Source of the DNA: an uncultured Chloroflexia bacterium
GTDB taxonomy: Bacteria > Chloroflexota > Dehalococcoidia > DSTF01 > JALHUB01
Reading direction: 5' to 3'
Length of the DNA: 64,000 nt
Assembly (NCBI GenBank): GCA_963726245.1
Contig: CAVSBT010000016.1
Span: forward strand, 1-64,000
Shown here: positions 1 through 64,000 of the stretch, in pieces
How positions within the stretch are numbered: the first letter of the stretch is position 1
Layout of the letters: each line of letters starts with the position of its first letter
Notes under the pieces: generated by a model
What the model saw: the letters and a program-made list of their open reading frames with translations, nothing else
What the model was told of the DNA's origin: nothing
Databases searched by the model: none
Translations under genes and position numbers: made by a program

Positions 1-113
1 TTCAAGCGGGGGTCGCTGTAGAGCTCGCGGAAGGTGGCATCGCGCCGCCGGTACTCGTCGCGCTGCTCGCGCACCTGCGGAGGGAAGACGTGGGTGTGGA
101 AATCGACAATCAC
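1..113 (-). CDS. Amidohydrolase family protein, N-terminus (runs off the window edge)
   Basis: Manual translation from GTG at 113: MIVDFHTHVFPPQVREQRDEY, with the metal-binding DxHxH motif; start overlaps the stop of the upstream PIG-L gene. Confidence 0.8.
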   Translation of the reverse strand, partial: MIVDFHTHVFPPQVREQRDEYRRRDATFRELYSDPRL

Positions 114-820
114 GGCGGCCGCTCGAACTGCACTCGGCGGAAGCCCTCGGCGTACTTGCAGCCGGCCTTCTTGCCGACCTCGCGGTGCCAGCGGCGCATC
201 CGCTTCAGCAAGTCTCCCCTCGGCCGCTTTCCGACCTGGCTGGCGTGCTGTCGCAGCGCTTCCATCTTCCGGTCGAAGTAGGAGGTTATGTCGACGTCGT
301 GGTCGGGCTCCTCCGCGCCGGCAAGCCACAGCTCCGAGGCCCGGTAGGGCCCGAGCCCTTCCTCGCGGTGCTCGGGATAGAAGAGCAGGGAGCGCGCCGC
401 CGGGTAGATGGCGTCGTAGACCACGCGCCCGACGATGCGGTGGTCGCGATGGTTGAAGCCGCGCCGGAATCCGTCCCAGGTCACCACCACCTCGGGCTGA
501 TGCTTCCGCAGCAGCCGCACAATCTGCTCACGGAGCTCCAGGCTCTCCTCCAGGAAGCCGTCGGCATAGCCCAGGAAGATGCACTCCCTGACGCCCAGGA
601 CGCGGGCGGCGTCGCGCTGCTCTTTCTCGCGCCGGGCGGCCAGCTCCTGATGGGAGACGTTCTCGTCGCGGCTGCCCTTGTCGCCAGAGGTGGCGATGAC
701 GTAGTAGACGTCCCAGCCCTCGTCGCACCAGCGGGCGACGGCGCCGGCGCAGAGGAACTCGGCGTCATCGGGGTGGGCCATGACGACCATGGCCCGCCTG
801 GGGGCCTCTTGCTCGGCCAT
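110..820 (-). CDS. PIG-L/LmbE family N-acetyl deacetylase (MshB/BshB-like)
   Basis: AHPDDAE, SGDKG, RREKEQRDAARVLG, HRDH and HASQ motifs. Confidence 0.88.
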   Translation of the reverse strand: MAEQEAPRRAMVVMAHPDDAEFLCAGAVARWCDEGWDVYYVIATSGDKGSRDENVSHQELAARREKEQRDAARVLGVRECIFLGYADGFLEESLELREQIVRLLRKHQPEVVVTWDGFRRGFNHRDHRIVGRVVYDAIYPAARSLLFYPEHREEGLGPYRASELWLAGAEEPDHDVDITSYFDRKMEALRQHASQVGKRPRGDLLKRMRRWHREVGKKAGCKYAEGFRRVQFERPP

Positions 821-2112
821 CAGTCCTGTCCTCTTGAAATAGGGCCGCCGAATCCGGCGGCGTCAGCTCGCTGCCGGAAGGAGAGCGGTGCCTGCTTGCC
901 TGCGGACTTCCCTCGCGCAGAGAGCTCCCGGTACAGGCCCGCCACCGCCTCCGCCACGTTTGCCCAGCGGTAAAGCTCCACGGTCTCGCGGGCCGACTCG
1001 CCGAAGCGATGGCGCAGGGTCTCGTTGCCCAGCAGGAGCTCCAGGCGCTCGGCGAAGGGCTCCGGACAGCGCCAGGAGATGAGATAGCCCGTCTCGCCGT
1101 CCCGCACCGTGCCCGTCAGCCCGCCGACCCGTGAGGCCACGACCGGCGTCCCGCAGGCCATAGCCTCCAGGGCCACCAGCCCGAAGCTCTCGTAGTACGA
1201 CGGCACCACACAGACGTCAGCGGCATTGTAGTAGAGCGGCAACTGCTCGTGGTCCACGGCGCCCAGGAAGCACACCCGCTCGCCGATGCCCAGGTCCGAC
1301 GCCAGGTCCTGGAGGTGGCTCACCTGCTGCCGCGAGCGATTGTCGCCGCCCACGATGAGCACGTGGAAGTCCGACTCGTCGCCGAGCTGGGCAGCGGCGT
1401 TGATCAGGATGTCGATGCCCTTCAAGGGCTCGATGCGGCCCACGAACAGGATGATGCGCTCGTCGCTGTAGCCCAGAGCGCGACGGGCCTCCTCCTTGTC
1501 CTGGGGCCGGAACAGGTCGAGGTCGACGCCGCAGGGCACGACGGCCACACGGTCGGGGTCGGCGTCGTAGAGACGGGCCAGCAGGTGCTTCTCGTGCTGG
1601 CTGGCGCAGACGATGCGGTCCGCCTCAGCGGCCAGCCGGCGCTCCACGCGGATGCGCAGCGGCGCCTCGTGCTCCGTGACGCGCGCCCGGTTCTTCACCT
1701 CGCCCAGGGTGTGGAACATCGTGACGTGGGGCAGGCCCCAGCGCTCTTGAAGGCGAAGCGCCACCCAGCCCGAGAGCCAGTAGTGGCTGTGCAGCAGGTC
1801 GTAGGTCGAGCCCTCGGCGGAGGCGAAGCGAACCAGGTTCTCTTCGAACTGGTCCAGGTAGCGGCGCAGCCGCCCCTTCTCGACCGGCCGTCGCGGCCCG
1901 GCCTCCAGGTGCACCACGCGCACGTTCTCGCCGTCTTCGACGACATCAGGGGTCGATGCGTCCTGGCGGCGGGTGAAGACGTCGACCAGGAAGCCGCGCT
2001 GCCCCAGCTCCCGGCTGAGCTGCCGCACGTAGACGTTCATGCCGCCCGTCTCGGGGCCGCCCAGCGGAGCCAGGGGCGAGGTGTGGTAGCTGATCATGGC
2101 GACCCGCCGCAT
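820..2112 (-). CDS. mshA: GT4 glycosyltransferase, MshA-like (D-inositol-3-phosphate glycosyltransferase)
   Basis: True start MRRVAMISYHTSPLAPLGGPETGGMNVYV at 2112; HSHYWLSG, VGRIEPLKG and ESFGLVALEAMACG motifs. Confidence 0.8.
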   Translation of the reverse strand: MRRVAMISYHTSPLAPLGGPETGGMNVYVRQLSRELGQRGFLVDVFTRRQDASTPDVVEDGENVRVVHLEAGPRRPVEKGRLRRYLDQFEENLVRFASAEGSTYDLLHSHYWLSGWVALRLQERWGLPHVTMFHTLGEVKNRARVTEHEAPLRIRVERRLAAEADRIVCASQHEKHLLARLYDADPDRVAVVPCGVDLDLFRPQDKEEARRALGYSDERIILFVGRIEPLKGIDILINAAAQLGDESDFHVLIVGGDNRSRQQVSHLQDLASDLGIGERVCFLGAVDHEQLPLYYNAADVCVVPSYYESFGLVALEAMACGTPVVASRVGGLTGTVRDGETGYLISWRCPEPFAERLELLLGNETLRHRFGESARETVELYRWANVAEAVAGLYRELSARGKSAGKQAPLSFRQRADAAGFGGPISRGQD

Positions 2113-2123
2113 CGCGCGCCTCG

Positions 2124-3107
2124 CTAGCTCCGCCGCACCCGGCAGCGGTAGATGGGGAGGTCGTGGCCCCCCAGGTCGTACTTGTAGGGCTCGCTGCCGC
2201 GCAGGAAATCCACGCAGCCCTTCCCTTCTTTGATGGCGACCTCCAGGCAGAGGACCTTGGAGAGCAGGCCCACCGACAGGGAGGACAGGTCGGGGTCGAA
2301 ACCGCTGTTGTAGAGGTGGAGCTGCCGGCAGCAGTCGAAGCAGAGCACCGAGGCCGCCGGGCGGCCGTCGAGGTCCATCATGAAGAGGCGGATGAGCCCT
2401 TCGCCGGCCAGGGCGACCGACATGTCCCGGAAGAAGCCCTCCATCTGGGGGCTCATGAACTCGGCCTTGTCGCTGCGGCTGGCGGTGTGCAGTCGGAGGA
2501 AGTCCTCGATGCCGGCGGCCACCTCCGGCGGCGAGCGCAGGTCGCGGAGCTCCACGCGGGCCCCACTCTGGCTCAGCCGGCGCATCTTGCGTCGCAGCTC
2601 GTGGCGGTCCTTCCCATTCAGGCGCTCCAGGTACTCCTCCCAGGAGGAGGGCAGCTCTACGTGCGGCGCCACCGCCTCCAGCTCCTGCTCGACCCGCCAG
2701 CCCAGGCCGTTGGTCGCCGTGGGCAGCGCTGCCAGCGCCGGCGAGTAGGCGGCCAGCCCCCTCAGGTCCATCTCCTCCCAGGACTCCTCGCCCAGCGAAT
2801 GGAGTACGGCGGCGAAGAACTCGCCCTCCCGGCCGGGCTCCACCACGAAGTCCATGTAGTCGCAAATCTCATGGTCGCCGACCAGGGCGAGGCGCGGGCC
2901 TTCGCGCATGAGGGGCGCTACGCCCACCAGGCGCTCGCCGTCGCGGACGGCCAGGAACAGGGGCTCCCGCCCGTCGCCGAAGTGCTTCAGCCACAGCTCC
3001 TGCCAGATGGGGCGATGAAAGACGTGGGGCTCCGGTGTCCGCGAGACGAGGTCCTGCCACTCGTCGCGGAGGCTCTCCAGGTCCTGCCTTCGAACCGAAA
3101 GAGCCAT
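2124..3107 (-). CDS. GNAT/Fem-like acyltransferase (CelD/BcsL, Acetyltransf_6 type)
   Basis: LPSSWEEYLERLNGKDRHELRRKMRR, YNSGFDP and DFLRGSEPYKYDLG motifs. Confidence 0.8.
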   Translation of the reverse strand: MALSVRRQDLESLRDEWQDLVSRTPEPHVFHRPIWQELWLKHFGDGREPLFLAVRDGERLVGVAPLMREGPRLALVGDHEICDYMDFVVEPGREGEFFAAVLHSLGEESWEEMDLRGLAAYSPALAALPTATNGLGWRVEQELEAVAPHVELPSSWEEYLERLNGKDRHELRRKMRRLSQSGARVELRDLRSPPEVAAGIEDFLRLHTASRSDKAEFMSPQMEGFFRDMSVALAGEGLIRLFMMDLDGRPAASVLCFDCCRQLHLYNSGFDPDLSSLSVGLLSKVLCLEVAIKEGKGCVDFLRGSEPYKYDLGGHDLPIYRCRVRRS

Positions 3108-3112
3108 GGGGA

Positions 3113-3724
3113 CTACTTGCCCTGCACCAGAGAGAGGAACTCCGAGCGGCTGAGGGCGCTGCGCTGGAACTGGCCGCGCATCGCCGAGGTGACCACGCGG
3201 CTCCCCGGCTTCTTCACGCCCCGGAAGCTGAGGCAGAGGTGCTCCGCCTCCACGACCACGGCCACGCCGTCGGGCTTCAGCGTCTCCAGGATGCAGTCGG
3301 CCACCTGGCTGGTCAGCCGCTCCTGGAGCTGCGGACGCCAGGCAAAGGCGTCGACCACCCGCGCGAGCTTACTCAGCCCCACCACGCGCCCGTTAGGGAC
3401 GTAGCCCACGTGGACGCTGCCCAGGAAAGGCAGAAGGTGATGCTCGCAGAGGGAGTGGAAGGGGATGTCCTTCAGAATCACCATCTCGTCGTGGCGCTCC
3501 TCGAAGCCGACGCGCAGGATCTCGTAGGGGTCGATAGCCAGGCCGGCGAAGAGCTCGGCGTACATCTTGGCGACGCGGTGAGGCGTCTGCCGCAGCCCCT
3601 CGCGCTCCAGGTCCTCGCCGATGGCCTCGAGGATCTCGCGCACCGCCGCCGCGATGCGCTCCTTGTCGACCGCGCACCCCTCGGCGGGCTTCGCCGTGCC
3701 TGTTGTCCGACGCGGGCTGCTCAA
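3113..3724 (-). CDS. folE: GTP cyclohydrolase I
   Basis: [33 protein letters not shown] and AEHLC motifs. Confidence 0.95.
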
Positions 3725-3876
3725 TTCCGTGCGCTTGACCTCACTCTGAGAGCAAGACCGCCCTGCGCGGGCGGCGTAGATGGGCCTGCCTGCCGGCAGG
3801 CGCGAGGCGAACCACGAACAAGCCTAGCACTAACAGTCTATCAGCGGCCGCTTCAGGGGGTCAAGGAAAGGGAATC

Positions 3877-4386
3877 TTACTGCGCCAGGGTCTCTTCAAT
3901 CTCAGTCCGAGCGCGCCGGACGACCTCGCTGATGCGGTGCAGCTTCCCAGGCTTGGCCCATTCCTTTCTGTCTACTCGACTGATGGCCTGAGCCATGCCG
4001 CGGAGCTCCCCCAACAAGTGCCGCAGGTCATCGCGCACGGACGGGGTCCACCAAGTCCGCAGTCGCTCGTGGATGCCGTGCACGACCTCCTCACGCTCGG
4101 CGAGGAACCGCGTGCCTTCGTCCGTGATCTGGTAGACCCTCTTTCCGTCACGCTCGGTGACCGTGACGCAGCCCATGTCCTCCAGCATCTGGAGAGTCGG
4201 ATAGACGGCCCCTGGGCTTGGTGCGTAGAGGCCTCCGACGCGCTCTTCGAGCGCGCGGAGCACCTCGTAGCCGTGGCACGGCTTCTCCGCGATCAGTTCC
4301 AGGATCACGTACTTCAGGTCACCCTTCTCAAACAGGTGTGCCCTTGCGTGGCGCCCAGAATGGAACCACCGACCTCTTTCATGCAT
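3877..4386 (-). CDS. PadR family transcriptional regulator
   Basis: HGYEVL, PSPGAVYPTLQMLED and KRVYQITDEG motifs. Confidence 0.92.
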   Translation of the reverse strand: MHERGRWFHSGRHARAHLFEKGDLKYVILELIAEKPCHGYEVLRALEERVGGLYAPSPGAVYPTLQMLEDMGCVTVTERDGKRVYQITDEGTRFLAEREEVVHGIHERLRTWWTPSVRDDLRHLLGELRGMAQAISRVDRKEWAKPGKLHRISEVVRRARTEIEETLAQ

Positions 4387-4414
4387 GTCGTCCCTCCTTG
4401 TTGGAACCTAGTGT

Positions 4415-4467
4415 GATGTGTCGTGACATGTCGCGATATATCTTATTGTCTTTTGGTCCGTTGTCAA
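4415..4467 (-). promoter_or_regulatory. padR promoter with an imperfect 28-bp palindromic operator
   Basis: Minus-strand TTGACA (4467-4462), 16 nt, TAAGAT; overlaps the palindrome GATGTGTCGTGACA|TGTCGCGATATATC (4415-4442). Confidence 0.6.
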
Positions 4468-4639
4468 GGGCCTGGGTGCCGATCTGTGTTGTCGAGTTTG
4501 CTCAAGAGCGGTATGCTGACGGCGCTGAGAAGGCCGATACTTGAAGGATCGGGCAGTAGAGGCCGGGAGCAGGGACTTTGTTTGACGGCCCGTTCCGATT
4601 GTTTCCCCGCTCCAGGGTTTCGGCAAGGAGGAGGACGGC

Positions 4640-4981
4640 ATGCAGAGCTGTCTCTTCTGCAACATGGCGGCTGGTCGCACGGAGGCGACCAAGCTGCACG
4701 ACGACGACCTGGTCTTCGCAATCCGAGACATCCATCCCCGAGCGCCGGTGCACTTCATGGTGATCGCCAAGGAGCACATACCGGGAGTGCAGGACATTGG
4801 CGAGGAGCATGGCCCGCTGCTGGCGCGGATGGTGACGGTGGCCAATCAGATAGCGAAGACGGAAGGCATCGCCAAGCGCGGCTACCGGTTGACGTTCAAC
4901 TGCGGCGAAGATGGGGGTCAGCTCATCTACCATCTCCACCTGCACGTGCTGGGCGGCCGGCGGCTGGGAGCCGAGGGCTAG
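4640..4981 (+). CDS. Histidine triad (HIT) nucleotide-binding protein
   Basis: CLFC, DIHPRAPVH and HLHLHVLGGR motifs. Confidence 0.93.
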   Translation: MQSCLFCNMAAGRTEATKLHDDDLVFAIRDIHPRAPVHFMVIAKEHIPGVQDIGEEHGPLLARMVTVANQIAKTEGIAKRGYRLTFNCGEDGGQLIYHLHLHVLGGRRLGAEG

Positions 4982-4989
4982 CGGCGTCC

Positions 4990-5610
4990 GTGGGCGGGGC
5001 GGGGCACGAGTCGCTGAGAGCTCAGATCGAGGGGCTGCCCGGCGGGCTGCGCCGCCACATCGAGGCGGTGGTGGCGGAAGCGAGGCGCCTGGCCCGCCTC
5101 CACGGCGTCGACGAGGAGCGGGCGGCGCTGGCGGCCCGGACGCACGACATCGCCCGGGCGATGCCGCCTGACGAGCTCCTGCGCCTGGCCCGAGAGCTGG
5201 GCTTGAACCCCAACGAAGTGGAACAGACAGCGCCTATCCTTCTCCACGGGCCGGTGGCGGCGGCCTTGCTGGCCGGCCGCTACGGCGTCGAGGACGAGGA
5301 GGTGCTGGCCGTGGCCCGCTGGCACAGCACGGGGCGGGCCGGCATGTCGGCCCTCGAGAAGGTTGTGTTCCTGGCCGACAAGGTGGAGCCGGGGAAAGTA
5401 GCGGGACGGCCGGACCTGGAGGAGGTGCGGCGGCTGGCCGAGACCGACCTCGAAGGGGCCGTGCTGCGCTACCTGGACCTGCAACTGCTGGAGGCGGTGC
5501 GGCAGGGCTGGCCCCTGCACCCCGACGCCGTCGCGGCCCGCAACGAGCTGCTCCTCGCCCGGCAGAGGAAGGGGACAGGCAGCGCCGTTCGGATGCCCGC
5601 AGGCACTTGA
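4990..5610 (+). CDS. yqeK: HD-domain Ap4A hydrolase, YqeK-like
   Basis: HDIAR, LLHGPVAA, WHSTG and FLADKVEPG motifs; start GTG 4990 inferred. Confidence 0.82.
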   Translation: MGGAGHESLRAQIEGLPGGLRRHIEAVVAEARRLARLHGVDEERAALAARTHDIARAMPPDELLRLARELGLNPNEVEQTAPILLHGPVAAALLAGRYGVEDEEVLAVARWHSTGRAGMSALEKVVFLADKVEPGKVAGRPDLEEVRRLAETDLEGAVLRYLDLQLLEAVRQGWPLHPDAVAARNELLLARQRKGTGSAVRMPAGT

Positions 5611-5673
5611 CTTTGCCCAAAGTTGAGAGTAGTTTATTGAAGGTACTAAATTTAGCCCTCAGGGTAACACTTT

Positions 5674-6909
5674 ATGAATATCGACATCAGCGAACTTGAG
5701 GCCCCCGAATTCCAGAACCCTTTTCGGCCCGGTGCTGGCCACATGCCGCCCTACCTCGCCGGCCGCGAAACGGAGAAACGCGAATTTGCCAAGCATCTCG
5801 ACCAAGAGACAATCTTCGAGAACCTGATTCTTACCGGGCTCCGAGGAGTGGGCAAGACGGTGTTGCTGGAAACGCTGAAGCCGATCGCAATTCAGAAGGG
5901 TTGGCTCTGGGTGGGGACCGACATGTCGGAGTCCACAAGCGTCAGCGAAGCCACCTTAGCGACTCGGTTGCTTACCGATCTCGCCGTTGTGACCTCGAAC
6001 ATCGTGACGGGGGAATCGGAAAGAGTAGGCTTCGGTGCCCGCCCTACCAGTCCCCCACACACGCTCGATTTCCAGGGGCTGTCTGAGATCTGGACGGCCA
6101 CTCCTGGACTGGCCGCCGACAAGCTAAAGGCGGTGCTCGAAAGAGTGTGGCTGTACATCGAGCCTCTGAGGAAGCGGGGCATTATATTCGCGTACGATGA
6201 GGCCCAGAACTTGGCAGATCACGCGGAAAAAGACGAGTATCCTCTCTCGCTGCTTCTGGATGTGTTTCAGTCGATTCAGCGAAGAGGAATTCGCTTCATG
6301 CTCGTCCTTACCGGACTGCCAACGCTGTTCCCCAAGCTCGTAGAGGCAAGGACATTCGCTGAGCGGATGTTCCATATAGTGTTCTTGGACAAGCTGAGCA
6401 GGGAAGACAGTAAGGACGCCATTCTCAAGCCGATAGACGACGCCGCCTGCCCTGTGCAGTTCAAAGGAGGTTCTGTCGACTCGATCTATGCGATCACCCT
6501 GGGCTACCCCTATTTCATCCAGTACGTGTGCCGCGAGGTCTTTGATGTTTGGACCCAGAACCTAGCGGCCGGGGAACAATTCCGAGACATCCCTATGCCC
6601 GAAATCATGCGCAAACTCGATTCAGACTTCTTCGCTGGCCGATGGGCCCGGGCCACTGACAGACAGCGCGACTTGCTGGGTGTCGTTGCGTTGCTCGAGA
6701 ATTGCGCGTCAGAGTTCACGGTCCAAGAGATCGTGGAGAAGTCGGGAGAAGTGCTCGCCAAGCCGTTCAGCCCCAGCCATGTCAATCAGATGCTAGTCTC
6801 GCTATGCAATGCAGGACTCGTGTACAAGAATCGATGGGGCAAGTATTCGTTGGCGGTCCCGCTCCTAGACGGATTCATCCGTCGGCAGTTGGAGACGCTG
6901 CAGCGCTAG
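5674..6909 (+). CDS. Stand-alone AAA+ ATPase (AAA_16/STAND-like) with C-terminal winged helix
   Basis: NPFRPGAG..PPYLAGRE, Walker A GLRGVGKT, Walker B FAYDEAQ, GYPYFIQ; visibly more AT-rich than flanks. Confidence 0.85.
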   Translation: MNIDISELEAPEFQNPFRPGAGHMPPYLAGRETEKREFAKHLDQETIFENLILTGLRGVGKTVLLETLKPIAIQKGWLWVGTDMSESTSVSEATLATRLLTDLAVVTSNIVTGESERVGFGARPTSPPHTLDFQGLSEIWTATPGLAADKLKAVLERVWLYIEPLRKRGIIFAYDEAQNLADHAEKDEYPLSLLLDVFQSIQRRGIRFMLVLTGLPTLFPKLVEARTFAERMFHIVFLDKLSREDSKDAILKPIDDAACPVQFKGGSVDSIYAITLGYPYFIQYVCREVFDVWTQNLAAGEQFRDIPMPEIMRKLDSDFFAGRWARATDRQRDLLGVVALLENCASEFTVQEIVEKSGEVLAKPFSPSHVNQMLVSLCNAGLVYKNRWGKYSLAVPLLDGFIRRQLETLQR

Positions 6910-6992
6910 CTGCCGTTGCCCTCCTCGACCCCGAATCTCAACTTCCACAACCTCATGTGCCTCCCGTCCGGTCTCTCAGTGACAGGGCCCTG

Positions 6993-7021
6993 TTGACGGA
7001 GTAGAACACATATTCTATTCT
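6993..7021 (+). promoter_or_regulatory. Sigma70 promoter with LexA-like box upstream of the phage-like module
   Basis: TTGACG, 17 nt, TATTCT; AGAAC-ACAT-ATTCT (7003-7016) is one mismatch from AGAAC-N4-GTTCT. Confidence 0.65.
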
Positions 7022-7071
7022 TCTTGTCGCCTGGTGGCCTTTCTTCGGCAAGCTCCGGCGCCAAGCGAGAC

Positions 7072-7413
7072 ATGATTAGGCGGGCAACCCTTCCCATGTT
7101 GCACGGACTGGTGGCCGCCCAGGACCTGGTAGCGGCGGCCTGTGGCACGCTGAACGCCCTCTACTTCCTCCACTACTGGCTGCGGCGGCGCCCCAGCCCC
7201 CGGCGGCGGCTGGGGGCCGCCGCCCTGGCGACGGTGAACGCCGCCCTGGTAGTGGAGAGCCTCTTCTTCCTGGCCCTCTACGCATCGTGGCACTGGCAAG
7301 GGGCGGCGGAGCCGTTCCTGTGGCCGCCGGTGTGGCTTCTGGCCCGGCTGCCGCTGCTGCTGGGGGCCGCGTTCATCTCGGCCCTGGTGCTGCGGCAACT
7401 GCGGCGGCAGTAG
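7072..7413 (+). CDS. Small ~3-TM membrane protein (holin-like candidate)
   Basis: Three hydrophobic segments, basic loop and C-terminus; first gene after the promoter. Confidence 0.55.
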   Translation: MIRRATLPMLHGLVAAQDLVAAACGTLNALYFLHYWLRRRPSPRRRLGAAALATVNAALVVESLFFLALYASWHWQGAAEPFLWPPVWLLARLPLLLGAAFISALVLRQLRRQ

Positions 7414-7427
7414 GAGAGGAGAGGTAG

Positions 7428-7586
7428 ATGTCGCCCCTGGCGGTGGCGGTGGAGCGTCGGGCCTGGACCCTGGTAGCCCTCTACCTCCTGCTGGGCGTCG
7501 TCGAGGCGGCGTCGCGGCTGCCGCCGGAGGCGGTGGAAGGGCTGCTGGAGGCCCTGGAAGGGCCGCCCGGCCGTGGCGAAGGCTGA
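7428..7586 (+). CDS. Small hypothetical protein, 52 aa (not in the ORF track)
   Basis: SD GGAGAGG then MSPLAVAVERRAWTLVALYLLLGVVEAASRLPPEAVEGLLEALEG; overlaps the next start. Confidence 0.6.
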   Translation: MSPLAVAVERRAWTLVALYLLLGVVEAASRLPPEAVEGLLEALEGPPGRGEG

Positions 7587-7923
7587 GGGCAGCCGGCGCA
7601 AGAGGGGCCGGCGGCCGACAGCGGCGGGCTTCTACCGGTCGGCCCTGAGCGAGGCGGAGCGGCTGGCCCTCTCCGAGGCAGCGGAGATGCGCGGCCTCGA
7701 CGACGAGATAGCCGTCCTCCGCGTGAAGCTGCGAACGGCGATAGAGGAGAGTCCGCAGGACGTGAAGCTGATGTTCAAGGGGCTGGAGCTACTGGTAAAG
7801 GCGCTGGCTGCCCGCTACCGGCTCTCGCAGCAGGCGGAGGGCGAGCTCTCGGAGAGGGTGGAGGCGGTGCTGCGCGACCTGGGCGCCCCCCTCTACCCGG
7901 AGGTCTTCGGCGATGCAGCGTGA
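7573..7923 (+). CDS. Putative terminase small subunit
   Basis: GFYRSAL..LDDEIAVLRVKL helical pattern; lies upstream of TerL. Confidence 0.55.
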   Translation: MAKAEGSRRKRGRRPTAAGFYRSALSEAERLALSEAAEMRGLDDEIAVLRVKLRTAIEESPQDVKLMFKGLELLVKALAARYRLSQQAEGELSERVEAVLRDLGAPLYPEVFGDAA

Positions 7924-8158
7924 GGCGGAGGCAGAGGCCATCACCACCGAGACAGCGCCCGCCGGGCGGCGGCGCGGCGCCCAGACGGGCCCAAGGGGTC
8001 CGCGGCAGGGGAGCGCCGCCGCTTTCCGCGCCGCCGTGGAGGAGCGCCTGCGCGCCCTGGAGCGGGAGATGGCGGAGGTGAAGGGCCGGATCAACGGCCT
8101 CATCTTCCTCATCGCCGGGACGGTGGCGACGCAGGTCATCCTCCGCCTCATGCAGTAG
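7913..8158 (+). CDS. Small coiled-coil plus C-terminal TM protein
   Basis: VEERLRALEREMAEVKGRIN followed by hydrophobic GLIFLIAGTVATQVIL. Confidence 0.6.
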   Translation: MQREAEAEAITTETAPAGRRRGAQTGPRGPRQGSAAAFRAAVEERLRALEREMAEVKGRINGLIFLIAGTVATQVILRLMQ

Positions 8159-9637
8159 ATGGCCGGTCGCAGGCAGGCGCCCGCCGGGGCCGGGCCCGGG
8201 ATAGGGGTGCGGCTCCGCCCCTACCAGGTGGAGGCCGGACGGGCCGTCCTGGACAGCGTCTTCGGCGGCCGCGGCCTCACCATCTCGGTCATGATGGCCC
8301 GCCAGGGAGGCAAGAACGAGCTCTCGGCCCAGCTAGAGGTCCTGTTGCTGACCGCCCACATCCTCATCGACGCCGACGCCATCAAGTGCGCGCCCACCTT
8401 CGAGCCGCAGGCGCGCCTCAGCATGCGACGCCTGTGGACGCGGCTCCAGGAGGCCGGCCTGGGCCCCTGGTGCCAGCGCGAGGGGCCGGGGGCTATCCGC
8501 CTGGGGCGGGCGCGCCAGGTGTTCCTGTCGGCCGAGCCGGGAAGCAACGTGGTGGGGCACACGGCGCGCATCCTGCTGGAGGTGGACGAGAGCCAGGACG
8601 TGGACCGGGAGAAGTTCGACCGCGACTTCCGGCCGATGGCGGCGGTCGCCAACGCGACCACCGTCCACTACGGCACCGCCTGGGAGGAGACCTCTCTCCT
8701 GGAGCAGGTGAAGCAATCGAACCTGGAGCTGGAGCGCCGGGACGGCCTGCGCCGCCACTTCGAGTACGACTGGCAGGTGGTGGCGCGCCACAACCCGGCC
8801 TACGGCCGCTTCGTGGAGGCGGAGCGCCAGCGCCTGGGCGAAAGCCATCCCCTCTTCCTCACCCAGTACTGTCTGCGCACCCTGGCCGGAGGCGGGCGCC
8901 TGCTCTCGACGCAGCAGCGGGCCCAGCTCCAGGGCGACCACCCGCGCCTGAGCCGCCCGCAATCCGGCGAGACCTACGTCGCCGGGCTGGACCTGGCGGG
9001 CCAGGGCAGCCTCGAAGGCGGCCGAGGCGGAGGGCCTGCCGGGCGAGGGCGTGACCCTTCGGCCCTTCGACAAGCTCAGGGCGCAGCGGGCTCAGGGCGA
9101 GACGCGTCGGTGCTCACCATCGCCCGGCTGATCCTGCCGCCCTCGGACGCCCTGGTGCAGGAGCCGCGCCTGGAGGTGGTGGAGCACTGCGCCTGGGTGG
9201 GCGAGCCCCACGACCGCCTCTACGAGCGCCTGGTCGACCTGCTGCGGGAGGTGTGGCGCGTGCGGCGGGTGGCGGTGGACGCCACGGGCCTGGGGGAGAC
9301 GCTGGCCGCGTGGCTGGCCCGGGCCCTGGGCCGGGACACCGTGGCGCCGGTGCGCTTCAGCGCCGAGAGCAAGTCGCGGCTGGGCTACAACCTGCTGGCG
9401 GCGGTCAACGGCGGCCGCCTCAAGGTCTACGCCGGCGACGGCTCGGCCGAGTACCGGACTCTCTGGCAGGAGATGGAGCGGGCGCGGGTCGCCTACCGGG
9501 CGAACCGGACCATGAACTTCTACGTCGACCCCTCGGAAGGGCATGACGACTACCTGATGAGCCTGGCCTTGACGGTGGAGGCGGCGACGGGCGCCCGGCC
9601 ACGGACGGCTCGGGGCCGCCTGCGGGGGGAGCCGTGA
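8159..9637 (+). CDS. Phage terminase large subunit
   Basis: LRPYQ adenine motif, Walker A ARQGGKNE, Walker B LLEVDESQD, nuclease motifs YVAGLDLAG, VAVDATGLG and HDDYLMSLAL. Confidence 0.85.
   Translation: MAGRRQAPAGAGPGIGVRLRPYQVEAGRAVLDSVFGGRGLTISVMMARQGGKNELSAQLEVLLLTAHILIDADAIKCAPTFEPQARLSMRRLWTRLQEAGLGPWCQREGPGAIRLGRARQVFLSAEPGSNVVGHTARILLEVDESQDVDREKFDRDFRPMAAVANATTVHYGTAWEETSLLEQVKQSNLELERRDGLRRHFEYDWQVVARHNPAYGRFVEAERQRLGESHPLFLTQYCLRTLAGGGRLLSTQQRAQLQGDHPRLSRPQSGETYVAGLDLAGQGSLEGGRGGGPAGRGRDPSALRQAQGAAGSGRDASVLTIARLILPPSDALVQEPRLEVVEHCAWVGEPHDRLYERLVDLLREVWRVRRVAVDATGLGETLAAWLARALGRDTVAPVRFSAESKSRLGYNLLAAVNGGRLKVYAGDGSAEYRTLWQEMERARVAYRANRTMNFYVDPSEGHDDYLMSLALTVEAATGARPRTARGRLRGEP
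9008..9100. repeat. In-frame palindromic repeat (MITE/REP-like) insertion within terL
   Basis: GCCCTTCGACAAGCTCAGGGC nested inside CCCTTCG...GGCTCAGGGCGA; encodes a low-complexity loop. Confidence 0.6.
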
Positions 9638-9638
9638 G

Positions 9639-10029
9639 ATGCAACAGCGCGAAGCCCTGCAACAACGCGAAGCCCTCGGCGAGGGGTGCCTGCTGCTTCC
9701 CGCCCGGCGGGTGCGGGAGGACGCCCTGCCCGAGAACCTGGAATACGCCGACAGCGGCTGCGACCTCTGGGACCGCTGCCTGACCTGCCCTCTGCCGCGC
9801 TGTCGCTACGACGAGCCGGGCGGGGCGCGACAGATCTTCCTGCGGGAGCGGGACCGCGAGATCGCCCGGCTGTATCGGGCGCGACGGGGTGAGCATCGAC
9901 GCGCTGGCGCGCCGGTTCGGCATCTCCCGTCGCAGCGTCTTCCGCAGCCTGAGGAGGGCGACGAGCAGGCGGCGGGCCATCCGGCAGGCGGGGCAGGCAT
10001 CGTGGAGGCGATGGCCGGGCTTCGCGTAG
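9639..10029 (+). CDS. Cys-rich domain plus HTH putative regulator (frameshift ~9880)
   Basis: YADSGCDLWDRCLTCPLPRCRYDEP, then in another frame GVSIDALARRFGISRRSVFRSL (HTH). Confidence 0.65.
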
Positions 10030-10043
10030 CTGGAGGTGACAGC

Positions 10044-11427
10044 ATGAACGGGATGACTCTTCCCCAGCAGCTTCAGCGCATGGACGTGGAGCGCCTGCGG
10101 GCCTACGTCGACAACCTGGCCTTCTACCAGGGCGAGCAGTGGCTGGGCGTGCAGCGCCGGCGGGAGCGCCGCCTGACCTTCAACTACGCCAAGGCGCTGG
10201 TGGAGAAGACCACTTCCTACCTGATAAGCGGGATAACCTTCGCCGTGGACCCCGTCGACCCGTCGCCGGAGGCGGCGGAGCGGGCCCGGGCCGCCGAGCG
10301 GGCGCTCGCTGGAGGTGTACGAGGCCAACCAGCTCGCGCAGCTCGACTTCGACACGGAGCTGGACACGGCCGTCCTGGGCGACGGCGCCTTCAAGGTGAC
10401 CTGGGACGCCGCCGAGCGCCGCGTGCGCGTGTCGGCGCCCGACGTGCAGGGGCTCTTCGTCTGGTGGCTGGGCGACGACGTCTCCCGCCTCTGGCGGGTG
10501 GCCAGTCGCTACTACCTGCTGCCGGAGGAGGTGGAGATGCTGCACGGCGTCCGCCCCCGCACGACCGGTCGCGGCGCCACACGGGTGTCGGCGGGCCTGC
10601 CTGCCGGACAGGCGGGCGGGCGCGCCCGCGGGTCGGAGGTGGTGGAGGTCTGGACGGCCTCGGACTTCGAGCTGTGGGTGGACAGCGTGCTGGTGGAGGC
10701 CAAGGCCAACCCCTACGGCTTCATCCCCTTCGTCATCTACCCCAACCTGCGGGAGCCCAAGCGCTTCTGGGGCGTCTCCGACCTGCCGGCCATCAAGGAG
10801 TCGGTGCGGGAGCTGAACCGGGCCCTGTCGCAGCTATCGATGATCCTGGAGCTGTCGGGGAACCCCATCGCCGTGCTGGAGAACGTGAGCGAGTCGCAGG
10901 ACATCGCCGTGCAGCCGGGGGCGGTGTGGGAGCTGCCGGAGAGGGCGCGGGCCTACCTGCTGGACCTCCTCCAGGGGGGCGGCGTCAAGCTGCACGTGGA
11001 CTTCGTGGACCTCATCTACCGCACGCTGCACGACCTGGGCGAATCGCCGCGGACGGCCTTCGGGGAGAACCGGCAGAGCCTGTCGGGGGTGGCCCTGAAC
11101 GTGGAGCTGGACCCGCTGCTGAAGAAGGTGCAGCGCAAGCGGCTGATCCGCACGGCGGCCTACAAGCGCCGCAACGAGCTGATCCTGCGCCTGCTGGAGC
11201 AGCAGACGGGGGTCTCCTACGCGCCCTACCGGTCGCGCATCGTCTGGGGGGCGGTGCTGCCGCAGGACCGCAGCCGGCTGGTGGCCGACGAGCAGGCGCT
11301 GGTGGCGGCGGGGATCCACAGCCGCCGCCGCGCCGCCGACGAGCTGGGCGTGGAGGACCCGGAGAGCGAGTTCAAGCGCTGGCTGGAGGAGGAGGGGAGC
11401 GCGGGGAGGGAAGGGGCGGGGGCGTGA
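10044..11427 (+). CDS. Phage portal protein (SPP1 gp6-like; frameshift ~10305)
   Basis: LAFYQGEQW..LTFNYAKALVEK, AVLGDGAFKV, NPYGFIPFVIYPN..FWGVSDL and LSGVAL motifs. Confidence 0.82.
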
Positions 11428-11501
11428 GCGGGGGAGGGAGTAGGGAAAGGTACAAGCGGCCCCGGCCTAAGAGCCGAGAGCGCTTATGACACAGCGACCC
11501 G

Positions 11502-12352
11502 CTACACCTCGTACTCGGCTGGCGCCTCTCGGAAGAGACGCATCTGACCGCTGGCTGATCGGGCGGTGATCTTCTCCCAAAAATCCTCGCCCCTCTCGCT
11601 CTTGCTGGCGAACACTAGGTGGTACAGTCCCACGTGACGCGAGTTTGTGATCCGGACATCGTCCACGACCCACGTGTATCCCAGCTTGCGCAACTGCTCT
11701 TCATAGCAGTCCAGCAATATCCGGCTCCGCTCTCGCCGACCGGCCCGAAGTGACCGGTCATACGCGTCCCTCCAGAGCCGCGTCCCGAAGAACGAATCGA
11801 GACTTTTCGGCTCGTAGGCGGCCGCTCTTTTCATACCGCCGACATGAAAGGTGATGACAAGGTCCATGCGGCGGTTGGCGGTCAGCGCTGCGATGGATTC
11901 AAGCGCTATTTGCCAGTTGGACGGGTCAACAAAGGCGAGGTCGAGAGACCGGCCCGGCAACACTGACCGAATGCGAGGGATCACCGCGTTGCAGTCTCCT
12001 GAGAAGTACGTTGCGGTTGGGCCGCCGATCCGCATCCGCCCGTTTCTTGAGTGCCTCAACCGCTTCTGGCTCCAAATCGTTGAAGAAGCATCGGGTGAAA
12101 GGAACGTGGGACCTCAGAGCCGCGACAGCAGAGCCCTCTATCTCATGACTTCCCGCAAAGAGCCGCCCCGCACCGCAGAACAGGTCAATATATGATTCGC
12201 TCGGACCACTTCTTCTGCATCCCCGCGTTGAAGATGTAGAAGTAGCGCGCAAGATAGAACAGCTTGTCCTTCGCCCATGCTCCGGTACGCCAGGCAATCA
12301 GGTCGTCTGAGGCCAGTGCCCACTCCCGACTCTTCTCTGCGCTCTCGCTCAT
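11502..12352 (-). CDS. tcmP: Three-Cys-motif partner protein TcmP (methyltransferase-like); two frameshifts
   Basis: Reconstructed GAWAKDKLFYLARY, YIDLFCGAG, EGSAVAAL, GDCN, LAFVDP and LYHLVFASKSERG..FW. Confidence 0.72.
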
Positions 12353-13272
12353 CTACTCCGCTCGCTTCTGGCCATTCAGTGCGGCGGTGTAGCAGCACCC
12401 GTCGTGCTCGCAGCCCCAGCCGCCGGTACAGCGCGACCGTCTCCTTGCAGGGGTGTACCGGCACTTCGGGGTCGTGGCGGCGTACGGCCTCAATGGCAGC
12501 CTCATACAAGGCGGCGCGCGTCTCCAGGGGGATGCGCTTGCGCCCGTCCTCCGGTGACCTCTCACCGCCAAAGGCGTAGATGGACGTGTCCCTCCCCACG
12601 CGTCGGGCCCAGCCGGGCAGCCCCGGGTAGTAGCGGAGGCTGCCCAGCGTCCACTGGTTTGGCCGGAACAGGTCATAGACGGCATCGATAAGCGACGGGT
12701 ACTCCTCCTGCCAGCCGTCGAGCGGGCATCATAGGGTCCAAACGCAGCGTGACGTAGTAGCCAGCGTCCTTGACCCGCGCGGCGGCCTCCGCGCGGCGCA
12801 GAGGATGCGGCGTCCCCAGCTCGTAGCGCTGCCAGACGGAAGGCGCGTTGACAGAGAAGGCGACGATGACCTGGCCCTGGGGGTCCCACTTCAAGAGGTT
12901 GCGCACGTTGGTCGACTTGGTCACCAGCAAGAGCTTGTGCCGGTTCTGGGCAGCAAACCGCGGCACCAAGTCGTCGACCAGAGGGATCTGCCCGTCCAGA
13001 GCCAGCGAGTCCTCTAGCTCCCCAGCGTTCAACCTCAACTGGCCGGGCTGCGCGAGCCATTCGTCGAGTTCCGCAAGCAGCTTCTCACGGTTGGTGTAGA
13101 CAACGGGGTCTATCCTGCCCCGGAAGGTGCCCTGAAGATAGCAGTAGGTGCACTTGTACGGGCATCCTATGTAGTAGCTGAGCGCATGAAAGGGCCCGCA
13201 GACAATGCCGGGTTTGGCCGTATTGTTGAGGTGGATGAACGCGGACCTGCGCTCCCTGACCTGGTATCCCAA
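12353..13272 (-). CDS. Spore photoproduct lyase-like radical SAM protein; frameshifts near 12720 and 12590
   Basis: GCPYKCTYCYLQ (CxxxCxxC), GELEDSLALD, VTKSTNV, FSVN, YELGTP..RR, LRLDP and CKET motifs. Confidence 0.75.
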
Positions 13273-13381
13273 CGCGCCGCTCCTCTTGTGTCGGCGGAAC
13301 TATACCAGCTAATGCTCCGCGCGTGAAGCCAGAGTCTCCGGCACCCCTGGTCTCAGCCCGCCGCCCGGTGACACATCCCCA

Positions 13382-13411
13382 TTGACCAGTATAGAACATA
13401 TCTTCTATTCT
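13382..13411 (+). promoter_or_regulatory. Second sigma70 promoter with LexA-like box (structural-gene operon)
   Basis: TTGACC, 18 nt, TATTCT; AGAAC-ATAT-CTTCT (13393-13406); same layout as 6993-7021. Confidence 0.65.
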
Positions 13412-13453
13412 CCCCTCCGTCAAGCCCTTCATCCAGGTGAAAGAGAGGAGTCC

Positions 13454-13873
13454 ATGAGCGAGGAGGACCTTTCGGAGTTGCAGGATCGGCTGACCGAGGC
13501 GCAGGCCGAGGTGGAACGCCTCCAGACCATGGCCGCCGACCGCGAGGCACGCGCCGCCCAGGATGTCTACGTCTACTACGGCAAGCTCCACACCCTCGAC
13601 GCCAGTACCTCGACCGTCCCGGCGGCGCTGGAGGACGTGGTGGCCACGGGGTCGGCCGCCTACGCAGCGTTGGAATGGGCCACCTTCGCCACCAACCGCG
13701 TCAACGTCGGCGGTTCCGACGTGTGGCGGCAGTACCTGGTGTGGGGCCAGGAGCGCCTGGCCGCCTTTGCCCGCGAGCTGGCGCGCCGCGGACGGCGGGC
13801 CGGGGTGCGCGTGCGCCGCCTCTACCGGCCCGCCGCCCCTGCCGACCTGCGCTCGACGCCTTGGGAGCCCTAG
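13454..13873 (+). CDS. Probable chimera: scaffold-like coiled-coil N-terminus fused to head-tail adaptor-like C-terminus
   Basis: Abrupt switch near 13560 from acidic coiled-coil (LSELQDRLTEAQAEVERLQ) to YYGKLHTLDASTSTVP..NRVNVGG. Confidence 0.55.
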   Translation: MSEEDLSELQDRLTEAQAEVERLQTMAADREARAAQDVYVYYGKLHTLDASTSTVPAALEDVVATGSAAYAALEWATFATNRVNVGGSDVWRQYLVWGQERLAAFARELARRGRRAGVRVRRLYRPAAPADLRSTPWEP

Positions 13874-13876
13874 CCC

Positions 13877-15853
13877 GTGCGCGCCCTTCCCAGCGACCTC
13901 CTGGCGGCGCAGAGAAGCGCCTCGGCCGTGCCCTACGTGCTGGTGCGCGTGAGTGAGCGCGTCGCCCACGCGGTCCGGCTGCGCTGGGAGCGGCTCTACA
14001 CCGGGAGCGAGCCCGAATCCTACCACGCCGCCACCGTCCCGTCGGACGGCTCGCTGCTGCGGGCCCGGAGCACGGGAGGCCAGCTCTACTATCAGCGCGT
14101 GGCCAACCCCGGGCCGGGCAGCAACTTCTCATCTTGGACGTCAGTGGCTTCGGTGTCGGCGACGGGGGGTCTGGCTCTAACGAGCCGGGGGAGCAGCGTC
14201 CTCCTCTTCTCCGTCCACACCAACAACGTGACCATCCACGTGCGCGAGAGCGCCGACAGCGGAGCGACCTTCGGCTCGCCGGTGACGGTGGCGACGGCCT
14301 CGGGAGCGGTAGTCTGGATGGCGGCCGGCCTTAAGAGCGACGGTACCGCCCTCCTGGTCTACTCGGTGGGGGCGACCGTCTACAGGGTGAAGCGGGTGAG
14401 CGGAGTGTGGGGCTCGCCGGCGGCCTGGAGCCACAGCCTGGCCTCGGTGAGCGGCCTGGCCTGCAATTATTACTTCGACTTCGACATCGCGGTGGCCGGC
14501 AGCCAGTCGGGTGGCGCGACCGGCATATGGACCGTCATCTACGGCGACGGCTACAACCAGACGCTCGATACCTGGTCGCCCCTCATGGAGCTGACCCTGG
14601 CCAGCGCTGGCTCCAGCGTGGAATTCCGGGCGCCCGCTCTCGCCGTCGTGGGGCGCTACCGGCTCTTCTTCGACGAGAAGTACACGGGGAGCCAGGCCTA
14701 CAGCCGCGCCTACTGGACCCATCTGGCCCCGTTGCAGGAGTTCCTGACCAACACCTGGCGTGAGCCTGTCGTCATGGATATCGGTGGCGATTTCGGCGTG
14801 GCGTCTGCGGCCGGGTCGGCCTACGGCTGGCTCTCGACCCCGTCCGGGGTCTGGCGAGCGAGCCTCAGCGCCCCGTCCCTTGACCTCAGCGAGGACATCC
14901 TGGAAGTCTATGTTGAGACGCGGCCCCAGGAAGGACGCCTGAAGGTTGTCCTCCGCAACGACGACGGCCGCTACAACGATCTTACGGGCGGCGCCTGCGC
15001 GGCCATCCGCTGCGGCTCGGAGGCGGAGTTCAGCCCCGGCTACCTGACCGCGTCCGGGCCGCTGGTCTCGCCCGGGGCCCGATACTGGATAGAGGGCTGG
15101 GACTACGTCAACGACCGCGGGCGGGCTCGCTTCGTCATCCACGCCAGCGACTCCTGGGCGCTGCTCGCCAACTGGCGGGCGCGGCGACAGTTCGCCTGGG
15201 AGGCCGGCGAACGCACGGTGTGCGAGCTGCTGGAGTTCGTCCTGGGACGCGCCGCCTTGGGGTTCAGCACTGTCAGCCCCAGCGACGCAGTCACCAGCCT
15301 GTCGCCCGCCTTCACTATCCAACCCGCCGAGAGCGGCAAGGCCGCCGTGGGCCGCCTGCTGGCCATGGTGCCGGACGTGCTGTTCGTCTCGGGCGAGTAC
15401 GGCTACCTCGTGAATCCTACCGCCGCTCAGGCCACAGACTATGAGTACGGGACCGAGCACGCGATCCTCGGAGGGCGCTACGGCTGCCGGTCTGCGTCCT
15501 TCAACCGCGTGCAGGTCTTCGGCCAGAGCCTGATGGTGGAGGACTTCGACTGGACCGGCGTGGGCGACATCTACGACCGGCTGCACCAGGACCACGACCG
15601 CAACCTCACCTCGGTAGCGGCCGCCCAGGACCGCGCCGACGCCTTCCTGCGCCACCAGGAGATGGAGGCTGCCGACGACGAGCTGCTAGTACCCGCCAAC
15701 TGCGGCCAGGAGCTGTACGACGTGGTGGAGGTGACCGACCCGATGGCCGGGCTCTCCGCGGCCCGCCGGCGCGTGCTGGCGATAAGCCTCCGTTACACAA
15801 GGGATAGCCCCACGCCCGCCTACGAGATGCGGCTTCGCTTGGGAGCTGTCTGA
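13877..15853 (+). CDS. Large virion-like protein: N-terminal beta-propeller-like region, C-terminal baseplate hub-like region
   Basis: Ser/Gly/Trp-rich beta pattern with Asp-box-like RESADSGATFG; LKVVLRNDDGRY and PANCGQELYDVVEVTD hub-like segments. Confidence 0.55.
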   Translation: MRALPSDLLAAQRSASAVPYVLVRVSERVAHAVRLRWERLYTGSEPESYHAATVPSDGSLLRARSTGGQLYYQRVANPGPGSNFSSWTSVASVSATGGLALTSRGSSVLLFSVHTNNVTIHVRESADSGATFGSPVTVATASGAVVWMAAGLKSDGTALLVYSVGATVYRVKRVSGVWGSPAAWSHSLASVSGLACNYYFDFDIAVAGSQSGGATGIWTVIYGDGYNQTLDTWSPLMELTLASAGSSVEFRAPALAVVGRYRLFFDEKYTGSQAYSRAYWTHLAPLQEFLTNTWREPVVMDIGGDFGVASAAGSAYGWLSTPSGVWRASLSAPSLDLSEDILEVYVETRPQEGRLKVVLRNDDGRYNDLTGGACAAIRCGSEAEFSPGYLTASGPLVSPGARYWIEGWDYVNDRGRARFVIHASDSWALLANWRARRQFAWEAGERTVCELLEFVLGRAALGFSTVSPSDAVTSLSPAFTIQPAESGKAAVGRLLAMVPDVLFVSGEYGYLVNPTAAQATDYEYGTEHAILGGRYGCRSASFNRVQVFGQSLMVEDFDWTGVGDIYDRLHQDHDRNLTSVAAAQDRADAFLRHQEMEAADDELLVPANCGQELYDVVEVTDPMAGLSAARRRVLAISLRYTRDSPTPAYEMRLRLGAV

Positions 15854-15863
15854 GGGGCTGAAG

Positions 15864-16076
15864 ATGAACCTGCGCCAGGGGACACTGAAGTCGTTCGATT
15901 CCGGCTCCTACACAGCGACGGTGCAGGTGGCGGGAAGCCTGGCCGTCTGGCTGGCCGGCGTTCCCGTGAACCGCGGCATCCCTCAGGGGGAGATGGTTAC
16001 CGGCCGCCGCTGCGCCCTCCTCTTCTTCGACGATGCCAACCCCGGCGACGCCGTGCTTGTCGCCATCTACACGTAG
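15864..16076 (+). CDS. Small beta protein, OB-fold spike/baseplate-like
   Basis: 70 aa, GTLKSFDSGSYTATVQV..VPV..GRRCALLF pattern like gpV/gp5 N-terminal OB folds. Confidence 0.5.
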   Translation: MNLRQGTLKSFDSGSYTATVQVAGSLAVWLAGVPVNRGIPQGEMVTGRRCALLFFDDANPGDAVLVAIYT

Positions 16077-16262
16077 GAGCGCCCGCCATGCCTCCTCGCA
16101 ATCCCCGGCCCACGCCTCCCGCCACCCGGCCGCCCGCAGGCCGCCCGAAGCCGCCGTTGCGCCGGGACGACGTGCGGGAGACGGCGGAGCCCCGGGGCAA
16201 AGACATCCGGGCCGGCGTCGGCGCCGTGCCCGCCGTGTGGGAGGACTGAGAGCTTCCTTCAG

Positions 16263-16291
16263 TTGACACCTCGGCTGCCCCCAGCTACGCT
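16263..16291 (+). promoter_or_regulatory. Sigma70 promoter
   Basis: TTGACA, 17 nt, TACGCT upstream of 16319. Confidence 0.55.
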
Positions 16292-16318
16292 CGCTCCAGC
16301 ACACCAGGGAGGCAGGCG

Positions 16319-16606
16319 ATGACGGAGCAGCGGGAACGTTCCCACGTTGGGCACCGGGTGGTCGGGACCATAAAGGCGGTGAAAGGCAACTGCTCCTGGG
16401 GCCACAAGGTGGGCGACACCGTCGAGGTGAGCGCCCACGACACCGCTGGCCTCTGCGGCTTCCTCTACCACGAGATCTTCCCCTACGTCGTCATGCTCCA
16501 GTTCGGGGGCGGCTTCCCCGCAGCGTGGGGAGGTCCCGACAGCGTAGAGCTGGAGTGCATGGACCGCTGGAACGCCGTCAAGATAGAGCTCCGAAGGGAG
16601 GACTGA
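16319..16606 (+). CDS. TIGR04076-like small Cys protein
   Basis: [22 protein letters not shown] and ECMD motifs. Confidence 0.7.
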
Positions 16607-16649
16607 CCCTCTGGGGCCGCCAACGGCAGGCCCAGAGCCGGACCCCACC

Positions 16650-17687
16650 ATGCCCGAACGCATCCTCTCCGGTAAGCCTCGCGAGGAAGACATAGCCCTC
16701 GATACGTCCCTGCGGCCCCGGCGGCTCGCCGACTACGTGGGCCAGGAGAAGATCAAGGACAACCTGCGCATCGCCATCGCCGCCGCCCAGCAGCGCGGCG
16801 AGCCCCTCGACCACGTCCTCCTCTACGGGCCGCCCGGCCTGGGCAAGACCACCCTCGCCTACATCATCGCCGCCGAGATGGGCGTGAGCATCCGCATCAC
16901 CTCGGGGCCGGCCATCGAGCGGCCGGGGGACCTCGCTGCCATCCTCACCAACCTCCAGCAGGACGACATCCTCTTCATCGACGAGATCCACCGCCTGGCG
17001 CGGTCGGTGGAGGAGATCCTCTACCCGGCCATGGAGGACTTCGGCCTGGACCTGGTGCTGGGCAAGGGCCCCGGCGCCCGCAGCGTGCGCCTGTCCCTCC
17101 CCCGCTTCACCCTCATCGGGGCCACGACGCGCTACGCCATGATGAGCCCGCCGCTGCGCGACCGCTTCGGCGCCGTCTATCGCCTGGACTTCTACGACCG
17201 GGAGGCGATAGCGGCCATCATCCGCCGCAGCGCCCGCATACTGGCGGTGGAGATCGAGGAGGGCGGCACGCAGGAGGTCGCGCGCCGGGCCCGCGGCACG
17301 CCCCGCGTCGCCAACCGGCTCCTGAGGCGCGTCCGCGACTACGCCCAGGTGATGGCCGACGGCGTCATCACGGAGCCCGTCGCGCGGGAGGCGCTCGCCC
17401 GCCTGGAGATCGACGACCTGGGGCTGGACGAGGTGGACCACAAGGTGCTGCGCTCCATCATCGAGAAGTTCGACGGCGGGCCCGTGGGGCTGGACACCAT
17501 CGCCGCCTCCATCTCGGAGGAGTCCGACACCATCATGGACGTCTACGAGCCCTACCTGATGCAGGTGGGCTTCATCCAGCGCACGCCCCGCGGCCGGGTG
17601 GCCACGCGCCTCGCCTACGAGCACCTGGGCCTGCCGCCCAAGGGGCCGGCGCCCTCGGCCCAGCCGCAGTTGTGGGACACGCCCTGA
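16650..17687 (+). CDS. ruvB: Holliday junction branch migration helicase RuvB
   Basis: [29 protein letters not shown] and [13 protein letters not shown] motifs. Confidence 0.97.
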
Positions 17688-17699
17688 CCGGCCACACGC

Positions 17700-18251
17700 C
17701 CGAAGAACGTCATCGCCGTTCCATCCGGCTGCCAGCGATATGATTACGCATCGCCCGGCGCCTATTTCGTGACAGTCTGCGCGTACGGCAAGGAATGTAT
17801 CTTTGACGTGCCGGAGTTGCGCGAGGCCATAGAGGAAGCGTGGCACCAGATCCCTTTTCATTTTCCGAACGCCAGATTGGACGAAGCCGTTGTCATGCCA
17901 AATCACCTGCATGGCATTGTCTGGATAGTCGTAGGGGCGCAGCATGCTGCGCCCCTACATGCTGGCCGTACACGAACCGGTCAAGCTCTGGCTCTCTGGG
18001 GGCTGTTGTGCGTTCCTTCAAGTCCGCCGCAGCCAAACGTGTGAATGAGATCCGCGGCACGCCCGGCGCGCCCGTCTGGCAGCGCAACTACTACGAGCGG
18101 GTGATCCGCGACGAGGATGAGTTGAGCTAGCATCCGCGAGTACATCGGCCTCAACCCGTTGAAGTGGGAGCTTGACCGCGAGAACCTCCATCACGTGGCG
18201 AGCCGCGAGTACACAAGGCAGTGGGGCTGGCTGGAAGGAGACCAGGAGTAG
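17700..18251 (+). mobile_element. REP-associated tyrosine transposase (RAYT, Y1/IS200-like); disrupted or frameshifted
   Basis: RRSIRL..YDY..GAYFVTVC, VVMPNHLHG (HUH), VRSFKS, VWQRNYYERVIRD and YI..NP motifs. Confidence 0.8.
17931..17958. repeat. GTAG-type REP palindrome inside the RAYT
   Basis: Perfect palindrome GTAGGGGCGCAGCATGCTGCGCCCCTAC. Confidence 0.85.
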
Positions 18252-18377
18252 GGGCGCAGCATGCTGCGCCCAACCTGCCGGCCGACCAGCGCGCTAAGCC
18301 CTGCCCCCAACCGTAGGGGTGCCCCTCGCGGGCGCCCGCAACGCGCCGTCGCGGGCAGGGGCGAGCCCTGCCCCTAC
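18248..18377. repeat. REP cluster downstream of the RAYT
   Basis: GTAGGGGCGCAGCATGCTGCGCCC and GTAGGGG...CCCCTAC doublet. Confidence 0.8.
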
Positions 18378-18404
18378 CTGGGGCGAGGGTGGTAGGCACC
18401 GAGG

Positions 18405-18611
18405 CTAGAGGCGCAGTGCCAGCAGCTCCTGCTCGATGGCGCCGCCCTTGACCCGCACCTGCAGGTAGCTGACGCGGACCTTCACCGGCTTGCTGCCCTC
18501 CTCGATGAAGATCTCGTCCCCCTTTTGAAAGCGATACTCAGTGTTCAGGGTCACGAGCAGCTTGTCCTTGCGCTGGGTGAACGGGTCCGCCTCATAGATA
18601 TCGACTTTCAT
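18405..18611 (-). CDS. Small hypothetical protein
   Basis: 68-aa ORF with coding-like composition, directly downstream of the ABC pair. Confidence 0.6.
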   Translation of the reverse strand: MKVDIYEADPFTQRKDKLLVTLNTEYRFQKGDEIFIEEGSKPVKVRVSYLQVRVKGGAIEQELLALRL

Positions 18612-18637
18612 CTGTCACCTCGCCCGTGGGGCGCTCG

Positions 18638-20583
18638 CTAGCCGGCCGCCGCCGGGTCCGTCGATGGGTTCTCGGCTGTCCCGCCTGCCGGCGAGGCGGG
18701 CCTCAGGCCATCGCCGCCGGGCCGTCGCTCCTCGTAGGTCATCCGGTAGAGCCTGGCGTAGAGGCCGCCCTGGGCCAGGAGCTCTTCGTGCCTTCCCGCC
18801 TCCACGATGCGGCCCCCGTCCATGACCACCACCCGGTCGGCGCCGCGCACCGTCGAGAGGCGGTGGGCGATGACGAACGAAGTGCGGCCCTTCAGAGAGC
18901 CTCTTGAGGGCGCGCTGGATGACCACCTCGGTGCGGGTGTCCACGTTGGCCGTGGCCTCGTCGAGGATGAGGATGCGCGGGTCGGCCAGAACGGCGCGCG
19001 CGAAGCTGATGAGCTGCCGCTGCCCCACCGACAGGTTCTGGCCCCGCTCGTGGAGAACGGTGTCGTAGCCCTGCTCCAGGCGGACGATGAAGTCGTGGGC
19101 GCCCACGGCGCGGGCCGCTTTCTCCACCTCCTCGTCGCTGGCCTCCAGCCGGCCGTAGCGGATGTTGTCTCGCACGGTGCCCGAGAAGAGGAAGGGGTCC
19201 TGGAGGACCATGCCCATCCGGCGGGTCAGCGATTGCCGGCGGATATCGCGGATGTCGTGGCCGTCGATGAGGAGCCGTCCCCCCGTCACGTCGTAGAAGC
19301 GGGCGATGAGGGCGGTGACGCTGGTCTTGCCGGCGCCCGTCGGTCCCACCAGGGCGATGGTCTCGCCGGGGCGGACGTGCAGGGAGATGTCGTGCAGCAC
19401 CTCCACGTCCTCGACGTAGCTGAAGCTGACGTGGTCGAACACCACTTCGCCGCGGATGTCCTCCAGGTCCAGGGCGTCGCCCGCGTCCTCGATATCCGGC
19501 CGCGTGTCCAGCACCTCGAAGACGCGCTCGCCGCCGGCCATGGCCCGCTGGAGCTGCGTGTACTGGAGCACGAGGTCGCGCACCGGGTCGAAGAAGCGCT
19601 GGATGTAGAGGGCGAAGGTCAGGATGAAGCTGACGCCCACCACGGGGTCCAGGGAGCGGTTGAGGACCCGCTGCCCGCCCACGATGATGACGATGGCCAG
19701 CGCCGTGGCCGACAGGATCTCGACCACGGGCATCACCACGGCCTGGAGGCGGCCGGCCTCGATGTTGGCCTCCAGGTTGTCGGCGTTGATCGTGTCGAAG
19801 CGGCGGACGTTCTCTCCTTCTCGCGACAGGCTCTGGATGACGCGCACGCCGGAGACGTTCTCCTGGAGGTTGGCGTTGACGACGGCGATGGCCTGACGCA
19901 CCTGGATGAAGGCCCGTCGCGCCCGGCGCTGCCACAGGGCCATGATCACGATCAGCACCGGCATCACGGTCATGGTCAGGAGGGCCAACTGCACGTCCTG
20001 GATGAGGAGGAAGAAGACGATGAGCACCAGGCCCACGAAGTCGGAGAAGATGGTGAGGACGCCGGTGGTGAGGAGATCCTGGAGGACGGTCACGTCGCTC
20101 GTCATGCGCGACATGACGCGACCCACCTCGTTGTGGTCGTGGAAGCGCAGCGACAGCTTCTGGAGGTGGTCGAACATCTGGGTGCGCAACGTGTAGAGGA
20201 TGCGATGGCCCATGTAGCCGGTGGTGGCGAGCTGCACGTACTGGGCGCCCCAGCTTACGAAGACCAGCGAAGATGAAGATGCCGCCCAGGAGGTTCAAGC
20301 CGGCCATGTTGCCGCTGGCGATGGGGCCGCGCACGGCCTGGCCGATGAGGAGCGGCTGGACGTAGGAGGCGGCGGCGTAGACCAGCATGCTGCCGAAGGA
20401 GAGAACCGCCTGCGCCTTGTAGGGCGCCAGGTAGCGGGCCAGCCGCGACATGACGCGGTGGTCATAGACCCGGCCCAGGACCTCTTCGTCCCAGCCGTCG
20501 ATGCTGCGCCGCAGCCGGAGCCCGGCAGGGTTGGTTACGCTATGGCTCCAGCCGCCGGCTGCTCCGCCGCCCCAATAGGCCAT
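18638..20583 (-). CDS. ABC exporter, fused TMD-NBD (heterodimer subunit B); frameshifts ~20260 and ~18895
   Basis: [21 protein letters not shown] and IAHRLST motifs. Confidence 0.88.
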
Positions 20584-20601
20584 CCTGACTTCCTCTCCTC
20601 C

Positions 20602-22476
20602 CTAGCTGCCCCCGGACGTTGAGGCCAGGCTTTCCTCTCCCGCCGCATGTTCAGAGAGGGCGGCCGCCTCGGCCTCTTCCCCTCGACCGGCACGGACAAG
20701 CGCCTCCTCCTGGTCCCGGAGCTCCAGGTCGTAGATCTCGCGGTAGAAGCCGCCGCGCTTCAGCAGCTCCTCGTGGCGGCCCCGCTCCACGATCTGGCCG
20801 TTGCGCAGCACCAGGATCTGGTCGGCCGCCTTCACCGTGCGCAGCCGCTGGGCGATGACGAAGGTGGTGCGTCCACTCATGAGCTCGGCCAGGGCCTGCT
20901 GGATGAGGTACTCCGTCTCCGTGTCCACGCTGGAGGTGGAGTCGTCGAGAATGAGGATGGGCGGGTCCATGAGCAGCGTCCGGGCGATGGCGACCCGCTG
21001 CTTCTGCCCGCCGGAGAGGGTGATGCCGCGCTCGCCGACCCAGGTGTCGTAGCCCTCCGGCAGGCTCATGACGAAGTCGTGGATGCGGGCCGCCTTCGCC
21101 GCCCGGACGATCTCCTCCTCGCCGGCATCCAGCGCTCCGTAGGCGATGTTGTCGCGGATCGTGGCCGAGAAGAGGAAGACGTCCTGCTGGACGATGCCGA
21201 AGCAGCGGCGGAGCGACGCCAGCGTCACGTCGCGGATGTCGATGCCGTCGATGGTGATGCGGCCGCCGGTGACGTCGTAGAAACGGGGCATGAGGTTGAC
21301 GACGGTGCTCTTGCCGCTGCCGGTGGGCCCCAGCAGGGCGACCACCTGGCCGGGTCGAGCCTCCAGGGTCACGTCGCGGAGGACGGGGCTGATGACGTCA
21401 TAGCTGAAGGAGACGTCCTCGAAACGCACGCGACCCTTCACCGAGCGCAGCTCCGCCGCGCCCGGCTTGTCCTTCACAGCCGACTCCGCGTCCAGGATTT
21501 CGTAGATACGCTCCCCGGACGATTGCGCTCGTGCGAAGAGGATGACCACCCAGCCCAGAACCCGCACCGGCATCTGGAGAAGGGTGAGGTAGAGCATGAA
21601 AGCCGTCAACTCCCCGACCTGAAGGCGGCCGGCCACGATCTCGCGCCCTCCGAACCAGATGGTGGCCGCGGTTGCCATCATCCAGAGCGCGGTCAGCATG
21701 GGGCTGTTGGTGGCTTGAATGCGGTTTGTGGCATAGGAGTCGCGGAAGAGCGCCGCGGCCTCAGCCGCAAACTTCTTGCTCTCGTGCTCCTCGCGGGAAA
21801 AGGCCTTCACCACACGCACACCCGTGAGGCTCTCCTGCATGACCGTCCCCAGGCGGGCGAGGCCGTCCTGGACACGCAGCCAGATGGGACGCAGTTGCGT
21901 GGTCATGACCACGGAGCGCCAGGCGATGAAGGGCAGGAAGGCCCAGCTCACCAGCGTCAGACGCCAGTCGTTGAACAGCATCACCAGCAGGACCACGACC
22001 AGCAGGAGGACGATGTAGAGCAGCCGGAGGACGCCCATGCTGATGAACATGCGCACGCCCTCGACGTCCTGCGTGGCCCTGGACATGAGCTGCCCCGTCT
22101 GGGCCTTGTCGTGGTAGGCGTAGCTGAGGCGCTGGAGATGGTCGTAGATGGCGTTGCGCAGGTCGTAGGCCACGCGCTGGGAGATCCACTCCGATAGGTA
22201 GGTCTGGCCATAGGCGAACACGCCGCGCCCAATCGCCGCCCCCACGATAGCGAGGGCAGCGATGACCAGCGTGTGGGTGCTGCCGAGGGCAACGCCGGTT
22301 TGGCTGGCGCCGCCCACGCCCTCGATGCGCACCCGTAGGCCGGTGTCGATGGCCCAGGCCACCAACTGCGGCGACACCAGGACGAAGACGCTGGCGCCGA
22401 GAACACATAGCCAGGCGAATAGAACGCGGCGTTTGTAAGGTCGCAGGAAGCTGAGGAGCCGGATGAGGACGTGCAT
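20602..22476 (-). CDS. ABC exporter, fused TMD-NBD (heterodimer subunit A, degenerate site)
   Basis: GPTGSGKS, LSGGQKQR, ILDDST and IAQRL motifs. Confidence 0.92.
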   Translation of the reverse strand: MHVLIRLLSFLRPYKRRVLFAWLCVLGASVFVLVSPQLVAWAIDTGLRVRIEGVGGASQTGVALGSTHTLVIAALAIVGAAIGRGVFAYGQTYLSEWISQRVAYDLRNAIYDHLQRLSYAYHDKAQTGQLMSRATQDVEGVRMFISMGVLRLLYIVLLLVVVLLVMLFNDWRLTLVSWAFLPFIAWRSVVMTTQLRPIWLRVQDGLARLGTVMQESLTGVRVVKAFSREEHESKKFAAEAAALFRDSYATNRIQATNSPMLTALWMMATAATIWFGGREIVAGRLQVGELTAFMLYLTLLQMPVRVLGWVVILFARAQSSGERIYEILDAESAVKDKPGAAELRSVKGRVRFEDVSFSYDVISPVLRDVTLEARPGQVVALLGPTGSGKSTVVNLMPRFYDVTGGRITIDGIDIRDVTLASLRRCFGIVQQDVFLFSATIRDNIAYGALDAGEEEIVRAAKAARIHDFVMSLPEGYDTWVGERGITLSGGQKQRVAIARTLLMDPPILILDDSTSSVDTETEYLIQQALAELMSGRTTFVIAQRLRTVKAADQILVLRNGQIVERGRHEELLKRGGFYREIYDLELRDQEEALVRAGRGEEAEAAALSEHAAGEESLASTSGGS

Positions 22477-22596
22477 CGTGTCTAGCCGGGGCGCCCCGAG
22501 CCCTGTGCCGGGCGGGCCCGCCGGTGGCGGTCTGGAATTATTGTACCATCGGGTGTGCTAGAATTTTCCTTGCACACCCATCGAGGACAGGTTCAC

Positions 22597-23271
22597 GTGC
22601 TTACCGCTGTCCGATTTGCGATGCGACCCATGGTCCTCGGCGATATCCCGCAGGTGGTGGATATCGAACGGGAATCCTTTCAGTCCACATGGCCCCATGC
22701 CACCTACAAGCGGGAGCTCCAGAACCACCTGGCCCGCTATCTCGTCCTCGTCCAGCAGCCGCCCGAGGGGTCGCCTACGCCGCCGGTCCCAGAGCGACAC
22801 CCTCGGGCGTGGCGAGACACCATGCGCCGCCTGTTCAACCTCCGGCCCCCGCCCGAACCTACTCGAGAGCTCATCCTCGGCTTCATGGGCCTGTGGCTGC
22901 TGGTCGAAGAGGCCCACATCGTCACCCTGGCGGTGCGGGAAGGTCAGCGTCGACGCGGCCTTGGCGAACTGCTCCTCATCGCCGCCATCGACATGGCGCT
23001 GGCCCAGGAGTTCGAGAGGATGACCCTGGAGGTGCGCCGCTCCAACGAGGCGGCAGTCGCCCTGTACATCAAGTACGGCTTCACCCGTGTAGGAGTGAGG
23101 TCTCGTTACTACGAAAACCGTGAAGACGCCCTCATCATGACTACCCCTCACCTGAGCTCCGAGGCCTTTCGAGAACACTACCAGTCCCTGAAAGAGGCGC
23201 ACCAGCGGCGTTGGGACCGTAGTCTTCCCGATGGTCTCTGGGCGAAAGGAGCCCCCTGGCCGCCGGCTTGA
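22597..23271 (+). CDS. rimI: Ribosomal protein S18 alanine N-acetyltransferase
   Basis: EAHIVTLAV..RRRGLGE, LEVRRSNEAAVALY and YYENREDALIM motifs; start approximate. Confidence 0.85.
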   Translation: MLTAVRFAMRPMVLGDIPQVVDIERESFQSTWPHATYKRELQNHLARYLVLVQQPPEGSPTPPVPERHPRAWRDTMRRLFNLRPPPEPTRELILGFMGLWLLVEEAHIVTLAVREGQRRRGLGELLLIAAIDMALAQEFERMTLEVRRSNEAAVALYIKYGFTRVGVRSRYYENREDALIMTTPHLSSEAFREHYQSLKEAHQRRWDRSLPDGLWAKGAPWPPA

Positions 23272-23341
23272 CCCCGCGAGGGCGGTCGACTAGAATCTGC
23301 ATGAATCTGGATGCTTATGCGGGTAGGCGGTTAGTCGTATC

Positions 23342-23794
23342 ATGGCTCTAAAGGAACAACTGAACAGCGACCTAAGAGAAGGCCTCAGAAGCGGCGACGA
23401 GACTCGCAAGGCCGCCTTGCGCATGGTCCTCGCCGCTCTCCACAACGCCGAGATCGCGGCCGGCGGGGAGATTGACGACAGCGGGGTCCTGGGCATCCTC
23501 ACCAAAGAGGTCAAGCAGCGACGGGAGAGCATCGAGGAGTTCCGCAAGGGCGGTCGTGAGGACCTGGTAGCCCGGGAGGAAGCCCAACTGGCCTTCATCC
23601 TACCGTACCTGCCTCAGCAAATGACGCGCGAGGAGATAGTCGAGGCGGCGCGCGCCGTCATCGCTGAGGTGGGCGCAAAAGGCGCCGGCGACAAGGCCAA
23701 GGTGATGCCCGTTCTCGTCAACCAGCTCCGCGGTCGCGCCGACGGGCGAGAGATCAACGCTGTCGTCACCGAGCTGCTGGCCGGTTCGGCCTAG
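23342..23794 (+). CDS. yqeY: GatB/YqeY domain protein
   Basis: KEVKQRRESIEEF..GREDL, YLPQQM and GRADG motifs. Confidence 0.9.
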   Translation: MALKEQLNSDLREGLRSGDETRKAALRMVLAALHNAEIAAGGEIDDSGVLGILTKEVKQRRESIEEFRKGGREDLVAREEAQLAFILPYLPQQMTREEIVEAARAVIAEVGAKGAGDKAKVMPVLVNQLRGRADGREINAVVTELLAGSA

Positions 23795-23929
23795 CCGGCC
23801 CCCCGTTCGAGCCGCCTGTCCTCCTCACCCTCTCCATCTCCTTTGTCTCTTCCTTTCTGCTATCATGTCTGCGCCGAGGGCAGGCCTCAGCGGGCTTGAG
23901 CGAGGGAAGGCCGCTCCGGCGTCGATGCC

Positions 23930-26161
23930 ATGATCAGCCGTTCTCGATCTCACGGTGGAATCAGCGGCGCACAGGTCCTGGGCTTCACCGCCGTCCTGGC
24001 GCTCGCCCTCGGGCTGGCCCTCTTTCCCGCCTTCCCGCGCCAGCTAAAGGTGCGTGAGGGCGACGTCGTCTCACGCACCTTCCGCGCTCCGCGCGACATC
24101 TCCTTCCAGAGCGACGTGCTGACAGAGAAGCGGCGCGAGGAAGCAGCAGCCGCCGTGCCGGACAGCGTGATCTTTGATCCCAGCGTGCGAACGGACGAGC
24201 TGGCCAAGCTGGATGGCGTGCTGAGTCAGGTGACGGAGGTGCGTGGCTCATTGGCCCTCACCCCCCAGGCCAAGACCAGCGCCCTGGGACACATCGCCAA
24301 CCTCAACCTCTCTCAGCGGTCATCCACCCTGGTGCTCAGTTTCACCGACGAGCAGTGGGTCGCCGTCAACAACGAAGCCCGTCGTGTCCTCTCCGATGTG
24401 CTGAGCCAGTCCATAGGGACAGAGGCCACCAATTCGGCCCGCGATCGCGTCCACGAGGTCATATCCCAGGATCTGAGCAGCGATCAGGCTCTGGTGGTGG
24501 AAGACCTGGCGAGTCCTCTGGTGGTGGCCAACCTCCGCGTCGACCAGGCGCGAACCGACGAGGCGAAGGCGGCGGCGCGGGCGGCCATCGTTCCCGTGCA
24601 GGTCAGCTTCACCAGAAACCAGGTGATCGTGCAAAGCGGAAGCGTTGTCGACGCCACCCAGCTCGAGACGCTGCGGGAGGCCGGCCTCCTGTCGCCCGGT
24701 CTGCGCTGGGACACCGGCGCTGCCGCCGCCCTTGTCGCCTTGATGGCGGCGGGCTTTCTCGGCGCCTACCTCTACCTGTTTCAGCTCCCCGGCGTCCAGT
24801 CCAACCGACACCTACTGATGATCATCCTGCTGGTGGTCGCACCCGTCCTGGTGGCGAAGCTCTACCTCCCACTCATCCTACCCGACGAGTCGCGGCACTT
24901 CCTGGCCTACATGCTGCCGCTGGCAGCAGCCCCCATGCTCGTCGCCACGCTCCTGGAGGCCGAGCTTGCGGTTGCGGTCGTTGCTCTCCTGACTGCTCTT
25001 CTGACCTTCACCGCTGTCTACCTGCCCGACTTCTCCGGCATCGCCGCCTTGGGCCCTCTGGACTCGTTGCGCATGGCGCTGGTCATGGGCTTTGGGGGTC
25101 TGGCAGGCGTTTTCACCCTCTACCGCGCCGAGAAGCTGAACAGGAACCTTGTGGCCGGCTTTGTCGTGGCCGCCACGGTGATCGCCGTGCTCATGGGCGT
25201 ATGGCTCCTGGACGCCGAGCGGCGTACTGCGGACATCCCCTGGATGGTGGCCGCGGCCGGCTTGAACGGCCTCCTTTCGGCGTTCATCGCGCTGGGCGCC
25301 TTCCTGGGTTTCGCCTTCCTGTTCGGCATCACCACCAGAGTGCAGCTCATGGAGCTATCTCAGATCAATCAGCCGCTGCTGCGCCGCCTTCAGGACGAGG
25401 CCCCCGGCACCTTCCACCACAGCATCATCGTTGGCAACCTGGGCGAACGGGCCGCCGACGCCATCGGCGCCGACTCACTGCTCGTGAGAGTGGGCTGCTA
25501 CTACCACGACATCGGCAAGCTTCTACAACCCGGCTTCTACATGGAGAACCAGATGGGCGGGGAGAACCCCCACGAGCGACTGGAGCCCCAGGTCAGCGCC
25601 CAGATTGTCTTGGAGCACGTGCGCGGAGGGCTGGAGCTGGCCCGGAAATACCGCCTGCCCCGAAGGGTGTCCGCCTTCATACCGGAGCACCACGGCACCC
25701 GTCTGGTGACCTACTTCTTCCGCAAAGCCAGCCAGGAGCGCAGCGAGGTGGACGCCGCCGACTTCACCTATCCCGGCCCCAGGCCGCAGACCCGTGAGAC
25801 CGCCCTGGGCATGCTCGCCGACTCCGTGGAGGCGACGGTGCGCAGCAGCCCCGACCACTCGCCGGAGCGGATCGACGCCCTCGTGGAGGAGGTGATCAGC
25901 GAGCGAGTGGCCGAGGGCCAGATGGACGACTGCGAACTCACGCTCCGGGACCTGAAGACCATCGCCGAATCCTTCAAGGCCACGCTGCGGGGCGTCTACC
26001 ATCCGCGCCTGGAGTACCCACAGCCCACGGCGGCGGAAAAGCGAAAAGCCCTTTCCCTGGTCCGCTTCCCCTTCCGGGGCGCGGCATTCCCGCAACAAAC
26101 CCCGCGGCTTCTAGACGTCCGGCGCCGTCCCAAGGGCGGCAAGGCCCGGCGCGATCTCTGA
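23930..26161 (+). CDS. pgpH: 7TM-HD phosphohydrolase (PgpH-like c-di-AMP phosphodiesterase)
   Basis: EAPGTFHHS, YYHDIGK, EHHGT, YPGPRPQ and LADSVEA motifs; TM region. Confidence 0.85.
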   Translation: MISRSRSHGGISGAQVLGFTAVLALALGLALFPAFPRQLKVREGDVVSRTFRAPRDISFQSDVLTEKRREEAAAAVPDSVIFDPSVRTDELAKLDGVLSQVTEVRGSLALTPQAKTSALGHIANLNLSQRSSTLVLSFTDEQWVAVNNEARRVLSDVLSQSIGTEATNSARDRVHEVISQDLSSDQALVVEDLASPLVVANLRVDQARTDEAKAAARAAIVPVQVSFTRNQVIVQSGSVVDATQLETLREAGLLSPGLRWDTGAAAALVALMAAGFLGAYLYLFQLPGVQSNRHLLMIILLVVAPVLVAKLYLPLILPDESRHFLAYMLPLAAAPMLVATLLEAELAVAVVALLTALLTFTAVYLPDFSGIAALGPLDSLRMALVMGFGGLAGVFTLYRAEKLNRNLVAGFVVAATVIAVLMGVWLLDAERRTADIPWMVAAAGLNGLLSAFIALGAFLGFAFLFGITTRVQLMELSQINQPLLRRLQDEAPGTFHHSIIVGNLGERAADAIGADSLLVRVGCYYHDIGKLLQPGFYMENQMGGENPHERLEPQVSAQIVLEHVRGGLELARKYRLPRRVSAFIPEHHGTRLVTYFFRKASQERSEVDAADFTYPGPRPQTRETALGMLADSVEATVRSSPDHSPERIDALVEEVISERVAEGQMDDCELTLRDLKTIAESFKATLRGVYHPRLEYPQPTAAEKRKALSLVRFPFRGAAFPQQTPRLLDVRRRPKGGKARRDL

Positions 26162-26230
26162 CCCCCCTGCCACGCCGCCTCCGCCTCACGTATAATGGCC
26201 CCGGAAAGGATAGCGGAGCAGGAGTAGCCC

Positions 26231-26935
26231 TTGCGATTCGCGGTGCTGGTCTTCCCCGGTACTTGGAGCGACGGTGACTGCTACCACGTCGTCCGCGAGA
26301 TCCTGGGCCAGCCTGTGGACTACGTCTGGCACCGTGAACGCGACCTCTCCGGGTACGACTGCCTGATCCTCCCCGGCGGCTTCTCCTACGGCGACTACCT
26401 GCGCTGCGGCGCCATCGCCCGCTTCTCGCCCGTGATGGAGGCCGTGGCCCGCCACGCCGAGGCCGGACGCCTGGTCATGGGCATCTGCAACGGCTTTCAG
26501 ATTGTCTGCGAGGCGGGCCTCCTGCCCGGCGTGCTCCGTCGCAACGATAGCCTCCAGTTCCGCTGCCAGCCGGTCGACCTGCGCGTGGAGACGGTCGATA
26601 CGCCCTACACGCGGGAGTGCCGCGTGGGGCAGGTGCTGCGTATCCCCATCGCTCACGGCGAGGGCAGCTACTACGCCGACGAGGCGACCCTGGACCGCCT
26701 GGAGGCCCGCGGGCAGGTGGTGTTCCGCTACTGCACGCCGGAGGGGCTGGTGACGCCGGAGGCCAACCCCAACGGCTCCCTGCGCAACATCGCCGGCATC
26801 ATCAACGAGCGCGGCAACGTGCTGGGGATGATGCCCCACCCGGAGCGGGCCAGCGAGCGCCTCATGGGCGGCGAGGACGGCCTCTTCATCTGGCGCTCCC
26901 TGTTGGGGAGCGCTGTGGGCGCCCTGGCGGGCTAG
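26231..26935 (+). CDS. purQ: FGAM synthase glutaminase subunit
   Basis: [23 protein letters not shown] and MMPHPER motifs. Confidence 0.96.
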
Positions 26936-26955
26936 CTGAAGTCAAGGAGGACGAC

Positions 26956-27534
26956 ATGGCAACGGCAACCCCTGCCTACCCCGTTACGTTCGACGTTGAG
27001 TACCCGGAGCGGCTCTCGCGGTGGCTGATCTTCTTCAAGTGGCTCCTGGCCTTCCCCCATCTCCTCATCCTCGGTGTCCTTACCTATCTAGTGGAGCTGA
27101 CCACCTTCATCTCCTGGTTCGCCATCCTTTTCACGGGGCGCTACCCCAAGGCTCTTTTCGACCTGGCGGTGGTCTACTTTCGGTGGGACGCGCGGGTCAC
27201 CGCGTATATGGCACTCTTGCGCGACGAGTACCCTCCCTTCGGCGGCGGCAACCCTGAGTATCCTGTTCACCTCGACATACAGTACCCGGAGAAGCTCTCT
27301 CGGCTCCTTATCTTCGTCAAGTGGCTGCTCGCCATCCCCCACCTCATCATCCTGGCGGTCCTGGGTTTGCTGGGCTTCGCGGTCTACGTGATAGCGTGGT
27401 TCGCCATCCTGTTCACGGGCCGCTTTCCGCGCTCTCTCTTCGACTTCCTGGTGGGCATCGGGCGCTGGTACATGCGCGTGAGCGCCTACGTCTGGCTGAT
27501 GCGCGACGAATACCCGCCGTTCAGCCTGTCGTGA
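26956..27534 (+). CDS. DUF4389 membrane protein (two repeats)
   Basis: WFAILFTGRYP and RDEYPPF, each twice. Confidence 0.85.
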   Translation: MATATPAYPVTFDVEYPERLSRWLIFFKWLLAFPHLLILGVLTYLVELTTFISWFAILFTGRYPKALFDLAVVYFRWDARVTAYMALLRDEYPPFGGGNPEYPVHLDIQYPEKLSRLLIFVKWLLAIPHLIILAVLGLLGFAVYVIAWFAILFTGRFPRSLFDFLVGIGRWYMRVSAYVWLMRDEYPPFSLS

Positions 27535-27546
27535 GAGGAGGCTGAG

Positions 27547-28158
27547 ATGGAGCAACCCGCCTCTTACCCCATCGCCTACGACGTGCCCTACAAGGAGAAG
27601 CTGGGGCGGCTCTCAACGGGTTTCCGCGCCATACTGGCCATCCCCCAGGTGCTAATCGTGGGCGGGCCGGGCACCGGCTGGGGCGCCAACAGCCAGACCG
27701 GTCTGTTCGGCGCCGTCATCGCCATCACGTCAGTGGTCTCCTGGTTCGCCATCATGTTCACCGGGCGCTACCCGCGCGGCCTCTGGGACATGGCGAAGAT
27801 GTACATGCGATGGCGGGCCAACGTGGTCACGTACACCGCCCTGCTGCGAGACGAATACCCGCCTTTCGGCGAGGGCTCCTACCCGGTCACTTTCGAGGCC
27901 GAGTACCCCGAGCGCAGCAGCCGCTGGAGCGTCGGCTTTCGCCTCATCCTGGTCATTCCGCACGTTGTGGTGCTCTTCTTCGTGATGCTCGTCTGGCTGG
28001 CGACGGTCATCATCGCCTGGTTCGCCATCCTCTTCACCGGTCGCTACCCAAAGGGCTTGTTCCAGTTCGGCGTCGGCGCAATGCGCTGGACACTGCGTGT
28101 GCAGGCCTATCTGTACCTAATGCGGGACGAGTACCCGCCGTTCAGTCTGGCCCCTTAA
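27547..28158 (+). CDS. DUF4389 membrane protein (two repeats)
   Basis: WFAI.FTGRYP and RDEYPPF, each twice. Confidence 0.85.
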   Translation: MEQPASYPIAYDVPYKEKLGRLSTGFRAILAIPQVLIVGGPGTGWGANSQTGLFGAVIAITSVVSWFAIMFTGRYPRGLWDMAKMYMRWRANVVTYTALLRDEYPPFGEGSYPVTFEAEYPERSSRWSVGFRLILVIPHVVVLFFVMLVWLATVIIAWFAILFTGRYPKGLFQFGVGAMRWTLRVQAYLYLMRDEYPPFSLAP

Positions 28159-28183
28159 GGCCACCTCGGAGGGAGGCTCCTGA

Positions 28184-29276
28184 TTGGCAATAGCTAGTAC
28201 CTATCCCGTGACCCTTGCCGTCGATTACCCGGATCGGACGTCGCGGTGGAAGACACTCTTGCGTCTTCTGCTTGCCATCCCGCTCTTCATCTTCTCCTAC
28301 CTCCTGGGCAGCGGTGTCGTCCTGGCCGCATGGGCGGCCATTCTGGTAAAGGGGCGCATACCTCGATGGCTCTTTGACTTCCAGGTAGCGTACAACCGCT
28401 GGCAGCTTCGCGTTGGCTCCTATTTCCTGCTCCTTACCGATCAATATCCGCCCTTCCAGGGCGACTATCCGATTCGATACGACGTCCAGTATCCGGAGCG
28501 GCTCTCCCGCTGGAAGCTGGTGATCTGGAAGTTCATCACTTCCGTTCCGCACTTCATCGTCCTTGCCTTTCTCACGCTGATCTTGGTGGCGGTGATGGTG
28601 CTGGCGTGGTTTTACGTGCTCATCGCCGGGCGCTTCCCGCGAGGCCTGCATCTGTTCGTCGCGGGCATTCTCCGATGGTCAGCGCGGGTTCAGGCCTACT
28701 TCTTCTCGCTAACAGACGAGTTTCCACCATTCAGCCTCGCGGCCGACGCTGGCTCTGGCAGCAGAGACTCCTACGTCATCTCCGCCGTCCTTGGCTTACT
28801 GGCTACCGGCGGCGTTATTGCCGGCATCGTCACCTTGGCGATCATCGCAGGAGGGGAGAAGGTGGTGGAGGTGTCTTACGCGAACCTGCTGGACGGGACG
28901 CCCGGCGGCTGCCGTCACGGTGGATTCGGTCATGGTTGAGCTCAACCGGGCCACTGACCCGGCCGATGACCTTGTGTCCTATCTCAGGCCTCGGCCAGGC
29001 TACCGCTTCGTCGTCTTCGAACTTACTATTGACAACGGGCGTCGCATTGACTTGCCGATCCGGGCGTCTGACTTTCGGCTGAAGGACGAGGAGAGCAACG
29101 GCCACGACCCCTACCTGGTTCTTGTGGGCGGGCGGATCCCTCGCGTGGATCTTCCAACTCGAGGGAGCGCTAACGCGCGTTTGGTTTTCGAGCTGCCCAA
29201 AGATGTGAACCCCGCGGAGCTACGCTACAACTCGGGCTTTGGCTTCTCCAAGACGGTCGTCTACGAGTTCCGTTAG
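28184..29276 (+). CDS. DUF4389 protein with C-terminal DUF4352-like Ig domain (frameshift ~28905)
   Basis: TDQYPPF and TDEFPPF; then [28 protein letters not shown]. Confidence 0.7.
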
Positions 29277-29280
29277 ACCG

Positions 29281-31563
29281 ATGGCAGTGGACCATACCCT
29301 CCTCGAGCAGATAGCCCTCTCCCAAGACGAGTACGAGCTCATCGTCTCCCGCCTGGGCCGCGAGCCCAACGAGGTGGAGCTGGGCATGTTCGGCGCCCTC
29401 TGGAGCGAGCACTGCGGCTACAAGCACAGCAAGCCCCTCCTGCGCCTGCTCCCGAACACCGGCCCCCGCGTGCTCACCAGCATGGGCGGCGAGAACGCCG
29501 GCGCCATCGACATCGGCGACGGGCTCTGCGTGGTGATGAAGGTCGAGTCGCACAACCACCCGTCCGTCGTGGAGCCCTACCAGGGGGCGGCCACCGGCGT
29601 GGGCGGCATCGTGCGCGACATCTTCGCCATGGGGGCGCGGCCCATCGCCATCCTGGACTCGCTGCGCTTCGGCCCGCTCAGCGAGCGGCACAACCGCTAC
29701 CTCTTCGGCGGCGTCGTCGGCGGGCATCGGCGGCTACGGCAACTGCCTGGGCATCCCCACCGTGGCCGGCGAGGTGAGCTTCGACGGCTCCTACTCCGGC
29801 AACCCGCTGGTGAACGCCATGTGCGTGGGCTACGCCCGCATCGACCACCTGGCGCGGGCCCGCGCCGAGGGTCCCGGCAACCCGCTGCTGCTGGTGGGGG
29901 CCGACACCGGCCGCGACGGCATCGGCGGCGCCAACGTCCTCGCCTCCCGCGTCTTCGACGAAGGCAGCGCCGAGCTGCGGCCCACGGTGCAGGTGGGCAA
30001 CCCCTTCCTGGAGAAGCTCCTCATGGAGGCCTGCGTCGACCTGGCCGAGAACCACCCCGACTGGTTCGTCGGCATCCAGGACCTGGGGGCGGCCGGCCTC
30101 ACCAGCTCCAGCATCGAGGCCGCTGCCCGCGCCGGCACCGGCCTGGAGATCGACATCTCGCGCGTGCCCCGGCGCGAGGAGGGGATGAACGCCTACGAGG
30201 TGATGCTCTCCGAGTCCCAGGAACGCATGCTCATCATCCCCCACCGCGAGCACCTCGACGACGTGCGCGCCCTCTTCGAGCGCTGGGAGCTGCGCTCCGA
30301 CATCATCGGCGTGGTGACGGACGACGGCCTGGCGCGCATCCGCGACGGCGACCAGGAGGTGGCCTGCCTGCCGGTCGACGTGCTCGTGGACCCGCCGGAG
30401 TACCGGCTCCAAGGCCAGGCGCCGGCCTACCTGGCCGGGTGTCCAGGCCTTCGACCCCTCGTCGCTGCCCGACCTGCCGGACCTGCCGGTCGGCCGGATT
30501 CTGGAGGGCTTCCACCTGCCGCCGCCCGCTTCCGGCCTCTCGACGGCGGAGGCGGCCCTCTGGCGGCTGCTGGCCTGCCCGGAGATCGCCAGCAAGCGCT
30601 GGGTCTGGCGCCAGTACGACCACCAGGTCCTCACCAACACGGTGAAGGGGCCGGGCGCCGACGCCGCCGTCATGCGCGTCAAGGGCGCCCGCAGCGCCAT
30701 CGCCCTCACCACCGACGGCAGCGGCCGCCTCTGCTACCTGGACCCCTACGCCGGCGGCGTCCTGGCCGTGGCCGAGGCGGCGCGCAACGTGGTCTGCGTC
30801 GGCGCGGAGCCGCTGGCGCTCACCGACTGCCTCAACTTCGGCAACCCCGAGCGGCTGGACGTCTACTACCAGCTCGAGCAGGCCGTCTCGGGGATGGCCG
30901 AGGCCTGCCGCGCTCTGAACGTGCCCGTCGTCTCGGGCAACGTCAGCCTCTACAACGAGACCTCCGGCGAGTCCATCTACCCGACGCCCGTCGTGGGCAT
31001 GATGGGGCTGCTGGAGGATGTCGAGCGGCGCTGCGACATGGGCTTCCAGGCCGGCGGCGACCTCGTCTTCCTCCTGGGCGCCGGCCTCGACGGCGCCGGC
31101 CGCCTCCCTGGCGGGCAGCGACTACCTGAACGAGGTGCACGGCCTCGTGGCCGGGCGTCCCAGCATCGACCTGGCCCTGGAGGTGCGGGTGCAGCGGGCC
31201 TGCCTCGAGGCCATCCGCCGCGGCCTCCTGCGCTCCGCCCACGACTGCTCCCACGGCGGGCTGGCGGTGACCGTCGCCGAGAGCTGCATCGCCTCCGGTC
31301 GGGGGCTGGACGCCTCAGGCCTCGCCTTCGCGGGGCGCCTGGACGCCGCCCTCTTCGGCGAGGCGCCCTCGCGCATCGTGGTGTCGTGCGCGGCGGCGGC
31401 CCGCGGCGACCTGGAGGCGCTGGCCGCCTCGCACGACGTGCCCCTCACCTACCTCGGAGCCGTCGGCGGCGACCGCCTGCGCCTGGGGCCGCACATCGAC
31501 CTGCCCGTCTCCGAGCTCGCCCGCGCCTACGAGGAGGGCCTGCCCCGCGCGCTCGAGGGGTAG
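29281..31563 (+). CDS. purL: FGAM synthase subunit PurL (about three frameshifts)
   Basis: [47 protein letters not shown] and AHDCSHGGL motifs. Confidence 0.93.
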
Positions 31564-31574
31564 GGACACACCCG

Positions 31575-31735
31575 TCAACGGATGCCACAATGGATCACGG
31601 GATGGCGTTCATCCGTTAATCCGTTCCCTATCCGCTGACAGGCCCAGTCGCAGCCGCAGAGCGTGTTATGTGAGCCTGTAGGCCAGGCTTTCCAGCCTGG
31701 CCTCTTAGCGCGCCGAGGCTGAAAGCCTCGGCTAC
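31575..31735. repeat. Intergenic palindromic/REP elements
   Basis: AACGGATG...CATCCGTT; GTAGGCCAGGCTTTCCAGCCTGGCC; GCCGAGGCTGAAAGCCTCGGCTAC. Confidence 0.65.
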
Positions 31736-31769
31736 GGGGTAGGGGCAACAGCTTCCCCACAAGGCCAGG

Positions 31770-31798
31770 TTGACATACAGAACAGGCGTTCCTATGAT
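31770..31798 (+). promoter_or_regulatory. Sigma70 promoter with a perfect GAAC-N4-GTTC SOS box
   Basis: TTGACA, 17 nt, TATGAT; GAAC-AGGC-GTTC at 31780-31791 within the spacer. Confidence 0.75.
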
Positions 31799-31966
31799 AG
31801 TACGTAAACAGGCTGGGGATGCGCTGTCCACAACCGGCGGGCTTGCGGCTTCGGGATGTTGACAACTTTAGCCGCCGTTACGTCCAGTCGCGCCGTCGAT
31901 GGGCTGCCCGGTACTATATGATGACAACCGGCGGCGCCAGCCGCCGGCTCAGTAATCGGAGGTCGC

Positions 31967-32605
31967 ATGAAAGTCGTCTTTCTCCAGAACGTAGAGGGCT
32001 CCGGCCGCACCGGCGAGATCAAGGACGTCGCCGACGGCTTCGCCCGCAACTTCCTCCTGCCTCGACGCCTGGCAGCGCCGGCTACCGCCGACGCCGTTAG
32101 GCGAGCCGAGGCCATCGCCACCGCCGAGGCGCGCCGCCAGGCGGAGCTGGACGAGCAAGCCCGCATCCTGGCCGGAAAGATGTCGGTGCCCATGGTCATC
32201 GCCGTGCGCGCCGGCGAGCAGGGGCGACTCTATGGCTCCGTCACGGCCGCCGACATCGCCGCAGAGGCGTCGAAGCTGGCCGGCCAGGAAATGGACCGCC
32301 ACCTGCTCGTGCTCGACGAGCCAATCAAGGAGGTGGGCGTCTACGAGATCCCCTTGCGCCTCACAGCCAACGTCTCGGCTGCGTTGATGGTCGAGGTGGT
32401 GGCAGAGGGCGTCGCCGAGGAGGCAAAGGAAGAGGAGGCCCCGAAACCTCACCGGAAGACGAAGAAGGAGCGCGAGCAAGAGGAAGCGGCTTCGCCGGCG
32501 CCAGCCGAGGCGGTGCAAGAGGAGCCGGTGCCGGAGTCGGCGCAGGAACAGCCCGAGGCAGAGGCGGCCGTGGAGCAGGAGCCGGTCGAGGAAGACATCC
32601 CGTAG
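31967..32605 (+). CDS. rplI: 50S ribosomal protein L9 with acidic C-terminal extension
   Basis: [23 protein letters not shown] and RLYGSVT motifs. Confidence 0.95.
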
Positions 32606-32646
32606 CGGCCGAGCCTGTGGTCATCAACGAATTGTTGACGGGAGAT

Positions 32647-32675
32647 GTAGGGGCAGGGCCCCGTCCCTGCCCTAC
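32647..32675. repeat. GTAG-type REP
   Basis: GTAGGGGCAGGGCCCCGTCCCTGCCCTAC. Confidence 0.7.
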
Positions 32676-32695
32676 GGGCCGGTTGAGGAGGAGTC

Positions 32696-32893
32696 ATGCC
32701 GGAGATCGATGAGCAGGTAGAGGCTCTGCACGCGGCGGAGAAAGAGCTGAAGGCCGCCCAAACGGCCGAGGAGATCCGCACGGTCTGGCGCAAGTACTAC
32801 CTGACGGTAGGCCATCGCAAGCTGGGCCGCCTGCTGATTGGCAGGACGGCCGACCAGATCCTGGCCGGTCGCGAGAAGGAGGTCCGATCGTGA
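32696..32893 (+). CDS. Small hypothetical protein
   Basis: Strong SD GAGGAGG; WRKYYLTVGHRKLGRLL. Confidence 0.7.
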   Translation: MPEIDEQVEALHAAEKELKAAQTAEEIRTVWRKYYLTVGHRKLGRLLIGRTADQILAGREKEVRS

Positions 32894-32948
32894 GTCAGCA
32901 CCGGCAGGCAGGCCTGCCTGTGCCGCGTCAGGCAGGGAGTAGCCAGGA

Positions 32949-34325
32949 TTGGTCGCTGAGAAGCTACCACCGCACGATGTGGAGGCCGAGGAGGCCGTCG
33001 TCGCCTCTGTCCTGGTCGATACTGAGGCCATCTACCGCGTCGCGCCCATCCTGAAGCCCGAGGACTTCTTCCGCGAGAAGAACGCTTGGGCCTTCGAAGC
33101 CTGCCTTGCCCTCTTCGACCGCAACGAGGCCATCAACCAGGTAACGGTGGCCCACGAGCTGGCCCGTCGCGAGCGGCTGGATGACCTGGGAGGCGCCGCC
33201 TACCTCAGCCGCCTGGTCGCCGAGCTGCCGACCGCCGTCGGCGTCGAGCACTACGCCCAGATCGTCAAGCGCGATGCTATCTACCGCCTGCTCGTTCAGC
33301 GCTCGGCGCAGATCGCTCAGATGGCCTACCAGGGAGGCCCCGACCTGGAAGCCGCCCTATCTCGGGCCGAAGGCCTCATCCTCACCCTCCGCGGCGGCGA
33401 GCGCCTGCGCGACTTCGTCCACATCCGTGAGATCCTGGACGAGTACTGGGAGCAGGCCGGCTCCGAGGCCCAGGGTCCTCGCTTTCAGGGTCACGTGCGC
33501 AGCGGCTTTGTTGACCTGGACACCCTGCTCGGCGGCCTCAAGCGCTCCGACCTCATCATCCTGGCGGCGAGGCCCAGCCTGGGCAAGACCAGCCTCGGCC
33601 TCAACATCGCCCGCAACGCCGCCGTCGGCCAGGGGGCGCGCGTCGCCATCTTCAGCCTGGAGATGGCCGCCGAGCAGCTCGCCCAGCGCCTGCTGGCCAG
33701 CGAGTCCGACGTGGACTCCACGCGCCTGCGCCTGGGCGAGCACACGGAGCGCGAGGAGCGCCGCCTCATGCACGCGCTGGGCACTCTGGCCGGGGCGGAG
33801 ATCTACGTCGACGACACGCCCGTCCTGAGCATGATGGAGATCCGGGGCAAGGCCCTCCGCCTGCACCGGGAGAAAGGCCTTGACTTCGTCTTCATCGACT
33901 ACCTGCAGCTTCTCCATGGCGGCGGTCGTGGCGACAACCGCGTGCAGGAGATCAGCTACATCTCCCGCTCCCTGAAGGAGCTGGCCCGCGAGCTGGACGT
34001 GCCCGTCATCGCCGCCTCCCAGCTCTCGCGCGCCCCAGAGATGCGCACTCCCCACATCCCACAGCTCAGCGACCTGCGGGAGAGCGGCAGCATCGAGCAG
34101 GACGCCGACGTCGTCGCGTTCATCTACCGCGAGGACGTCTACATAGCCCGGGAGCAGTGGCAGGCCAGCCACCCCGAGGCCTCGGGCGATACCTATCCGG
34201 CGGGCATCGCCCAGATCATCGTCGCCAAGCACCGCAACGGGCCCACCGGGACCGTGCACCTGCGCTTTCGCCAGCGCATCGCCAAGTTCGAGGACCTGCT
34301 GGTGCGGGAGGAGGAGGCGGTGTGA
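32949..34325 (+). CDS. dnaB: Replicative DNA helicase
   Basis: PPHDVEAE, AARPSLGKT, FSLEM, IDYLQL, SDLRESGSIEQDAD and KHRNGP motifs. Confidence 0.97.
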   Translation: MVAEKLPPHDVEAEEAVVASVLVDTEAIYRVAPILKPEDFFREKNAWAFEACLALFDRNEAINQVTVAHELARRERLDDLGGAAYLSRLVAELPTAVGVEHYAQIVKRDAIYRLLVQRSAQIAQMAYQGGPDLEAALSRAEGLILTLRGGERLRDFVHIREILDEYWEQAGSEAQGPRFQGHVRSGFVDLDTLLGGLKRSDLIILAARPSLGKTSLGLNIARNAAVGQGARVAIFSLEMAAEQLAQRLLASESDVDSTRLRLGEHTEREERRLMHALGTLAGAEIYVDDTPVLSMMEIRGKALRLHREKGLDFVFIDYLQLLHGGGRGDNRVQEISYISRSLKELARELDVPVIAASQLSRAPEMRTPHIPQLSDLRESGSIEQDADVVAFIYREDVYIAREQWQASHPEASGDTYPAGIAQIIVAKHRNGPTGTVHLRFRQRIAKFEDLLVREEEAV

Positions 34326-35083
34326 GCGAAGCCCCTTTCGCCGGCTTCCCGCCGGGGGCCCGGGAGACGCCCGTCCCCAGCGCATTCTTCACGCGCCTGC
34401 TGCCGCGGCTGACCGACGCGGTGGAGCTGGGGCTGGCGCTCTACGTCTTCTACCTGCTGCAGCGCAAGAAGGGCTAGCCTCGCTTCCTCACCCGCGATGA
34501 GCTGGCCGCCGAGGGCGACCTGGCCCTCTTCCTGGAGCGGGCTTCCGGCGATGCTGCCCAGCCCGCTGACAGCGCCGCCACTCGGTCCGGCAGGCGCCGG
34601 GCCGCCCTGGAGAAGGGGCTGGAGGCACTGGTTCAGGCCGGCTTCCTGCTGGCGGTGCCGGTGGAGGGGCCCAAGGACGGGCAGGCGCTCTACTTCTTGA
34701 ATTCCGCCACCGACCGCCGGGCGGCCGATCGCCTCCGTCGCGGCGAGCTGAAGGTCGGACCCTGGCAACCGCTGCCGGAGGCGGAGCCGGCGGAGCCCTC
34801 GCGCAGCATCTATGCCCTCTACGAGGAGAACATCGGGCTCCTCACGCCTCTGGTGGCCGACGAGCTCCGGGAGGCGGAGGAGCTCTACCCGCAGGAGTGG
34901 CTGCGCCCCGCCTTCGAGACGGCGGCCGCCCTCAACAAGAGGAGCTGGCGCTACGTGGCCGCCATCCTGAAACGCTGGGCGGTGGAAGGACCCGACTATG
35001 CGCAGGCTGGAAGAGATACTGAAGCAGGAGCTGGGCGCCCGGGCCAGTTCTCCGGACGATACCGGGGCCTGGTCCGGCGCTGA
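34322..35083 (+). CDS. DnaD domain protein (in-frame TAG at 34475-34477)
   Basis: FAGFPPG..PVP..FF N-terminus continues in frame past the TAG to IYALYEENIGLLTP..SWRYVAAILKRW. Confidence 0.8.
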
Positions 35084-36477
35084 CGGCGACGAGCCCGCCT
35101 GTCCTCTCTGCGGCGGCGCCGGCTTCGTCCGGGCGCCGGTAAGCCTCGGCCACCCCGACTTCGGGAAGGCCCTGCCCTGCCGCTGCATCGTCGAGGAGAG
35201 CGAGGAGCAGCGCTCCGCCCGCCTGCGCCGCTATAGCAACCTGGGCCCCCTCGCCCGCCTAACCTTCGACAACCTCATCGCAGCGGGCCGCAGCAGCAAC
35301 CCCCGCGACCAGGAGGTCTTCGCCCTTTGCGTGGCCGCGGCCCGTGAGTTCGCGGAGGAGCCTCGTGGCTGGCTGGTGCTGCTGGGGCCCAGCGGCTGTG
35401 GCAAGACCCACGTCGCCGCCGCCATTGCCAACGGCTGCATCCAGCAGGGGCGTCCCGCCCTCTTCGTCGTCGCCCCCGACCTCCTGGATCACCTGCGGGC
35501 CTCCTACAGCCCGGCACGCCCGCCCGCCTCCGCTGCCGGCGGAGCCGCCTTTGCTGCGGGACAGCCCGGAGGCGACGGCCCGCCCGGCGAGGAGCTGTCC
35601 TACGACCAGTTCTTCGAGCAGGTCCGCAATACCCCGGTCCTGGTGCTCGATGACCTGGGGGCCCAGAGCGCCACGCCCTGGGCCCAGGAGAAGCTCTTCC
35701 AGCTCATCAACCACCGCTTCAACAGCCAGGCGCCCACGGTGGTGACGACGTCGCTGGAGATGGAGCACCTGGACGAACGGATGGCCAGCCGCCTCGGCGA
35801 CCCCTCCCTTTCCCGCGTGTTTCGCCTGGGGGCGGGCCGCGCGCCAAGGCCGGGGTCGGCGCCAACCCTCTCGCTTCCCCTCCTGCGGGACATGACCTTC
35901 GAGAACTTCGACCTTAGAAGCCTCTCGCTGCCGCCGGAGAAGACCCGCAACCTGCGCGACGCCTTCACCGCCGCCCGCAACTATGCCCGCGACCCGGAGG
36001 GCTGGCTGGTCCTGCTGGGCGGCACGGGCTCCGGCAAGACGCACCTGGCGGCGGCCATCGCCCACGAGTGGCAGGCGGCGGGCCGCCGCTTTGAGCTCTT
36101 CTTCGTGCCGGACCTGCTGGACACCTTGCGGGCGGCATATGGCCAGGAGGAGGACGTGCCCGCCTCCACCGCCGAGCGCCTCCGCACCTGCGACCACCTG
36201 ATCCTCGATGACCTGGGGGTGCATGGCTCCACGCCCTGGGCCCAGGAGAAGCTCTTCCAGATCCTGAACTACCGCTACAACGCCAAGCTGCCCACGGTCA
36301 TGACCATACGGGGCAAGCTGGAGGATCATCCCGGATTCGTGGGCATCGCGCATGTGCGACGCCAAGGTGAGCCTGACCTTCGAGATGCAGGCGCCGGACT
36401 ACCGGGGCCTACCGCGCCGCCGGCAGGACGAGGGCGGAGAGGGCACGGGCCGCCGTCGAGGCAAGAGCAGGGGCTAG
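34998..36477 (+). CDS. DnaC/DnaI-like helicase loader with two tandem IstB-type AAA domains (frameshift ~36330)
   Basis: CPLCGG..PCRC zinc motif; GPSGCGKT and GGTGSGKT; [15 protein letters not shown] twice. Confidence 0.85.
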
Positions 36478-37046
36478 CCGCGACTTCGGCGGCGGCGCTC
36501 CTTGAGGGCCAGCCAGTCGCGCAGCGCCCAGCGCGTGGTCTCGAAGGCCAGCTCCTCCCAGGGGATCTCCTCGGGTCGAAACCAGGCCGCCTCCAGGCAC
36601 TCCCGTCCCGGCTTGGGCGTGGCTCGCCCGACCCGCGCGCGGAAGACCACCACCAGTATGCCCGGTCCTTCGCTTGGAACGGGTCCGCCCCTGGTGGCGG
36701 GCCGGGAGTAGACGCCCAGCAGAGGCCCCAGGGTCAGCGACAGACCCAGCTCCTCCTCCGTCTCGCGCAGGGCGGCTTCCTCCGCTGTTTCGTCCACCTC
36801 CATGAAGCCGCCGGGGAACGTCCAGGCCCCATACCGGGGCTCGATGGCGCGGCGCATCAGAAGGACGCGCCCCGCTCGCTCCGGGATGGCGCCGACCACC
36901 ACCTTAGGGTTGATGTAGTGGATGAAGCCGCAGCGGCTGCAGACCAGTCGCAACCGCTCGTCGCCTTCCGGCAGACGCTCGCGGAGCTGGCTGCCGCACT
37001 GGTGACAGAAGCGTGGTGCCTTCAGAGTTTCCAGAGATATAGCCAT
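36474..37046 (-). CDS. NUDIX hydrolase with N-terminal zinc ribbon
   Basis: FCHQCG..CSRCG..YINPK; Nudix box [23 protein letters not shown]. Confidence 0.9.
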
Positions 37047-37083
37047 TCGAATGAGAACCTCGCCAAAATAACCGGCAAATCGC

Positions 37084-37113
37084 TTGATTTCTTCCTCAGG
37101 ACTGGCCTATACT
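37084..37113 (+). promoter_or_regulatory. Sigma70 promoter preceding a long structured leader
   Basis: TTGATT, 18 nt, TATACT. Confidence 0.55.
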
Positions 37114-37303
37114 TCCGGCCGTGGTCTGCTCGTAACTTGCACGTATCTTCACCACCAGCGGCATTCTGCTGGTCATCCTCCGGACCTTCTCGAGTTGGCA
37201 GGCCACTCGCCGGCGAACGTCCGCGTCGGTCGCTGGCGCTGCCCGCTTCCCCGCCGGGCGGACCCTCTGAGAGACGCGAGACCTGCCAAGGGGGACACCG
37301 GAA

Positions 37304-37597
37304 TTGGCCCTGGAAGATAAGTCGATAGTCTGTCGTGATTGTGGGGTGGAGTTCATCTTTACTGCTGGAGAGCAGGGCTTCTACCTGGAGAAGGGCCTGC
37401 TCAACGAGCCTCAGCGCTGTCCCGGCTGTAGGACGACGCGTCGACGGGAGCGGTCGGTGGGCAGCAGCCGGGAGATGACCAGCGTCGCCTGCGCCATGTG
37501 TGGCGGCGAGGCGGTTGTGCCCTTTGTCCCCAGACTGGAGCGGCCCGTCTACTGTAGCTCCTGCTTCGAGAAAGTGAGGGCCGGCGTCGCCAGCTAG
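37304..37597 (+). CDS. Zinc-ribbon / CxxC-x17-CxxC domain protein
   Basis: CRDCG..FTAGEQGFY..NEPQRCPGC; CAMCG..VPFVP..PVYCSSCF. Confidence 0.88.
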   Translation: MALEDKSIVCRDCGVEFIFTAGEQGFYLEKGLLNEPQRCPGCRTTRRRERSVGSSREMTSVACAMCGGEAVVPFVPRLERPVYCSSCFEKVRAGVAS

Positions 37598-37644
37598 AGC
37601 AATCTTCCTCCAATCATCATCCCGAGGGCCGCTCGCAGCGGCCC

Positions 37645-38424
37645 TCATCTCTTCCCCCGCGCTCCGGCTTTTCCGGAGGCGACCCTGGCCGGCCTGCTTG
37701 ACGGACGGGCAGGCCGGGTCGAGCCGGAGTCGCCGGGCACGGACACCGGGCGGCCTTCCGCCCAGCTCTCGCCTCCCTCCCACACTTCTTTCTTCCAGAC
37801 GGGAACTATCTCCTTGATCCGGTCGACGGCGTAGTGGCAGGCCTCGAATGCCTCTCGCCGGTGGGGAGCGGAGACTGCGACCAGCAGGCTCGTCTCGCCA
37901 ACCTCCAAACGGCCGGTGCGATGGCTGATCGCCATGTCCGTGATCCCCCAGCGCGAGCGCGCCTCCTCGGCCACCTGTCGCATCTTCTTGACGGCCATGG
38001 AGGGGTAAGCATCGTACTCCAGGCGGAGGACGCGCCGGCCCTGGCTGTGGTTGCGGACCACCCCGTAGAAAAGGGCAACGGCCCCACTCTCGTCGCGGCG
38101 TACCAGGTCCACCAGCTCCGCCGCGGCGGACGGGTCCAGGGGTTCCCGCGTCACTTGAAATCGCTCCGCCTCGGCGGAGGAGCCGCCGCTGATTGGCGGT
38201 ATAAGGGCTACCTCGTCGCCGGGCCGGAGGTGACGGTCGTTGGACACGTATTCCTCGTCGACGGCGCAGACGAGCGCGTTCATGAGCGGCTCGACAGCCG
38301 GGTACTGGCTGACGAGCTGCCGGCGCAGGTCGCCCACCGTGGCCCCGTCTGCCAGCTCCATCTCCAGCTCGCGGCGTCCCACAAGGTCGTGGAGGCCTGC
38401 GAACAGCCTGACGGAAACCTTCAT
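37645..38424 (-). CDS. Fused MoaD-MoaE molybdopterin synthase
   Basis: MKVSVRLFA..ALIPPISGG then GAVALFYGVVR, LEYDAY, HRTGRL and VPVWKKE. Confidence 0.9.
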   Translation of the reverse strand: MKVSVRLFAGLHDLVGRRELEMELADGATVGDLRRQLVSQYPAVEPLMNALVCAVDEEYVSNDRHLRPGDEVALIPPISGGSSAEAERFQVTREPLDPSAAAELVDLVRRDESGAVALFYGVVRNHSQGRRVLRLEYDAYPSMAVKKMRQVAEEARSRWGITDMAISHRTGRLEVGETSLLVAVSAPHRREAFEACHYAVDRIKEIVPVWKKEVWEGGESWAEGRPVSVPGDSGSTRPARPSSRPARVASGKAGARGKR

Positions 38425-38654
38425 TGCCCTCTCTTTGGAAGCGTTCATGCTCGACCAGGCGATGTGTATCCAGTATAACGCAGCGATGTCACTAGATCGC
38501 TCCCATCGCTGCGTGACGGCCTTCCGACCAGGGAGTATACTGCGGGCTGTCCCCTGCCTGCCGACCGCCAGGCCACGTGGGCCGTCTACCACTGGGCAGG
38601 CAGCGGCGAGGTCTGGCTCCTTGTTCCCGGTTCCTAGTTCCTGAGGGAGTTGAC

Positions 38655-39374
38655 GTGGCCGCGCCCGCCGTTCTCTCGAATCTCGGGCGGGTCGCCCTGG
38701 ACCTGCTCTTCCCGCCGCGCTGCGTCCTCTGCGGGCGCCACGGCGCCGCCCTCTGCGACGCCTGCACGGGCGCCCTTCCGCGCGCCGATCCGCCTCGCTG
38801 CCCTCGTTGCTGGTCGCCGCAGCGTCCGGGATCGGGTTGCCGCCGCTGCGACGAGTCCGCCTCTGGCGGACCGGCCCTGGCAGGCCTGCGCTCCCCCTAC
38901 GTGTTCCAGGGGGGCGCCCGCGAGCTCGTCCATGCCCTCAAGTATCACTACCACTCCGCCCTCGCCTCGCCCATGGGCGAGCTCATGGCTCGCTATCTGC
39001 GGGGCGACTCCTTGCCGGCCGACGTGCTGGCGCCGGTGCCGCTGCACCCCCACCGGCAGCGCGCCAGGGGGTACAACCAGTCGTTCCTGCTGGCGCGGGA
39101 GGTCTCGCGCCGCCTGGACCTGCCCCTGGCCGCCGCAGCCCTGGTCCGTCGCAATGACACGCCGCCGCAGGCCAGAGCGTCGGAGGCCGACGCCCGCCGC
39201 CGAAACGTGGCCGGCGCCTTCGATTGCCGGCCGGGGGCCGTGGACGGCCGTCGGGTGCTGCTCGTGGACGATGTGACCACCACCGGCGCCACCCTCGACG
39301 CCTGCGCCCGCGCCCTCCTGGCGAAGGGCGGCGCTTCGTCCGTCTGGGCCCTCACCTTCGCTCGGGAGGACTGA
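38655..39374 (+). CDS. comF: ComF family phosphoribosyltransferase with zinc ribbons
   Basis: LLFPPRCVLC, PVPLH..RGYNQS and LLVDDVTTTGATL motifs. Confidence 0.88.
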   Translation: MAAPAVLSNLGRVALDLLFPPRCVLCGRHGAALCDACTGALPRADPPRCPRCWSPQRPGSGCRRCDESASGGPALAGLRSPYVFQGGARELVHALKYHYHSALASPMGELMARYLRGDSLPADVLAPVPLHPHRQRARGYNQSFLLAREVSRRLDLPLAAAALVRRNDTPPQARASEADARRRNVAGAFDCRPGAVDGRRVLLVDDVTTTGATLDACARALLAKGGASSVWALTFARED

Positions 39375-39378
39375 GCCG

Positions 39379-40512
39379 GTGGCGCTGGACCCGCGACCCG
39401 TGCTGGTGGCCTTCCTGGGCGGCATGGGCGGCTCCCCGGCAGAGGAGATGCTGGCGGAGGCCCTGCGGGCGGCAGCGCTCGACAGCCTGGAGGAGGCGCT
39501 AGGGACGGGCGCCTTCGCGGACGCGTTCCTGGCCACCGACGCCCCCGATCGCCTGGGATGTCTGCCCGCCGGCGTCACCGTCGACGCGGACCGCGGCCCC
39601 TTCCACTTCGGGCGGCGGCTGGCGGGGCTCATCGAGCAGCATCACATCGAGAGCATTGTCTACTTCGGGGCAGGCAGCGTCCCTCTCCTGCGGGGCTCTG
39701 ACTTCGCCGCCATCGCCTCCGGCCTGGGGGCGGCGACAGGCGTCGTGATCAGCAACAACTTCTACTCCGGCGACCTCATCGCCTTCCGGCCCGCCTCGGC
39801 GCTGCTCGGCGTGGAGCCGCCGGCGTCCGACAATGCTTTGCCGCGCCTGCTACGCGACCAGGCGGGGCTGGAGAGCCAGCCGCTGCCCCGCAGCACCGCC
39901 ACGCAGTTCAACATAGACTCGCCGGCGGACCTGGCGGCGCTGGCCCTGCACGGCGGCGGAGGCCCCCGCCTGTCCTGCCTCCTGAGCTCTCTGGAGCTGG
40001 AGATGCCGGCCTACCGGCGCTGTCTTCCTCTGCTGACCGATCCAGCGGCGGAGGTGCTGGTGGCGGGACGGGTCGGAAGCCAGGTCTGGCAGTACCTGGA
40101 GCGGGAGACGGCCTGCCGGGTTCGCGTCTTCTCTGAAGAGAGGGGGATGATGGCGGGGCAACGCGCGCTTGCCGGCGTCGGACGGGGCGCCCGCTCTCTC
40201 CTCGCCTACCACCTCCTGGCAGTAGGCCTGCCGCGCTTCTTCGAGGAACTGGCCACGCTGAGCGACGCCGCCTTCATCGATACGCGCGTGCTGCTGGCCC
40301 ACCTGGGGCTACACCCCTCGCGGTCCGATCGCTTCCTCTCGGACCTGGGGCGTGCCGGCGAGATCGAGGACGCCTTCCTGCGCGAGTTCACGCAGGCGGC
40401 CGCCGAGGCGACCATCCCCGTGATGCTGGGCGGCCACTCGCTGGTCGCCGGCAGCCTCATGGCCCTGATCGAGGTCGCCTGGAGGGAGCACGACAGGGCC
40501 AATTCGCCTTGA
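39379..40512 (+). CDS. Hypothetical protein with CofC/nucleotidyltransferase-like N-terminal half
   Basis: FHFGRRL, GSVPLL and FNIDSPADL (cf. CofC DVDTPEDL). Confidence 0.45.
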   Translation: MALDPRPVLVAFLGGMGGSPAEEMLAEALRAAALDSLEEALGTGAFADAFLATDAPDRLGCLPAGVTVDADRGPFHFGRRLAGLIEQHHIESIVYFGAGSVPLLRGSDFAAIASGLGAATGVVISNNFYSGDLIAFRPASALLGVEPPASDNALPRLLRDQAGLESQPLPRSTATQFNIDSPADLAALALHGGGGPRLSCLLSSLELEMPAYRRCLPLLTDPAAEVLVAGRVGSQVWQYLERETACRVRVFSEERGMMAGQRALAGVGRGARSLLAYHLLAVGLPRFFEELATLSDAAFIDTRVLLAHLGLHPSRSDRFLSDLGRAGEIEDAFLREFTQAAAEATIPVMLGGHSLVAGSLMALIEVAWREHDRANSP

Positions 40513-40564
40513 CGCTCTAGCTTCTTCCGCCTTACAATAAGTTAACAACTGAATACGACAAACG

Positions 40565-40699
40565 CTCTTATCCAGAGTGGTGGAGGGACCGGCCCGAAGA
40601 AGCCCGGCAACCAGGCGCGGCAGGGACCGCAATCGGCACCCCTGAGCCCGCCCAGGTGCCAAGTCCGACCCTCGCCCGGTGGCGAGGGAGAGATGAGAG
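40565..40699 (+). ncRNA. SAM-I (S-box) riboswitch
   Basis: CTCTTATCCAGAG..GGAGGGACCGGCCCGAAGAAGCCCGGCAACC..GGTGCCAA..GATGAGAG; promoter TTGACG, 18 nt, TACAAT at 40509-40538. Confidence 0.93.
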
Positions 40700-40710
40700 T
40701 AGGTTCGGAG

Positions 40711-40739
40711 AACTTCTCAACACCACGAGAAGTTTTTTG
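40711..40739 (+). terminator. Riboswitch expression-platform terminator
   Basis: AACTTCTC-loop-GAGAAGTT followed by a T run. Confidence 0.7.
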
Positions 40740-40758
40740 TTGCCCTGAAAGGCTACCT

Positions 40759-41812
40759 TTGGAGATCATCGCCTGGAATGACGGCAAGGTCCGCCTCCTC
40801 GACCAGACTCGACTGCCCGAGGAGGAGGCCTACCTGGAGATAGGGGACGTCACCGACCTGGCGGCGGCGATCCGCGAGATGCGCATCCGCGGCGCCCCCG
40901 CCCTGGGGGTGGCTGCCGCCTACGGCCTGGCCCTGGCCGCCGCCGCCGGCCCCGCGACCAGCTTCGACGGCCTCCTGGAAGACCTGCGCCGGGCGGCCGA
41001 GGTTCTGGCCGCCACCCGCCCGACTGCCGTGAACCTGAACTGGGCGCTGCGTCGCGTCCTCGCCGCCGCCGAGGCGGCGGCGGACGTCGAAGCCGCTCGA
41101 CAGGCGGTGCTCGCAGAGGCCCGCCGGATCCACCAGGAGGGTCTGGAGGCCGACCGGCGCCTCTCCGAGCTGGGCGCTGACCTCATCCCTGACGGCGCCG
41201 CCGTCCTCACTCACTGCAATACCGGCGCCCTGGCCACGGCCGGCTACGGCACGGCCCTGGGCGTCCTGCGCGCCGCCCACGAGCAGGGCAAGCGCATCCA
41301 TGTCTACGCGACGGAGACCAGACCGCTGCTCCAGGGCGCGCGCCTGACGACCTGGGAGCTGCGGCGGGCCGGCATCCCGGCGACGCTCATCGTCGATAGC
41401 GCGGCCGGCGGGCTGATGCGCCGTGGCCTCGTGGCCTGCGTCATTGTCGGCGCGGACCGCATCGCGGCCAGCGGCGACGTGGCCAACAAGGTGGGCACCT
41501 ACGGCCTGGCGGTCCTCGCTCACGAGAACGGCCTGCCCTTCTACGTGGCGGCGCCCTTCAGCACCGTCGACCTCTCGCTGGCTGACGGCGACGACATCCC
41601 CATCGAGGAGCGGGCGCTCTGAAGAGGTCACGACCTTCGCTGGCCGGCGTGTCGCGGCGGAGGGCGTCGAGGTCGCCAACCCCGCCTTCGACGTGACGCC
41701 GCATCGCTACGTGACGGCCATCATCACCGAGCGGGGGATTGCCCGGGAGCCATATCGAGAAGCGCTGGAGCGGCTGGATGAGCGAGTTCCCACAGGAAAA
41801 CACAACCCATGA
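40759..41812 (+). CDS. mtnA: Methylthioribose-1-phosphate isomerase (frameshift ~41615)
   Basis: [45 protein letters not shown] and NPAFDVTP motifs. Confidence 0.93.
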
Positions 41813-42772
41813 TCGGATGGGATGACTTCCTGATCTCCGACCCTATCGACTGGTTGCTCGAAGAGGATAACCCGTCGGTCCGCTACCTGACGCTGCGCAC
41901 GCTCTTAGAACTGCCGGAGGACGATCCACAGGTTACGACAGCGAGGCGGGCCATCATGCAGTCGGGTCCCGTGCCGGTGATCCTCGCCGCCCAGCACAAG
42001 GACGGCTACTGGGTGAAACCAGGCGCGGGCTATTCGCCCAAGTACCGGAGTACCGTCTGGCAGATCATCTTCCTGGCCGACCTCGAGGCCGACGGCGCCG
42101 ACTCGCGCGTGGCCAAGGGCTGTGAGTACCTCCTGAACAACAGTCGCACCAAGAGCGGGGCTTTCTCGGCGTCTCAAGTGCTCGTCCCCAGCGCCGCAAT
42201 CGACTGTCTCAACGGCAACCTGATCTACGCGCTCCAACGCCTCGGCTGGGGACAGGACGAGCGCGTCCACCTCGCACTACAACGGCTCTCTGAATCAGTC
42301 TTGACCCATGGCTTTGAGTGCGTTGGGAATGCGAAGCTGCCCTGTGCGTGGGGAGCGGTCAAAGCACTGCGGGCGTTGACGGCGGCGCCGCGGGAAGAGC
42401 GATCGGAAGGAAGTGTCGGCGGCTATCGAAAAGGCAGCGGAGTTCCTGCTCAGCCGCAACCTCGCCGTTGCCGACTACCCCTGCACCGTCAAGGTCAGCG
42501 CGAACTGGACAAAGTTCGGCTTCCCGCTGGGCTACCAGAGCAACGTCCTCGAGACGCTCCAGGCGCTCGCGGAGGCGGGTCGCGGCGCTGATCCGCAACT
42601 GACCCATGCCCTGAAGTTGACAGTCGCGAAGCAGGACAGCCTCGCACGCTGGAAGATGGAGTACAGCCTCAACGGCAAGATGTGGGCCGACATCGAGGCC
42701 AAGGGCAAGCCGAGCAAGTGGGTTACTCTGCAGGCGATCCAGATGATCAAGCGGGTCTTCGAGGGCTACTGA
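41809..42772 (+). CDS. Prenyltransferase/squalene cyclase-like alpha-alpha barrel hypothetical protein (frameshift ~42410)
   Basis: [38 protein letters not shown] and GKPSKWVTL motifs. Confidence 0.6.
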
Positions 42773-42773
42773 G

Positions 42774-43658
42774 ATGCCTCAGGCAAGGGTCGCTGTCATC
42801 GGCGGCAGCGGCTTCTACGAGATGGAAGGCCTGACCGAACCGGAGGAGGTGCGCCGGAGCACGCCCTTCGGCGATCCGAGCGACAGCATCGTCCTCGGCA
42901 CGCTGGAAGGGGTGCGGGTGGCCTTTCTCCCCCGCCACGGCAGGGGGCACCGCATCCTGCCCACCGAGGTGCCGGCGCGGGCCAACATCTACGCCCTCAA
43001 GTCGCTTGGCGTGGAGTTCATCATCTCGATCAGCGCCGTGGGCAGCCTCCGCGAAGAGCTCCAGCCGCTGCACCTGGTCGTGCCCGACCAGCTCATCGAC
43101 CGCACCAGGGCGCGGCCCAGCACCTTCTTCGGCGACGGGCTGGTGGCTCACGTCGCTATGGCCGAGCCCTTCTGCCCCGTCCTCAGCGACATCGTGCACG
43201 ATAGCGCCCGCGATGCCGGCGCCACCGTCCATCGCGGCGGCACCTGCGTGGTCATCGAGGGGCCCGCCTTCTCGACGCGGGCCGAGTCGCACCTCTACCG
43301 CTCCTGGGGGGCCGACCTCATCGGCATGACGGCTCTGCCGGAGGCGAAGCTGGCCCGCGAGGCCGAGATCTGCTACGTCACGCTCGCCTCCGTCACCGAC
43401 TACGATAGCTGGTACGAGGCCCACGCCGAGGTGTCGGCGGAGATGATCCTGGACAACCTGAGCCGGAACGCCGCCACCTGCCGGCGTGTCGTGGCGAGCG
43501 CGCTGCGGCGGCTTCCCGAGGCCCGCCGCTGCTCGTGCGCCTCCGCCCTCGACAACGCGCTGGTCACCCCGTTCGACCTGGTGCCTGACCGGACGAAGGG
43601 TGCCTTGGCGCCCATCATCGGCCGCTTCCTATCGGGTGCCGGCGGAGGCTCACCGTGA
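42774..43658 (+). CDS. mtnP: 5'-methylthioadenosine phosphorylase
   Basis: IGGSGFY, TPFGDPS, RHGRGH, EGPAFSTRAES, GMTALPEAKLARE and VTDYD motifs. Confidence 0.94.
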   Translation: MPQARVAVIGGSGFYEMEGLTEPEEVRRSTPFGDPSDSIVLGTLEGVRVAFLPRHGRGHRILPTEVPARANIYALKSLGVEFIISISAVGSLREELQPLHLVVPDQLIDRTRARPSTFFGDGLVAHVAMAEPFCPVLSDIVHDSARDAGATVHRGGTCVVIEGPAFSTRAESHLYRSWGADLIGMTALPEAKLAREAEICYVTLASVTDYDSWYEAHAEVSAEMILDNLSRNAATCRRVVASALRRLPEARRCSCASALDNALVTPFDLVPDRTKGALAPIIGRFLSGAGGGSP

Positions 43659-44596
43659 GGGACGCGAACGTGACGAGAGAGCTGGCCCGAACCGAGGCCC
43701 TGTCCCAGACGGCGGAGACCTACACCGTCCGCCGCCTGACGGACCGTGAGACCATCCGCCGCCTCTTGGAGCCGCACCCGGCGTATGCCGCCTATGCCCT
43801 GGGCCAACTGGAGCCGCGTCTCTTCCCCCTCTCCAGGTGGTGGCTGGCCGAAGGCGACGGCCGGAATACCCAGTCGGGCGGCCGGGCCCTGCTTCTTCAC
43901 TCCCGAGGCGGCCTGGGCAACGCCCTCTTCGCGCTGGGAGAGGCCGCGCCGTTGGCAGCCCTCCTCAGCCTGCACCCGGGACCGCGTCGCGCCTTCGCCA
44001 CCTGCCAAGCGGAGCACTTAGGGATCCTGCGCCGCTTCTTCGACCTGTCCCAGGAGCATCTCCTGCTGCGTATGAAGGTGACGGCTGACGCCTTTCGGCC
44101 TCTCGAGGGCGAGACGCGACTCTTGCGCGGTCGTGACGCCCGCATAGTAAACCGGCTCTACAACGCCGAGGGCGCCGTCGCCTCCTACACGGCCCGTCAG
44201 ATCGAAGACGGCGTGTACTTCGGGGTCAACGTCGGCGAGCGGCTGGTCGCTGTGGCGGGCACGCACGCCGTCTCGCCCACGCACGGCGTCGCCGTGGTGG
44301 GAAACGTCTACACGCACCCCCGATACCGCGGCCGCGGCCTGGGCGCCCTGGTGACCAGCGCCGTGACGGCGGCCGTCATCGAGGCCTGCCCGCTGGTCGT
44401 GCTGAGCGTGGACCCGCGCAACCGGGCCGCCGCGCGCGCCTACCAGCGCCTGGGCTACCAGGGCGACTGCCGTCTCATCGAAGCGGCGGCCACCCGCAAG
44501 GACAGGTTAGGGCTGAGGAGCCTGGTGCGTAGGCTGGTCGCCGTCCACCGTGGCGGACGCGGAAGAGGCGCGGGCGGCGCCCTGATTCGTCTCTAA
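43655..44596 (+). CDS. GNAT acetyltransferase (FR47-like C-terminus)
   Basis: VGNVYTHPRYRGRGLG and NRAAARAYQRLG motifs. Confidence 0.85.
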   Translation: MRDANVTRELARTEALSQTAETYTVRRLTDRETIRRLLEPHPAYAAYALGQLEPRLFPLSRWWLAEGDGRNTQSGGRALLLHSRGGLGNALFALGEAAPLAALLSLHPGPRRAFATCQAEHLGILRRFFDLSQEHLLLRMKVTADAFRPLEGETRLLRGRDARIVNRLYNAEGAVASYTARQIEDGVYFGVNVGERLVAVAGTHAVSPTHGVAVVGNVYTHPRYRGRGLGALVTSAVTAAVIEACPLVVLSVDPRNRAAARAYQRLGYQGDCRLIEAAATRKDRLGLRSLVRRLVAVHRGGRGRGAGGALIRL

Positions 44597-44607
44597 AGGA
44601 GCAGACA

Positions 44608-47548
<2,941 letters not shown>

Positions 47549-47611
47549 AACCGAAGACGGGGTTGGGCCGCCGCAGGCTGCGGCGCGAAGTTGGCGAAGG
47601 GGGACGGCCCA

Positions 47612-48353
47612 GTGAGTCTGGAGGCCCTCAACCACGTGCACGACTTTGGCACTGGCGAAATGCGGCCTCAGGTGTTCACGTGTAGGGCTGACGATGGATT
47701 TGTCGGACAGGTGGGTGCTGAAGCTGATGGGGCGCTCCGACATCGAACTTGCCGCTGATTGGATCGGATCACTGCTCGCTCAGCGCCTGGCGGTGCCCTG
47801 CGTCAAGGTGGATATCGCCAGCATGAGCGCAGAAGCGCTCCAGAGCGCGCCGAGCGACATCCGAGCCTGGGCGGCAGCCGGACCAGCTTTTGCGTCCGAA
47901 GAGCTCCTCAATTGTACACCGCCCACTTCGGACACCGCGGTGGCCAGCGCGAGCAACCGCCAGGAGCTTGGCAAGCTATACGCTCTAGACGCATGGTTAG
48001 AGGTTCTGGACCGGAGGAAACCCGATGGCACCTGGAATCTGTTGCTGGAAACTGAGTCCTGGCGGTTCTACGCCGTGGACTTCGGGAAGTGTCTGGCCCT
48101 ACCGCTCCTGGGGACCGCGGTACTTGATCCGGCTCCCTGCATTCCCAAGTACCCCGAGGTCGTGAGGCGGGCGGCAGATCGACAACTGGGCGTGATGACA
48201 TGTCAAGACATTGATGCTATCGATGACGGTGAACTAGACGAGATCGTGCGGTCAGTACCCCCGAAGTGGCTAACCGCGCCAAGGCGCCATGAGGTTGTGA
48301 AGTTCCTCATCGACCGCAAAGCTGTGGCAAGAGCCGCAGTTGACGAGATGTAG
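47612..48353 (+). CDS. HipA-like kinase (frameshift ~47710)
   Basis: Reconstructed GTGEMRPQVF..DDG..WVLK; ELAADWIG..LAQRLAVP; LDAWL..LDRR..NLL; YAVDFG. Confidence 0.7.
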
Positions 48354-48370
48354 AGAGGGGGCTAGTACGA

Positions 48371-49205
48371 ATGGTTACGTGCCATTATTCCGTCGTTAAG
48401 CTGGTCCCCGATCCGATCCGGGAAGAGTGCATCAATCTGGGTGTCATTGTGGTCTCGGAGGACCGGCGTGAGTCGCGTTGCGCGTTTCTCGGCCACTTTC
48501 GCACTCGCCTCAAGGCATTCGCGCCGGGCGTGAGCGCTGCTGGCGTCGACCGGATCATTGAATCCCTGAAGGAAAGATGTGGCGAGGCATACCAGCCACC
48601 GCTTGGAACAGAAGCGGAGGACGAGCACCTCTTCACGAGCGAGCACTTGTTCACCCTCTCCCGGGGCGATGCGCAACCAGCTTCAGTTCACGGGGCCGAA
48701 ACGGTACCAGGCCTCGTCGCTCCACGAAGCAACGGAGGAGTTGGCGCGACTCCTAGTGTGGCCGTCCGCCCGTGTGCAGCGCCCTCCTGAGGGGATGACA
48801 GTCCATGAGCTGCGTAGGCTAATACGTAACACCCTCAAGACTTGGGCCGTCGGGCCGCTGGGGCTAGCTGAAGGTGGAGTGGAACGAGGCAAAAAGGCCA
48901 GGCATTTCGCAGACTTCTGGATCACTGGCGGCGACCCTGTCGCCGCGTTCGTGGCGATTCCGGAAGATCCCGGGGAGCGCGACATTGCCTGGGCCAGAAG
49001 GGATTCCCTCCCGATCATCGCCGACGAGTTTCGAAGGAGCTACAGTTCATTTAGCGCTGTTGCCGTTCTGCCCGCGAACGGATCACAGCCCACTGAATTC
49101 GTGGAGGAGACACTCCAGTTCCTGGCGAGCTACGAGGGTGTGCTCGTGACTAGAGTGAACGATCTTGATCGCCTTCGCGAGGAAATCCTGCCGCACTTGA
49201 GTTGA
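48371..49205 (+). CDS. DUF3037 domain protein (frameshift ~48660)
   Basis: YSVVKLVPDPIREECINLGVIV signature; NQLQFT segment. Confidence 0.75.
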
Positions 49206-49258
49206 TCGTGCAGATAGGTCACGTGTGAGTAAGCGTTTCGTCGGGTGTGTCATTTAGC

Positions 49259-49951
49259 ATGCACGCCTTAGTCCTCGCCGGCGGCAAGGGGGAGCGGCTG
49301 CGCCCCCTGACCAGCGACCGGCCCAAGCCGATGATCCTCCTGGCCGGCCGGCCTATCCTGGAGTACCAGCTCGAGTGGCTGCGCGGCGAAGGGGTCACCG
49401 ACGTAGTCCTCCTCTGCGGCTACCTGCACGAGGTGGTCGCCGCCCACTTCGGCGACGGCTCTCGCTGGGGGCTGCGCATCGCCTACTCGGTGGAGAGCGA
49501 GCCCCTGGGCCGGGGCGGCGCCTTCAAGAAGGGCTTCGAGCTGGTGCCGCCTGACGTGCCCTTCGTCATCGGCACCAACGGCGACAGCGTCACCGAGCAG
49601 GCGCTGGCGCCCCTGATCCGCAGCCACCGTCGCACGGGGGCCGTGGCCACTATCATGCTCACGCCCATGGTCAGCCCCTTCGGAATTGCCCGCACGGGCC
49701 GCGGCTCACGCATACGGGGCTTCGACGAGAAGCCGCGCCTGCCCTACTGGCTCAACGCCGGCGTCTACGTCCTCAGCCGCGAGTTCTTCAAGGATCTGCC
49801 CGATAGGGGCGACCACGAGACCACCCTCTTCCCCCGACTGGCCGAATGCGGCAAACTGTACGGACATAAGAGCCATGCCTACTGGAAGGGCATCGACACC
49901 CTGAAGGACCTGACCGAGGTGGAAGCCCATCTGAAGGATCGGACTGCGTGA
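49259..49951 (+). CDS. Sugar-phosphate nucleotidyltransferase
   Basis: LAGGKGERLRPLT..PKPM, EPLGRGG, FDEKP and NAGVY motifs. Confidence 0.9.
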   Translation: MHALVLAGGKGERLRPLTSDRPKPMILLAGRPILEYQLEWLRGEGVTDVVLLCGYLHEVVAAHFGDGSRWGLRIAYSVESEPLGRGGAFKKGFELVPPDVPFVIGTNGDSVTEQALAPLIRSHRRTGAVATIMLTPMVSPFGIARTGRGSRIRGFDEKPRLPYWLNAGVYVLSREFFKDLPDRGDHETTLFPRLAECGKLYGHKSHAYWKGIDTLKDLTEVEAHLKDRTA

Positions 49952-49970
49952 AAGCCAGGGACGCGGCGCG

Positions 49971-51416
49971 GTGAACACACCCATCCACTTCGGTACCGAC
50001 GGCTGGCGCGGCGTCATCGCCGAGGACTTCACCTTCGACAACGTTCGAGCCTGCGCCCGCAGCGTCGCCCTCTACCAGCAGTCGCAGGGGCTGGCGGACC
50101 GCGGCCTGGTCGTCGGCTACGACACGCGCTTCGCCTCCGAGGACTTCGCCGCCGCCGTGGCGGAGGTGGTGGCCGCCGCCGGCATCAAGGTCTACCTCTG
50201 CGACCGGCCAGCGCCCACGCCGGTCGTCACCTACGCCATCCTCGAAAAGCATGCGGGCGGCGCCGTCGTCATCACCGCCAGCCACAACCCGGCCCGCTGG
50301 AACGGCTTCAAGTACCGGCCGGAGTACGCCGGCAGCGCGCCGCCGGAGGTCACCGCCGCCCTCGAGGCTCCCCTGCCCGACATCCTGGCTGCCGGCCAGC
50401 TCGACCGGCTGCCGCTGCCGGAGGCCGAGGCCCGCGGCCTCGTCGAGCGCTTCGACCCGCGGCCGGCCTACCTGGCCCACATCGCCGAACTGGTGGACCT
50501 GGGGCGGGTGCGCGCCGCAGGGCTGCGGGTGCGGGTGGACTCCATGTACGGCGCCGGCGCCGGCTACCTGGCGGACATTCTCTCCGGCGGACGCATCGAG
50601 GTGCGCGAGCTGCACGGCGAGCGCAACCCGGCCTTCCCCGGCATCGCCTCGCCGGAGCCCATCGCCCGCAACCTTGGTGAGCTGTCGGAGGCCGTGCGCA
50701 GCGACACGGCCCAGGTCGGCCTGGCCACCGACGGCGACGCCGACCGCCTGGGCGTTTTCGACGAAAAGGGACGCTTCTTGACCCAGCTCCAGGTCTTCGG
50801 CCTCCTCACCTACTACCTCCTGGAGGCGCGAGGCCTGCGCGGGCCTATCGTCAAGTCGATCACCACGACACACATGGTGCAGCGCCTGGGCGAGCTGTAC
50901 GGCGTGCCGGTCTACGAGACGCCGGTGGGCTTCAAGTTCCTCGGCCCGAAGATGATGGAGGTGGATGCCCTGATAGCCGGCGAGGAGAGCGGCGGCTACG
51001 CCGTGCGCGGCCACCTGCCGGAGCGCGACGGCGTCGTCTCAGGCCTGCTCTTCCTGGACTTCATGGTTCAGAGCGGGAAGCGCCCCTCGGCCCTGCTAGA
51101 GGAGCTCTACGCCAAGGTAGGACCTCACTACTACGATCGCCTGGACGTCCACCTGCGACCCGAGGAGCGCGACGAGGTCTGGCGGCGGATCAGCGAGAGC
51201 CGCCCCGAGCGCCTGGCCGGCCTCCGGGTCACCGGCCGCGATACCACTGACGGCTTCCGCTACCATCTGGAGGACGGCGGCTGGCTGCTCGTTCGCTTCT
51301 CAGGGACAGAGCCTCTCATGCGCATCTACACAGAGGTGCCGGCGCAGGAGCTCGTGCCCCGCGTCCTGGACGCCGGCCGCGAGCTGGCGGGCGTCCCGGC
51401 AGGGGAGGGCCGATGA
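49971..51416 (+). CDS. Phosphoglucomutase/phosphomannomutase
   Basis: FGTDGWRG, TASHNP, DGDADR, GEESGG and RFSGTEP motifs. Confidence 0.94.
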   Translation: MNTPIHFGTDGWRGVIAEDFTFDNVRACARSVALYQQSQGLADRGLVVGYDTRFASEDFAAAVAEVVAAAGIKVYLCDRPAPTPVVTYAILEKHAGGAVVITASHNPARWNGFKYRPEYAGSAPPEVTAALEAPLPDILAAGQLDRLPLPEAEARGLVERFDPRPAYLAHIAELVDLGRVRAAGLRVRVDSMYGAGAGYLADILSGGRIEVRELHGERNPAFPGIASPEPIARNLGELSEAVRSDTAQVGLATDGDADRLGVFDEKGRFLTQLQVFGLLTYYLLEARGLRGPIVKSITTTHMVQRLGELYGVPVYETPVGFKFLGPKMMEVDALIAGEESGGYAVRGHLPERDGVVSGLLFLDFMVQSGKRPSALLEELYAKVGPHYYDRLDVHLRPEERDEVWRRISESRPERLAGLRVTGRDTTDGFRYHLEDGGWLLVRFSGTEPLMRIYTEVPAQELVPRVLDAGRELAGVPAGEGR

Positions 51417-52489
51417 CCGATCATCTGGACGACCCCCGGGTCTACGAGAGCCTGGACCCCGAGGGCCTGCTCGCCCGCATCCGCGAACTGCCGCATCAGT
51501 GCCGCGAGGCCTGGGAGCGGGCCCGCGCCTTCAAGCTGCCCTCGTCGTACTGGAACGTGGAGCGGGTGGTGGTGCTGGGCATGGGTGGCTCCGCCATCGC
51601 CGCCGACCTGCTGCGGTCCCTGGCGGCGCGTCGCAGCCGGAAGGCCGTCTTCGTCTGTCGCGGCTATGAGATACCCGGCCTGGTGGACGAAAACACCCTC
51701 GTGATAGCTTCGAGCTACAGCGGCGAGACGGAGGAGACGCTGGCCGCCTTCAGCCAGGCTCTGCGTGGCCCTGCCAAGAAGCTGGTGATCACCGCGGGGG
51801 GGCGCTTGGCCGCCCTCGCCCGCGAGTACGAGATCCCCGCCTTCTTTTTCGACTACCAGGGCGAGCCACGGGCGGCGCTGGGCTACAGTCTGATGCCGCT
51901 CCTGTCGGTCGCCGAGCAGGTGGGCGTGCTGCAGGGGATGGAGACGGAGGTGGCCGAGGCGGTGGCCCTCATGGGGGAGCTGGTCCAGGAGGTGGACTCC
52001 AGGGTGGCGGCCGAAACGAACCCGGCCAAGCACTTAGCGGGACGCCTTCAGACCAAGGTGACCATCGTTTACGGGGCCGAGAACCTGATCGAGGTCGCCC
52101 ACCGCTGGAAGACCCAGCTCAACGAGAACAGCAAGGTCTGGGCCTTCTACGAAGAGCTACCGGAGGCCAACCACAACGCGCTCGTCGGCTATCCGCTGCC
52201 GCGGGAGGCGATCGACCGCCTGCACGTGGTGCTCCTCTATCACACGATGCTGCACCCGCGCATCACTATCCGCTACGAAGCCACCAGGGAAGCGCTGGAC
52301 GCCAACGGCGTGGGGTACGACGTGGTGGAGGTGAAGGGGACCGCGCCGTTGAGCCAGATGCTGACGGGCATCCTCTACGGCGACTTCGTGAGCTACTACC
52401 TGGCGATACTGAACGCCGTCAGCCCCTCGCCCCTGGCCGCCATCAACGAGCTGAAACGCCGCCTGGCCGACACCCCCTGGCCGCAGTAG
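51413..52489 (+). CDS. Bifunctional phosphoglucose/phosphomannose isomerase
   Basis: GMGGSAI, SSYSGETEET, RWKTQLNENSK and PEANHN motifs. Confidence 0.92.
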   Translation: MTDHLDDPRVYESLDPEGLLARIRELPHQCREAWERARAFKLPSSYWNVERVVVLGMGGSAIAADLLRSLAARRSRKAVFVCRGYEIPGLVDENTLVIASSYSGETEETLAAFSQALRGPAKKLVITAGGRLAALAREYEIPAFFFDYQGEPRAALGYSLMPLLSVAEQVGVLQGMETEVAEAVALMGELVQEVDSRVAAETNPAKHLAGRLQTKVTIVYGAENLIEVAHRWKTQLNENSKVWAFYEELPEANHNALVGYPLPREAIDRLHVVLLYHTMLHPRITIRYEATREALDANGVGYDVVEVKGTAPLSQMLTGILYGDFVSYYLAILNAVSPSPLAAINELKRRLADTPWPQ

Positions 52490-52507
52490 CGCGGCCACCC
52501 GCACGAC

Positions 52508-52535
52508 CGAAGGCCAGGCTTAAGCCTGGCCTTCG
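52508..52535. terminator. Hairpin between convergent genes
   Basis: CGAAGGCCAGGCTTAAGCCTGGCCTTCG perfect palindrome. Confidence 0.65.
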
Positions 52536-52562
52536 CATCTTTCCTCTGGTGGTCCGCGGCTT

Positions 52563-52955
52563 CTACCGCTTGGTGTACTGAGGGGCCTTACGAGCCCGCT
52601 TGAGGCCGTACTTCTTCCGTTCCTTCTCGCGGGGGTCGCGCGTGAGGAGGCCATTGCGGCGTAGGACAGGCTTCAGGTTCTCGTCGGCTGCTACCAGGGC
52701 GCGGGCGATGCCGTGGGAGATGGCACCCGCCCAGCCGCTGATACCGCCGCCCTCAACCTTGATCTGGGCGTTGAACTTCTCCTGGCTCTCCGTCACCGCC
52801 AGCGGTCGCAGTATGGCCTCCCGGTGCACGGGGCGCACGAAGAGCTCGTCCATGGGCTTGCCGTTGATGACGACGGCGCCTGTCCCCGGGTAGAGGCGCA
52901 CCCTCGCCACCGATCTCTTGCGTCGGCCGGTGCCGTAGTGATACTGCTGCTGCAA
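52563..52955 (-). CDS. rpsI: 30S ribosomal protein S9
   Basis: GTGRRKRSVARV and KYGLKRARKAPQYTKR. Confidence 0.97.
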   Translation of the reverse strand: MQQQYHYGTGRRKRSVARVRLYPGTGAVVINGKPMDELFVRPVHREAILRPLAVTESQEKFNAQIKVEGGGISGWAGAISHGIARALVAADENLKPVLRRNGLLTRDPREKERKKYGLKRARKAPQYTKR

Positions 52956-52965
52956 GGCGCTTCTC

Positions 52966-53478
52966 CTAGGCCTCCGGGGCCTGCTCCGGGGTCTGCTCCG
53001 CCGCCGGCTCCACTACCTGCCCGTCCGGCCCGCCGTCGGCGGGGGCCTGCCGGCGCTTCTCGCTGGCCCTTACCTGAGACTCGTGGGGGTGATCAGGGCC
53101 AGCATACACCTTCAGGTGATGGTAGATGGCCCGGCCCAGGCGGTTATGGGGCAGCATGCCCTTCACCGCCCGTTCGATGACGCGGGTGGGACGGCGGGCC
53201 AGCAGCTTATCCAGGCTCTCCACCTTCAGGCCGCCCGGGTACCCTGAGTGGCGATAGTACATCTTCTGCTGTCGCTTGCGGCCGGTGACCCGTATCTTCG
53301 CCGCATTGACCACGACCACGCTGTCGCCCATGTCCAAGTGCGGCGCGTACGTTGGCTTGTGCTTGCCGCGCAGCAGGCTGGCCACCTCCGTGGCGAGGCG
53401 GCCCAGCGTCTGCCCTGCCGCGTCCACCACGTGCCAGTCGCGGGTGATCTCTCGAGCCTTTGGGCTATAGGTCTTCAT
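52966..53478 (-). CDS. rplM: 50S ribosomal protein L13
   Basis: WHVVDA..LGRLA, GKHKP and HSGYPGG motifs. Confidence 0.97.
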
Positions 53479-54284
53479 GTCACTGTCTCACAGGGCGGGC
53501 CTTCCCGCCCGCCTGGTGGGCTCAGGTCGAGCCCCGGATAGTTCACTCTCATCAGGCAGAGCCCTTGCGGCGGCGCCGCCGGTCCGGCGACCCCGGATTC
53601 CGGCTTGCGCAGCAGGGCCGCCAGCTCTGCCGCCGATTGCCGGCCCAACCCTACCTGCACCAGCGCCCCCACCGTACGCCGCACCTGGTGGGGGAGGAAG
53701 GCGTCAGCCTCCATGTACAGGACCAGCAGCCGCCCCCAGGCCTTCAGCTCGCACCGGTGCAGCGAGCGGACCGTGCTGCCGGCCACCGGGCCGGCGAAGG
53801 CGGCGAAGTCGTGCCGGCCCACCAGCAGCGCGGCCGCGTTTCGCATGGCCTCCAGGCCCAACTGCTCCGCCACCTGCCAGGTGAAGGCCCCGAGCAGGGG
53901 CGAGGGCAGCGGGCTGTTGAGAACCAGGTAGCGGTACTCGCGGCTGCGGGCCCGCCGCCGCACATCGAAGTCCAGGGGCATCTCTAGTGCCCGCTGGACC
54001 GCGATATCGGCAGGCAGCCAGTGGTTCAGCCCGCGGACAAAGACCTCCGGCTCATGGTGGGAGCCGGTCACGAACGAGGCCACCTGTCCCCGAGCGTGTA
54101 CCCCTGCGTCGGTGCGGCCGGCGAAGGCCACCCGCACTGACTCGCCTGTTAGCTTGTTAAGGGCTGCCTCCAGCTCGCCCTGGATGCTGGGGGCGTTCTT
54201 CTGATACTGTGAGCCGCTATAGCGGCGACCGTCGTACTCCAGGACCAGGGCCAGCCGTCGCGCTCCCGGCCCTTGCGAGGCCAC
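53475..54284 (-). CDS. truA: tRNA pseudouridine(38-40) synthase
   Basis: [20 protein letters not shown] and APPQGL motifs. Confidence 0.94.
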
Positions 54285-54296
54285 GGCTCTGACCGG

Positions 54297-54647
54297 CTAC
54301 ACCAGCTCTAGCTGGGCCATAGCTGCCCCGTCGCCCTGGCGTGGGCCCAGCTTGACGATGCGCGTGTAGCCGCCGTGGCGGGTCGCGTATCGCGGCCCGA
54401 TCTCCTCGAAGACCTTCTTCACCACCTTGGGGTCGGTGACGAATCGATGCGCCCGCCGACGGGAGGGCAGGCTGCCCTCCTTCCCCAGGGTGATGATACG
54501 CTCCGCCATCCCCTGCACCTCCCTGGCCTTGGCCTCGGTGGTGCGGATCTTCTCATAGCGCAGGAGGTCCACCACCTGACCGCGCAGCAGGGCCAACCGC
54601 TGATCGGTGGGCCTGTTCAGCTTGCGTCCGGCAATACGGTGTCTCAT
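54297..54647 (-). CDS. rplQ: 50S ribosomal protein L17
   Basis: [18 protein letters not shown] and GGYTRI motifs. Confidence 0.96.
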
Positions 54648-54663
54648 CTCTGCGCAGGCCCGT

Positions 54664-55878
54664 TCAGGCTTGCTGGTCCTCCTCTTCAACTTCCTCGCCC
54701 GCGGGAGGGCTCTCTTTTTGGCCCGCCTTCCGCAGCGCCTGGGCGAGCTTGGCGCCCAGGCTGCCCAGCTCCTCCTCGACCTCGCCCGTCGGGGCCTCCG
54801 CCGTGCTCTCTACGGCGGCGTCGGCTCTGGCCTTGGGCTTCGCTTCCCGCTTGGGCCGCGCCGGCAAGACGATCTCCTCCGGCACCTCCTCGATGTCCTC
54901 CTCCGGCACCTCGAACTCGACCTCAATCTCCTCCATGGCGGCCTCGGACAGGAAGCCCATCTCGATGAGCTTGTCCTTCAGCTCCTCGTAGGACTTGCGG
55001 CCGAAGTTGCGCAGAGCCAGAAGCTCGTCCTCACTCTTCTCTAGCACCTGGCCCACAGTCATGAGTCCGCTGCGCTTGAGGCAGTTGTAGGCACGTACCG
55101 ATAGGTTGAGCTCTTCGATCGGCGTGTTGTAGCGGTCCGGTTCCAGGGCAGCGCCCGTGCCCAGGCCTCGCGCCACGACGGCAGCCTGAGGCTTGCCGAG
55201 CTGGCCAAAGAGAGCGAACTGGCCCAGAAGGATGTCGGCTGCCTGGCTCACTGCCTCGACGCCCGTGACGGTGCCGTCGGTCCAGACCTCGAGCACGAGG
55301 CGGTCGTAGTGGGTGACCTGCCCCACGCGGGTGCGCTCAACGGCGAAGTTCACTCTGCGGACCGGCGTGAAGATAGCGTCCACCGGTATGACGCCAATGG
55401 GCGTGCCGTCCGTCTGGCGTCCGGCAGGCACCCAGCCGCGGCCTCTCTCCACGTTGAACTCCACAGTCAGGTGAGCTTCCGCCGAGTCCAGGGTGGCCAG
55501 GTGCAGCTCTGGGTTGACGAATCTCGTAGTCGGCCGTCACCTGGATATCGCCCGCCAGGATCCTGCCCTCGCCGCGGCCTTCTAAGTAGAGCTTGGCCGG
55601 ACGATCGGAGAGAGCCCGGAGCCGGATCTCCTTGACGTTGAGTAGGAACTCGGTCGTGTCCTCCTTCATGTGCGGGATGGTGGAGAACTCGTGCTGCACC
55701 TCTTCGATGCGGACCGAGGTTACGGCCGCACCCGGCAGCGAGCTGAGGAGCACCCGGCGGAGGGCATTGCCCAGCGTGACGCCGAAGCCGGCTTCCACGG
55801 GCTCCGCCACCAGGCGTGCGTAGCCTTCGCCCTCCTCTTCCACCTCGATGTTGGGTGTCACCAGCTCTGAGAGAGCAA
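54664..55878 (-). CDS. rpoA: RNA polymerase alpha subunit (frameshift ~55520; acidic C-terminal extension; start approximate)
   Basis: [30 protein letters not shown] and [11 protein letters not shown] motifs. Confidence 0.95.
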
Positions 55879-55979
55879 ACGCCTCCCCAGGGCCGGCGCC
55901 CACCTCCCCGCTCGACCAGCCGGCCTCGACGCCTCCTCGACCGGAGGTCGAGAGTCCGCCACCACCCCAAAGTGGTTGC

Positions 55980-56606
55980 CTATCGTGAGTAGAATTCGAC
56001 AATGACGCTGGCATCAAACTTCGCTTCGGTATCGCCCAGACCGGGCGGACTCAGCACGCGCCCCACCATGGCTTCGGTGTCCAAGTTCAGCCATCCAGGG
56101 ACGCGCGCACTCTTCGCCATTTGCTGCGCTATTTTGAAAGCCTCCGTTTCCTTGCTGGGTGCTCGCCAGCCGATGACGTCGCCGGCCTTCACCTGGCAGG
56201 AAGGCACGTCGGTCTTCCGGCCGTTGAGGAGGATATGGCCGTGACGGACCACCTGGCGGGCCTGGGAACGGGAATCGGCGAAACCCAGACGGTAGATCAC
56301 GTTGTCGAGACGCATCTCCAGCAGACGCAGGAGGTTCTCTCCCGTGACGCCCGGCCGGTGCACGGCTTCCCGATAGTAGCGACGGAACTGGCGCTCCATG
56401 ATGCCGTAGCTGTAGCGCGCCTTCTGCTTCTCGCGAAGCTGGAGGGCGCGGTCGGACACCCGGCGCCGCCGCGGGCTGCGGTTCCCCGGGGGAGTGGGGC
56501 GCTTCTCGAAGGCGCACTTCGGGCCGAAGCAGCGCTCCCCCTTCAGCATGAGCTTGTCGCCGTAGCGGCGACAGAGCCTACAGACCGGTCCGGTGTATCG
56601 AGCCAT
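55980..56606 (-). CDS. rpsD: 30S ribosomal protein S4
   Basis: [14 protein letters not shown] and [13 protein letters not shown]. Confidence 0.97.
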
Positions 56607-56631
56607 TCAAAGACCCCCGCTAAAGCCCCGT

Positions 56632-57024
56632 CTATACGCGGCGCCGCTTGGGTGGCCGGCAGCCGTTGTGAGGTATGGGCGTCATGTCGCGAATGCTTAG
56701 GATCGAGATCCCCGCCGCCTGGAGCGAGCGGATGGCGGCCTCCCGGCCGCTGCCCGGCCCCCGCACGAAGACGTCCACCTGCCGCATGCCGTGCTCCATG
56801 GCTCGGCGGGCCGCCGCCTCCGCCGCCATCTGGGCGGCGAATGGGGTGCTCTTGCGCGAGCCCTTGAAGCCCGCGGAGCCGGCGCTACTCCAGGCCACGA
56901 CGTTCCCGTTAGGGTCCGTCATGGTGATAAGCGTGTTGTTGAACGTGGACTGTATGTAGGCGCGACCCCGCGGCACGGACTTCCGTTCCCGCCTTCGCGC
57001 TCGAGTCTTCTTCTTCTCTGCCAT
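56632..57024 (-). CDS. rpsK: 30S ribosomal protein S11
   Basis: [19 protein letters not shown] and [10 protein letters not shown] motifs. Confidence 0.97.
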
Positions 57025-57052
57025 TCCGTTTCCTCAGGTCTCAGCAGCCAGG

Positions 57053-57436
57053 TTACTTCTTGGCGACAGAGCGACGCTTGCCGGCCACCGTCCGGCGGGC
57101 GCCTCGCTTCGTGCGGGCGTTGGTGCGGGTGCGCTGTCCGTGCACCGGCAGCCCGCGACGGTGGCGCATGCCGCGGTAGCAGTTGATCTCGATCAGGCGC
57201 TGGATGTTCTGCCTCACCTCGCGCCGCAGGTCGCCTTCCACCGTGTACCCACGGTCGATGTTCTCCCGGATGCTGGTCACCTCGTCATCGGTGAGGTCCC
57301 GCACGCGGGTCTCCGGCGAGACTTTGGCGGCGGCGACGATCCGGCTGGCCAGGGTGGGGCCGATGCCGTAGATGTAGCGCAAGGCGATGTCGACCCGCTT
57401 ATCCCTGGGGATGTCTACACCGGCAATACGTGCCAT
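57053..57436 (-). CDS. rpsM: 30S ribosomal protein S13
   Basis: [10 protein letters not shown] and [15 protein letters not shown]. Confidence 0.97.
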
Positions 57437-57475
57437 GTCACCTCCTAGCCCGCACGCAGCGTGGAGTGTCCAATC

Positions 57476-57589
57476 CTAGCCCTGGCGCTGCTTGTGCTTC
57501 GGATTCTCACAGATAATCCTAAGCACGCCACGGCGCCGGATCAGCTTGCATTTCTCGCAGCGCGGCTTTACCGATGCCCTTACCTTCAT
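57476..57589 (-). CDS. rpmJ: 50S ribosomal protein L36 (not in the ORF track)
   Basis: Manual translation [37 protein letters not shown]. Confidence 0.95.
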
Positions 57590-57599
57590 CGAACTCTCT

Positions 57600-57818
57600 C
57601 TACTTGAACCGGTAGGTTATGCGGCCCCGGCTCAGGTCGTAGGGCGAAAGCTCCACCAGCACCCGGTCTCCAGGCAGGATCTTGATGAAGTGGAGCCTTA
57701 TCTTGCCCGAGATGTGCGCCAGCACCTGGTGGCCGTTGGGCAGCTCAACGCGGAACATGGCGTTGGGCAAGGGTTCCTTCACCAGCCCCTCGACCTCTAT
57801 TGCTTCCTTTTTCCCCAT
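57600..57818 (-). CDS. infA: Translation initiation factor IF-1
   Basis: [10 protein letters not shown] and [12 protein letters not shown]. Confidence 0.97.
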
Positions 57819-57838
57819 TCTCCCATCCGTTCCCTGTC

Positions 57839-58588
57839 TCAGGGAAGGGTCAGAACCTGCGCCTCGCCATCCGTGATGGCGATGGTGTGCTCGAAGTGGG
57901 CCGACAGGCTGCCGTCAAGGGTGCTGACCGTCCAGTTGTCGCTGTCACGCTTCGTGCGCCAGTCGCCGACGTTCACCATGGGCTCCAGAGCCAGCACCAT
58001 CCCCTTGCTGAGGATGGGACCCCGGTCCGGCGGGCCGTAGTTGGGCACCTGAGGCTCCTCGTGCATCTCCCGTCCGACGCCATGGCCCACGTACTCACGC
58101 ACCACCGAGAAGCCCGCGCCCTCGGCGTGGCGCTGGATGGCGAAGGAGACGGCCCCCAGCGGCGCACCGGCCCGGGCCGCCGCGATCCCCTTCCAGAGCG
58201 CCTCCTCCGTGGTCTTGACGAGACGCTCCGCCTCGGGGCTGATGCGGCCCACTCCGACGGTGATGGCCGCGTCACCCACGAAGCCGCGATGTGTGGCACC
58301 CAGGTCTATGCTGACGATATCTCCTTCTTGGAGGACTCTGTCCCCCGGGATGCCGTGCACTATCTGGTCGTTCACCGACACGCAGACGGTGGCCGGGTAG
58401 CCGTGATAGCCAAGAAAGGTTGGCGTCACCTCCCGCGCCGTGAACTCACGCCGGACGATGTCGTCCAGCTCCTTGACGACAAGCCCAGGACGAATCTCCT
58501 TCTTCAGTATCTCCAAGACCTGCGCGACGATGCGCCCCGCCTCGCGGATGATGGCGACCTCGTCGGCCGACTTTATGATAATGGGCAT
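57839..58588 (-). CDS. map: Methionine aminopeptidase type I
   Basis: [25 protein letters not shown] and AHFEHT motifs. Confidence 0.96.
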
Positions 58589-58615
58589 GAGCCGCCTTTC
58601 TAGCTCACACCCCCG

Positions 58616-59275
58616 TCAACGCGCCGGTGTCGAAGGACCCAGGCCCTTCAGCAGGGCCCGGCCCACAGCCTCTATGCCCTGCCCGCCGTCCACCTCGACC
58701 AGCTTGCCGCGCTGGCGGTAGTACTCCACCAAAGGTTCCGTGTCCCGGAAGTAGACGGTCAGGCGCCGGCGTACCGTCTCCGGCTGGTCGTCGCTCCGCT
58801 GGTACAGCTCGCCGCCGCACTGGTCGCAGCGACCGGCGGTCTTGGGCGGGCTGTTCCGCTGGTGATAGACGGCGCCACACTGGCGGCAGGTCCAGCGGCC
58901 GCCCAGGCGCTCTATCAGCTCCTCCTCACCGACCCGGATGTAGGCCACCTGGTCCACGGCCTGGCCTCGCCCGGCCAGGGCGCTGTCCAGGGCCTTGGCC
59001 TGCTCCAGGGTACGGGGGAACCCGTCCAGCATGCAGCCGCCGGCGCAGTCGGGCTGCGTCAGCCGCTCCAGGAGCATGCGGACGGTGATCTCATCGGGCA
59101 CCAGTTCGCCCCGGTCCACGTAGGCCTTGGCCTGCTGTCCCACCTCGCTGCCCGAGCGCATCGCCTCCCGGAACATGTCGCCGGTGGCGATGTGGGCAAG
59201 GTCCCGCGCTTGCGCCAGGAGCGCCGCCTGTGTACCCTTGCCGGCCCCTGGGGGCCCCAGCAGGATCAGAAACAT
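58616..59275 (-). CDS. adk: Adenylate kinase
   Basis: GPPGAGKGTQA, LDGFPR and Zn lid CRQC..CDQC. Confidence 0.97.
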   Translation of the reverse strand: MFLILLGPPGAGKGTQAALLAQARDLAHIATGDMFREAMRSGSEVGQQAKAYVDRGELVPDEITVRMLLERLTQPDCAGGCMLDGFPRTLEQAKALDSALAGRGQAVDQVAYIRVGEEELIERLGGRWTCRQCGAVYHQRNSPPKTAGRCDQCGGELYQRSDDQPETVRRRLTVYFRDTEPLVEYYRQRGKLVEVDGGQGIEAVGRALLKGLGPSTPAR

Positions 59276-59288
59276 CTGGCTACCCTCA

Positions 59289-60620
59289 TCAGCGAATGAA
59301 ACCCCCGTAGTCTCGCATCAAGAGTTGGGCCTCAAGCTGTCGCATGGTATCCAGCACCACGCCCACCACGATTATGAGCCCCGTGCTGCTGATACTTAGC
59401 TGCTGCACGTTCGTGAAGCGGGTGAAGAAGAAGGGCACCACAGCCACGAATCCCAGGAATATACCGCCGGCCCAGGTGATCCGCACCAGCACCCGCATGA
59501 TGTACTCCTGGGTGGGCCGCCCGGGTCTTATGCCGGGTATGAAGCCTCCTTGCTTTTGCAGGTTCTCGGCCAAGTTTTGCTGCTGGAAGATGACCAGCGT
59601 GTAGAAGAAAGTGAATATCACGACCAGGAAGAAGACCATGATATAGTACGGCCCTCCCCTGGGAGTGAAGATCCTCACGAGGAAGTCGGCCGTGTTCGCC
59701 ACCCAGGCCGTGCTGGAGCCCTGGAAGGCCTGGGCCGCGGCCGACGGGAAGATAACCAGCGAATAGGCGAAGATAAGCGGGATCATGCCTGCCGAGTTGA
59801 CCCGCAGCGGGATGTGGGTGGCCCCCGACTGCCGGTACATGCGCCCGCCCCGGAAGAGGCTGCGCGCGTACTGCACGGGCACCCGCCGCTGCGCCTCCTG
59901 CACGAAGACGATGGCCGCCAGCAGGCCGAAGACCAGCAATACCATGACGCCGATGCCCGCCAGGCCGGCCGAGGAGCTGGCGATGGTGGGCAGCATGCTC
60001 GGCAGGGAGGCTACTATGCCAGCGAAGATAATGATGGACACGCCGTTGCCGATGCCGTTCTCCGTGATGAGCTCGCCCAGCCAGACCAGGAACATGGTGC
60101 CGGCCGTCATGGAGATCACGGCGGCCGCCGTGGGCAGCGCCTCGCTGCCGGACACCCCTATGCCGCTGATGGCGCCCGACCGCTGCAGGACGATGAGCTG
60201 GCTGTAGCCCTGGATGACGGCCAGGGGTATGGCCAGCCAGTGGGTGTACTGCTGGATCTTGTTGTGCCCCGACTCCCCTTCCTTGGACAGCGCCTGGAGC
60301 GAGGGCACGATGGGGATCATGACCTGTAGGATGATCGAGGCCGTGATGTACGGATAGACGCCCAGAGCCGCCACGCTGAGGTTGCGCAGGGCGCCGCCGC
60401 TGAACAGGTTCAGGAAGCCCAGGACCGCGTTGTTCTCGAAGGCCTGTTTCAGGAGTTTCGGATCGATGCCGGGGATGGGCATGTGGGCCACGAACCGGAA
60501 GATGACGAGCATGGCGAAAGTGAAGAGCAGCTTTCGCCTCAGGTCCGGCTGCTGGAAGGCGTCGAAAAGCGCCTGAAGCAGCCGCGGTCGTTGGGTCTGC
60601 TGGGCCCGGGACGCGATCAC
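59289..60620 (-). CDS. secY: Preprotein translocase SecY
   Basis: [19 protein letters not shown] and FIPGIRPG motifs. Confidence 0.97.
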
Positions 60621-61366
60621 GCCTCTATCACCTCTGCCGTGCCTTCGGCCGGCTCGACCACCTCTGCCTTACGTCGGGCGGCCTTCCTTACCTTTGCCTT
60701 GCCTCCAGCGGCCTCCGGCACCTCTGCCTCTTCCGCCGGCTCGACCACCTCTGCCTTAGCTTCGGCCGCCTCCGTCACCTCTGCCTTGGCTCCGGCGGCC
60801 TCCGGCACCTCCGCCGTGCCTTCCGCCGGCTCGACCACCTCTGCCTTGCGTCGGGCGGCCTTTTTCACCTCTGTCTTGGCTCCGACAGCCTCTATCACCT
60901 CTGCCTCGGCTCCGACGGCCCCTATCACCTCTGCCTTGCCACCGGCCGCCTCGATCTTCTCGCGTGCGGCCGCCGAGAACTTATGCGCATGCACGGTCAA
61001 GGCGCCTTCCAGGTCGCCCTGGCCCAGGACCTTGACCGGCTTCTTGAGATTCTTGATGACGCCCGCCCGCACGAGCGCTTCCGGCGTGACATCGCTACCG
61101 GTTGGGAAGCGGCTGGGCAGGCTGCTCAGGTTCACCTCCGCGTACTCGACGCGAAAGATGTTGGTGAAGCCGCGCTTGCGCGACAGGCGCCGGATCAGAG
61201 GGAGTTGCCCTCCCTCGAAGCCGAGGTGCAGTCCGGGGCCGCTGCGAGCCTTCTGGCCCTTGAGTCCCCGACCCGAATACGTACCGTGGCCGCTGGCGTT
61301 GCCACGGCCCACGCGCTTGCGCTTGTGCTTGGCGCCCCTCGGTGGCCGCAGGTCATTCTGTAGCAT
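60617..61366 (-). CDS. rplO: 50S ribosomal protein L15 with ~100-aa tandem-repeat C-terminal extension
   Basis: [19 protein letters not shown] and [10 protein letters not shown], followed by xAEV-containing 10-aa repeats. Confidence 0.95.
60620..60945 (-). repeat. ~30-bp coding tandem repeat, about 11 units
   Basis: Recurrent ACCTCTGCC core; units [30 protein letters not shown], etc. Confidence 0.85.
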
Positions 61367-61369
61367 CGG

Positions 61370-61555
61370 CTACTCGCTGACCTCCTCGACGGCCACCAGG
61401 TGCTTCACTTTGGTGATCATACCACGCACCGAACGTGAATCGCTATGTTCGACGGTCTGGCCCAGGCGTCGCAGCCCCAGGGCCTCGATCGTCCTCTTCT
61501 GGTCCATCTGGTAGCCAATGGCGCTCTTCTTCCAGGTGATCCTAAGCCGGCCCAC
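61370..61555 (-). CDS. rpmD: 50S ribosomal protein L30
   Basis: [27 protein letters not shown]. Confidence 0.95.
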
Positions 61556-62072
61556 GAGAAGCCTCCGCGGCTTTCGCCGCCGCCCGGCGACGCGCCAGTT
61601 CCACTCGCGGCTCGCGCATGTTCTGCAGGCCCTGCATGGTGGCCTTGACCACGTTGATGGGGTTGGCGCTGCCCAGGGACTTGGTAAGGATGTCCTTGAT
61701 GCCCGCAGCCTCGACGACGGCCCGAACGCCCCCTCCAGCGATGGCGCCCGTCCCCGCTGAGGCCGGCTTCATCAAGACCTTGGCCGCGCCATAGCGAGCC
61801 AGCACCGGGTGGGGGATGGTGGTCCCAACCATAGGTACCTGGATCAGGTTCTTGCGGGCGATGGCCGCCCCCTTGCGGATCGCCTCTGGCACCTCGTTGG
61901 CTTTGCCCAGGCCGGCCCCCACGCGTCCCTGTCCGTCTCCTACAACCACCACGGCGCTGAAACTGAAGCGGCGGCCGCCCTTGACCACCTTGGAGACGCG
62001 GTTGATGTACACAACCTTCTCTGTCAGCTCCAGCTTGCGAGCGTCGCTATCATCAAACGGCGTTGTTACCAT
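61542..62072 (-). CDS. rpsE: 30S ribosomal protein S5
   Basis: [16 protein letters not shown] and [10 protein letters not shown]. Confidence 0.97.
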
Positions 62073-62082
62073 GCCTGTATCC

Positions 62083-62451
62083 TCAGAACTTCAGGCCCGC
62101 CTCGCGAGCAGCCTCGGCCAGGGCCTTCACTCGACCGTGGTACTTGTACCCTCCCCGGTCGAAGACGATCTCCTTGATGCCCTTCTCCAGGGCGCGCTGT
62201 CCCACCAGTTTGCCGACCAGCGCGGCCCGACCTGTCTTGCGTGTGCCGTCGACGCTGGCCCGCGCCTCCTTCTCCAGGTCCGATGCGGCAACCAGCGTTC
62301 GCCCGCTCTCGTCGTCGATCACCTGAGCGTAGATGTGGGACAGGCTGCGGAAGATACAGAGCCGGGGACGGCTCGCCGTGCCTTCCACCCGCTTTCTGAC
62401 CCGGACGTGGCGCCGCCGGCGCGCCGCCCAGGCGGTGTTACCGCTTTTCAT
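62083..62451 (-). CDS. rplR: 50S ribosomal protein L18
   Basis: RPRLCIFRS and [12 protein letters not shown]. Confidence 0.97.
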
Positions 62452-62462
62452 CTATGCCCGCG

Positions 62463-63008
62463 TCACCTGACGGCCTTGCCCGCCTTACCGGCCTTGCGTC
62501 GCACGTGCTCACCGGCGTAGCGAATGCCCTTGCCCTTGTACGGCTCGGGAGGACGTACGCGGCGGATCTCCGCCGCCACCTGTCCAACCTTCTCTTTGTC
62601 GATGCCGCGCACATGGATGCGGTTCGTCCCTTCCACTTCCAGGCTGATGCCCTCCGGGGGCGCGATCTCCACCGTGTGGGAGAGCCCCACGGAGAGGACG
62701 AGCCGGTCACCCTGCTGTTGCGCGCGGTAGCCCACTCCCTGCATCTCCAGCGTCTTCGTGAACCCCTTCTGGACGCCGATCACCATGTTGGCCACCAGCG
62801 TCCGTGTGAGCCCGTGGAGGGAACGGTGACGGGGCGCGTCGCTGGGGCGCGCCACTCTCAGCTCGCCCTCCCCCAGATGAAGGAGCATTTCGGGGTGAAG
62901 ATCGCGCGAAAGCTCACCGCGGGGCCCCTTCACTGTGACGTGGTTCCCCTCGATCTCCACCTTCACGTCAGGCGAGACGGCTATCGGCAGTCGACCTACG
63001 CGAGACAT
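62463..63008 (-). CDS. rplF: 50S ribosomal protein L6
   Basis: MSRVGRLPI and [11 protein letters not shown]. Confidence 0.97.
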
Positions 63009-63021
63009 CTCCCTGATTCAC

Positions 63022-63420
63022 CTACCAGACGTAGCAGAGCAGCTCGCCACCTATCCGCTGGCGCCAGGCCTGCTGCCCCGTCATCACTCCCTGAGGAGTG
63101 GACATGATGGCGATGCCCAGACCGCCGTACACGCGCGGAATCTCCCCGTTCTGCACGTAGACCCGCAGGCCGGGCTTGCTCACTCTTCGAATGCCGCTGA
63201 GAAGGGACTCCTTCTTTCCCACGTAGACGAGTTGGATTCGCAACGTCTTGCGCGGGCCCTCCTCCTTGGTCTCAAAGTCACGAATGAACCCCTCCTCCTT
63301 GAGCACACGGGCTATGGCCACCTTGAGCTTGGAGGCGGGGACGTTGACGTAGTCGTGCTTGGCCGCCACCGCGTTGCGGATGCGGGTCAGCATATCGGCG
63401 ATTGGGTCTGTCATGTTCAT
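63022..63420 (-). CDS. rpsH: 30S ribosomal protein S8
   Basis: [14 protein letters not shown] and SKPGLRVY. Confidence 0.97.
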
Positions 63421-63486
63421 CGCTGGCTCCCTCCTGTGGCGGAGGCGGTACGGAGACCGCCCGTGGCCTCTAGAGCCAACACCTGC

Positions 63487-63672
63487 CTACCAGCTAGACT
63501 TCTGTACTCCCGGCAACTGACCCTCCAGGGCCAGGTGGCGGAAGCATATGCGGCACATGCCGAACAACCGGATGAAGGCGCGGGGGCGGCCGCAGAGGCG
63601 ACAACGGTTCCTCTGGCGAGACTGATACTTGGCGGGCCGCCGGGCCCTGACGATCTTGGATATCTTTGCCAA
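63487..63672 (-). CDS. rpsN: 30S ribosomal protein S14, type Z (zinc-binding)
   Basis: [15 protein letters not shown]. Confidence 0.95.
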
Positions 63673-63686
63673 CTTCCTCGCGCCCC

Positions 63687-64000
63687 CTAATTACGGCTAA
63701 ATGGCATCCCCAGGAGCTGCAGCAGCCGCTTGCCCTCTTCGTCGTTGCGGGCGGTGGTAACCAGCGTCATCTGCAGCCCACGGATGTGGTCTATCTTGTC
63801 GTACTCGATCTCCGGGAAGATAAGCTGCTCCCGGATGCCCAGGGTGTAGTTGCCGCGGCCGTCGAAGCCCTTGTTGGAGACGCCGTGGAAGTCACGGATG
63901 CGCGGCAGAGCGGCGTTCACCATCCGGTCGATGAACTCCCACATGCGGTCACCGCGCACCGTCACCATCAGTCCGATGGCGTTACCCTCCCGGATCTTGA
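63687..64000 (-). CDS. rplE: 50S ribosomal protein L5, C-terminal part
   Basis: [19 protein letters not shown] and FPEIEYD motifs. Confidence 0.95.

What the first reader, a model, noticed from the sequence alone, without database searches (positions are those of the whole stretch)
6990..16076. Candidate domesticated phage head-packaging system (gene transfer agent-like) in a Chloroflexota chromosome
Seen: a co-oriented, tightly packed run of small membrane genes, TerS-like, TerL with intact ATPase and nuclease motifs, a Cys-HTH regulator, an SPP1-type portal, a scaffold/adaptor-like ORF, a propeller/hub-like protein and an OB-spike-like protein. Composition matches the host, with housekeeping genes (hit/yqeK, ruvB) on either side. 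No integrase, att repeat, replication, repressor, tape-measure, tube/sheath or endolysin gene is recognisable. Established: known GTAs (RcGTA, BaGTA, VSH-1) are host-regulated packaging modules lacking these functions. Inference: a vertically inherited DNA-packaging particle system of Dehalococcoidia. I recall similar hypothetical-protein clusters in Dehalococcoidia genomes, but this is unverified here.
Basis: partly seen in the sequence, partly recalled or inferred. Interest (0 to 1): 0.9.

Follow-up and report, generated by a model that had tools for sequence, protein, structure and literature searches.

The report
Decayed copy of ancient Dehalococcoidia capsid genes
This stretch is a broken copy of a phage-derived set of capsid, DNA-packaging and short-tail genes that most Dehalococcoidia bacteria have inherited from parent to offspring and kept in working order, much like the "gene transfer agents" known from other bacteria.

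Summary
The portal and the Cys-HTH gene each carry a +1 frameshift relative to the same-genus genome. The "scaffold/adaptor-like ORF" is an in-frame fusion left by a ~3.5 kb deletion. That deletion removed the scaffold C-terminus, the major capsid gene, accessory genes and the adaptor N-terminus. No capsid gene was found anywhere in this 83%-complete genome.

Relatives hold the full set: TM, TerS-like, TM, TerL, Cys4-HTH and portal, then scaffold, epsilon15/SU10-type capsid protein, SU10-type adaptor, a propeller-plus-gp27-like hub and a 70-aa OB protein.
- **Distribution:** TerL was found in 203 of 301 and the capsid gene in 171 of 301 sampled genomes of the class; 161 have both. The capsid gene is nearly always single copy.
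- **Inheritance:** the TerL tree follows the four host families tested. TerL and portal distances track RuvB (r 0.84 and 0.80).
- **Selection:** dN/dS is 0.07-0.35 for most gene pairs, though some short regulatory and scaffold comparisons run higher.
- **Not a prophage:** no integrase, att repeat or tRNA lies nearby. In many complete genomes the two modules sit 45 kb to 2 Mb apart yet stay intact.

The best reading is an anciently domesticated, GTA-like particle system. Random DNA packaging and transfer are untested. I found no published report of it.

The parts
4900..5610 (+). yqeK (bis(5'-nucleosyl)-tetraphosphatase), conserved host flank upstream of the packaging module
   Evidence: TIGR00488 1.9e-34, 119 bits against a cut-off of 70. 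The same flank appears in 10 of 41 TerL loci examined and in G129.
5674..6909 (+). AAA/STAND-like ATPase, a low-GC insertion that is not part of the element
   Evidence: AAA_16 2.9e-8 and phrog_6841 2.3e-58. GC is 0.57. It is absent between yqeK and the TM gene in G001.
7024..7413 (+). Small membrane protein, first conserved gene of the packaging module
   Evidence: Hydrophobic segments at about residues 63-87 and 102-123. Homologues sit in the same position across the order, at 34-94% identity.
7573..7923 (+). TerS-like protein (assignment by position, size and basic N-terminus only)
   Evidence: Always lies just upstream of TerL across the class (alignment A3). The AF2 model is all-helical with pLDDT 79. 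No PDB fold match at E <= 0.001. Atlas leads to small terminase clusters score only 0.79.
7913..8158 (+). Small protein with a C-terminal TM helix, between the TerS-like gene and TerL
   Evidence: Hydrophobic segment at about residues 59-80. Conserved position. phrog_9511 0.0037.
8159..9637 (+). Large terminase (TerL), intact
   Evidence: tblastn 1e-37 to annotated phage terminases. phrog_5909 2.5e-5; Terminase_6C 21.9 bits, just under the 22.6 cut-off. Walker A-like, Walker B and nuclease Asp motifs are invariant in 21 genomes. Homologues in 203 of 301 class genomes.
9639..10029 (+). Cys4 + HTH regulator gene, broken by a +1 insertion at about 9877
   Evidence: The frame changes at about 9877 relative to G001. 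The intact 101-aa homologue in G011 hits HTH_23 at 1e-5. The gene is conserved between TerL and portal across the class.
10011..11427 (+). SPP1-type portal gene, broken by a +1 insertion at about 10307 (start at 10011 or 10044)
   Evidence: PF05133 6.3e-13 and phrog_64 6.2e-23 on the 3' frame. The N-terminal 89 aa lie in another frame. Relatives have a single frame. The insertion was located.
11502..12297 (-). TcmP-like gene (three-Cys-motif partner), frameshifted; cargo in the variable spot
   Evidence: The G004 homologue hits TIGR04474 at 8.9e-41. The window copy is in two frames.
12411..13287 (-). Spore-photoproduct-lyase-like radical SAM gene, frameshifted at about 12725; cargo in the variable spot
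   Evidence: The G004 homologue hits TIGR04070 at 6.3e-23, below the cut-off. The window copy is in two frames.
13382..13873 (+). Fusion ORF: scaffold N-terminus joined in frame to adaptor C-terminus; deletion junction at 13553-13560
   Evidence: Residues 1-58 match scaffold genes and residues 49-163 match the C-terminus of the 211-aa SU10-type adaptor. DNA alignment to G007 shows about 3.5 kb missing and about 8 nt shared at the junction.
13877..15853 (+). 658-aa tail protein: N-terminal beta-propeller plus C-terminal gp27 / Mu gp44 / VgrG-type hub; intact
   Evidence: AF2 pLDDT 96.0, pTM 0.92. Foldseek PDB hits to CIS, Mu, T4 and T6SS hubs at 1.6e-16 to 5e-10, and to a propeller lectin at 8e-9. 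BFVD hits named 'tail protein / protein D / gpP'. The family has 1064 cluster representatives.
15864..16076 (+). 70-aa protein after the hub, possibly a gpV-like OB spike or plug
   Evidence: Conserved directly after the hub gene across the class, at 40-89% identity. Atlas lead: a baseplate protein V cluster at score 0.93. No Pfam or PHROG hit.
16319..16606 (+). TIGR04076-family host gene (flank)
   Evidence: TIGR04076 1.2e-10. It sits next to ruvB in G004, G221 and G064 as well.
16650..17687 (+). ruvB, conserved host flank downstream of the structural module
   Evidence: NF000868 9.7e-155. The same flank appears in G004, G221, G064 and G129.

Best explanation
The window holds a decaying copy of an old, chromosomally fixed, phage-derived gene set that is widespread in the class Dehalococcoidia.

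**The intact set has two modules.**
- Packaging module: membrane protein, TerS-like protein, small membrane protein, TerL, Cys4-HTH regulator and SPP1-type portal.
- Structural module: scaffold, epsilon15/SU10-type HK97-fold capsid protein, SU10-type adaptor, a propeller-plus-gp27-like hub and a small OB protein.

**Shown here.** The set is inherited vertically with the host. It is kept under purifying selection in most lineages. It is single copy. It lacks integration, replication and lysogeny genes. It is often split into two distant chromosomal loci.

**Inferred mechanism.**
- On some host signal, perhaps acting through the Cys4-HTH protein, scaffold, capsid protein and portal build a protease-independent procapsid.
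- TerS-like protein and TerL fill it with double-stranded DNA by the headful.
- Adaptor, hub and OB protein close the portal and form a minimal tail. The propeller domain would bind recipient cells.
- The small membrane proteins release the particles.
- The genes cannot excise or replicate as a unit and are often unlinked, so the packaged DNA is most likely host DNA. That makes it a gene-transfer-agent-like viriform.

**In this genome.** The system is probably dead. The capsid gene and its neighbours are deleted, and the portal and the regulator are frameshifted.

**My odds.**
- Vertically inherited domesticated particle genes: about 0.85.
- Particles carry host DNA between cells (a true GTA): about 0.45.
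- The window's copy is non-functional: about 0.8.
For: **Gene identities**
- TerL and portal.
- Capsid protein: NF045672 MCP_gp7_epsi_15, 206 bits against a cut-off of 75; phrog_212 1.9e-72; Pfam Phage_capsid and SU10_MCP.
- Adaptor: PF24175 SU10_adaptor, 33.2 bits against a cut-off of 27.
- Hub fold.

**Distribution**
- TerL in 39 of 41 order-level genomes, covering 23 of 23 genera.
- TerL in 203 of 301 class-level genomes and the capsid gene in 171 of 301. Both are present in 161, TerL only in 42, capsid only in 10, neither in 88.
- At least 514 species genomes hold a close capsid relative; the best 80 are 74-87% identical.
- The capsid alignment across the class has 79% mean column identity.

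**Vertical descent**
- TerL identity falls from 95% (genus) to 69-89% (family) to 54-70% (order). RuvB falls in parallel: 94%, 86-92%, 73-88%.
- In the TerL tree of 21 genomes, each of the 4 host families is one side of a branch. That needs 3 label changes, the minimum; 0 of 200 shuffles did as well.
- Pairwise distances of TerL and portal against RuvB give r = 0.84 and 0.80. The Mantel test gave 0 of 2000 permutations as high.
- dS of the element's genes is similar to dS of the flanking host genes.

**Selection**
- dN/dS: TerL 0.15-0.23, portal 0.11-0.25, capsid 0.10-0.25, adaptor 0.07-0.35, hub 0.17-0.35. For comparison, yqeK is 0.20-0.34 and ruvB 0.02-0.14.

**Not a prophage**
- No tyrosine integrase on the window's contig or on G004's contig. 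The nearest lies more than 100 kb away in G011, G221 and G054.
- No tRNA and no att-like repeat.
- Host genes lie on both sides.
- The nearest catalogued phages are only 45% (capsid) and 30% (TerL) identical.

**Split modules**
- TerL and capsid genes lie 45-116 kb apart in the 15 genomes of genus g29 where both are on one contig. They lie 172-189 kb apart in G066 and G124, 427 kb in G267, and 0.57 Mb or more in G101 and G129.
- The fetched halves are free of internal stops.
- In G129 the packaging half still sits by yqeK and the structural half by ruvB.

**Decay in the window:**
Against: - No particle, packaged DNA, expression or transfer was observed. No RNA run holding the stretch was available.
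- The capsid type (epsilon15/SU10-like) usually builds heads large enough for about 40 kb. That statement is recalled, not tested. If it holds, a contiguous 10-14 kb locus could fit in one head, unlike classical GTAs.
- Loss and decay are common.
  - The capsid gene was not found in 8 of 41 order-level genomes.
  - It is interrupted or stopped in G002, G021, G026 and G029.
  - The set is absent from whole families (f26 0 of 17, f28 0 of 7).
  - Any benefit is therefore dispensable.
- Some genomes carry 2-5 TerS-like/TerL pairs, which hints at ongoing duplication or mobility of that pair.
- dN/dS is not uniformly low. Scaffold gave 0.26-1.01 (the 1.01 rests on 31 codons, and 0.74 on 162 codons). 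Cys-HTH gave up to 0.44-0.60, and TerS-like and the small TM protein up to 0.50.
- Related but more distant clusters occur patchily in other Chloroflexota classes: 21 genomes in a phylum sample of 401. Some horizontal spread in the deep past is therefore not excluded.
- The tree and Mantel tests use related genomes, which are not independent, and only one host marker (RuvB).
- The TerS assignment has no fold or family support.
- The window's frameshifts and deletion could not be confirmed in reads from its source sample.
Confidence: 0.6

Rival explanations
1. A domesticated particle system with a function other than gene exchange. Examples: a PBSX-like killer particle; a device for releasing DNA or vesicle-like material; an in-situ 'lateral transduction' platform that preferentially moves the DNA next to its pac site; or a capsid supplier for other mobile elements.
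For: - All the conservation evidence fits equally well.
- The hub carries a lectin-like propeller that could serve for binding or killing.
- A variable cargo spot sits between portal and scaffold. It holds TcmP plus radical SAM in G000, G004, G002 and G010, and cupin plus a glycosyltransferase-like gene in G011.
- Extra TerS-like/TerL pairs occur without portal or capsid genes in genus g43.
Against: - Retention of TerL with invariant ATPase and nuclease motifs, together with the portal, argues that DNA packaging is central. That is not needed for a pure killer particle.
- Nothing in the sequence discriminates among these uses.
Confidence: 0.25
2. An ordinary defective prophage remnant with no function. 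The apparent conservation reflects slow decay or repeated infection by one phage lineage that integrates next to yqeK.
For: - The window's own copy is clearly decaying.
- Decay and loss are frequent in relatives.
- IMG/VR pipelines call at least 474 such contigs viral.
Against: - Across class-level divergence the capsid protein stays 74-87% identical.
- dN/dS of 0.1-0.25 for the capsid gene and 0.07-0.35 for the other structural and packaging genes is not neutral decay.
- The gene tree follows the host families, and distances track RuvB.
- The modules are split yet intact.
- No integrase lies nearby.
- The IMG/VR contigs kept (the best 80) are 4-27 kb, and the four examined carry the same gene set.
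Confidence: 0.07
3. An active temperate phage or satellite family of Dehalococcoidia. Its replication and integration genes are too divergent to recognise or lie elsewhere.
For: - Many genes in the loci have no family assignment.
- Multi-copy TerS-like/TerL pairs occur in some genomes.
- Related clusters occur in other classes, one of them with an amidase.
Against: - The capsid gene is single copy in nearly all carriers.
- The set has conserved host flanks.
- In many complete genomes its two halves are tens of kb to Mb apart, so it cannot be packaged as one genome.
- No close relative exists among 50,697 catalogued phage records.
Confidence: 0.05

Closest known systems
RcGTA-type gene transfer agents of Alphaproteobacteria (Rhodogtaviriformidae)
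   Same: - Phage-derived head, packaging and tail genes fixed in the chromosome.
- No integrase or replication genes.
- Vertical inheritance over a deep clade, with purifying selection and frequent secondary loss.
- Genes can lie at more than one locus.

The GTA side of this comparison is recalled. A paper on GTA-host co-evolution (PMC10883770) and one on viriforms (PMC9953437) were seen only as search listings and abstract openings.
   Different: - Different phylum.
- The capsid protein is of the epsilon15 gp7 / SU10 type with a separate scaffold and no recognisable protease. RcGTA has an HK97-type head with a protease and a long non-contractile tail with tube and tape measure (recalled).
- Here no tube, sheath or tape-measure gene was recognised. 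The tail is only adaptor, hub and OB protein.
- A Cys4-HTH gene sits inside the cluster.
- Direct sequence comparison with RcGTA proteins was not done.
Podoviruses epsilon15 and SU10 (structural modules)
   Same: The capsid protein matches NF045672 MCP_gp7_epsi_15 (7e-61) and Pfam SU10_MCP. The adaptor matches Pfam SU10_adaptor. A scaffold gene lies directly upstream of the capsid gene.
   Different: - Those are complete lytic or temperate phage genomes.
- Here there is no replication, lysis-enzyme, nozzle, needle or fibre gene that I could recognise.
- The distal tail protein has a gp27/Mu gp44-type hub fold, typical of long-tailed phages and contractile injection systems, and no nozzle protein appeared among the 50 best fold matches listed.
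- The best catalogued phage capsid match is 45% identical, in Pseudomonas siphophages.
PBSX / defective-prophage particles of Bacillus subtilis
   Same: A chromosomal, non-propagating, phage-like particle locus that packages DNA (recalled).
   Different: PBSX is restricted to close relatives and has a full contractile tail (recalled). The present set is conserved across a bacterial class and has a minimal tail.
Cryptic prophage remnant
   Same: The window's own copy carries frameshifts, a 3.5 kb internal deletion and foreign insertions.
   Different: Across relatives the family is not decaying neutrally.

Membership tests
Gene transfer agent (criteria recalled from the GTA literature) | Phage-like structural and packaging genes in the host chromosome, without integration, replication or lysogeny genes | tested here: met
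   Gene content. No integrase within 100 kb in G011, G221 and G054, and none on the contigs of G000 and G004. No tRNA or att repeat. Only tyrosine integrases were searched. Unrecognised genes cannot be excluded.
Gene transfer agent (criteria recalled from the GTA literature) | Vertical inheritance with the host and purifying selection | tested here: met
   The TerL tree keeps 4 of 4 host families monophyletic. The Mantel test gave 0 of 2000 permutations as high, with r = 0.84 and 0.80 against RuvB. dN/dS is 0.07-0.35 for TerL, portal, capsid, adaptor, hub and OB protein, and higher (up to 0.6-1.0) in some scaffold and Cys-HTH comparisons. Only 21 genomes of one order and one host marker were used.
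Gene transfer agent (criteria recalled from the GTA literature) | Particles carry random pieces of producer DNA, too small to encode the whole system | not testable with these tools
   No virome or particle data. Split modules make self-packaging impossible in many genomes, but head capacity is unknown.
Gene transfer agent (criteria recalled from the GTA literature) | Production under host regulation, release, and delivery of DNA to recipient cells | not testable with these tools
   A conserved Cys4-HTH gene and small membrane proteins are candidates only.
Gene transfer agent (criteria recalled from the GTA literature) | Homology to a known GTA lineage (RcGTA, BaGTA, VSH-1, Dd1, VTA) | not tested
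   No known GTA protein was compared. Family names found here (epsilon15/SU10 capsid, SU10 adaptor) differ from what I recall for RcGTA.
Large terminase (TerL) | ATPase with Walker A/B motifs plus an RNase H-like nuclease; similarity to phage terminases | tested here: met
   tblastn 1e-37 and 1e-30 to annotated terminases. phrog_5909 2.5e-5. Motifs invariant in 21 genomes (motif names recalled). Pfam Terminase_6C scores 21.9 bits, just under the 22.6 cut-off.
SPP1-type portal (PF05133) | Match over the family cut-off and an intact reading frame | tested here: inconclusive
   Family match met: 48.9 bits against 25.5. The window's gene is frameshifted at about 10307. It is intact in relatives.
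epsilon15 gp7-type major capsid protein (NF045672) | Match over the family cut-off | tested here: not met
   Not met in the window or anywhere in G000: no capsid gene found. Met in relatives: 206.3 bits against 75 for G004.
SU10-type adaptor (PF24175) | Match over the family cut-off | tested here: inconclusive
   G004 full-length protein: 33.2 bits against 27. The window keeps only the C-terminal half, fused to the scaffold N-terminus. No Pfam hit for the fusion ORF.
gp27 / Mu gp44 / VgrG-type tail hub | Hub fold | tested here: met
   Model pLDDT 96. Foldseek probability 1.00, E 1.6e-16 to 5e-10, to CIS, Mu, T4 and T6SS hubs over about 340 columns. BFVD hits named 'protein D / gpP / 43 kDa tail protein'. 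Sequence identity is 8-14%. Placing the hub in the C-terminal half is inferred.
Small terminase (TerS) | Recognisable TerS family or fold | tested here: inconclusive
   No Pfam or PHROG hit. Helical model with pLDDT 79 and no fold match at E <= 0.001. Atlas leads score 0.79. Position next to TerL is the only support.
Complete (inducible) prophage | Integrase, att sites, replication or repressor genes, lysis enzyme, one contiguous genome | tested here: not met
   Host flanks. Modules are separated by 45 kb to 2 Mb in many genomes.

The most novel reading that the evidence does not exclude
Dehalococcoidia carry an ancient, independently domesticated gene transfer agent. It would be the first in Chloroflexota. 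It is built from an epsilon15/SU10-like head and a three-protein tail (adaptor, propeller-hub, OB protein). It is present in hundreds of species and remains functional even where its two modules lie megabases apart. Because TerS-like protein and TerL act in situ next to a variable cargo spot, it may work as a built-in lateral-transduction engine that preferentially exports the neighbouring chromosome.
Probability: 0.4. Interest if true: 0.9.

Novelty: new variant of a known kind. Interest (0 to 1): 0.8.

Why it matters
Gene transfer agents are known from only a handful of lineages, and each arose from a separate phage domestication. A class-wide, vertically inherited capsid, packaging and mini-tail gene set in Dehalococcoidia would add a new one.
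- Dehalococcoidia are abundant in sediments, aquifers, soils and the deep ocean, and most have never been cultured.
- It would offer a mechanism for gene exchange in organisms where none is characterised.
- It would explain why virus-detection pipelines flag hundreds of short Dehalococcoidia contigs as viral. At least 474 IMG/VR contigs do so. This matters for virome and host-prediction studies.
- The minimal tail and protease-free head would make it a compact model for particle assembly.
- The many natural knock-outs, such as this window, give a ready comparative test of what the system is good for.

Tried and rejected
- **TerS identity.** I predicted and searched the structure of the 116-aa protein and made an atlas look-up. 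No fold or family support came back, so the name rests on position alone.
- **Programmed frameshift in the portal.** Rejected. Relatives encode the portal in one frame. Near-identical metagenome contigs lack the extra base.
- **General assembly noise as the cause of the frameshifts.** Judged unlikely but not excluded. TerL (492 aa), the hub (658 aa), RuvB and the ATPase are intact. All four broken genes lie between 9.87 and 12.73 kb.
- **Read-level check.**
  - No run held more than 0.28 of the sampled words, so the source sample was probably not among the runs.
  - The four runs laid are Logan contigs of relatives.
  - They show the base-less (intact) form at 9880 and at 10307/10309.
  - Their contigs run on past 13553/13560 into undeleted sequence.
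  - No listed contig bridges the deletion junction.
  - This neither confirms nor refutes the window's lesions.
  - No RNA holder was listed.
- **Complex prediction** for hub plus OB protein was not run. A pass would not change the main odds.
- **Literature.**
  - Seven full-text searches found no report of a GTA or domesticated capsid locus in Dehalococcoidia or Chloroflexota.
  - One preprint on Dehalococcoides viruses (10.64898/2026.09.15.751708) was read as outline, abstract and passages. It concerns a different, non-tailed element.
  - Subscription journals and supplementary files were not visible and could hold such a report.
- **Rows dropped and shortcuts.**
  - Tree and distance tests used 21 of the 41 order-level genomes: those for which I had fetched both a TerL locus and RuvB.
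  - dN/dS used only the best tblastn segment per gene and skipped pairs with fewer than 30 codons.
  - Distances between TerL and capsid genes were worked out by hand from the coordinates listed, only where both lie on one contig.
- **Unpublished genome.** G273 is one of the 301 genomes in the tallies. No other claim rests on it.

Full report
**What is in the window**

The window is the first 64 kb of contig C16 of a 2.68 Mb, 46-contig genome with 67% GC that is 83% complete.

Between yqeK (4900-5610; TIGR00488 1.9e-34) and ruvB (16650-17687; 9.7e-155), the + strand carries these genes:
- a small membrane protein (7024-7413);
- a 116-aa helical protein just upstream of the terminase (7573-7923);
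- a small protein with a C-terminal TM helix (7913-8158);
- TerL (8159-9637);
- a Cys-rich HTH gene (from 9639);
- an SPP1-type portal (to 11427; PF05133 6e-13, phrog_64 6e-23);
- a 163-aa ORF (13382-13873);
- a 658-aa protein (13877-15853);
- a 70-aa ORF (15864-16076).

A low-GC ATPase gene (5674-6909) lies between yqeK and the cluster. It is missing at that place in the same-genus genome G001.

**This copy is damaged**

- **Frameshifts in the element.** A three-frame translation shows that the portal N-terminus and the rest of the portal lie in different frames. The same is true of the two halves of the Cys-HTH gene. Alignment with G001, which is 97% identical there, pins this on single extra bases at about 9877 and 10307. 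In G001 and all other relatives both genes are in one frame.
- **Foreign genes, also broken.** Between the portal and the next + strand ORF lie two minus-strand genes, each itself split over two frames. One is TcmP-like (the G004 homologue hits TIGR04474 at 8.9e-41). The other is a spore-photoproduct-lyase-like radical SAM gene.
- **A fusion ORF.** The 163-aa ORF is a fusion. Its first ~58 residues match scaffold genes of relatives. Its residues 49-163 match the C-terminal half of a 211-aa SU10-type adaptor.
- **The deletion.** DNA alignment with G007 places the junction at 13553-13560, with about 8 shared bases and about 3.5 kb missing. The missing piece holds the rest of the scaffold gene, the major capsid gene, accessory genes and the adaptor N-terminus.
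- **No capsid gene.** None was found anywhere in this genome. A second copy in the unassembled 17% cannot be excluded.
- **Is it assembly noise?** TerL, the hub protein, RuvB and the ATPase are intact, so the lesions are clustered. That argues against general assembly noise.
- **Read check.** I could not confirm the lesions in reads. No public run held more than 0.28 of the stretch's words. The four runs laid contain relatives only. Those relatives show the intact form at both frameshift sites and run on into undeleted sequence at the junction.

**The intact gene set in relatives**

In G004 and the complete genome G011 the order is:
1. yqeK
2. TM protein
3. TerS-like protein
4. small TM protein
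5. TerL
6. Cys4-HTH (101 aa; HTH_23 1e-5)
7. portal (448-473 aa)
8. a variable spot
9. scaffold (178-186 aa, coiled coil)
10. a 295-aa capsid protein
11. accessory genes of 132, 126-168 and 293 aa, present in only some lineages
12. a 211-aa adaptor
13. a 660-aa protein
14. a 70-82 aa protein
15. in some genomes, a holin-like TM protein (phrog_20258 8e-9)
16. host genes: the TIGR04076-family gene and ruvB, or dnaN

Family assignments:
- **Capsid protein:** NF045672 MCP_gp7_epsi_15 (7e-61, 206 bits against a cut-off of 75), phrog_212 (1.9e-72), and Pfam Phage_capsid and SU10_MCP.
- **Adaptor:** Pfam SU10_adaptor, 33 bits against a cut-off of 27.
- **658-aa protein:**
  - It folds with pLDDT 96 and pTM 0.92, from a 78-sequence alignment.
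  - About 340 residues match the gp27 / Mu gp44 / VgrG hub of long-tailed phages, contractile injection systems and type VI secretion (E 1.6e-16 to 5e-10). BFVD hits are named tail protein, protein D or gpP.
  - The rest is a beta-propeller that also resembles a propeller lectin (8e-9).
  - Placing the hub in the C-terminal half is my inference. It rests on the secondary structure and on the weak PHROG hit at residues 404-621.
- **70-aa protein:** the only lead is a baseplate protein V cluster at score 0.93.
- **TerS-like protein:** no family or fold support.
- **Not recognised:** protease, tube, sheath, tape-measure, endolysin, integrase and replication genes.

**Distribution**

- **Order sample:** TerL homologues occur in 39 of 41 genomes, covering 23 of 23 genera. 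The capsid gene occurs in 33 of 41.
- **Class sample:** of 301 genomes, TerL occurs in 203 (E <= 1e-10) and the capsid gene in 171. Both are present in 161, TerL only in 42, capsid only in 10 and neither in 88. These tallies include one unpublished genome, G273.
- **Copy number:** the capsid gene is nearly always single copy and open.
- **Named records:** The best 80 are 74-87% identical and are titled Dehalococcoidia or Chloroflexota MAGs, including Tepidiformaceae and Candidatus Amarobacter glycogenicus.
- **Conservation:** the capsid alignment across the class has 79% mean column identity.
- **Outside the class:** 21 genomes in a phylum sample of 401 hold a more distant relative. The five I fetched show 50-57% capsid identity and other gene orders. 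One compact cluster there has host genes on both sides and includes an amidase.
- **Whole families without it:** f26 has 0 of 17 and f28 has 0 of 7.

**Vertical descent and selection**

- TerL identity to the window falls with taxonomic distance: 95% in the genus, 69-89% in the family and 54-70% in the order. RuvB falls in parallel: 94%, 86-92% and 73-88%.
- For 21 genomes with both genes in hand, the TerL tree puts each of the four host families on one side of a branch. That needs 3 label changes, the minimum possible; 0 of 200 shuffles did as well.
- Pairwise protein distances of TerL and portal correlate with those of RuvB (r = 0.84 and 0.80). No Mantel permutation out of 2000 reached those values. 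Related genomes are not independent, and only one host marker was used.
- Nei-Gojobori dN/dS between close pairs:

| Gene | dN/dS |
|---|---|
| TerL | 0.15-0.23 |
| Portal | 0.11-0.25 |
| Capsid | 0.10-0.25 |
| Adaptor | 0.07-0.35 |
| Hub | 0.17-0.35 |
| yqeK (host) | 0.20-0.34 |
| ruvB (host) | 0.02-0.14 |

- Some smaller genes are less constrained. Scaffold gave 0.26-0.74 over 111-172 codons and 1.01 over 31 codons. Cys-HTH gave 0.06-0.60. TerS-like gave 0.14-0.50. The small TM protein gave 0.03-0.50.
- dS of the element's genes is in the range of the flanking host genes.
- The TerL ATPase and nuclease motifs are invariant in the 21 genomes.

**Not a prophage**

- There is no tRNA in the first 30 kb and no flanking exact repeat.
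- There is no tyrosine integrase on the window's contig or on G004's contig. None lies within about 100 kb of the locus in G011, G221 or G054.
- The nearest catalogued phages are far away. The best capsid match is 45% identical, and 289 records all fall under 60%. The best TerL match is 30% identical, among only 5 matching records.
- IMG/VR holds at least 474 contigs with this capsid gene. The 80 kept are 4-27 kb, and the four I examined carry the same gene set and nothing more phage-like.
- Most telling, the two modules are often unlinked.
  - TerL and capsid genes lie 45-116 kb apart in the 15 genomes of genus g29 where both sit on one contig. All 16 sampled g29 genomes carry both genes.
  - They lie 172-189 kb apart in G066 and G124, and 427 kb apart in G267.
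  - They lie 0.57 Mb or more apart in G101, and 0.72 Mb or more in G129 (coordinates; contig lengths).
  - The fetched halves have no internal stops. They still show dN/dS of 0.07-0.17 within g29.
  - In G129 the packaging half still sits beside yqeK and the structural half beside ruvB. That is what one expects if an ancestral yqeK-element-ruvB arrangement was split by a rearrangement at the variable spot.

**How it most likely works**

What is shown is a conserved, host-inherited gene set that encodes a head, a DNA-packaging motor and a three-protein tail. The following steps are inferred.
- Scaffold, capsid protein and portal form a procapsid without a protease.
- TerS-like protein and TerL package DNA by the headful.
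- Adaptor, hub and OB protein seal the portal.
- The propeller domain binds target cells.
- The small membrane proteins release the particles.
- The Cys4-HTH protein switches the genes on.

The genes cannot excise or replicate and are often unlinked. The cargo is therefore most likely host DNA, as in gene transfer agents. Other uses fit the sequence equally well: a killer particle, a lateral-transduction platform, or a capsid donor for other elements.

**Evidence against, and limits**

- No particle, cargo, expression or transfer data exist here.
- Loss and decay are frequent.
  - The capsid gene was not found in 8 of 41 order-level genomes.
  - It is stopped in G002 and interrupted by kb-scale insertions in G021, G026 and G029.
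  - One small complete genome (G094) keeps TerS-like and TerL with only remnants of portal and hub.
- Some genomes carry 2-5 TerS-like/TerL pairs without portal or capsid genes.
- Head capacity is unknown.

**Novelty**

Seven full-text searches found no report of such a system in Dehalococcoidia or Chloroflexota. One preprint on Dehalococcoides viruses describes an unrelated, non-tailed element (outline, abstract and passages read). Subscription journals and supplementary files were not visible.

I rate the finding as a new variant of a known kind: an independent GTA-like domestication with a different architecture.

**Verdict**

The evolutionary predictions hold at class scale. The function is untested. 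This window's copy is a wreck of the system, not a working example.

Noticed in passing
window 5674-6909: A low-GC (0.57) AAA/STAND-like ATPase gene (phrog_6841 2.3e-58) is inserted between yqeK and the element. It is absent at that place in the same-genus genome G001.
   Followed up: partly
window 11502-13287 (-); also L016:10757-12620, L017, L030, L169: A TcmP-like gene and a spore-photoproduct-lyase-like radical SAM gene sit as a pair on the opposite strand between portal and scaffold in several genomes. That spot holds different cargo in others (cupin and a glycosyltransferase-like gene in G011). It looks like an insertion hot spot. Both genes are frameshifted in the window.
   Followed up: partly
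L040, L041, L042, L044 (genomes G138, G059): Genomes of one genus carry 2-5 full-length TerS-like/TerL pairs, 52-57% identical to the window's TerL. Only one pair lies next to portal and capsid genes. What the extra pairs belong to is unknown.
   Followed up: no
G026:C6:82675-88494; G029:C1:2256723-2266254; G021:C4:160387-171555: The capsid gene is split into two or three pieces separated by 2.5-10 kb of other DNA in three genomes. These may be insertions of mobile DNA or introns. They were not examined.
   Followed up: no
L258 (G537:C38:55000-74999): In another Chloroflexota class there is a compact cluster: TerL, portal, SU10-type adaptor, scaffold, capsid (55% identical), a 193-aa ORF, an Amidase_2 enzyme and a 916-aa ORF. 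Host genes lie on both sides (PAS histidine kinase, KaiC-like, YkuD). It may be a second domesticated relative that kept a wall-lysis enzyme.
   Followed up: partly
L034 (G094:C1:360821-380820): A small complete genome (1.5 Mb) keeps TerS-like and TerL intact. It has only a truncated portal (one stop) and the C-terminal two thirds of the hub gene, on the other strand, and no capsid gene anywhere.
   Followed up: partly
window 17769-18271: An exact 24-nt palindromic repeat occurs at 17931 and 18248. It lies beside an ORF that resembles a REP-associated tyrosine transposase (my recollection of the motif, not tested). G004 has a similar ORF after ruvB.
   Followed up: no
window 9640-9675: An 18-nt tandem duplication at the very start of the Cys-HTH gene gives MQQREALQQREAL. 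It is also present in G001.
   Followed up: no
L014, L020, L032: In G014 and G021 the portal match stops at about residue 240-250 of 473. No capsid gene was found in G014, and in G021 it is broken. These look like further independent decays.
   Followed up: no

Follow-up and report, generated by a model that had tools for sequence, protein, structure and literature searches.

RcGTA of Rhodobacter capsulatus is encoded at dispersed loci and is controlled by host regulators, including LexA and CtrA, together with a dedicated activator, GafA. The module described here, a gene set of phage origin in Dehalococcoidia, resembles RcGTA in that phage-derived head, portal and terminase genes are fixed in a host lineage under purifying selection, and in that they are split into several loci or units under apparent common control, with no integrase or replication genes seen nearby. 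It differs from RcGTA in belonging to another phylum, in consisting of unrelated genes (podovirus-like, with epsilon15/SU10-type parts), in being controlled, as it appears, via an operator inside every promoter, and in being known from its genes alone. Our literature search turned up no paper on such a Dehalococcoidia element.

In GIL01, a phage of Bacillus thuringiensis, lysogeny is under the control of host LexA together with small phage proteins, and the late promoter is activated by a LexA-like protein of the phage's own. The module is likewise phage-derived and combines host-type LexA boxes in its promoters with a small element-encoded protein, gR, that is predicted to bind DNA, both in putative roles. 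Unlike GIL01, which is an autonomous temperate phage, the module is fixed in the chromosome, and gR has a Cys4 part and a helix-turn-helix (HTH) rather than a LexA-like fold. With KorA/KorB, the global repressors of plasmid RK2, and ArdK of R388 it would have in common the pairing of one small HTH protein with operators that recur in the promoters of many operons within a single mobile element. Over roughly 37 residues, the gR HTH can be superimposed on KorA and ArdK at ~0.9 Å, a match that is not significant (E >= 0.23), and gR differs from both in its extra Cys4 N-terminal part and in having a target site that is a candidate only. In phage Mu, late genes are activated by Mor/C, whose sites lie immediately ahead of the -35. 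As with Mor/C, gR is a small HTH protein (with weak Pfam Mor matches, E 7e-5 to 0.02, under the gathering threshold), and a conserved site lies just upstream of the -35 in morphogenesis-gene promoters; unlike Mor sites, which are dyads, that site is a single 6-mer, GTGACA, and the likeness of gR to Mor is drawn from sequence alone.

A passage of one published account (PMC3323433) gives GAAC-N4-GTTC as the LexA motif of Firmicutes and Actinobacteria, and the Gram-positive SOS (Cheo/LexA) boxes at promoters of Bacillus subtilis and Mycobacterium SOS genes have the same 4-N4-4 palindrome core as the box in the module. As in those boxes, the module's box has an AT-rich spacer and is placed over the core promoter, so that binding would occlude RNA polymerase. 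Unlike them, it spans 16 bp (TA-GAAC-N4-GTTC-TA), stands in fixed register with the -35 and -10 and is paired with GTGACA; the two boxes studied here also miss the inner G, and LexA would be their putative ligand.

A composite promoter in the window and in related loci

Within the window (the whole 64-kb stretch of DNA analysed), an exact string search located TTGACGGAGTAGAACACATATTCTATTCT (site 1, P1) at 6993-7021 and TTGACCAGTATAGAACATATCTTCTATTCT (site 2, P2) at 13382-13411. The preliminary description had reported two sites with a common layout at exactly these positions, and they are the sole such sites in 64 kb. In P1, the distal element GTGACA (6979..6984, + strand; read from the sequence) lies 8 nt upstream of the -35 hexamer TTGACG (6993..6998, +; sequence and promoter scan), followed by the operator TAGAACACATATTCTA (7002..7017, +), a 16-bp palindrome with one mismatch to TAGAAC-N4-GTTCTA, and by the -10 hexamer TATTCT (7016..7021, +; promoter scan), the first two bases of which are the operator's last two. 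The corresponding elements of P2 are GTGACA (13368..13373, +; sequence and conservation of spacing), TTGACC (13382..13387, +; sequence and promoter scan), the operator TAGAACATATCTTCTA (13392..13407, +; chance tests and orthologous boxes) and TATTCT (13406..13411, +; promoter scan). The consensus promoter scan picked up both sites, as TTGACG-17-TATTCT and TTGACC-18-TATTCT, respectively. The composite promoter runs in the order GTGACA, 8 nt, -35 TTGAC, 3-4 nt and the 16-bp palindrome TAGAAC-N4-GTTCTA, whose final TA is the start of the -10 TAnnnT. Each box had been described as one mismatch away from AGAAC-N4-GTTCT, correctly so: the mismatch is at the right-half G, replaced by A in site 1 and by C in site 2. 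That P1 and P2 are copies of one regulatory cassette, apparently paralogous, implies a common trans-acting factor, in keeping with the shared regulator proposed earlier.

AGAAC-N5-TTCT occurred in the window only at P1 and P2 (shuffle expectation 0.08; 2 of 100 shuffles reached two), and the 20-mer TAGAACAYATNTTCTATTCT, at up to 3 mismatches, matched these two sites only, plus site 2 on the opposite strand (expectation 0.00). Both sites contain a perfect TAGAA-N6-TTCTA palindrome, for which three matches at <=1 mismatch were found in the window against 0.13 expected, a number that none of 100 shuffles reached. The loose core GAAC-N4-GTTC (<=1 mismatch) was not enriched in the window (14 versus 16.5 expected), and significance therefore rests on the extended 16-mer and its promoter context.

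A search for the motif upstream of orthologues had been suggested, and it is conserved there. Of 73 testable Dehalococcoidia loci (eight loci with <200 nt of upstream sequence were left out), 67 have the TAGAAC-N4-GTTCTA palindrome ahead of the orthologous terminase operon, flanked by a -35 TTGAC and by a -10 TAnnnT that overlaps it. Near the estimated start of the scaffold, 18 of 24 loci have a box with <=2 mismatches, and the remaining 6 are accounted for. Portal and scaffold/capsid operons are also box-headed wherever insertions split the module, and a box heads gR-portal in L038, L039, L044, L053 and L065, where the portal stands apart from the terminase. In 1.21 Mb, TAGAACNNNNGTTCTA had 14 perfect matches, 71 with one mismatch and 27 with two, compared with 0, 1.4 and 15.4 in block shuffles. 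All boxes with <=1 mismatch in the 1.2 Mb sample were at module genes; perfect cores outside the module numbered 12, equal to the chance expectation of ~13 (our estimate from base composition).

The core in relatives is often a perfect GAAC-N4-GTTC, and the palindrome consensus was unchanged in loci whose GC content ranges over 47-71% and whose terminases range over 50-95% identity. Of 83 box sites, 62 had the -35 TTGAC 3-4 nt ahead of the box and 26 had ATAT, the commonest spacer; the -35 was conserved though not searched for, and the sixth -10 base was an invariant T (83/83) though outside the search pattern. Across the 83 box promoters, the interval from GTGACA to the -35 was constant at 8 nt, the G at -12 and the C at -10 each being present in 79 of 83, and exact GTGACA-N8-TTGAC was found 28 times in 1.27 Mb, always followed by the box, and never in shuffles. 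A motif-blind 6-mer count returned TTCTAT (24/31), GTTCTA (20/31), TTGACG (17/31) and GTGACA (13/31), with 0 for each in coding controls. To a chance likeness of the two sites, or a generic promoter shape of this genome, we give practically no credence: the loose 8-base core is indeed unenriched in the window, but shuffle expectations for the 16-mer and for GTGACA-N8-TTGAC are near zero and both recur at orthologous positions, and chance resemblance of P1 and P2 is already ruled out by the comparative data. Judged from sequence, the composite promoter marks every predicted transcription unit of a phage-derived gene set fixed in Dehalococcoidia chromosomes.

The module and its packaging operon

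The full set comprises small membrane proteins, gB, a large terminase, gR, a portal, a scaffold, an epsilon15/HK97-type capsid protein, an SU10-type adaptor and a tail protein. The phage origin of the terminase, portal, capsid, adaptor and tail genes, and the decay of the window copy by deletion, would fit a temperate prophage of the ordinary kind, or what is left of one, that arrived recently and has CI-type immunity; the two similar promoters would then be plain phage late promoters. We consider this highly improbable, as the window contains no integrase, tRNA, att repeat or divergent CI/Cro pair, at least 554 genome-contig stretches encode a relative at 50-93% identity, and loci of 47-71% GC have chromosomal neighbours in common (among them an upstream HIT gene, seen in 22 of 80 loci). 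Module dN/dS values of 0.17-0.28 (~0.2) point to purifying selection, and unrelated host genes are interleaved in the module, each fragment of which keeps its own promoter cassette. The want of a CI/Cro pair agrees with the earlier view that the regulator is not a phage CI. Because the module is class-wide, has conserved chromosomal neighbours and is under purifying selection, its domestication, also suggested earlier, is well supported.

The preliminary description assigned a packaging operon to P1 and a structural operon to P2; the former stood, in that P1 still heads a packaging operon that is apparently complete. The first gene after P1, gA (7072..7413, +), encodes a small hydrophobic protein (translation; tblastn synteny in 38/80 loci) with no family match in Pfam, PHROG or NCBIfam. 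gB (7573..7923, +), a conserved all-helical protein of 116 aa, adjoins the terminase in most loci (68/80) and has a dN/dS of 0.22-0.25; its predicted model (pLDDT 82) had no PDB fold match at E <= 0.001. gC (7913..8158, +; 81 aa) is helical by eye, with a hydrophobic C-terminal segment, and has a weak phrog_9511 match only. The large terminase-like ATPase/nuclease (8159..9637, +) was recognized by weak Terminase_6C and PHROG terminase matches; its homologues number more than 3898, of which the best 120 share 65-95% identity with it, and it has the conserved motifs ARQGGKNE and LLLEVDEAQ and a dN/dS of 0.17-0.23, and the nearest phage terminases are only 25-30% identical to it.

Between terminase and portal lies gR (9639..10043, +), the protein with Cys4 and a C-terminal HTH, which is an intact ORF in 50 of 80 loci and whose orthologues match HTH_23, HTH_7, Sigma70_r4_2 and, weakly, Mor. 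In the predicted model (pLDDT 81), the HTH fits the DNA-binding domains of DeoR, KorA, ArdK and sigma-4 at ~0.7-0.9 Å, at E >= 0.23. The portal protein is SPP1-type (10044..11427, +; Pfam SPP1_portal 6e-13, phrog_64 6e-23; dN/dS 0.17-0.28). In the window, gR is frameshifted by a 1-nt G insertion just ahead of the HTH, and the portal changes frame at a 1-nt C insertion near 10308 relative to L001; since the assembly is indel-prone, no meaning can be read from either frameshift.

Candidate regulators of the composite promoter

The same GAAC-N4-GTTC motif was reportedly described for the LexA of Dehalococcoides ethenogenes in a 2002 J Bacteriol paper. Because the palindrome is a Gram-positive-type LexA box, host LexA is the most likely repressor, and on balance we favour a domesticated regulon of podovirus derivation, GTA-like and class-wide, at whose SOS-type operator host LexA would act as repressor. 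A dimeric repressor on the palindrome would fill the entire -35/-10 spacer, blocking RNA polymerase, and DNA damage, through RecA-stimulated LexA cleavage, would switch on all units together. Synteny across the 80 loci revealed no conserved regulator gene flanking P1, which we counted in favour of LexA. Homologues of lexA, recA, uvrA, uvrB, ruvA, dinB and ssb were absent from the window and the 80 loci, the window's ruvB being the exception to the lack of such genes, and no box with <=1 mismatch fronts a classical SOS gene in 1.2 Mb, where the sole such gene, the same ruvB, has no box of its own. The absence of the right-half G from both of the window's own boxes speaks against LexA, as does the lack of enrichment of the loose core in the window.

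The distal element, in contrast to the palindrome, changes between lineages, with GTGACA giving way to xCGACA, and we counted this contrast in favour of LexA as the palindrome's binder. The element lies ~44-49 nt ahead of the probable start site and would most likely be bound by a module-specific factor, for which the best candidate, speculatively, may be the module's own gR, acting as an activator in positive feedback. The gR recognition helix covaries with the distal element, probably within a single clade and with one exception (L020). Given a module-encoded HTH protein and a second element, both overlooked in the preliminary description, the earlier reading of a host repressor only was too simple. 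GTGACA is module-specific, yet conserved class-wide, so conservation alone is no proof of a global regulator.

An alternative is a private, module-encoded repressor, for which a gR dimer is the candidate, acting KorA-like on the palindrome at every module promoter; the likeness to a LexA box would then be coincidental or vestigial, and the signal something other than DNA damage. gR has a clear HTH, which superposes on the operator-binding domains of KorA, ArdK and DeoR, and at least 50 of 80 loci encode gR within the module; in the sample, boxes with <=1 mismatch occur at module genes only; and the module-only GTGACA in the cassette indicates that private cis elements can stay conserved class-wide. 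We nevertheless regard such a repressor as unlikely. The recognition helix of gR can have F, Y, H or Q, and single genomes hold perfect palindromes alongside variant ones; palindrome specificity therefore does not follow gR, whose lone covariation is with the distal element. Made from the operon that it represses, gR would provide autoregulation only, with no inducing signal; its fold matches stay at E >= 0.23, and a host LexA of Gram-positive specificity would bind these sites anyway.

Less likely still is that another host global regulator reads TAGAAC-N4-GTTCTA in response to, for example, growth phase or stress. The conserved outer TA...TA, which reaches past the classical 12-bp LexA core, would suit such a protein, and we infer LexA as the binder from sequence; the core and the preferred AT-rich spacer, however, match the Gram-positive LexA consensus, and we know of no such non-LexA regulator, which we counted against this possibility.

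The P2 side of the window

Upstream of P2 and divergent from it lies a spore-photoproduct-lyase-like radical SAM gene (12353..13272, -; Pfam SPL 4e-18; NCBIfam photo_TT_lyase under cut-off), which is outside the module, is apparently split over two frames and occurs between portal and scaffold in L003, L048 and L066 only among the 80 loci. Downstream, an ORF at 13454..13873 (+) was found by tblastn to be chimeric, with scaffold residues 1-35 joined in frame to adaptor residues 97-210; the adaptor matches Pfam SU10_adaptor. In blastn against L002, window 13445-13560 corresponds to L002 16693-16808, and window 13553-13803 to L002 20276-20526. From these alignments, the chimeric ORF is the scar of a ~3.5 kb deletion joining the scaffold start to the adaptor end. 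Lost with it were the capsid gene and three others, as well as the bulk of the scaffold gene and the first part of the adaptor gene. The supposed structural operon of P2 is thus a deletion remnant. With scaffold, major capsid protein and part of the adaptor gone, heads cannot be built, and the particle production proposed earlier is not expected from this copy alone.

The next gene encodes a 658-aa tail-type protein (13877..15853, +) with no sequence match in Pfam, PHROG, NCBIfam or PDB, whose atlas neighbour clusters are auto-named 'Phage tail protein family' and Sipho_Gp37-like and whose orthologues come after the adaptor in L004, L038, L041 and L053. By these atlas neighbours it looks like a tail protein rather than a capsid protein. 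It is followed, as in relatives, by the small protein g70 (15864..16076, +). Outside the module, ruvB (16650..17687, +; Pfam RuvB_N 6e-80; 58% identity to E. coli RuvB) starts 44 nt past the preceding same-strand gene, an adjacency absent from L038 and L041. The promoter/terminator scan called no terminator-like site between 13411 and 16650, and read-through from P2 into ruvB is possible. Minus-strand promoter-like sites were also picked up around P2 in the promoter scan, at 13327-13299 and 13423-13395.

The shared promoter cassette

Both strings that the preliminary description had taken for twin promoters with LexA-like boxes were recovered exactly, at 6993–7021 (P1, ahead of the packaging operon) and 13382–13411 (P2, ahead of the structural block of the phage-derived module). 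Within 64 kb of approximately 68% GC, AGAAC-N5-TTCT occurs at these two places only, with 0.08 occurrences expected, and the 20-mer common to P1 and P2 has no further match in the window at three or fewer mismatches. A perfect TAGAA-N6-TTCTA palindrome lies inside each promoter, and the boxes (GAAC-ACAT-ATTC and GAAC-ATAT-CTTC) are each one mismatch away from the core GAAC-N4-GTTC. With one mismatch allowed, the 8-base core by itself was not enriched in the window (14 sites vs. 16.5 expected), and the signal therefore resides in the longer site and the context around it. A consensus promoter scan of the window returned TTGACG-17-TATTCT for P1 and TTGACC-18-TATTCT for P2, each matching at 9 of 12 positions; with a TTGACA-like −35, a TATAAT-like −10 and a spacing within 16–18 nt, both are predicted promoters of the sigma-70 type. 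The box occupies the 17–18 nt spacer and has two bases in common with the −10, an overlap of putative operator and core promoter that would be expected for repression on binding.

Conservation of the motif upstream of orthologues, which had been named as a test that could refute the proposal, was observed. A search for TAGAACNNNNGTTCTA in 1.21 Mb found 14, 71 and 27 sites with 0, 1 and 2 mismatches, compared with 0, 1.4 and 15.4 in block shuffles. For the terminase operon we counted 73 sources (81, being the window and 80 orthologous loci, minus 8 with less than 200 nt of upstream sequence), and the upstream box was perfect in 12, had one mismatch in 48 and two in 7; one locus had a 3-mismatch match only, and five had no box, four of which (L022, L033, L047, L056) have short upstream sequence. 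Among the 24 scaffold-bearing loci, a box with at most two mismatches lay by the estimated start of the scaffold operon in 18 and a 3-mismatch box in 2. The start estimate failed in 4 of the 24: L038 and L041 nonetheless contain boxes, at 5309 and 14227, while in L053 and L065 the scaffold is downstream of the portal and the box belongs to the portal unit. Where the portal is split from the terminase (L038, L039, L044, L053, L065), gR-portal has a box promoter ahead of it, gR being the module gene for a Cys4 + HTH protein. The boxes examined elsewhere all precede either an ORF for a scaffold-like coiled coil or some other gene of the module. Where gA fixes the operon head (31 loci), a motif-blind count of 6-mers over the 250 nt ahead of this gene returned TTCTAT in 24, GTTCTA in 20, TTGACG in 17 and GTGACA in 13, with 0 for each in coding controls. 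A shared regulator of both promoters is strongly supported by the comparative data.

The 83 sites with at most one mismatch were aligned on the box and likewise on the −35. In the box alignment, a gap of 3 or 4 nt separates the end of TTGAC from the box downstream at 62 of the 83 sites, and a T stands 4 nt past the box in all 83, at a position absent from the search pattern. This invariant T defines a −10 of the form TAnnnT that starts with the final TA of the box; the −35 and A2/T6 of the −10 are conserved among orthologues, and the spacer within the box is ATAT at 26 of 83 sites. In the −35 alignment (n = 83), a further element with the consensus GTGACA was found at −14 to −9, at invariant spacing, with G at −12 and C at −10 in 79 sites each; it lies at 6979–6984 for P1 and 13368–13373 for P2. 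Exact GTGACA-N8-TTGAC occurs 28 times on both strands of 1.27 Mb, each time with the box downstream of it (28/28), and never in shuffles. When P1 and P2 of the window were aligned with those of its nearest relatives, conservation was confined to four blocks, GTGACA, the −35, the box and the −10.

At 19 of the 83 sites box position 13 is G, as in the right-half variant GTGCTA, and a TGn extended −10 results. This variant is frequent in low-GC loci without a −35, which suggests promoter tuning inside the operator, with no change in operator specificity. Low-GC examples are found in L041 (9141), L053 (9459 and 13685), L064 (1193), L072 (9480), L075 (4154), L077 (8988) and L079 (1866).

Additional cassette copies are present inside the module in L011 (19530), L026 (9294, 9711), L032 (4991, 6371) and L034 (8604, 9942); in some genomes these extra cassettes are placed before p132, or before gB plus directly before the terminase. 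The number of transcription units therefore varies by lineage.

The phage-derived module and its relatives

Downstream of P1 lie gA (7072–7413), whose product is hydrophobic, gB (7573–7923), gC (7913–8158), a large terminase-like protein (8159–9637), the small gR (9639–10043) and an SPP1-type portal (10044–11427). Downstream of P2 are a 139-aa ORF (13454–13873), which is a scaffold/adaptor fusion, and a 658-aa protein (13877–15853), followed by a 70-aa ORF, a TIGR04076-family gene and ruvB. The Atlas neighbours of the 658-aa protein are phage tail proteins, and with no capsid match it was rejected as a capsid candidate. NCBIfam holds no family for the terminase, portal, gB, gR or tail protein; gB likewise had no family match in Pfam or PHROGs, and a fold search of the PDB with its model (pLDDT 82) gave nothing at E ≤ 0.001, so that a role as hidden repressor or small terminase was not retained.

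Homologues of the terminase number more than 3898; among the 120 best, which share 65–95% identity with it, the few named ones are labelled Dehalococcoidia or Chloroflexi. A scan of species-representative genomes found at least 554 related stretches, and the 80 loci kept from it are nearly all labelled Dehalococcoidia or Chloroflexota. One of them, L007 (JAIVWR010000121.1), is a 4.4-kb contig of very low coverage with the module at 69% terminase identity; its Acidobacteriota label is probably a binning error and not a transfer. By tblastn, most loci have the order gA-gB-gC-terminase-gR-portal, with the second block a variable distance away beyond unrelated genes, and in the most distant loci gB and the terminase alone remain together. 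In L004 and L041 the second block begins with a scaffold-like coiled coil, a major capsid protein (phrog_212, 4e-68; NCBIfam MCP_gp7_epsi_15, 1e-55) and three proteins of no assigned role, and continues with an SU10-type adaptor, the 658-aa protein and the 70-aa protein. Identity to sequenced phages reached at most 30% for the terminase (5 of 50,697 records) and at most 38.5% for the capsid protein; the module parts are podovirus-like and only distantly related to these phages.

A temperate prophage with CI-type immunity was considered and is very unlikely, as no integrase, att site or divergent repressor/Cro pair was found at the module in the window. Searches of 4–18 kb of the window against Pfam and PHROGs found no integration, replication or lysogeny genes, and neither a tRNA nor an att repeat was seen at the module. 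Parts of the module are located elsewhere in some genomes, host genes are interleaved with it, the region upstream of P1 varies among loci, 22 of the 80 loci have a HIT gene upstream, and GC contents range from 47 to 71% among the loci. Taken together, the missing integrase, att sites and CI/Cro pair, the class-wide spread, the shared neighbours, the GC span and the interleaving fit a domesticated GTA-like element and not a prophage. Among the window and its relatives L001, L002 and L003, dN/dS was 0.17–0.23 for the terminase, 0.22–0.25 for gB and 0.17–0.28 for the portal, and these appear to be phage structural and packaging genes that are vertically inherited under purifying selection in the host clade. 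The domestication proposed at the outset is strongly supported by the number of related stretches, the conserved order and these dN/dS values (0.17–0.28).

The structural half that P2 had been taken to drive is, in this genome, a deletion remnant from which the capsid gene has been lost. The 139-aa ORF consists of scaffold residues 1–35 joined in frame to adaptor residues 97–210. At the DNA level, window positions 13445–13560 match L002 16693–16808 at 89% and positions 13553–13803 match L002 20276–20526 at 84%; because these adjoining window segments match distant segments of L002, approximately 3.47 kb is absent from the window. Missing are the remainder of the scaffold gene, the capsid gene (the phrog_212, MCP_gp7_epsi_15 gene, which belongs to the deleted segment), the module genes p132, p286 and p82, and the beginning of the adaptor gene; no capsid gene was found elsewhere in the window. 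L001, with a terminase 93% identical, keeps at least the scaffold gene up to its contig end, and L002 (87%) keeps the scaffold, capsid gene, p132 and adaptor. Relative to L001, gR (~9877) and the portal (~10308) each contain a 1-nt insertion. We did not accept these frameshifts as decay: PurL (29239–31619), MetK (46289–47375) and RpoA (54664–56017) are also split over frames in the window, and the gR and portal indels are therefore probably assembly errors. The assembly looks indel-prone, and single-base frameshifts in the window should not be read as pseudogenes.

Candidate regulators of the cassette

LexA of D. ethenogenes has reportedly been shown to use the same GAAC-N4-GTTC motif. The core of the box corresponds to the LexA box of Firmicutes and Actinobacteria as given in PMC3323433, a study that left out some groups, Chloroflexi listed among them, lacking a defined motif and/or genomes. 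Perfect cores number 50 in 1.27 Mb, and 12 of these lie outside module promoters, compared with approximately 13 expected by our estimate from base composition; perfect 16-mers number 14, and orthologous promoters often have a perfect core. E. coli K-12 LexA, RecA, UvrA, UvrB, RuvA, DinB and Ssb probes (tblastn) had no match in the window and 80 loci, where the sole match of the RuvB probe was the ruvB of the window, and neither lexA nor recA was found within the window.

The module encodes a predicted DNA-binding protein of its own, gR, which counts against LexA as the only regulator and raises the rival possibility that gR binds the palindrome. Intact gR ORFs were found in 50 of the 80 loci; the protein combines four invariant cysteines with an HTH at its C-terminus, which matches HTH_23, HTH_7 and Sigma70_r4_2 and, weakly, Mor. 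Its model (pLDDT 81) superposes on the HTH domains of DeoR, KorA, ArdK and sigma-4 at ~0.7–0.9 Å with E ≥ 0.23; as the HTH alone matches, no function was assigned by fold. In L041, L047, L050, L053, L063, L065 and L073 the gR recognition helix has Q in place of F, Y or H, and in those of them with a promoter in view the distal element reads xCGACA (in L050, in one of two promoters); L047 has no promoter in view. L020, which pairs F with GCGACA, is an exception. As all of these are low-GC loci, probably of one clade, the covariation amounts to one event at most. In genomes with Q-type gR, perfect and variant palindromes occur side by side. LexA is a plausible binder of the palindrome, to which we assign it with modest confidence, and GTGACA may, speculatively, be assigned to gR; binding of the palindrome by gR, the main rival, appears unlikely. 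Both GTGACA and gR are new components beyond the earlier proposal, whose shared regulator stands while the control itself becomes more elaborate.

Putting these observations together, we tentatively suggest, as a possible but rather doubtful joint reading, an undescribed GTA-like element across Dehalococcoidia with a composite SOS-type promoter regulon and positive feedback by gR. A domesticated podovirus-type set of head, portal, terminase and tail genes would be spread over two to four chromosomal units, all bound into one regulon by the composite promoter. A LexA-type SOS operator would hold this promoter shut until DNA damage, whereupon gR, acting at GTGACA, would drive all units in a positive feedback. 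No description of such an element in Dehalococcoidia was found among the titles and abstracts of the literature searched.

Dehalococcoidia, which abound in sediments, aquifers and bioremediation consortia, are difficult to culture and genetically intractable. If the reading is true, damage-triggered particle production, and possibly DNA exchange, would be a core trait of a major subsurface, organohalide-respiring lineage, and a class-wide, selectively kept set under one SOS-type switch would add to the GTA-like systems a new one, from a new phylum. Such a set would also be a candidate for a natural means of gene exchange among Dehalococcoidia, and would supply a sharply defined promoter/operator cassette, ready for testing LexA control there. 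The cassette shows a domesticated element staying co-regulated while host genes split it up, each fragment retaining, or regaining, the same ~45-bp control unit.

Two intergenic cores outside the module are suggestive, but within chance. At 31770–31798 of the window, the spacer of a predicted promoter (TTGACA-17-TATGAT) contains a perfect GAAC-AGGC-GTTC core, with no GTGACA alongside. This promoter lies ~170 nt upstream of rplI-dnaB, behind purL and just past a terminator-like hairpin seen by eye, and is possibly a target outside the module for the repressor of the cassette, or a chance occurrence. In L009 (640–730, minus strand), CGAACGTATGTTCC comes directly after a TTGCAT-17-TACCAT promoter and ~40 nt upstream of rmuC, an RmuC-family recombination gene. 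We take CGAACGTATGTTCC to be a full match to the B. subtilis Cheo consensus, a hint that a classical SOS box may be in use in the lineage.

Genes flanking the module in the window

An AAA-ATPase gene (5674–6909; phrog_6841, 2e-58) separates P1 from a conserved HD gene; as none of the 80 loci has a counterpart, it is an insertion specific to this genome. Divergent from P2 is a spore-photoproduct-lyase-like radical SAM gene (12353–13272, minus strand), and a minus-strand promoter-like site, TTGACG-17-TATGTT (13423–13395), overlaps the P2 operator, so that the palindrome might act both ways in this sublineage. This gene was considered as a second target of the P2 operator and not retained as one, the adjacency being found in the window and L003 and not in L048 or L066.

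The TIGR04076-family gene and ruvB (16319–17687) follow the last gene of the module on the same strand, with a gap of 44 nt before ruvB. As no terminator-like site was called between P2 and ruvB, and given this short gap, transcription from P2 may run on into ruvB, though in this genome only; L038 and L041 do not share the adjacency, and we rejected ruvB as a real SOS target of P2. Downstream of ruvB, a GC-rich palindromic element, GTAGGGGCGCAGCATGCTGCGCCC, of REP-like or terminator-like character is present in two identical 24-nt copies (17931–17954 and 18248–18271).
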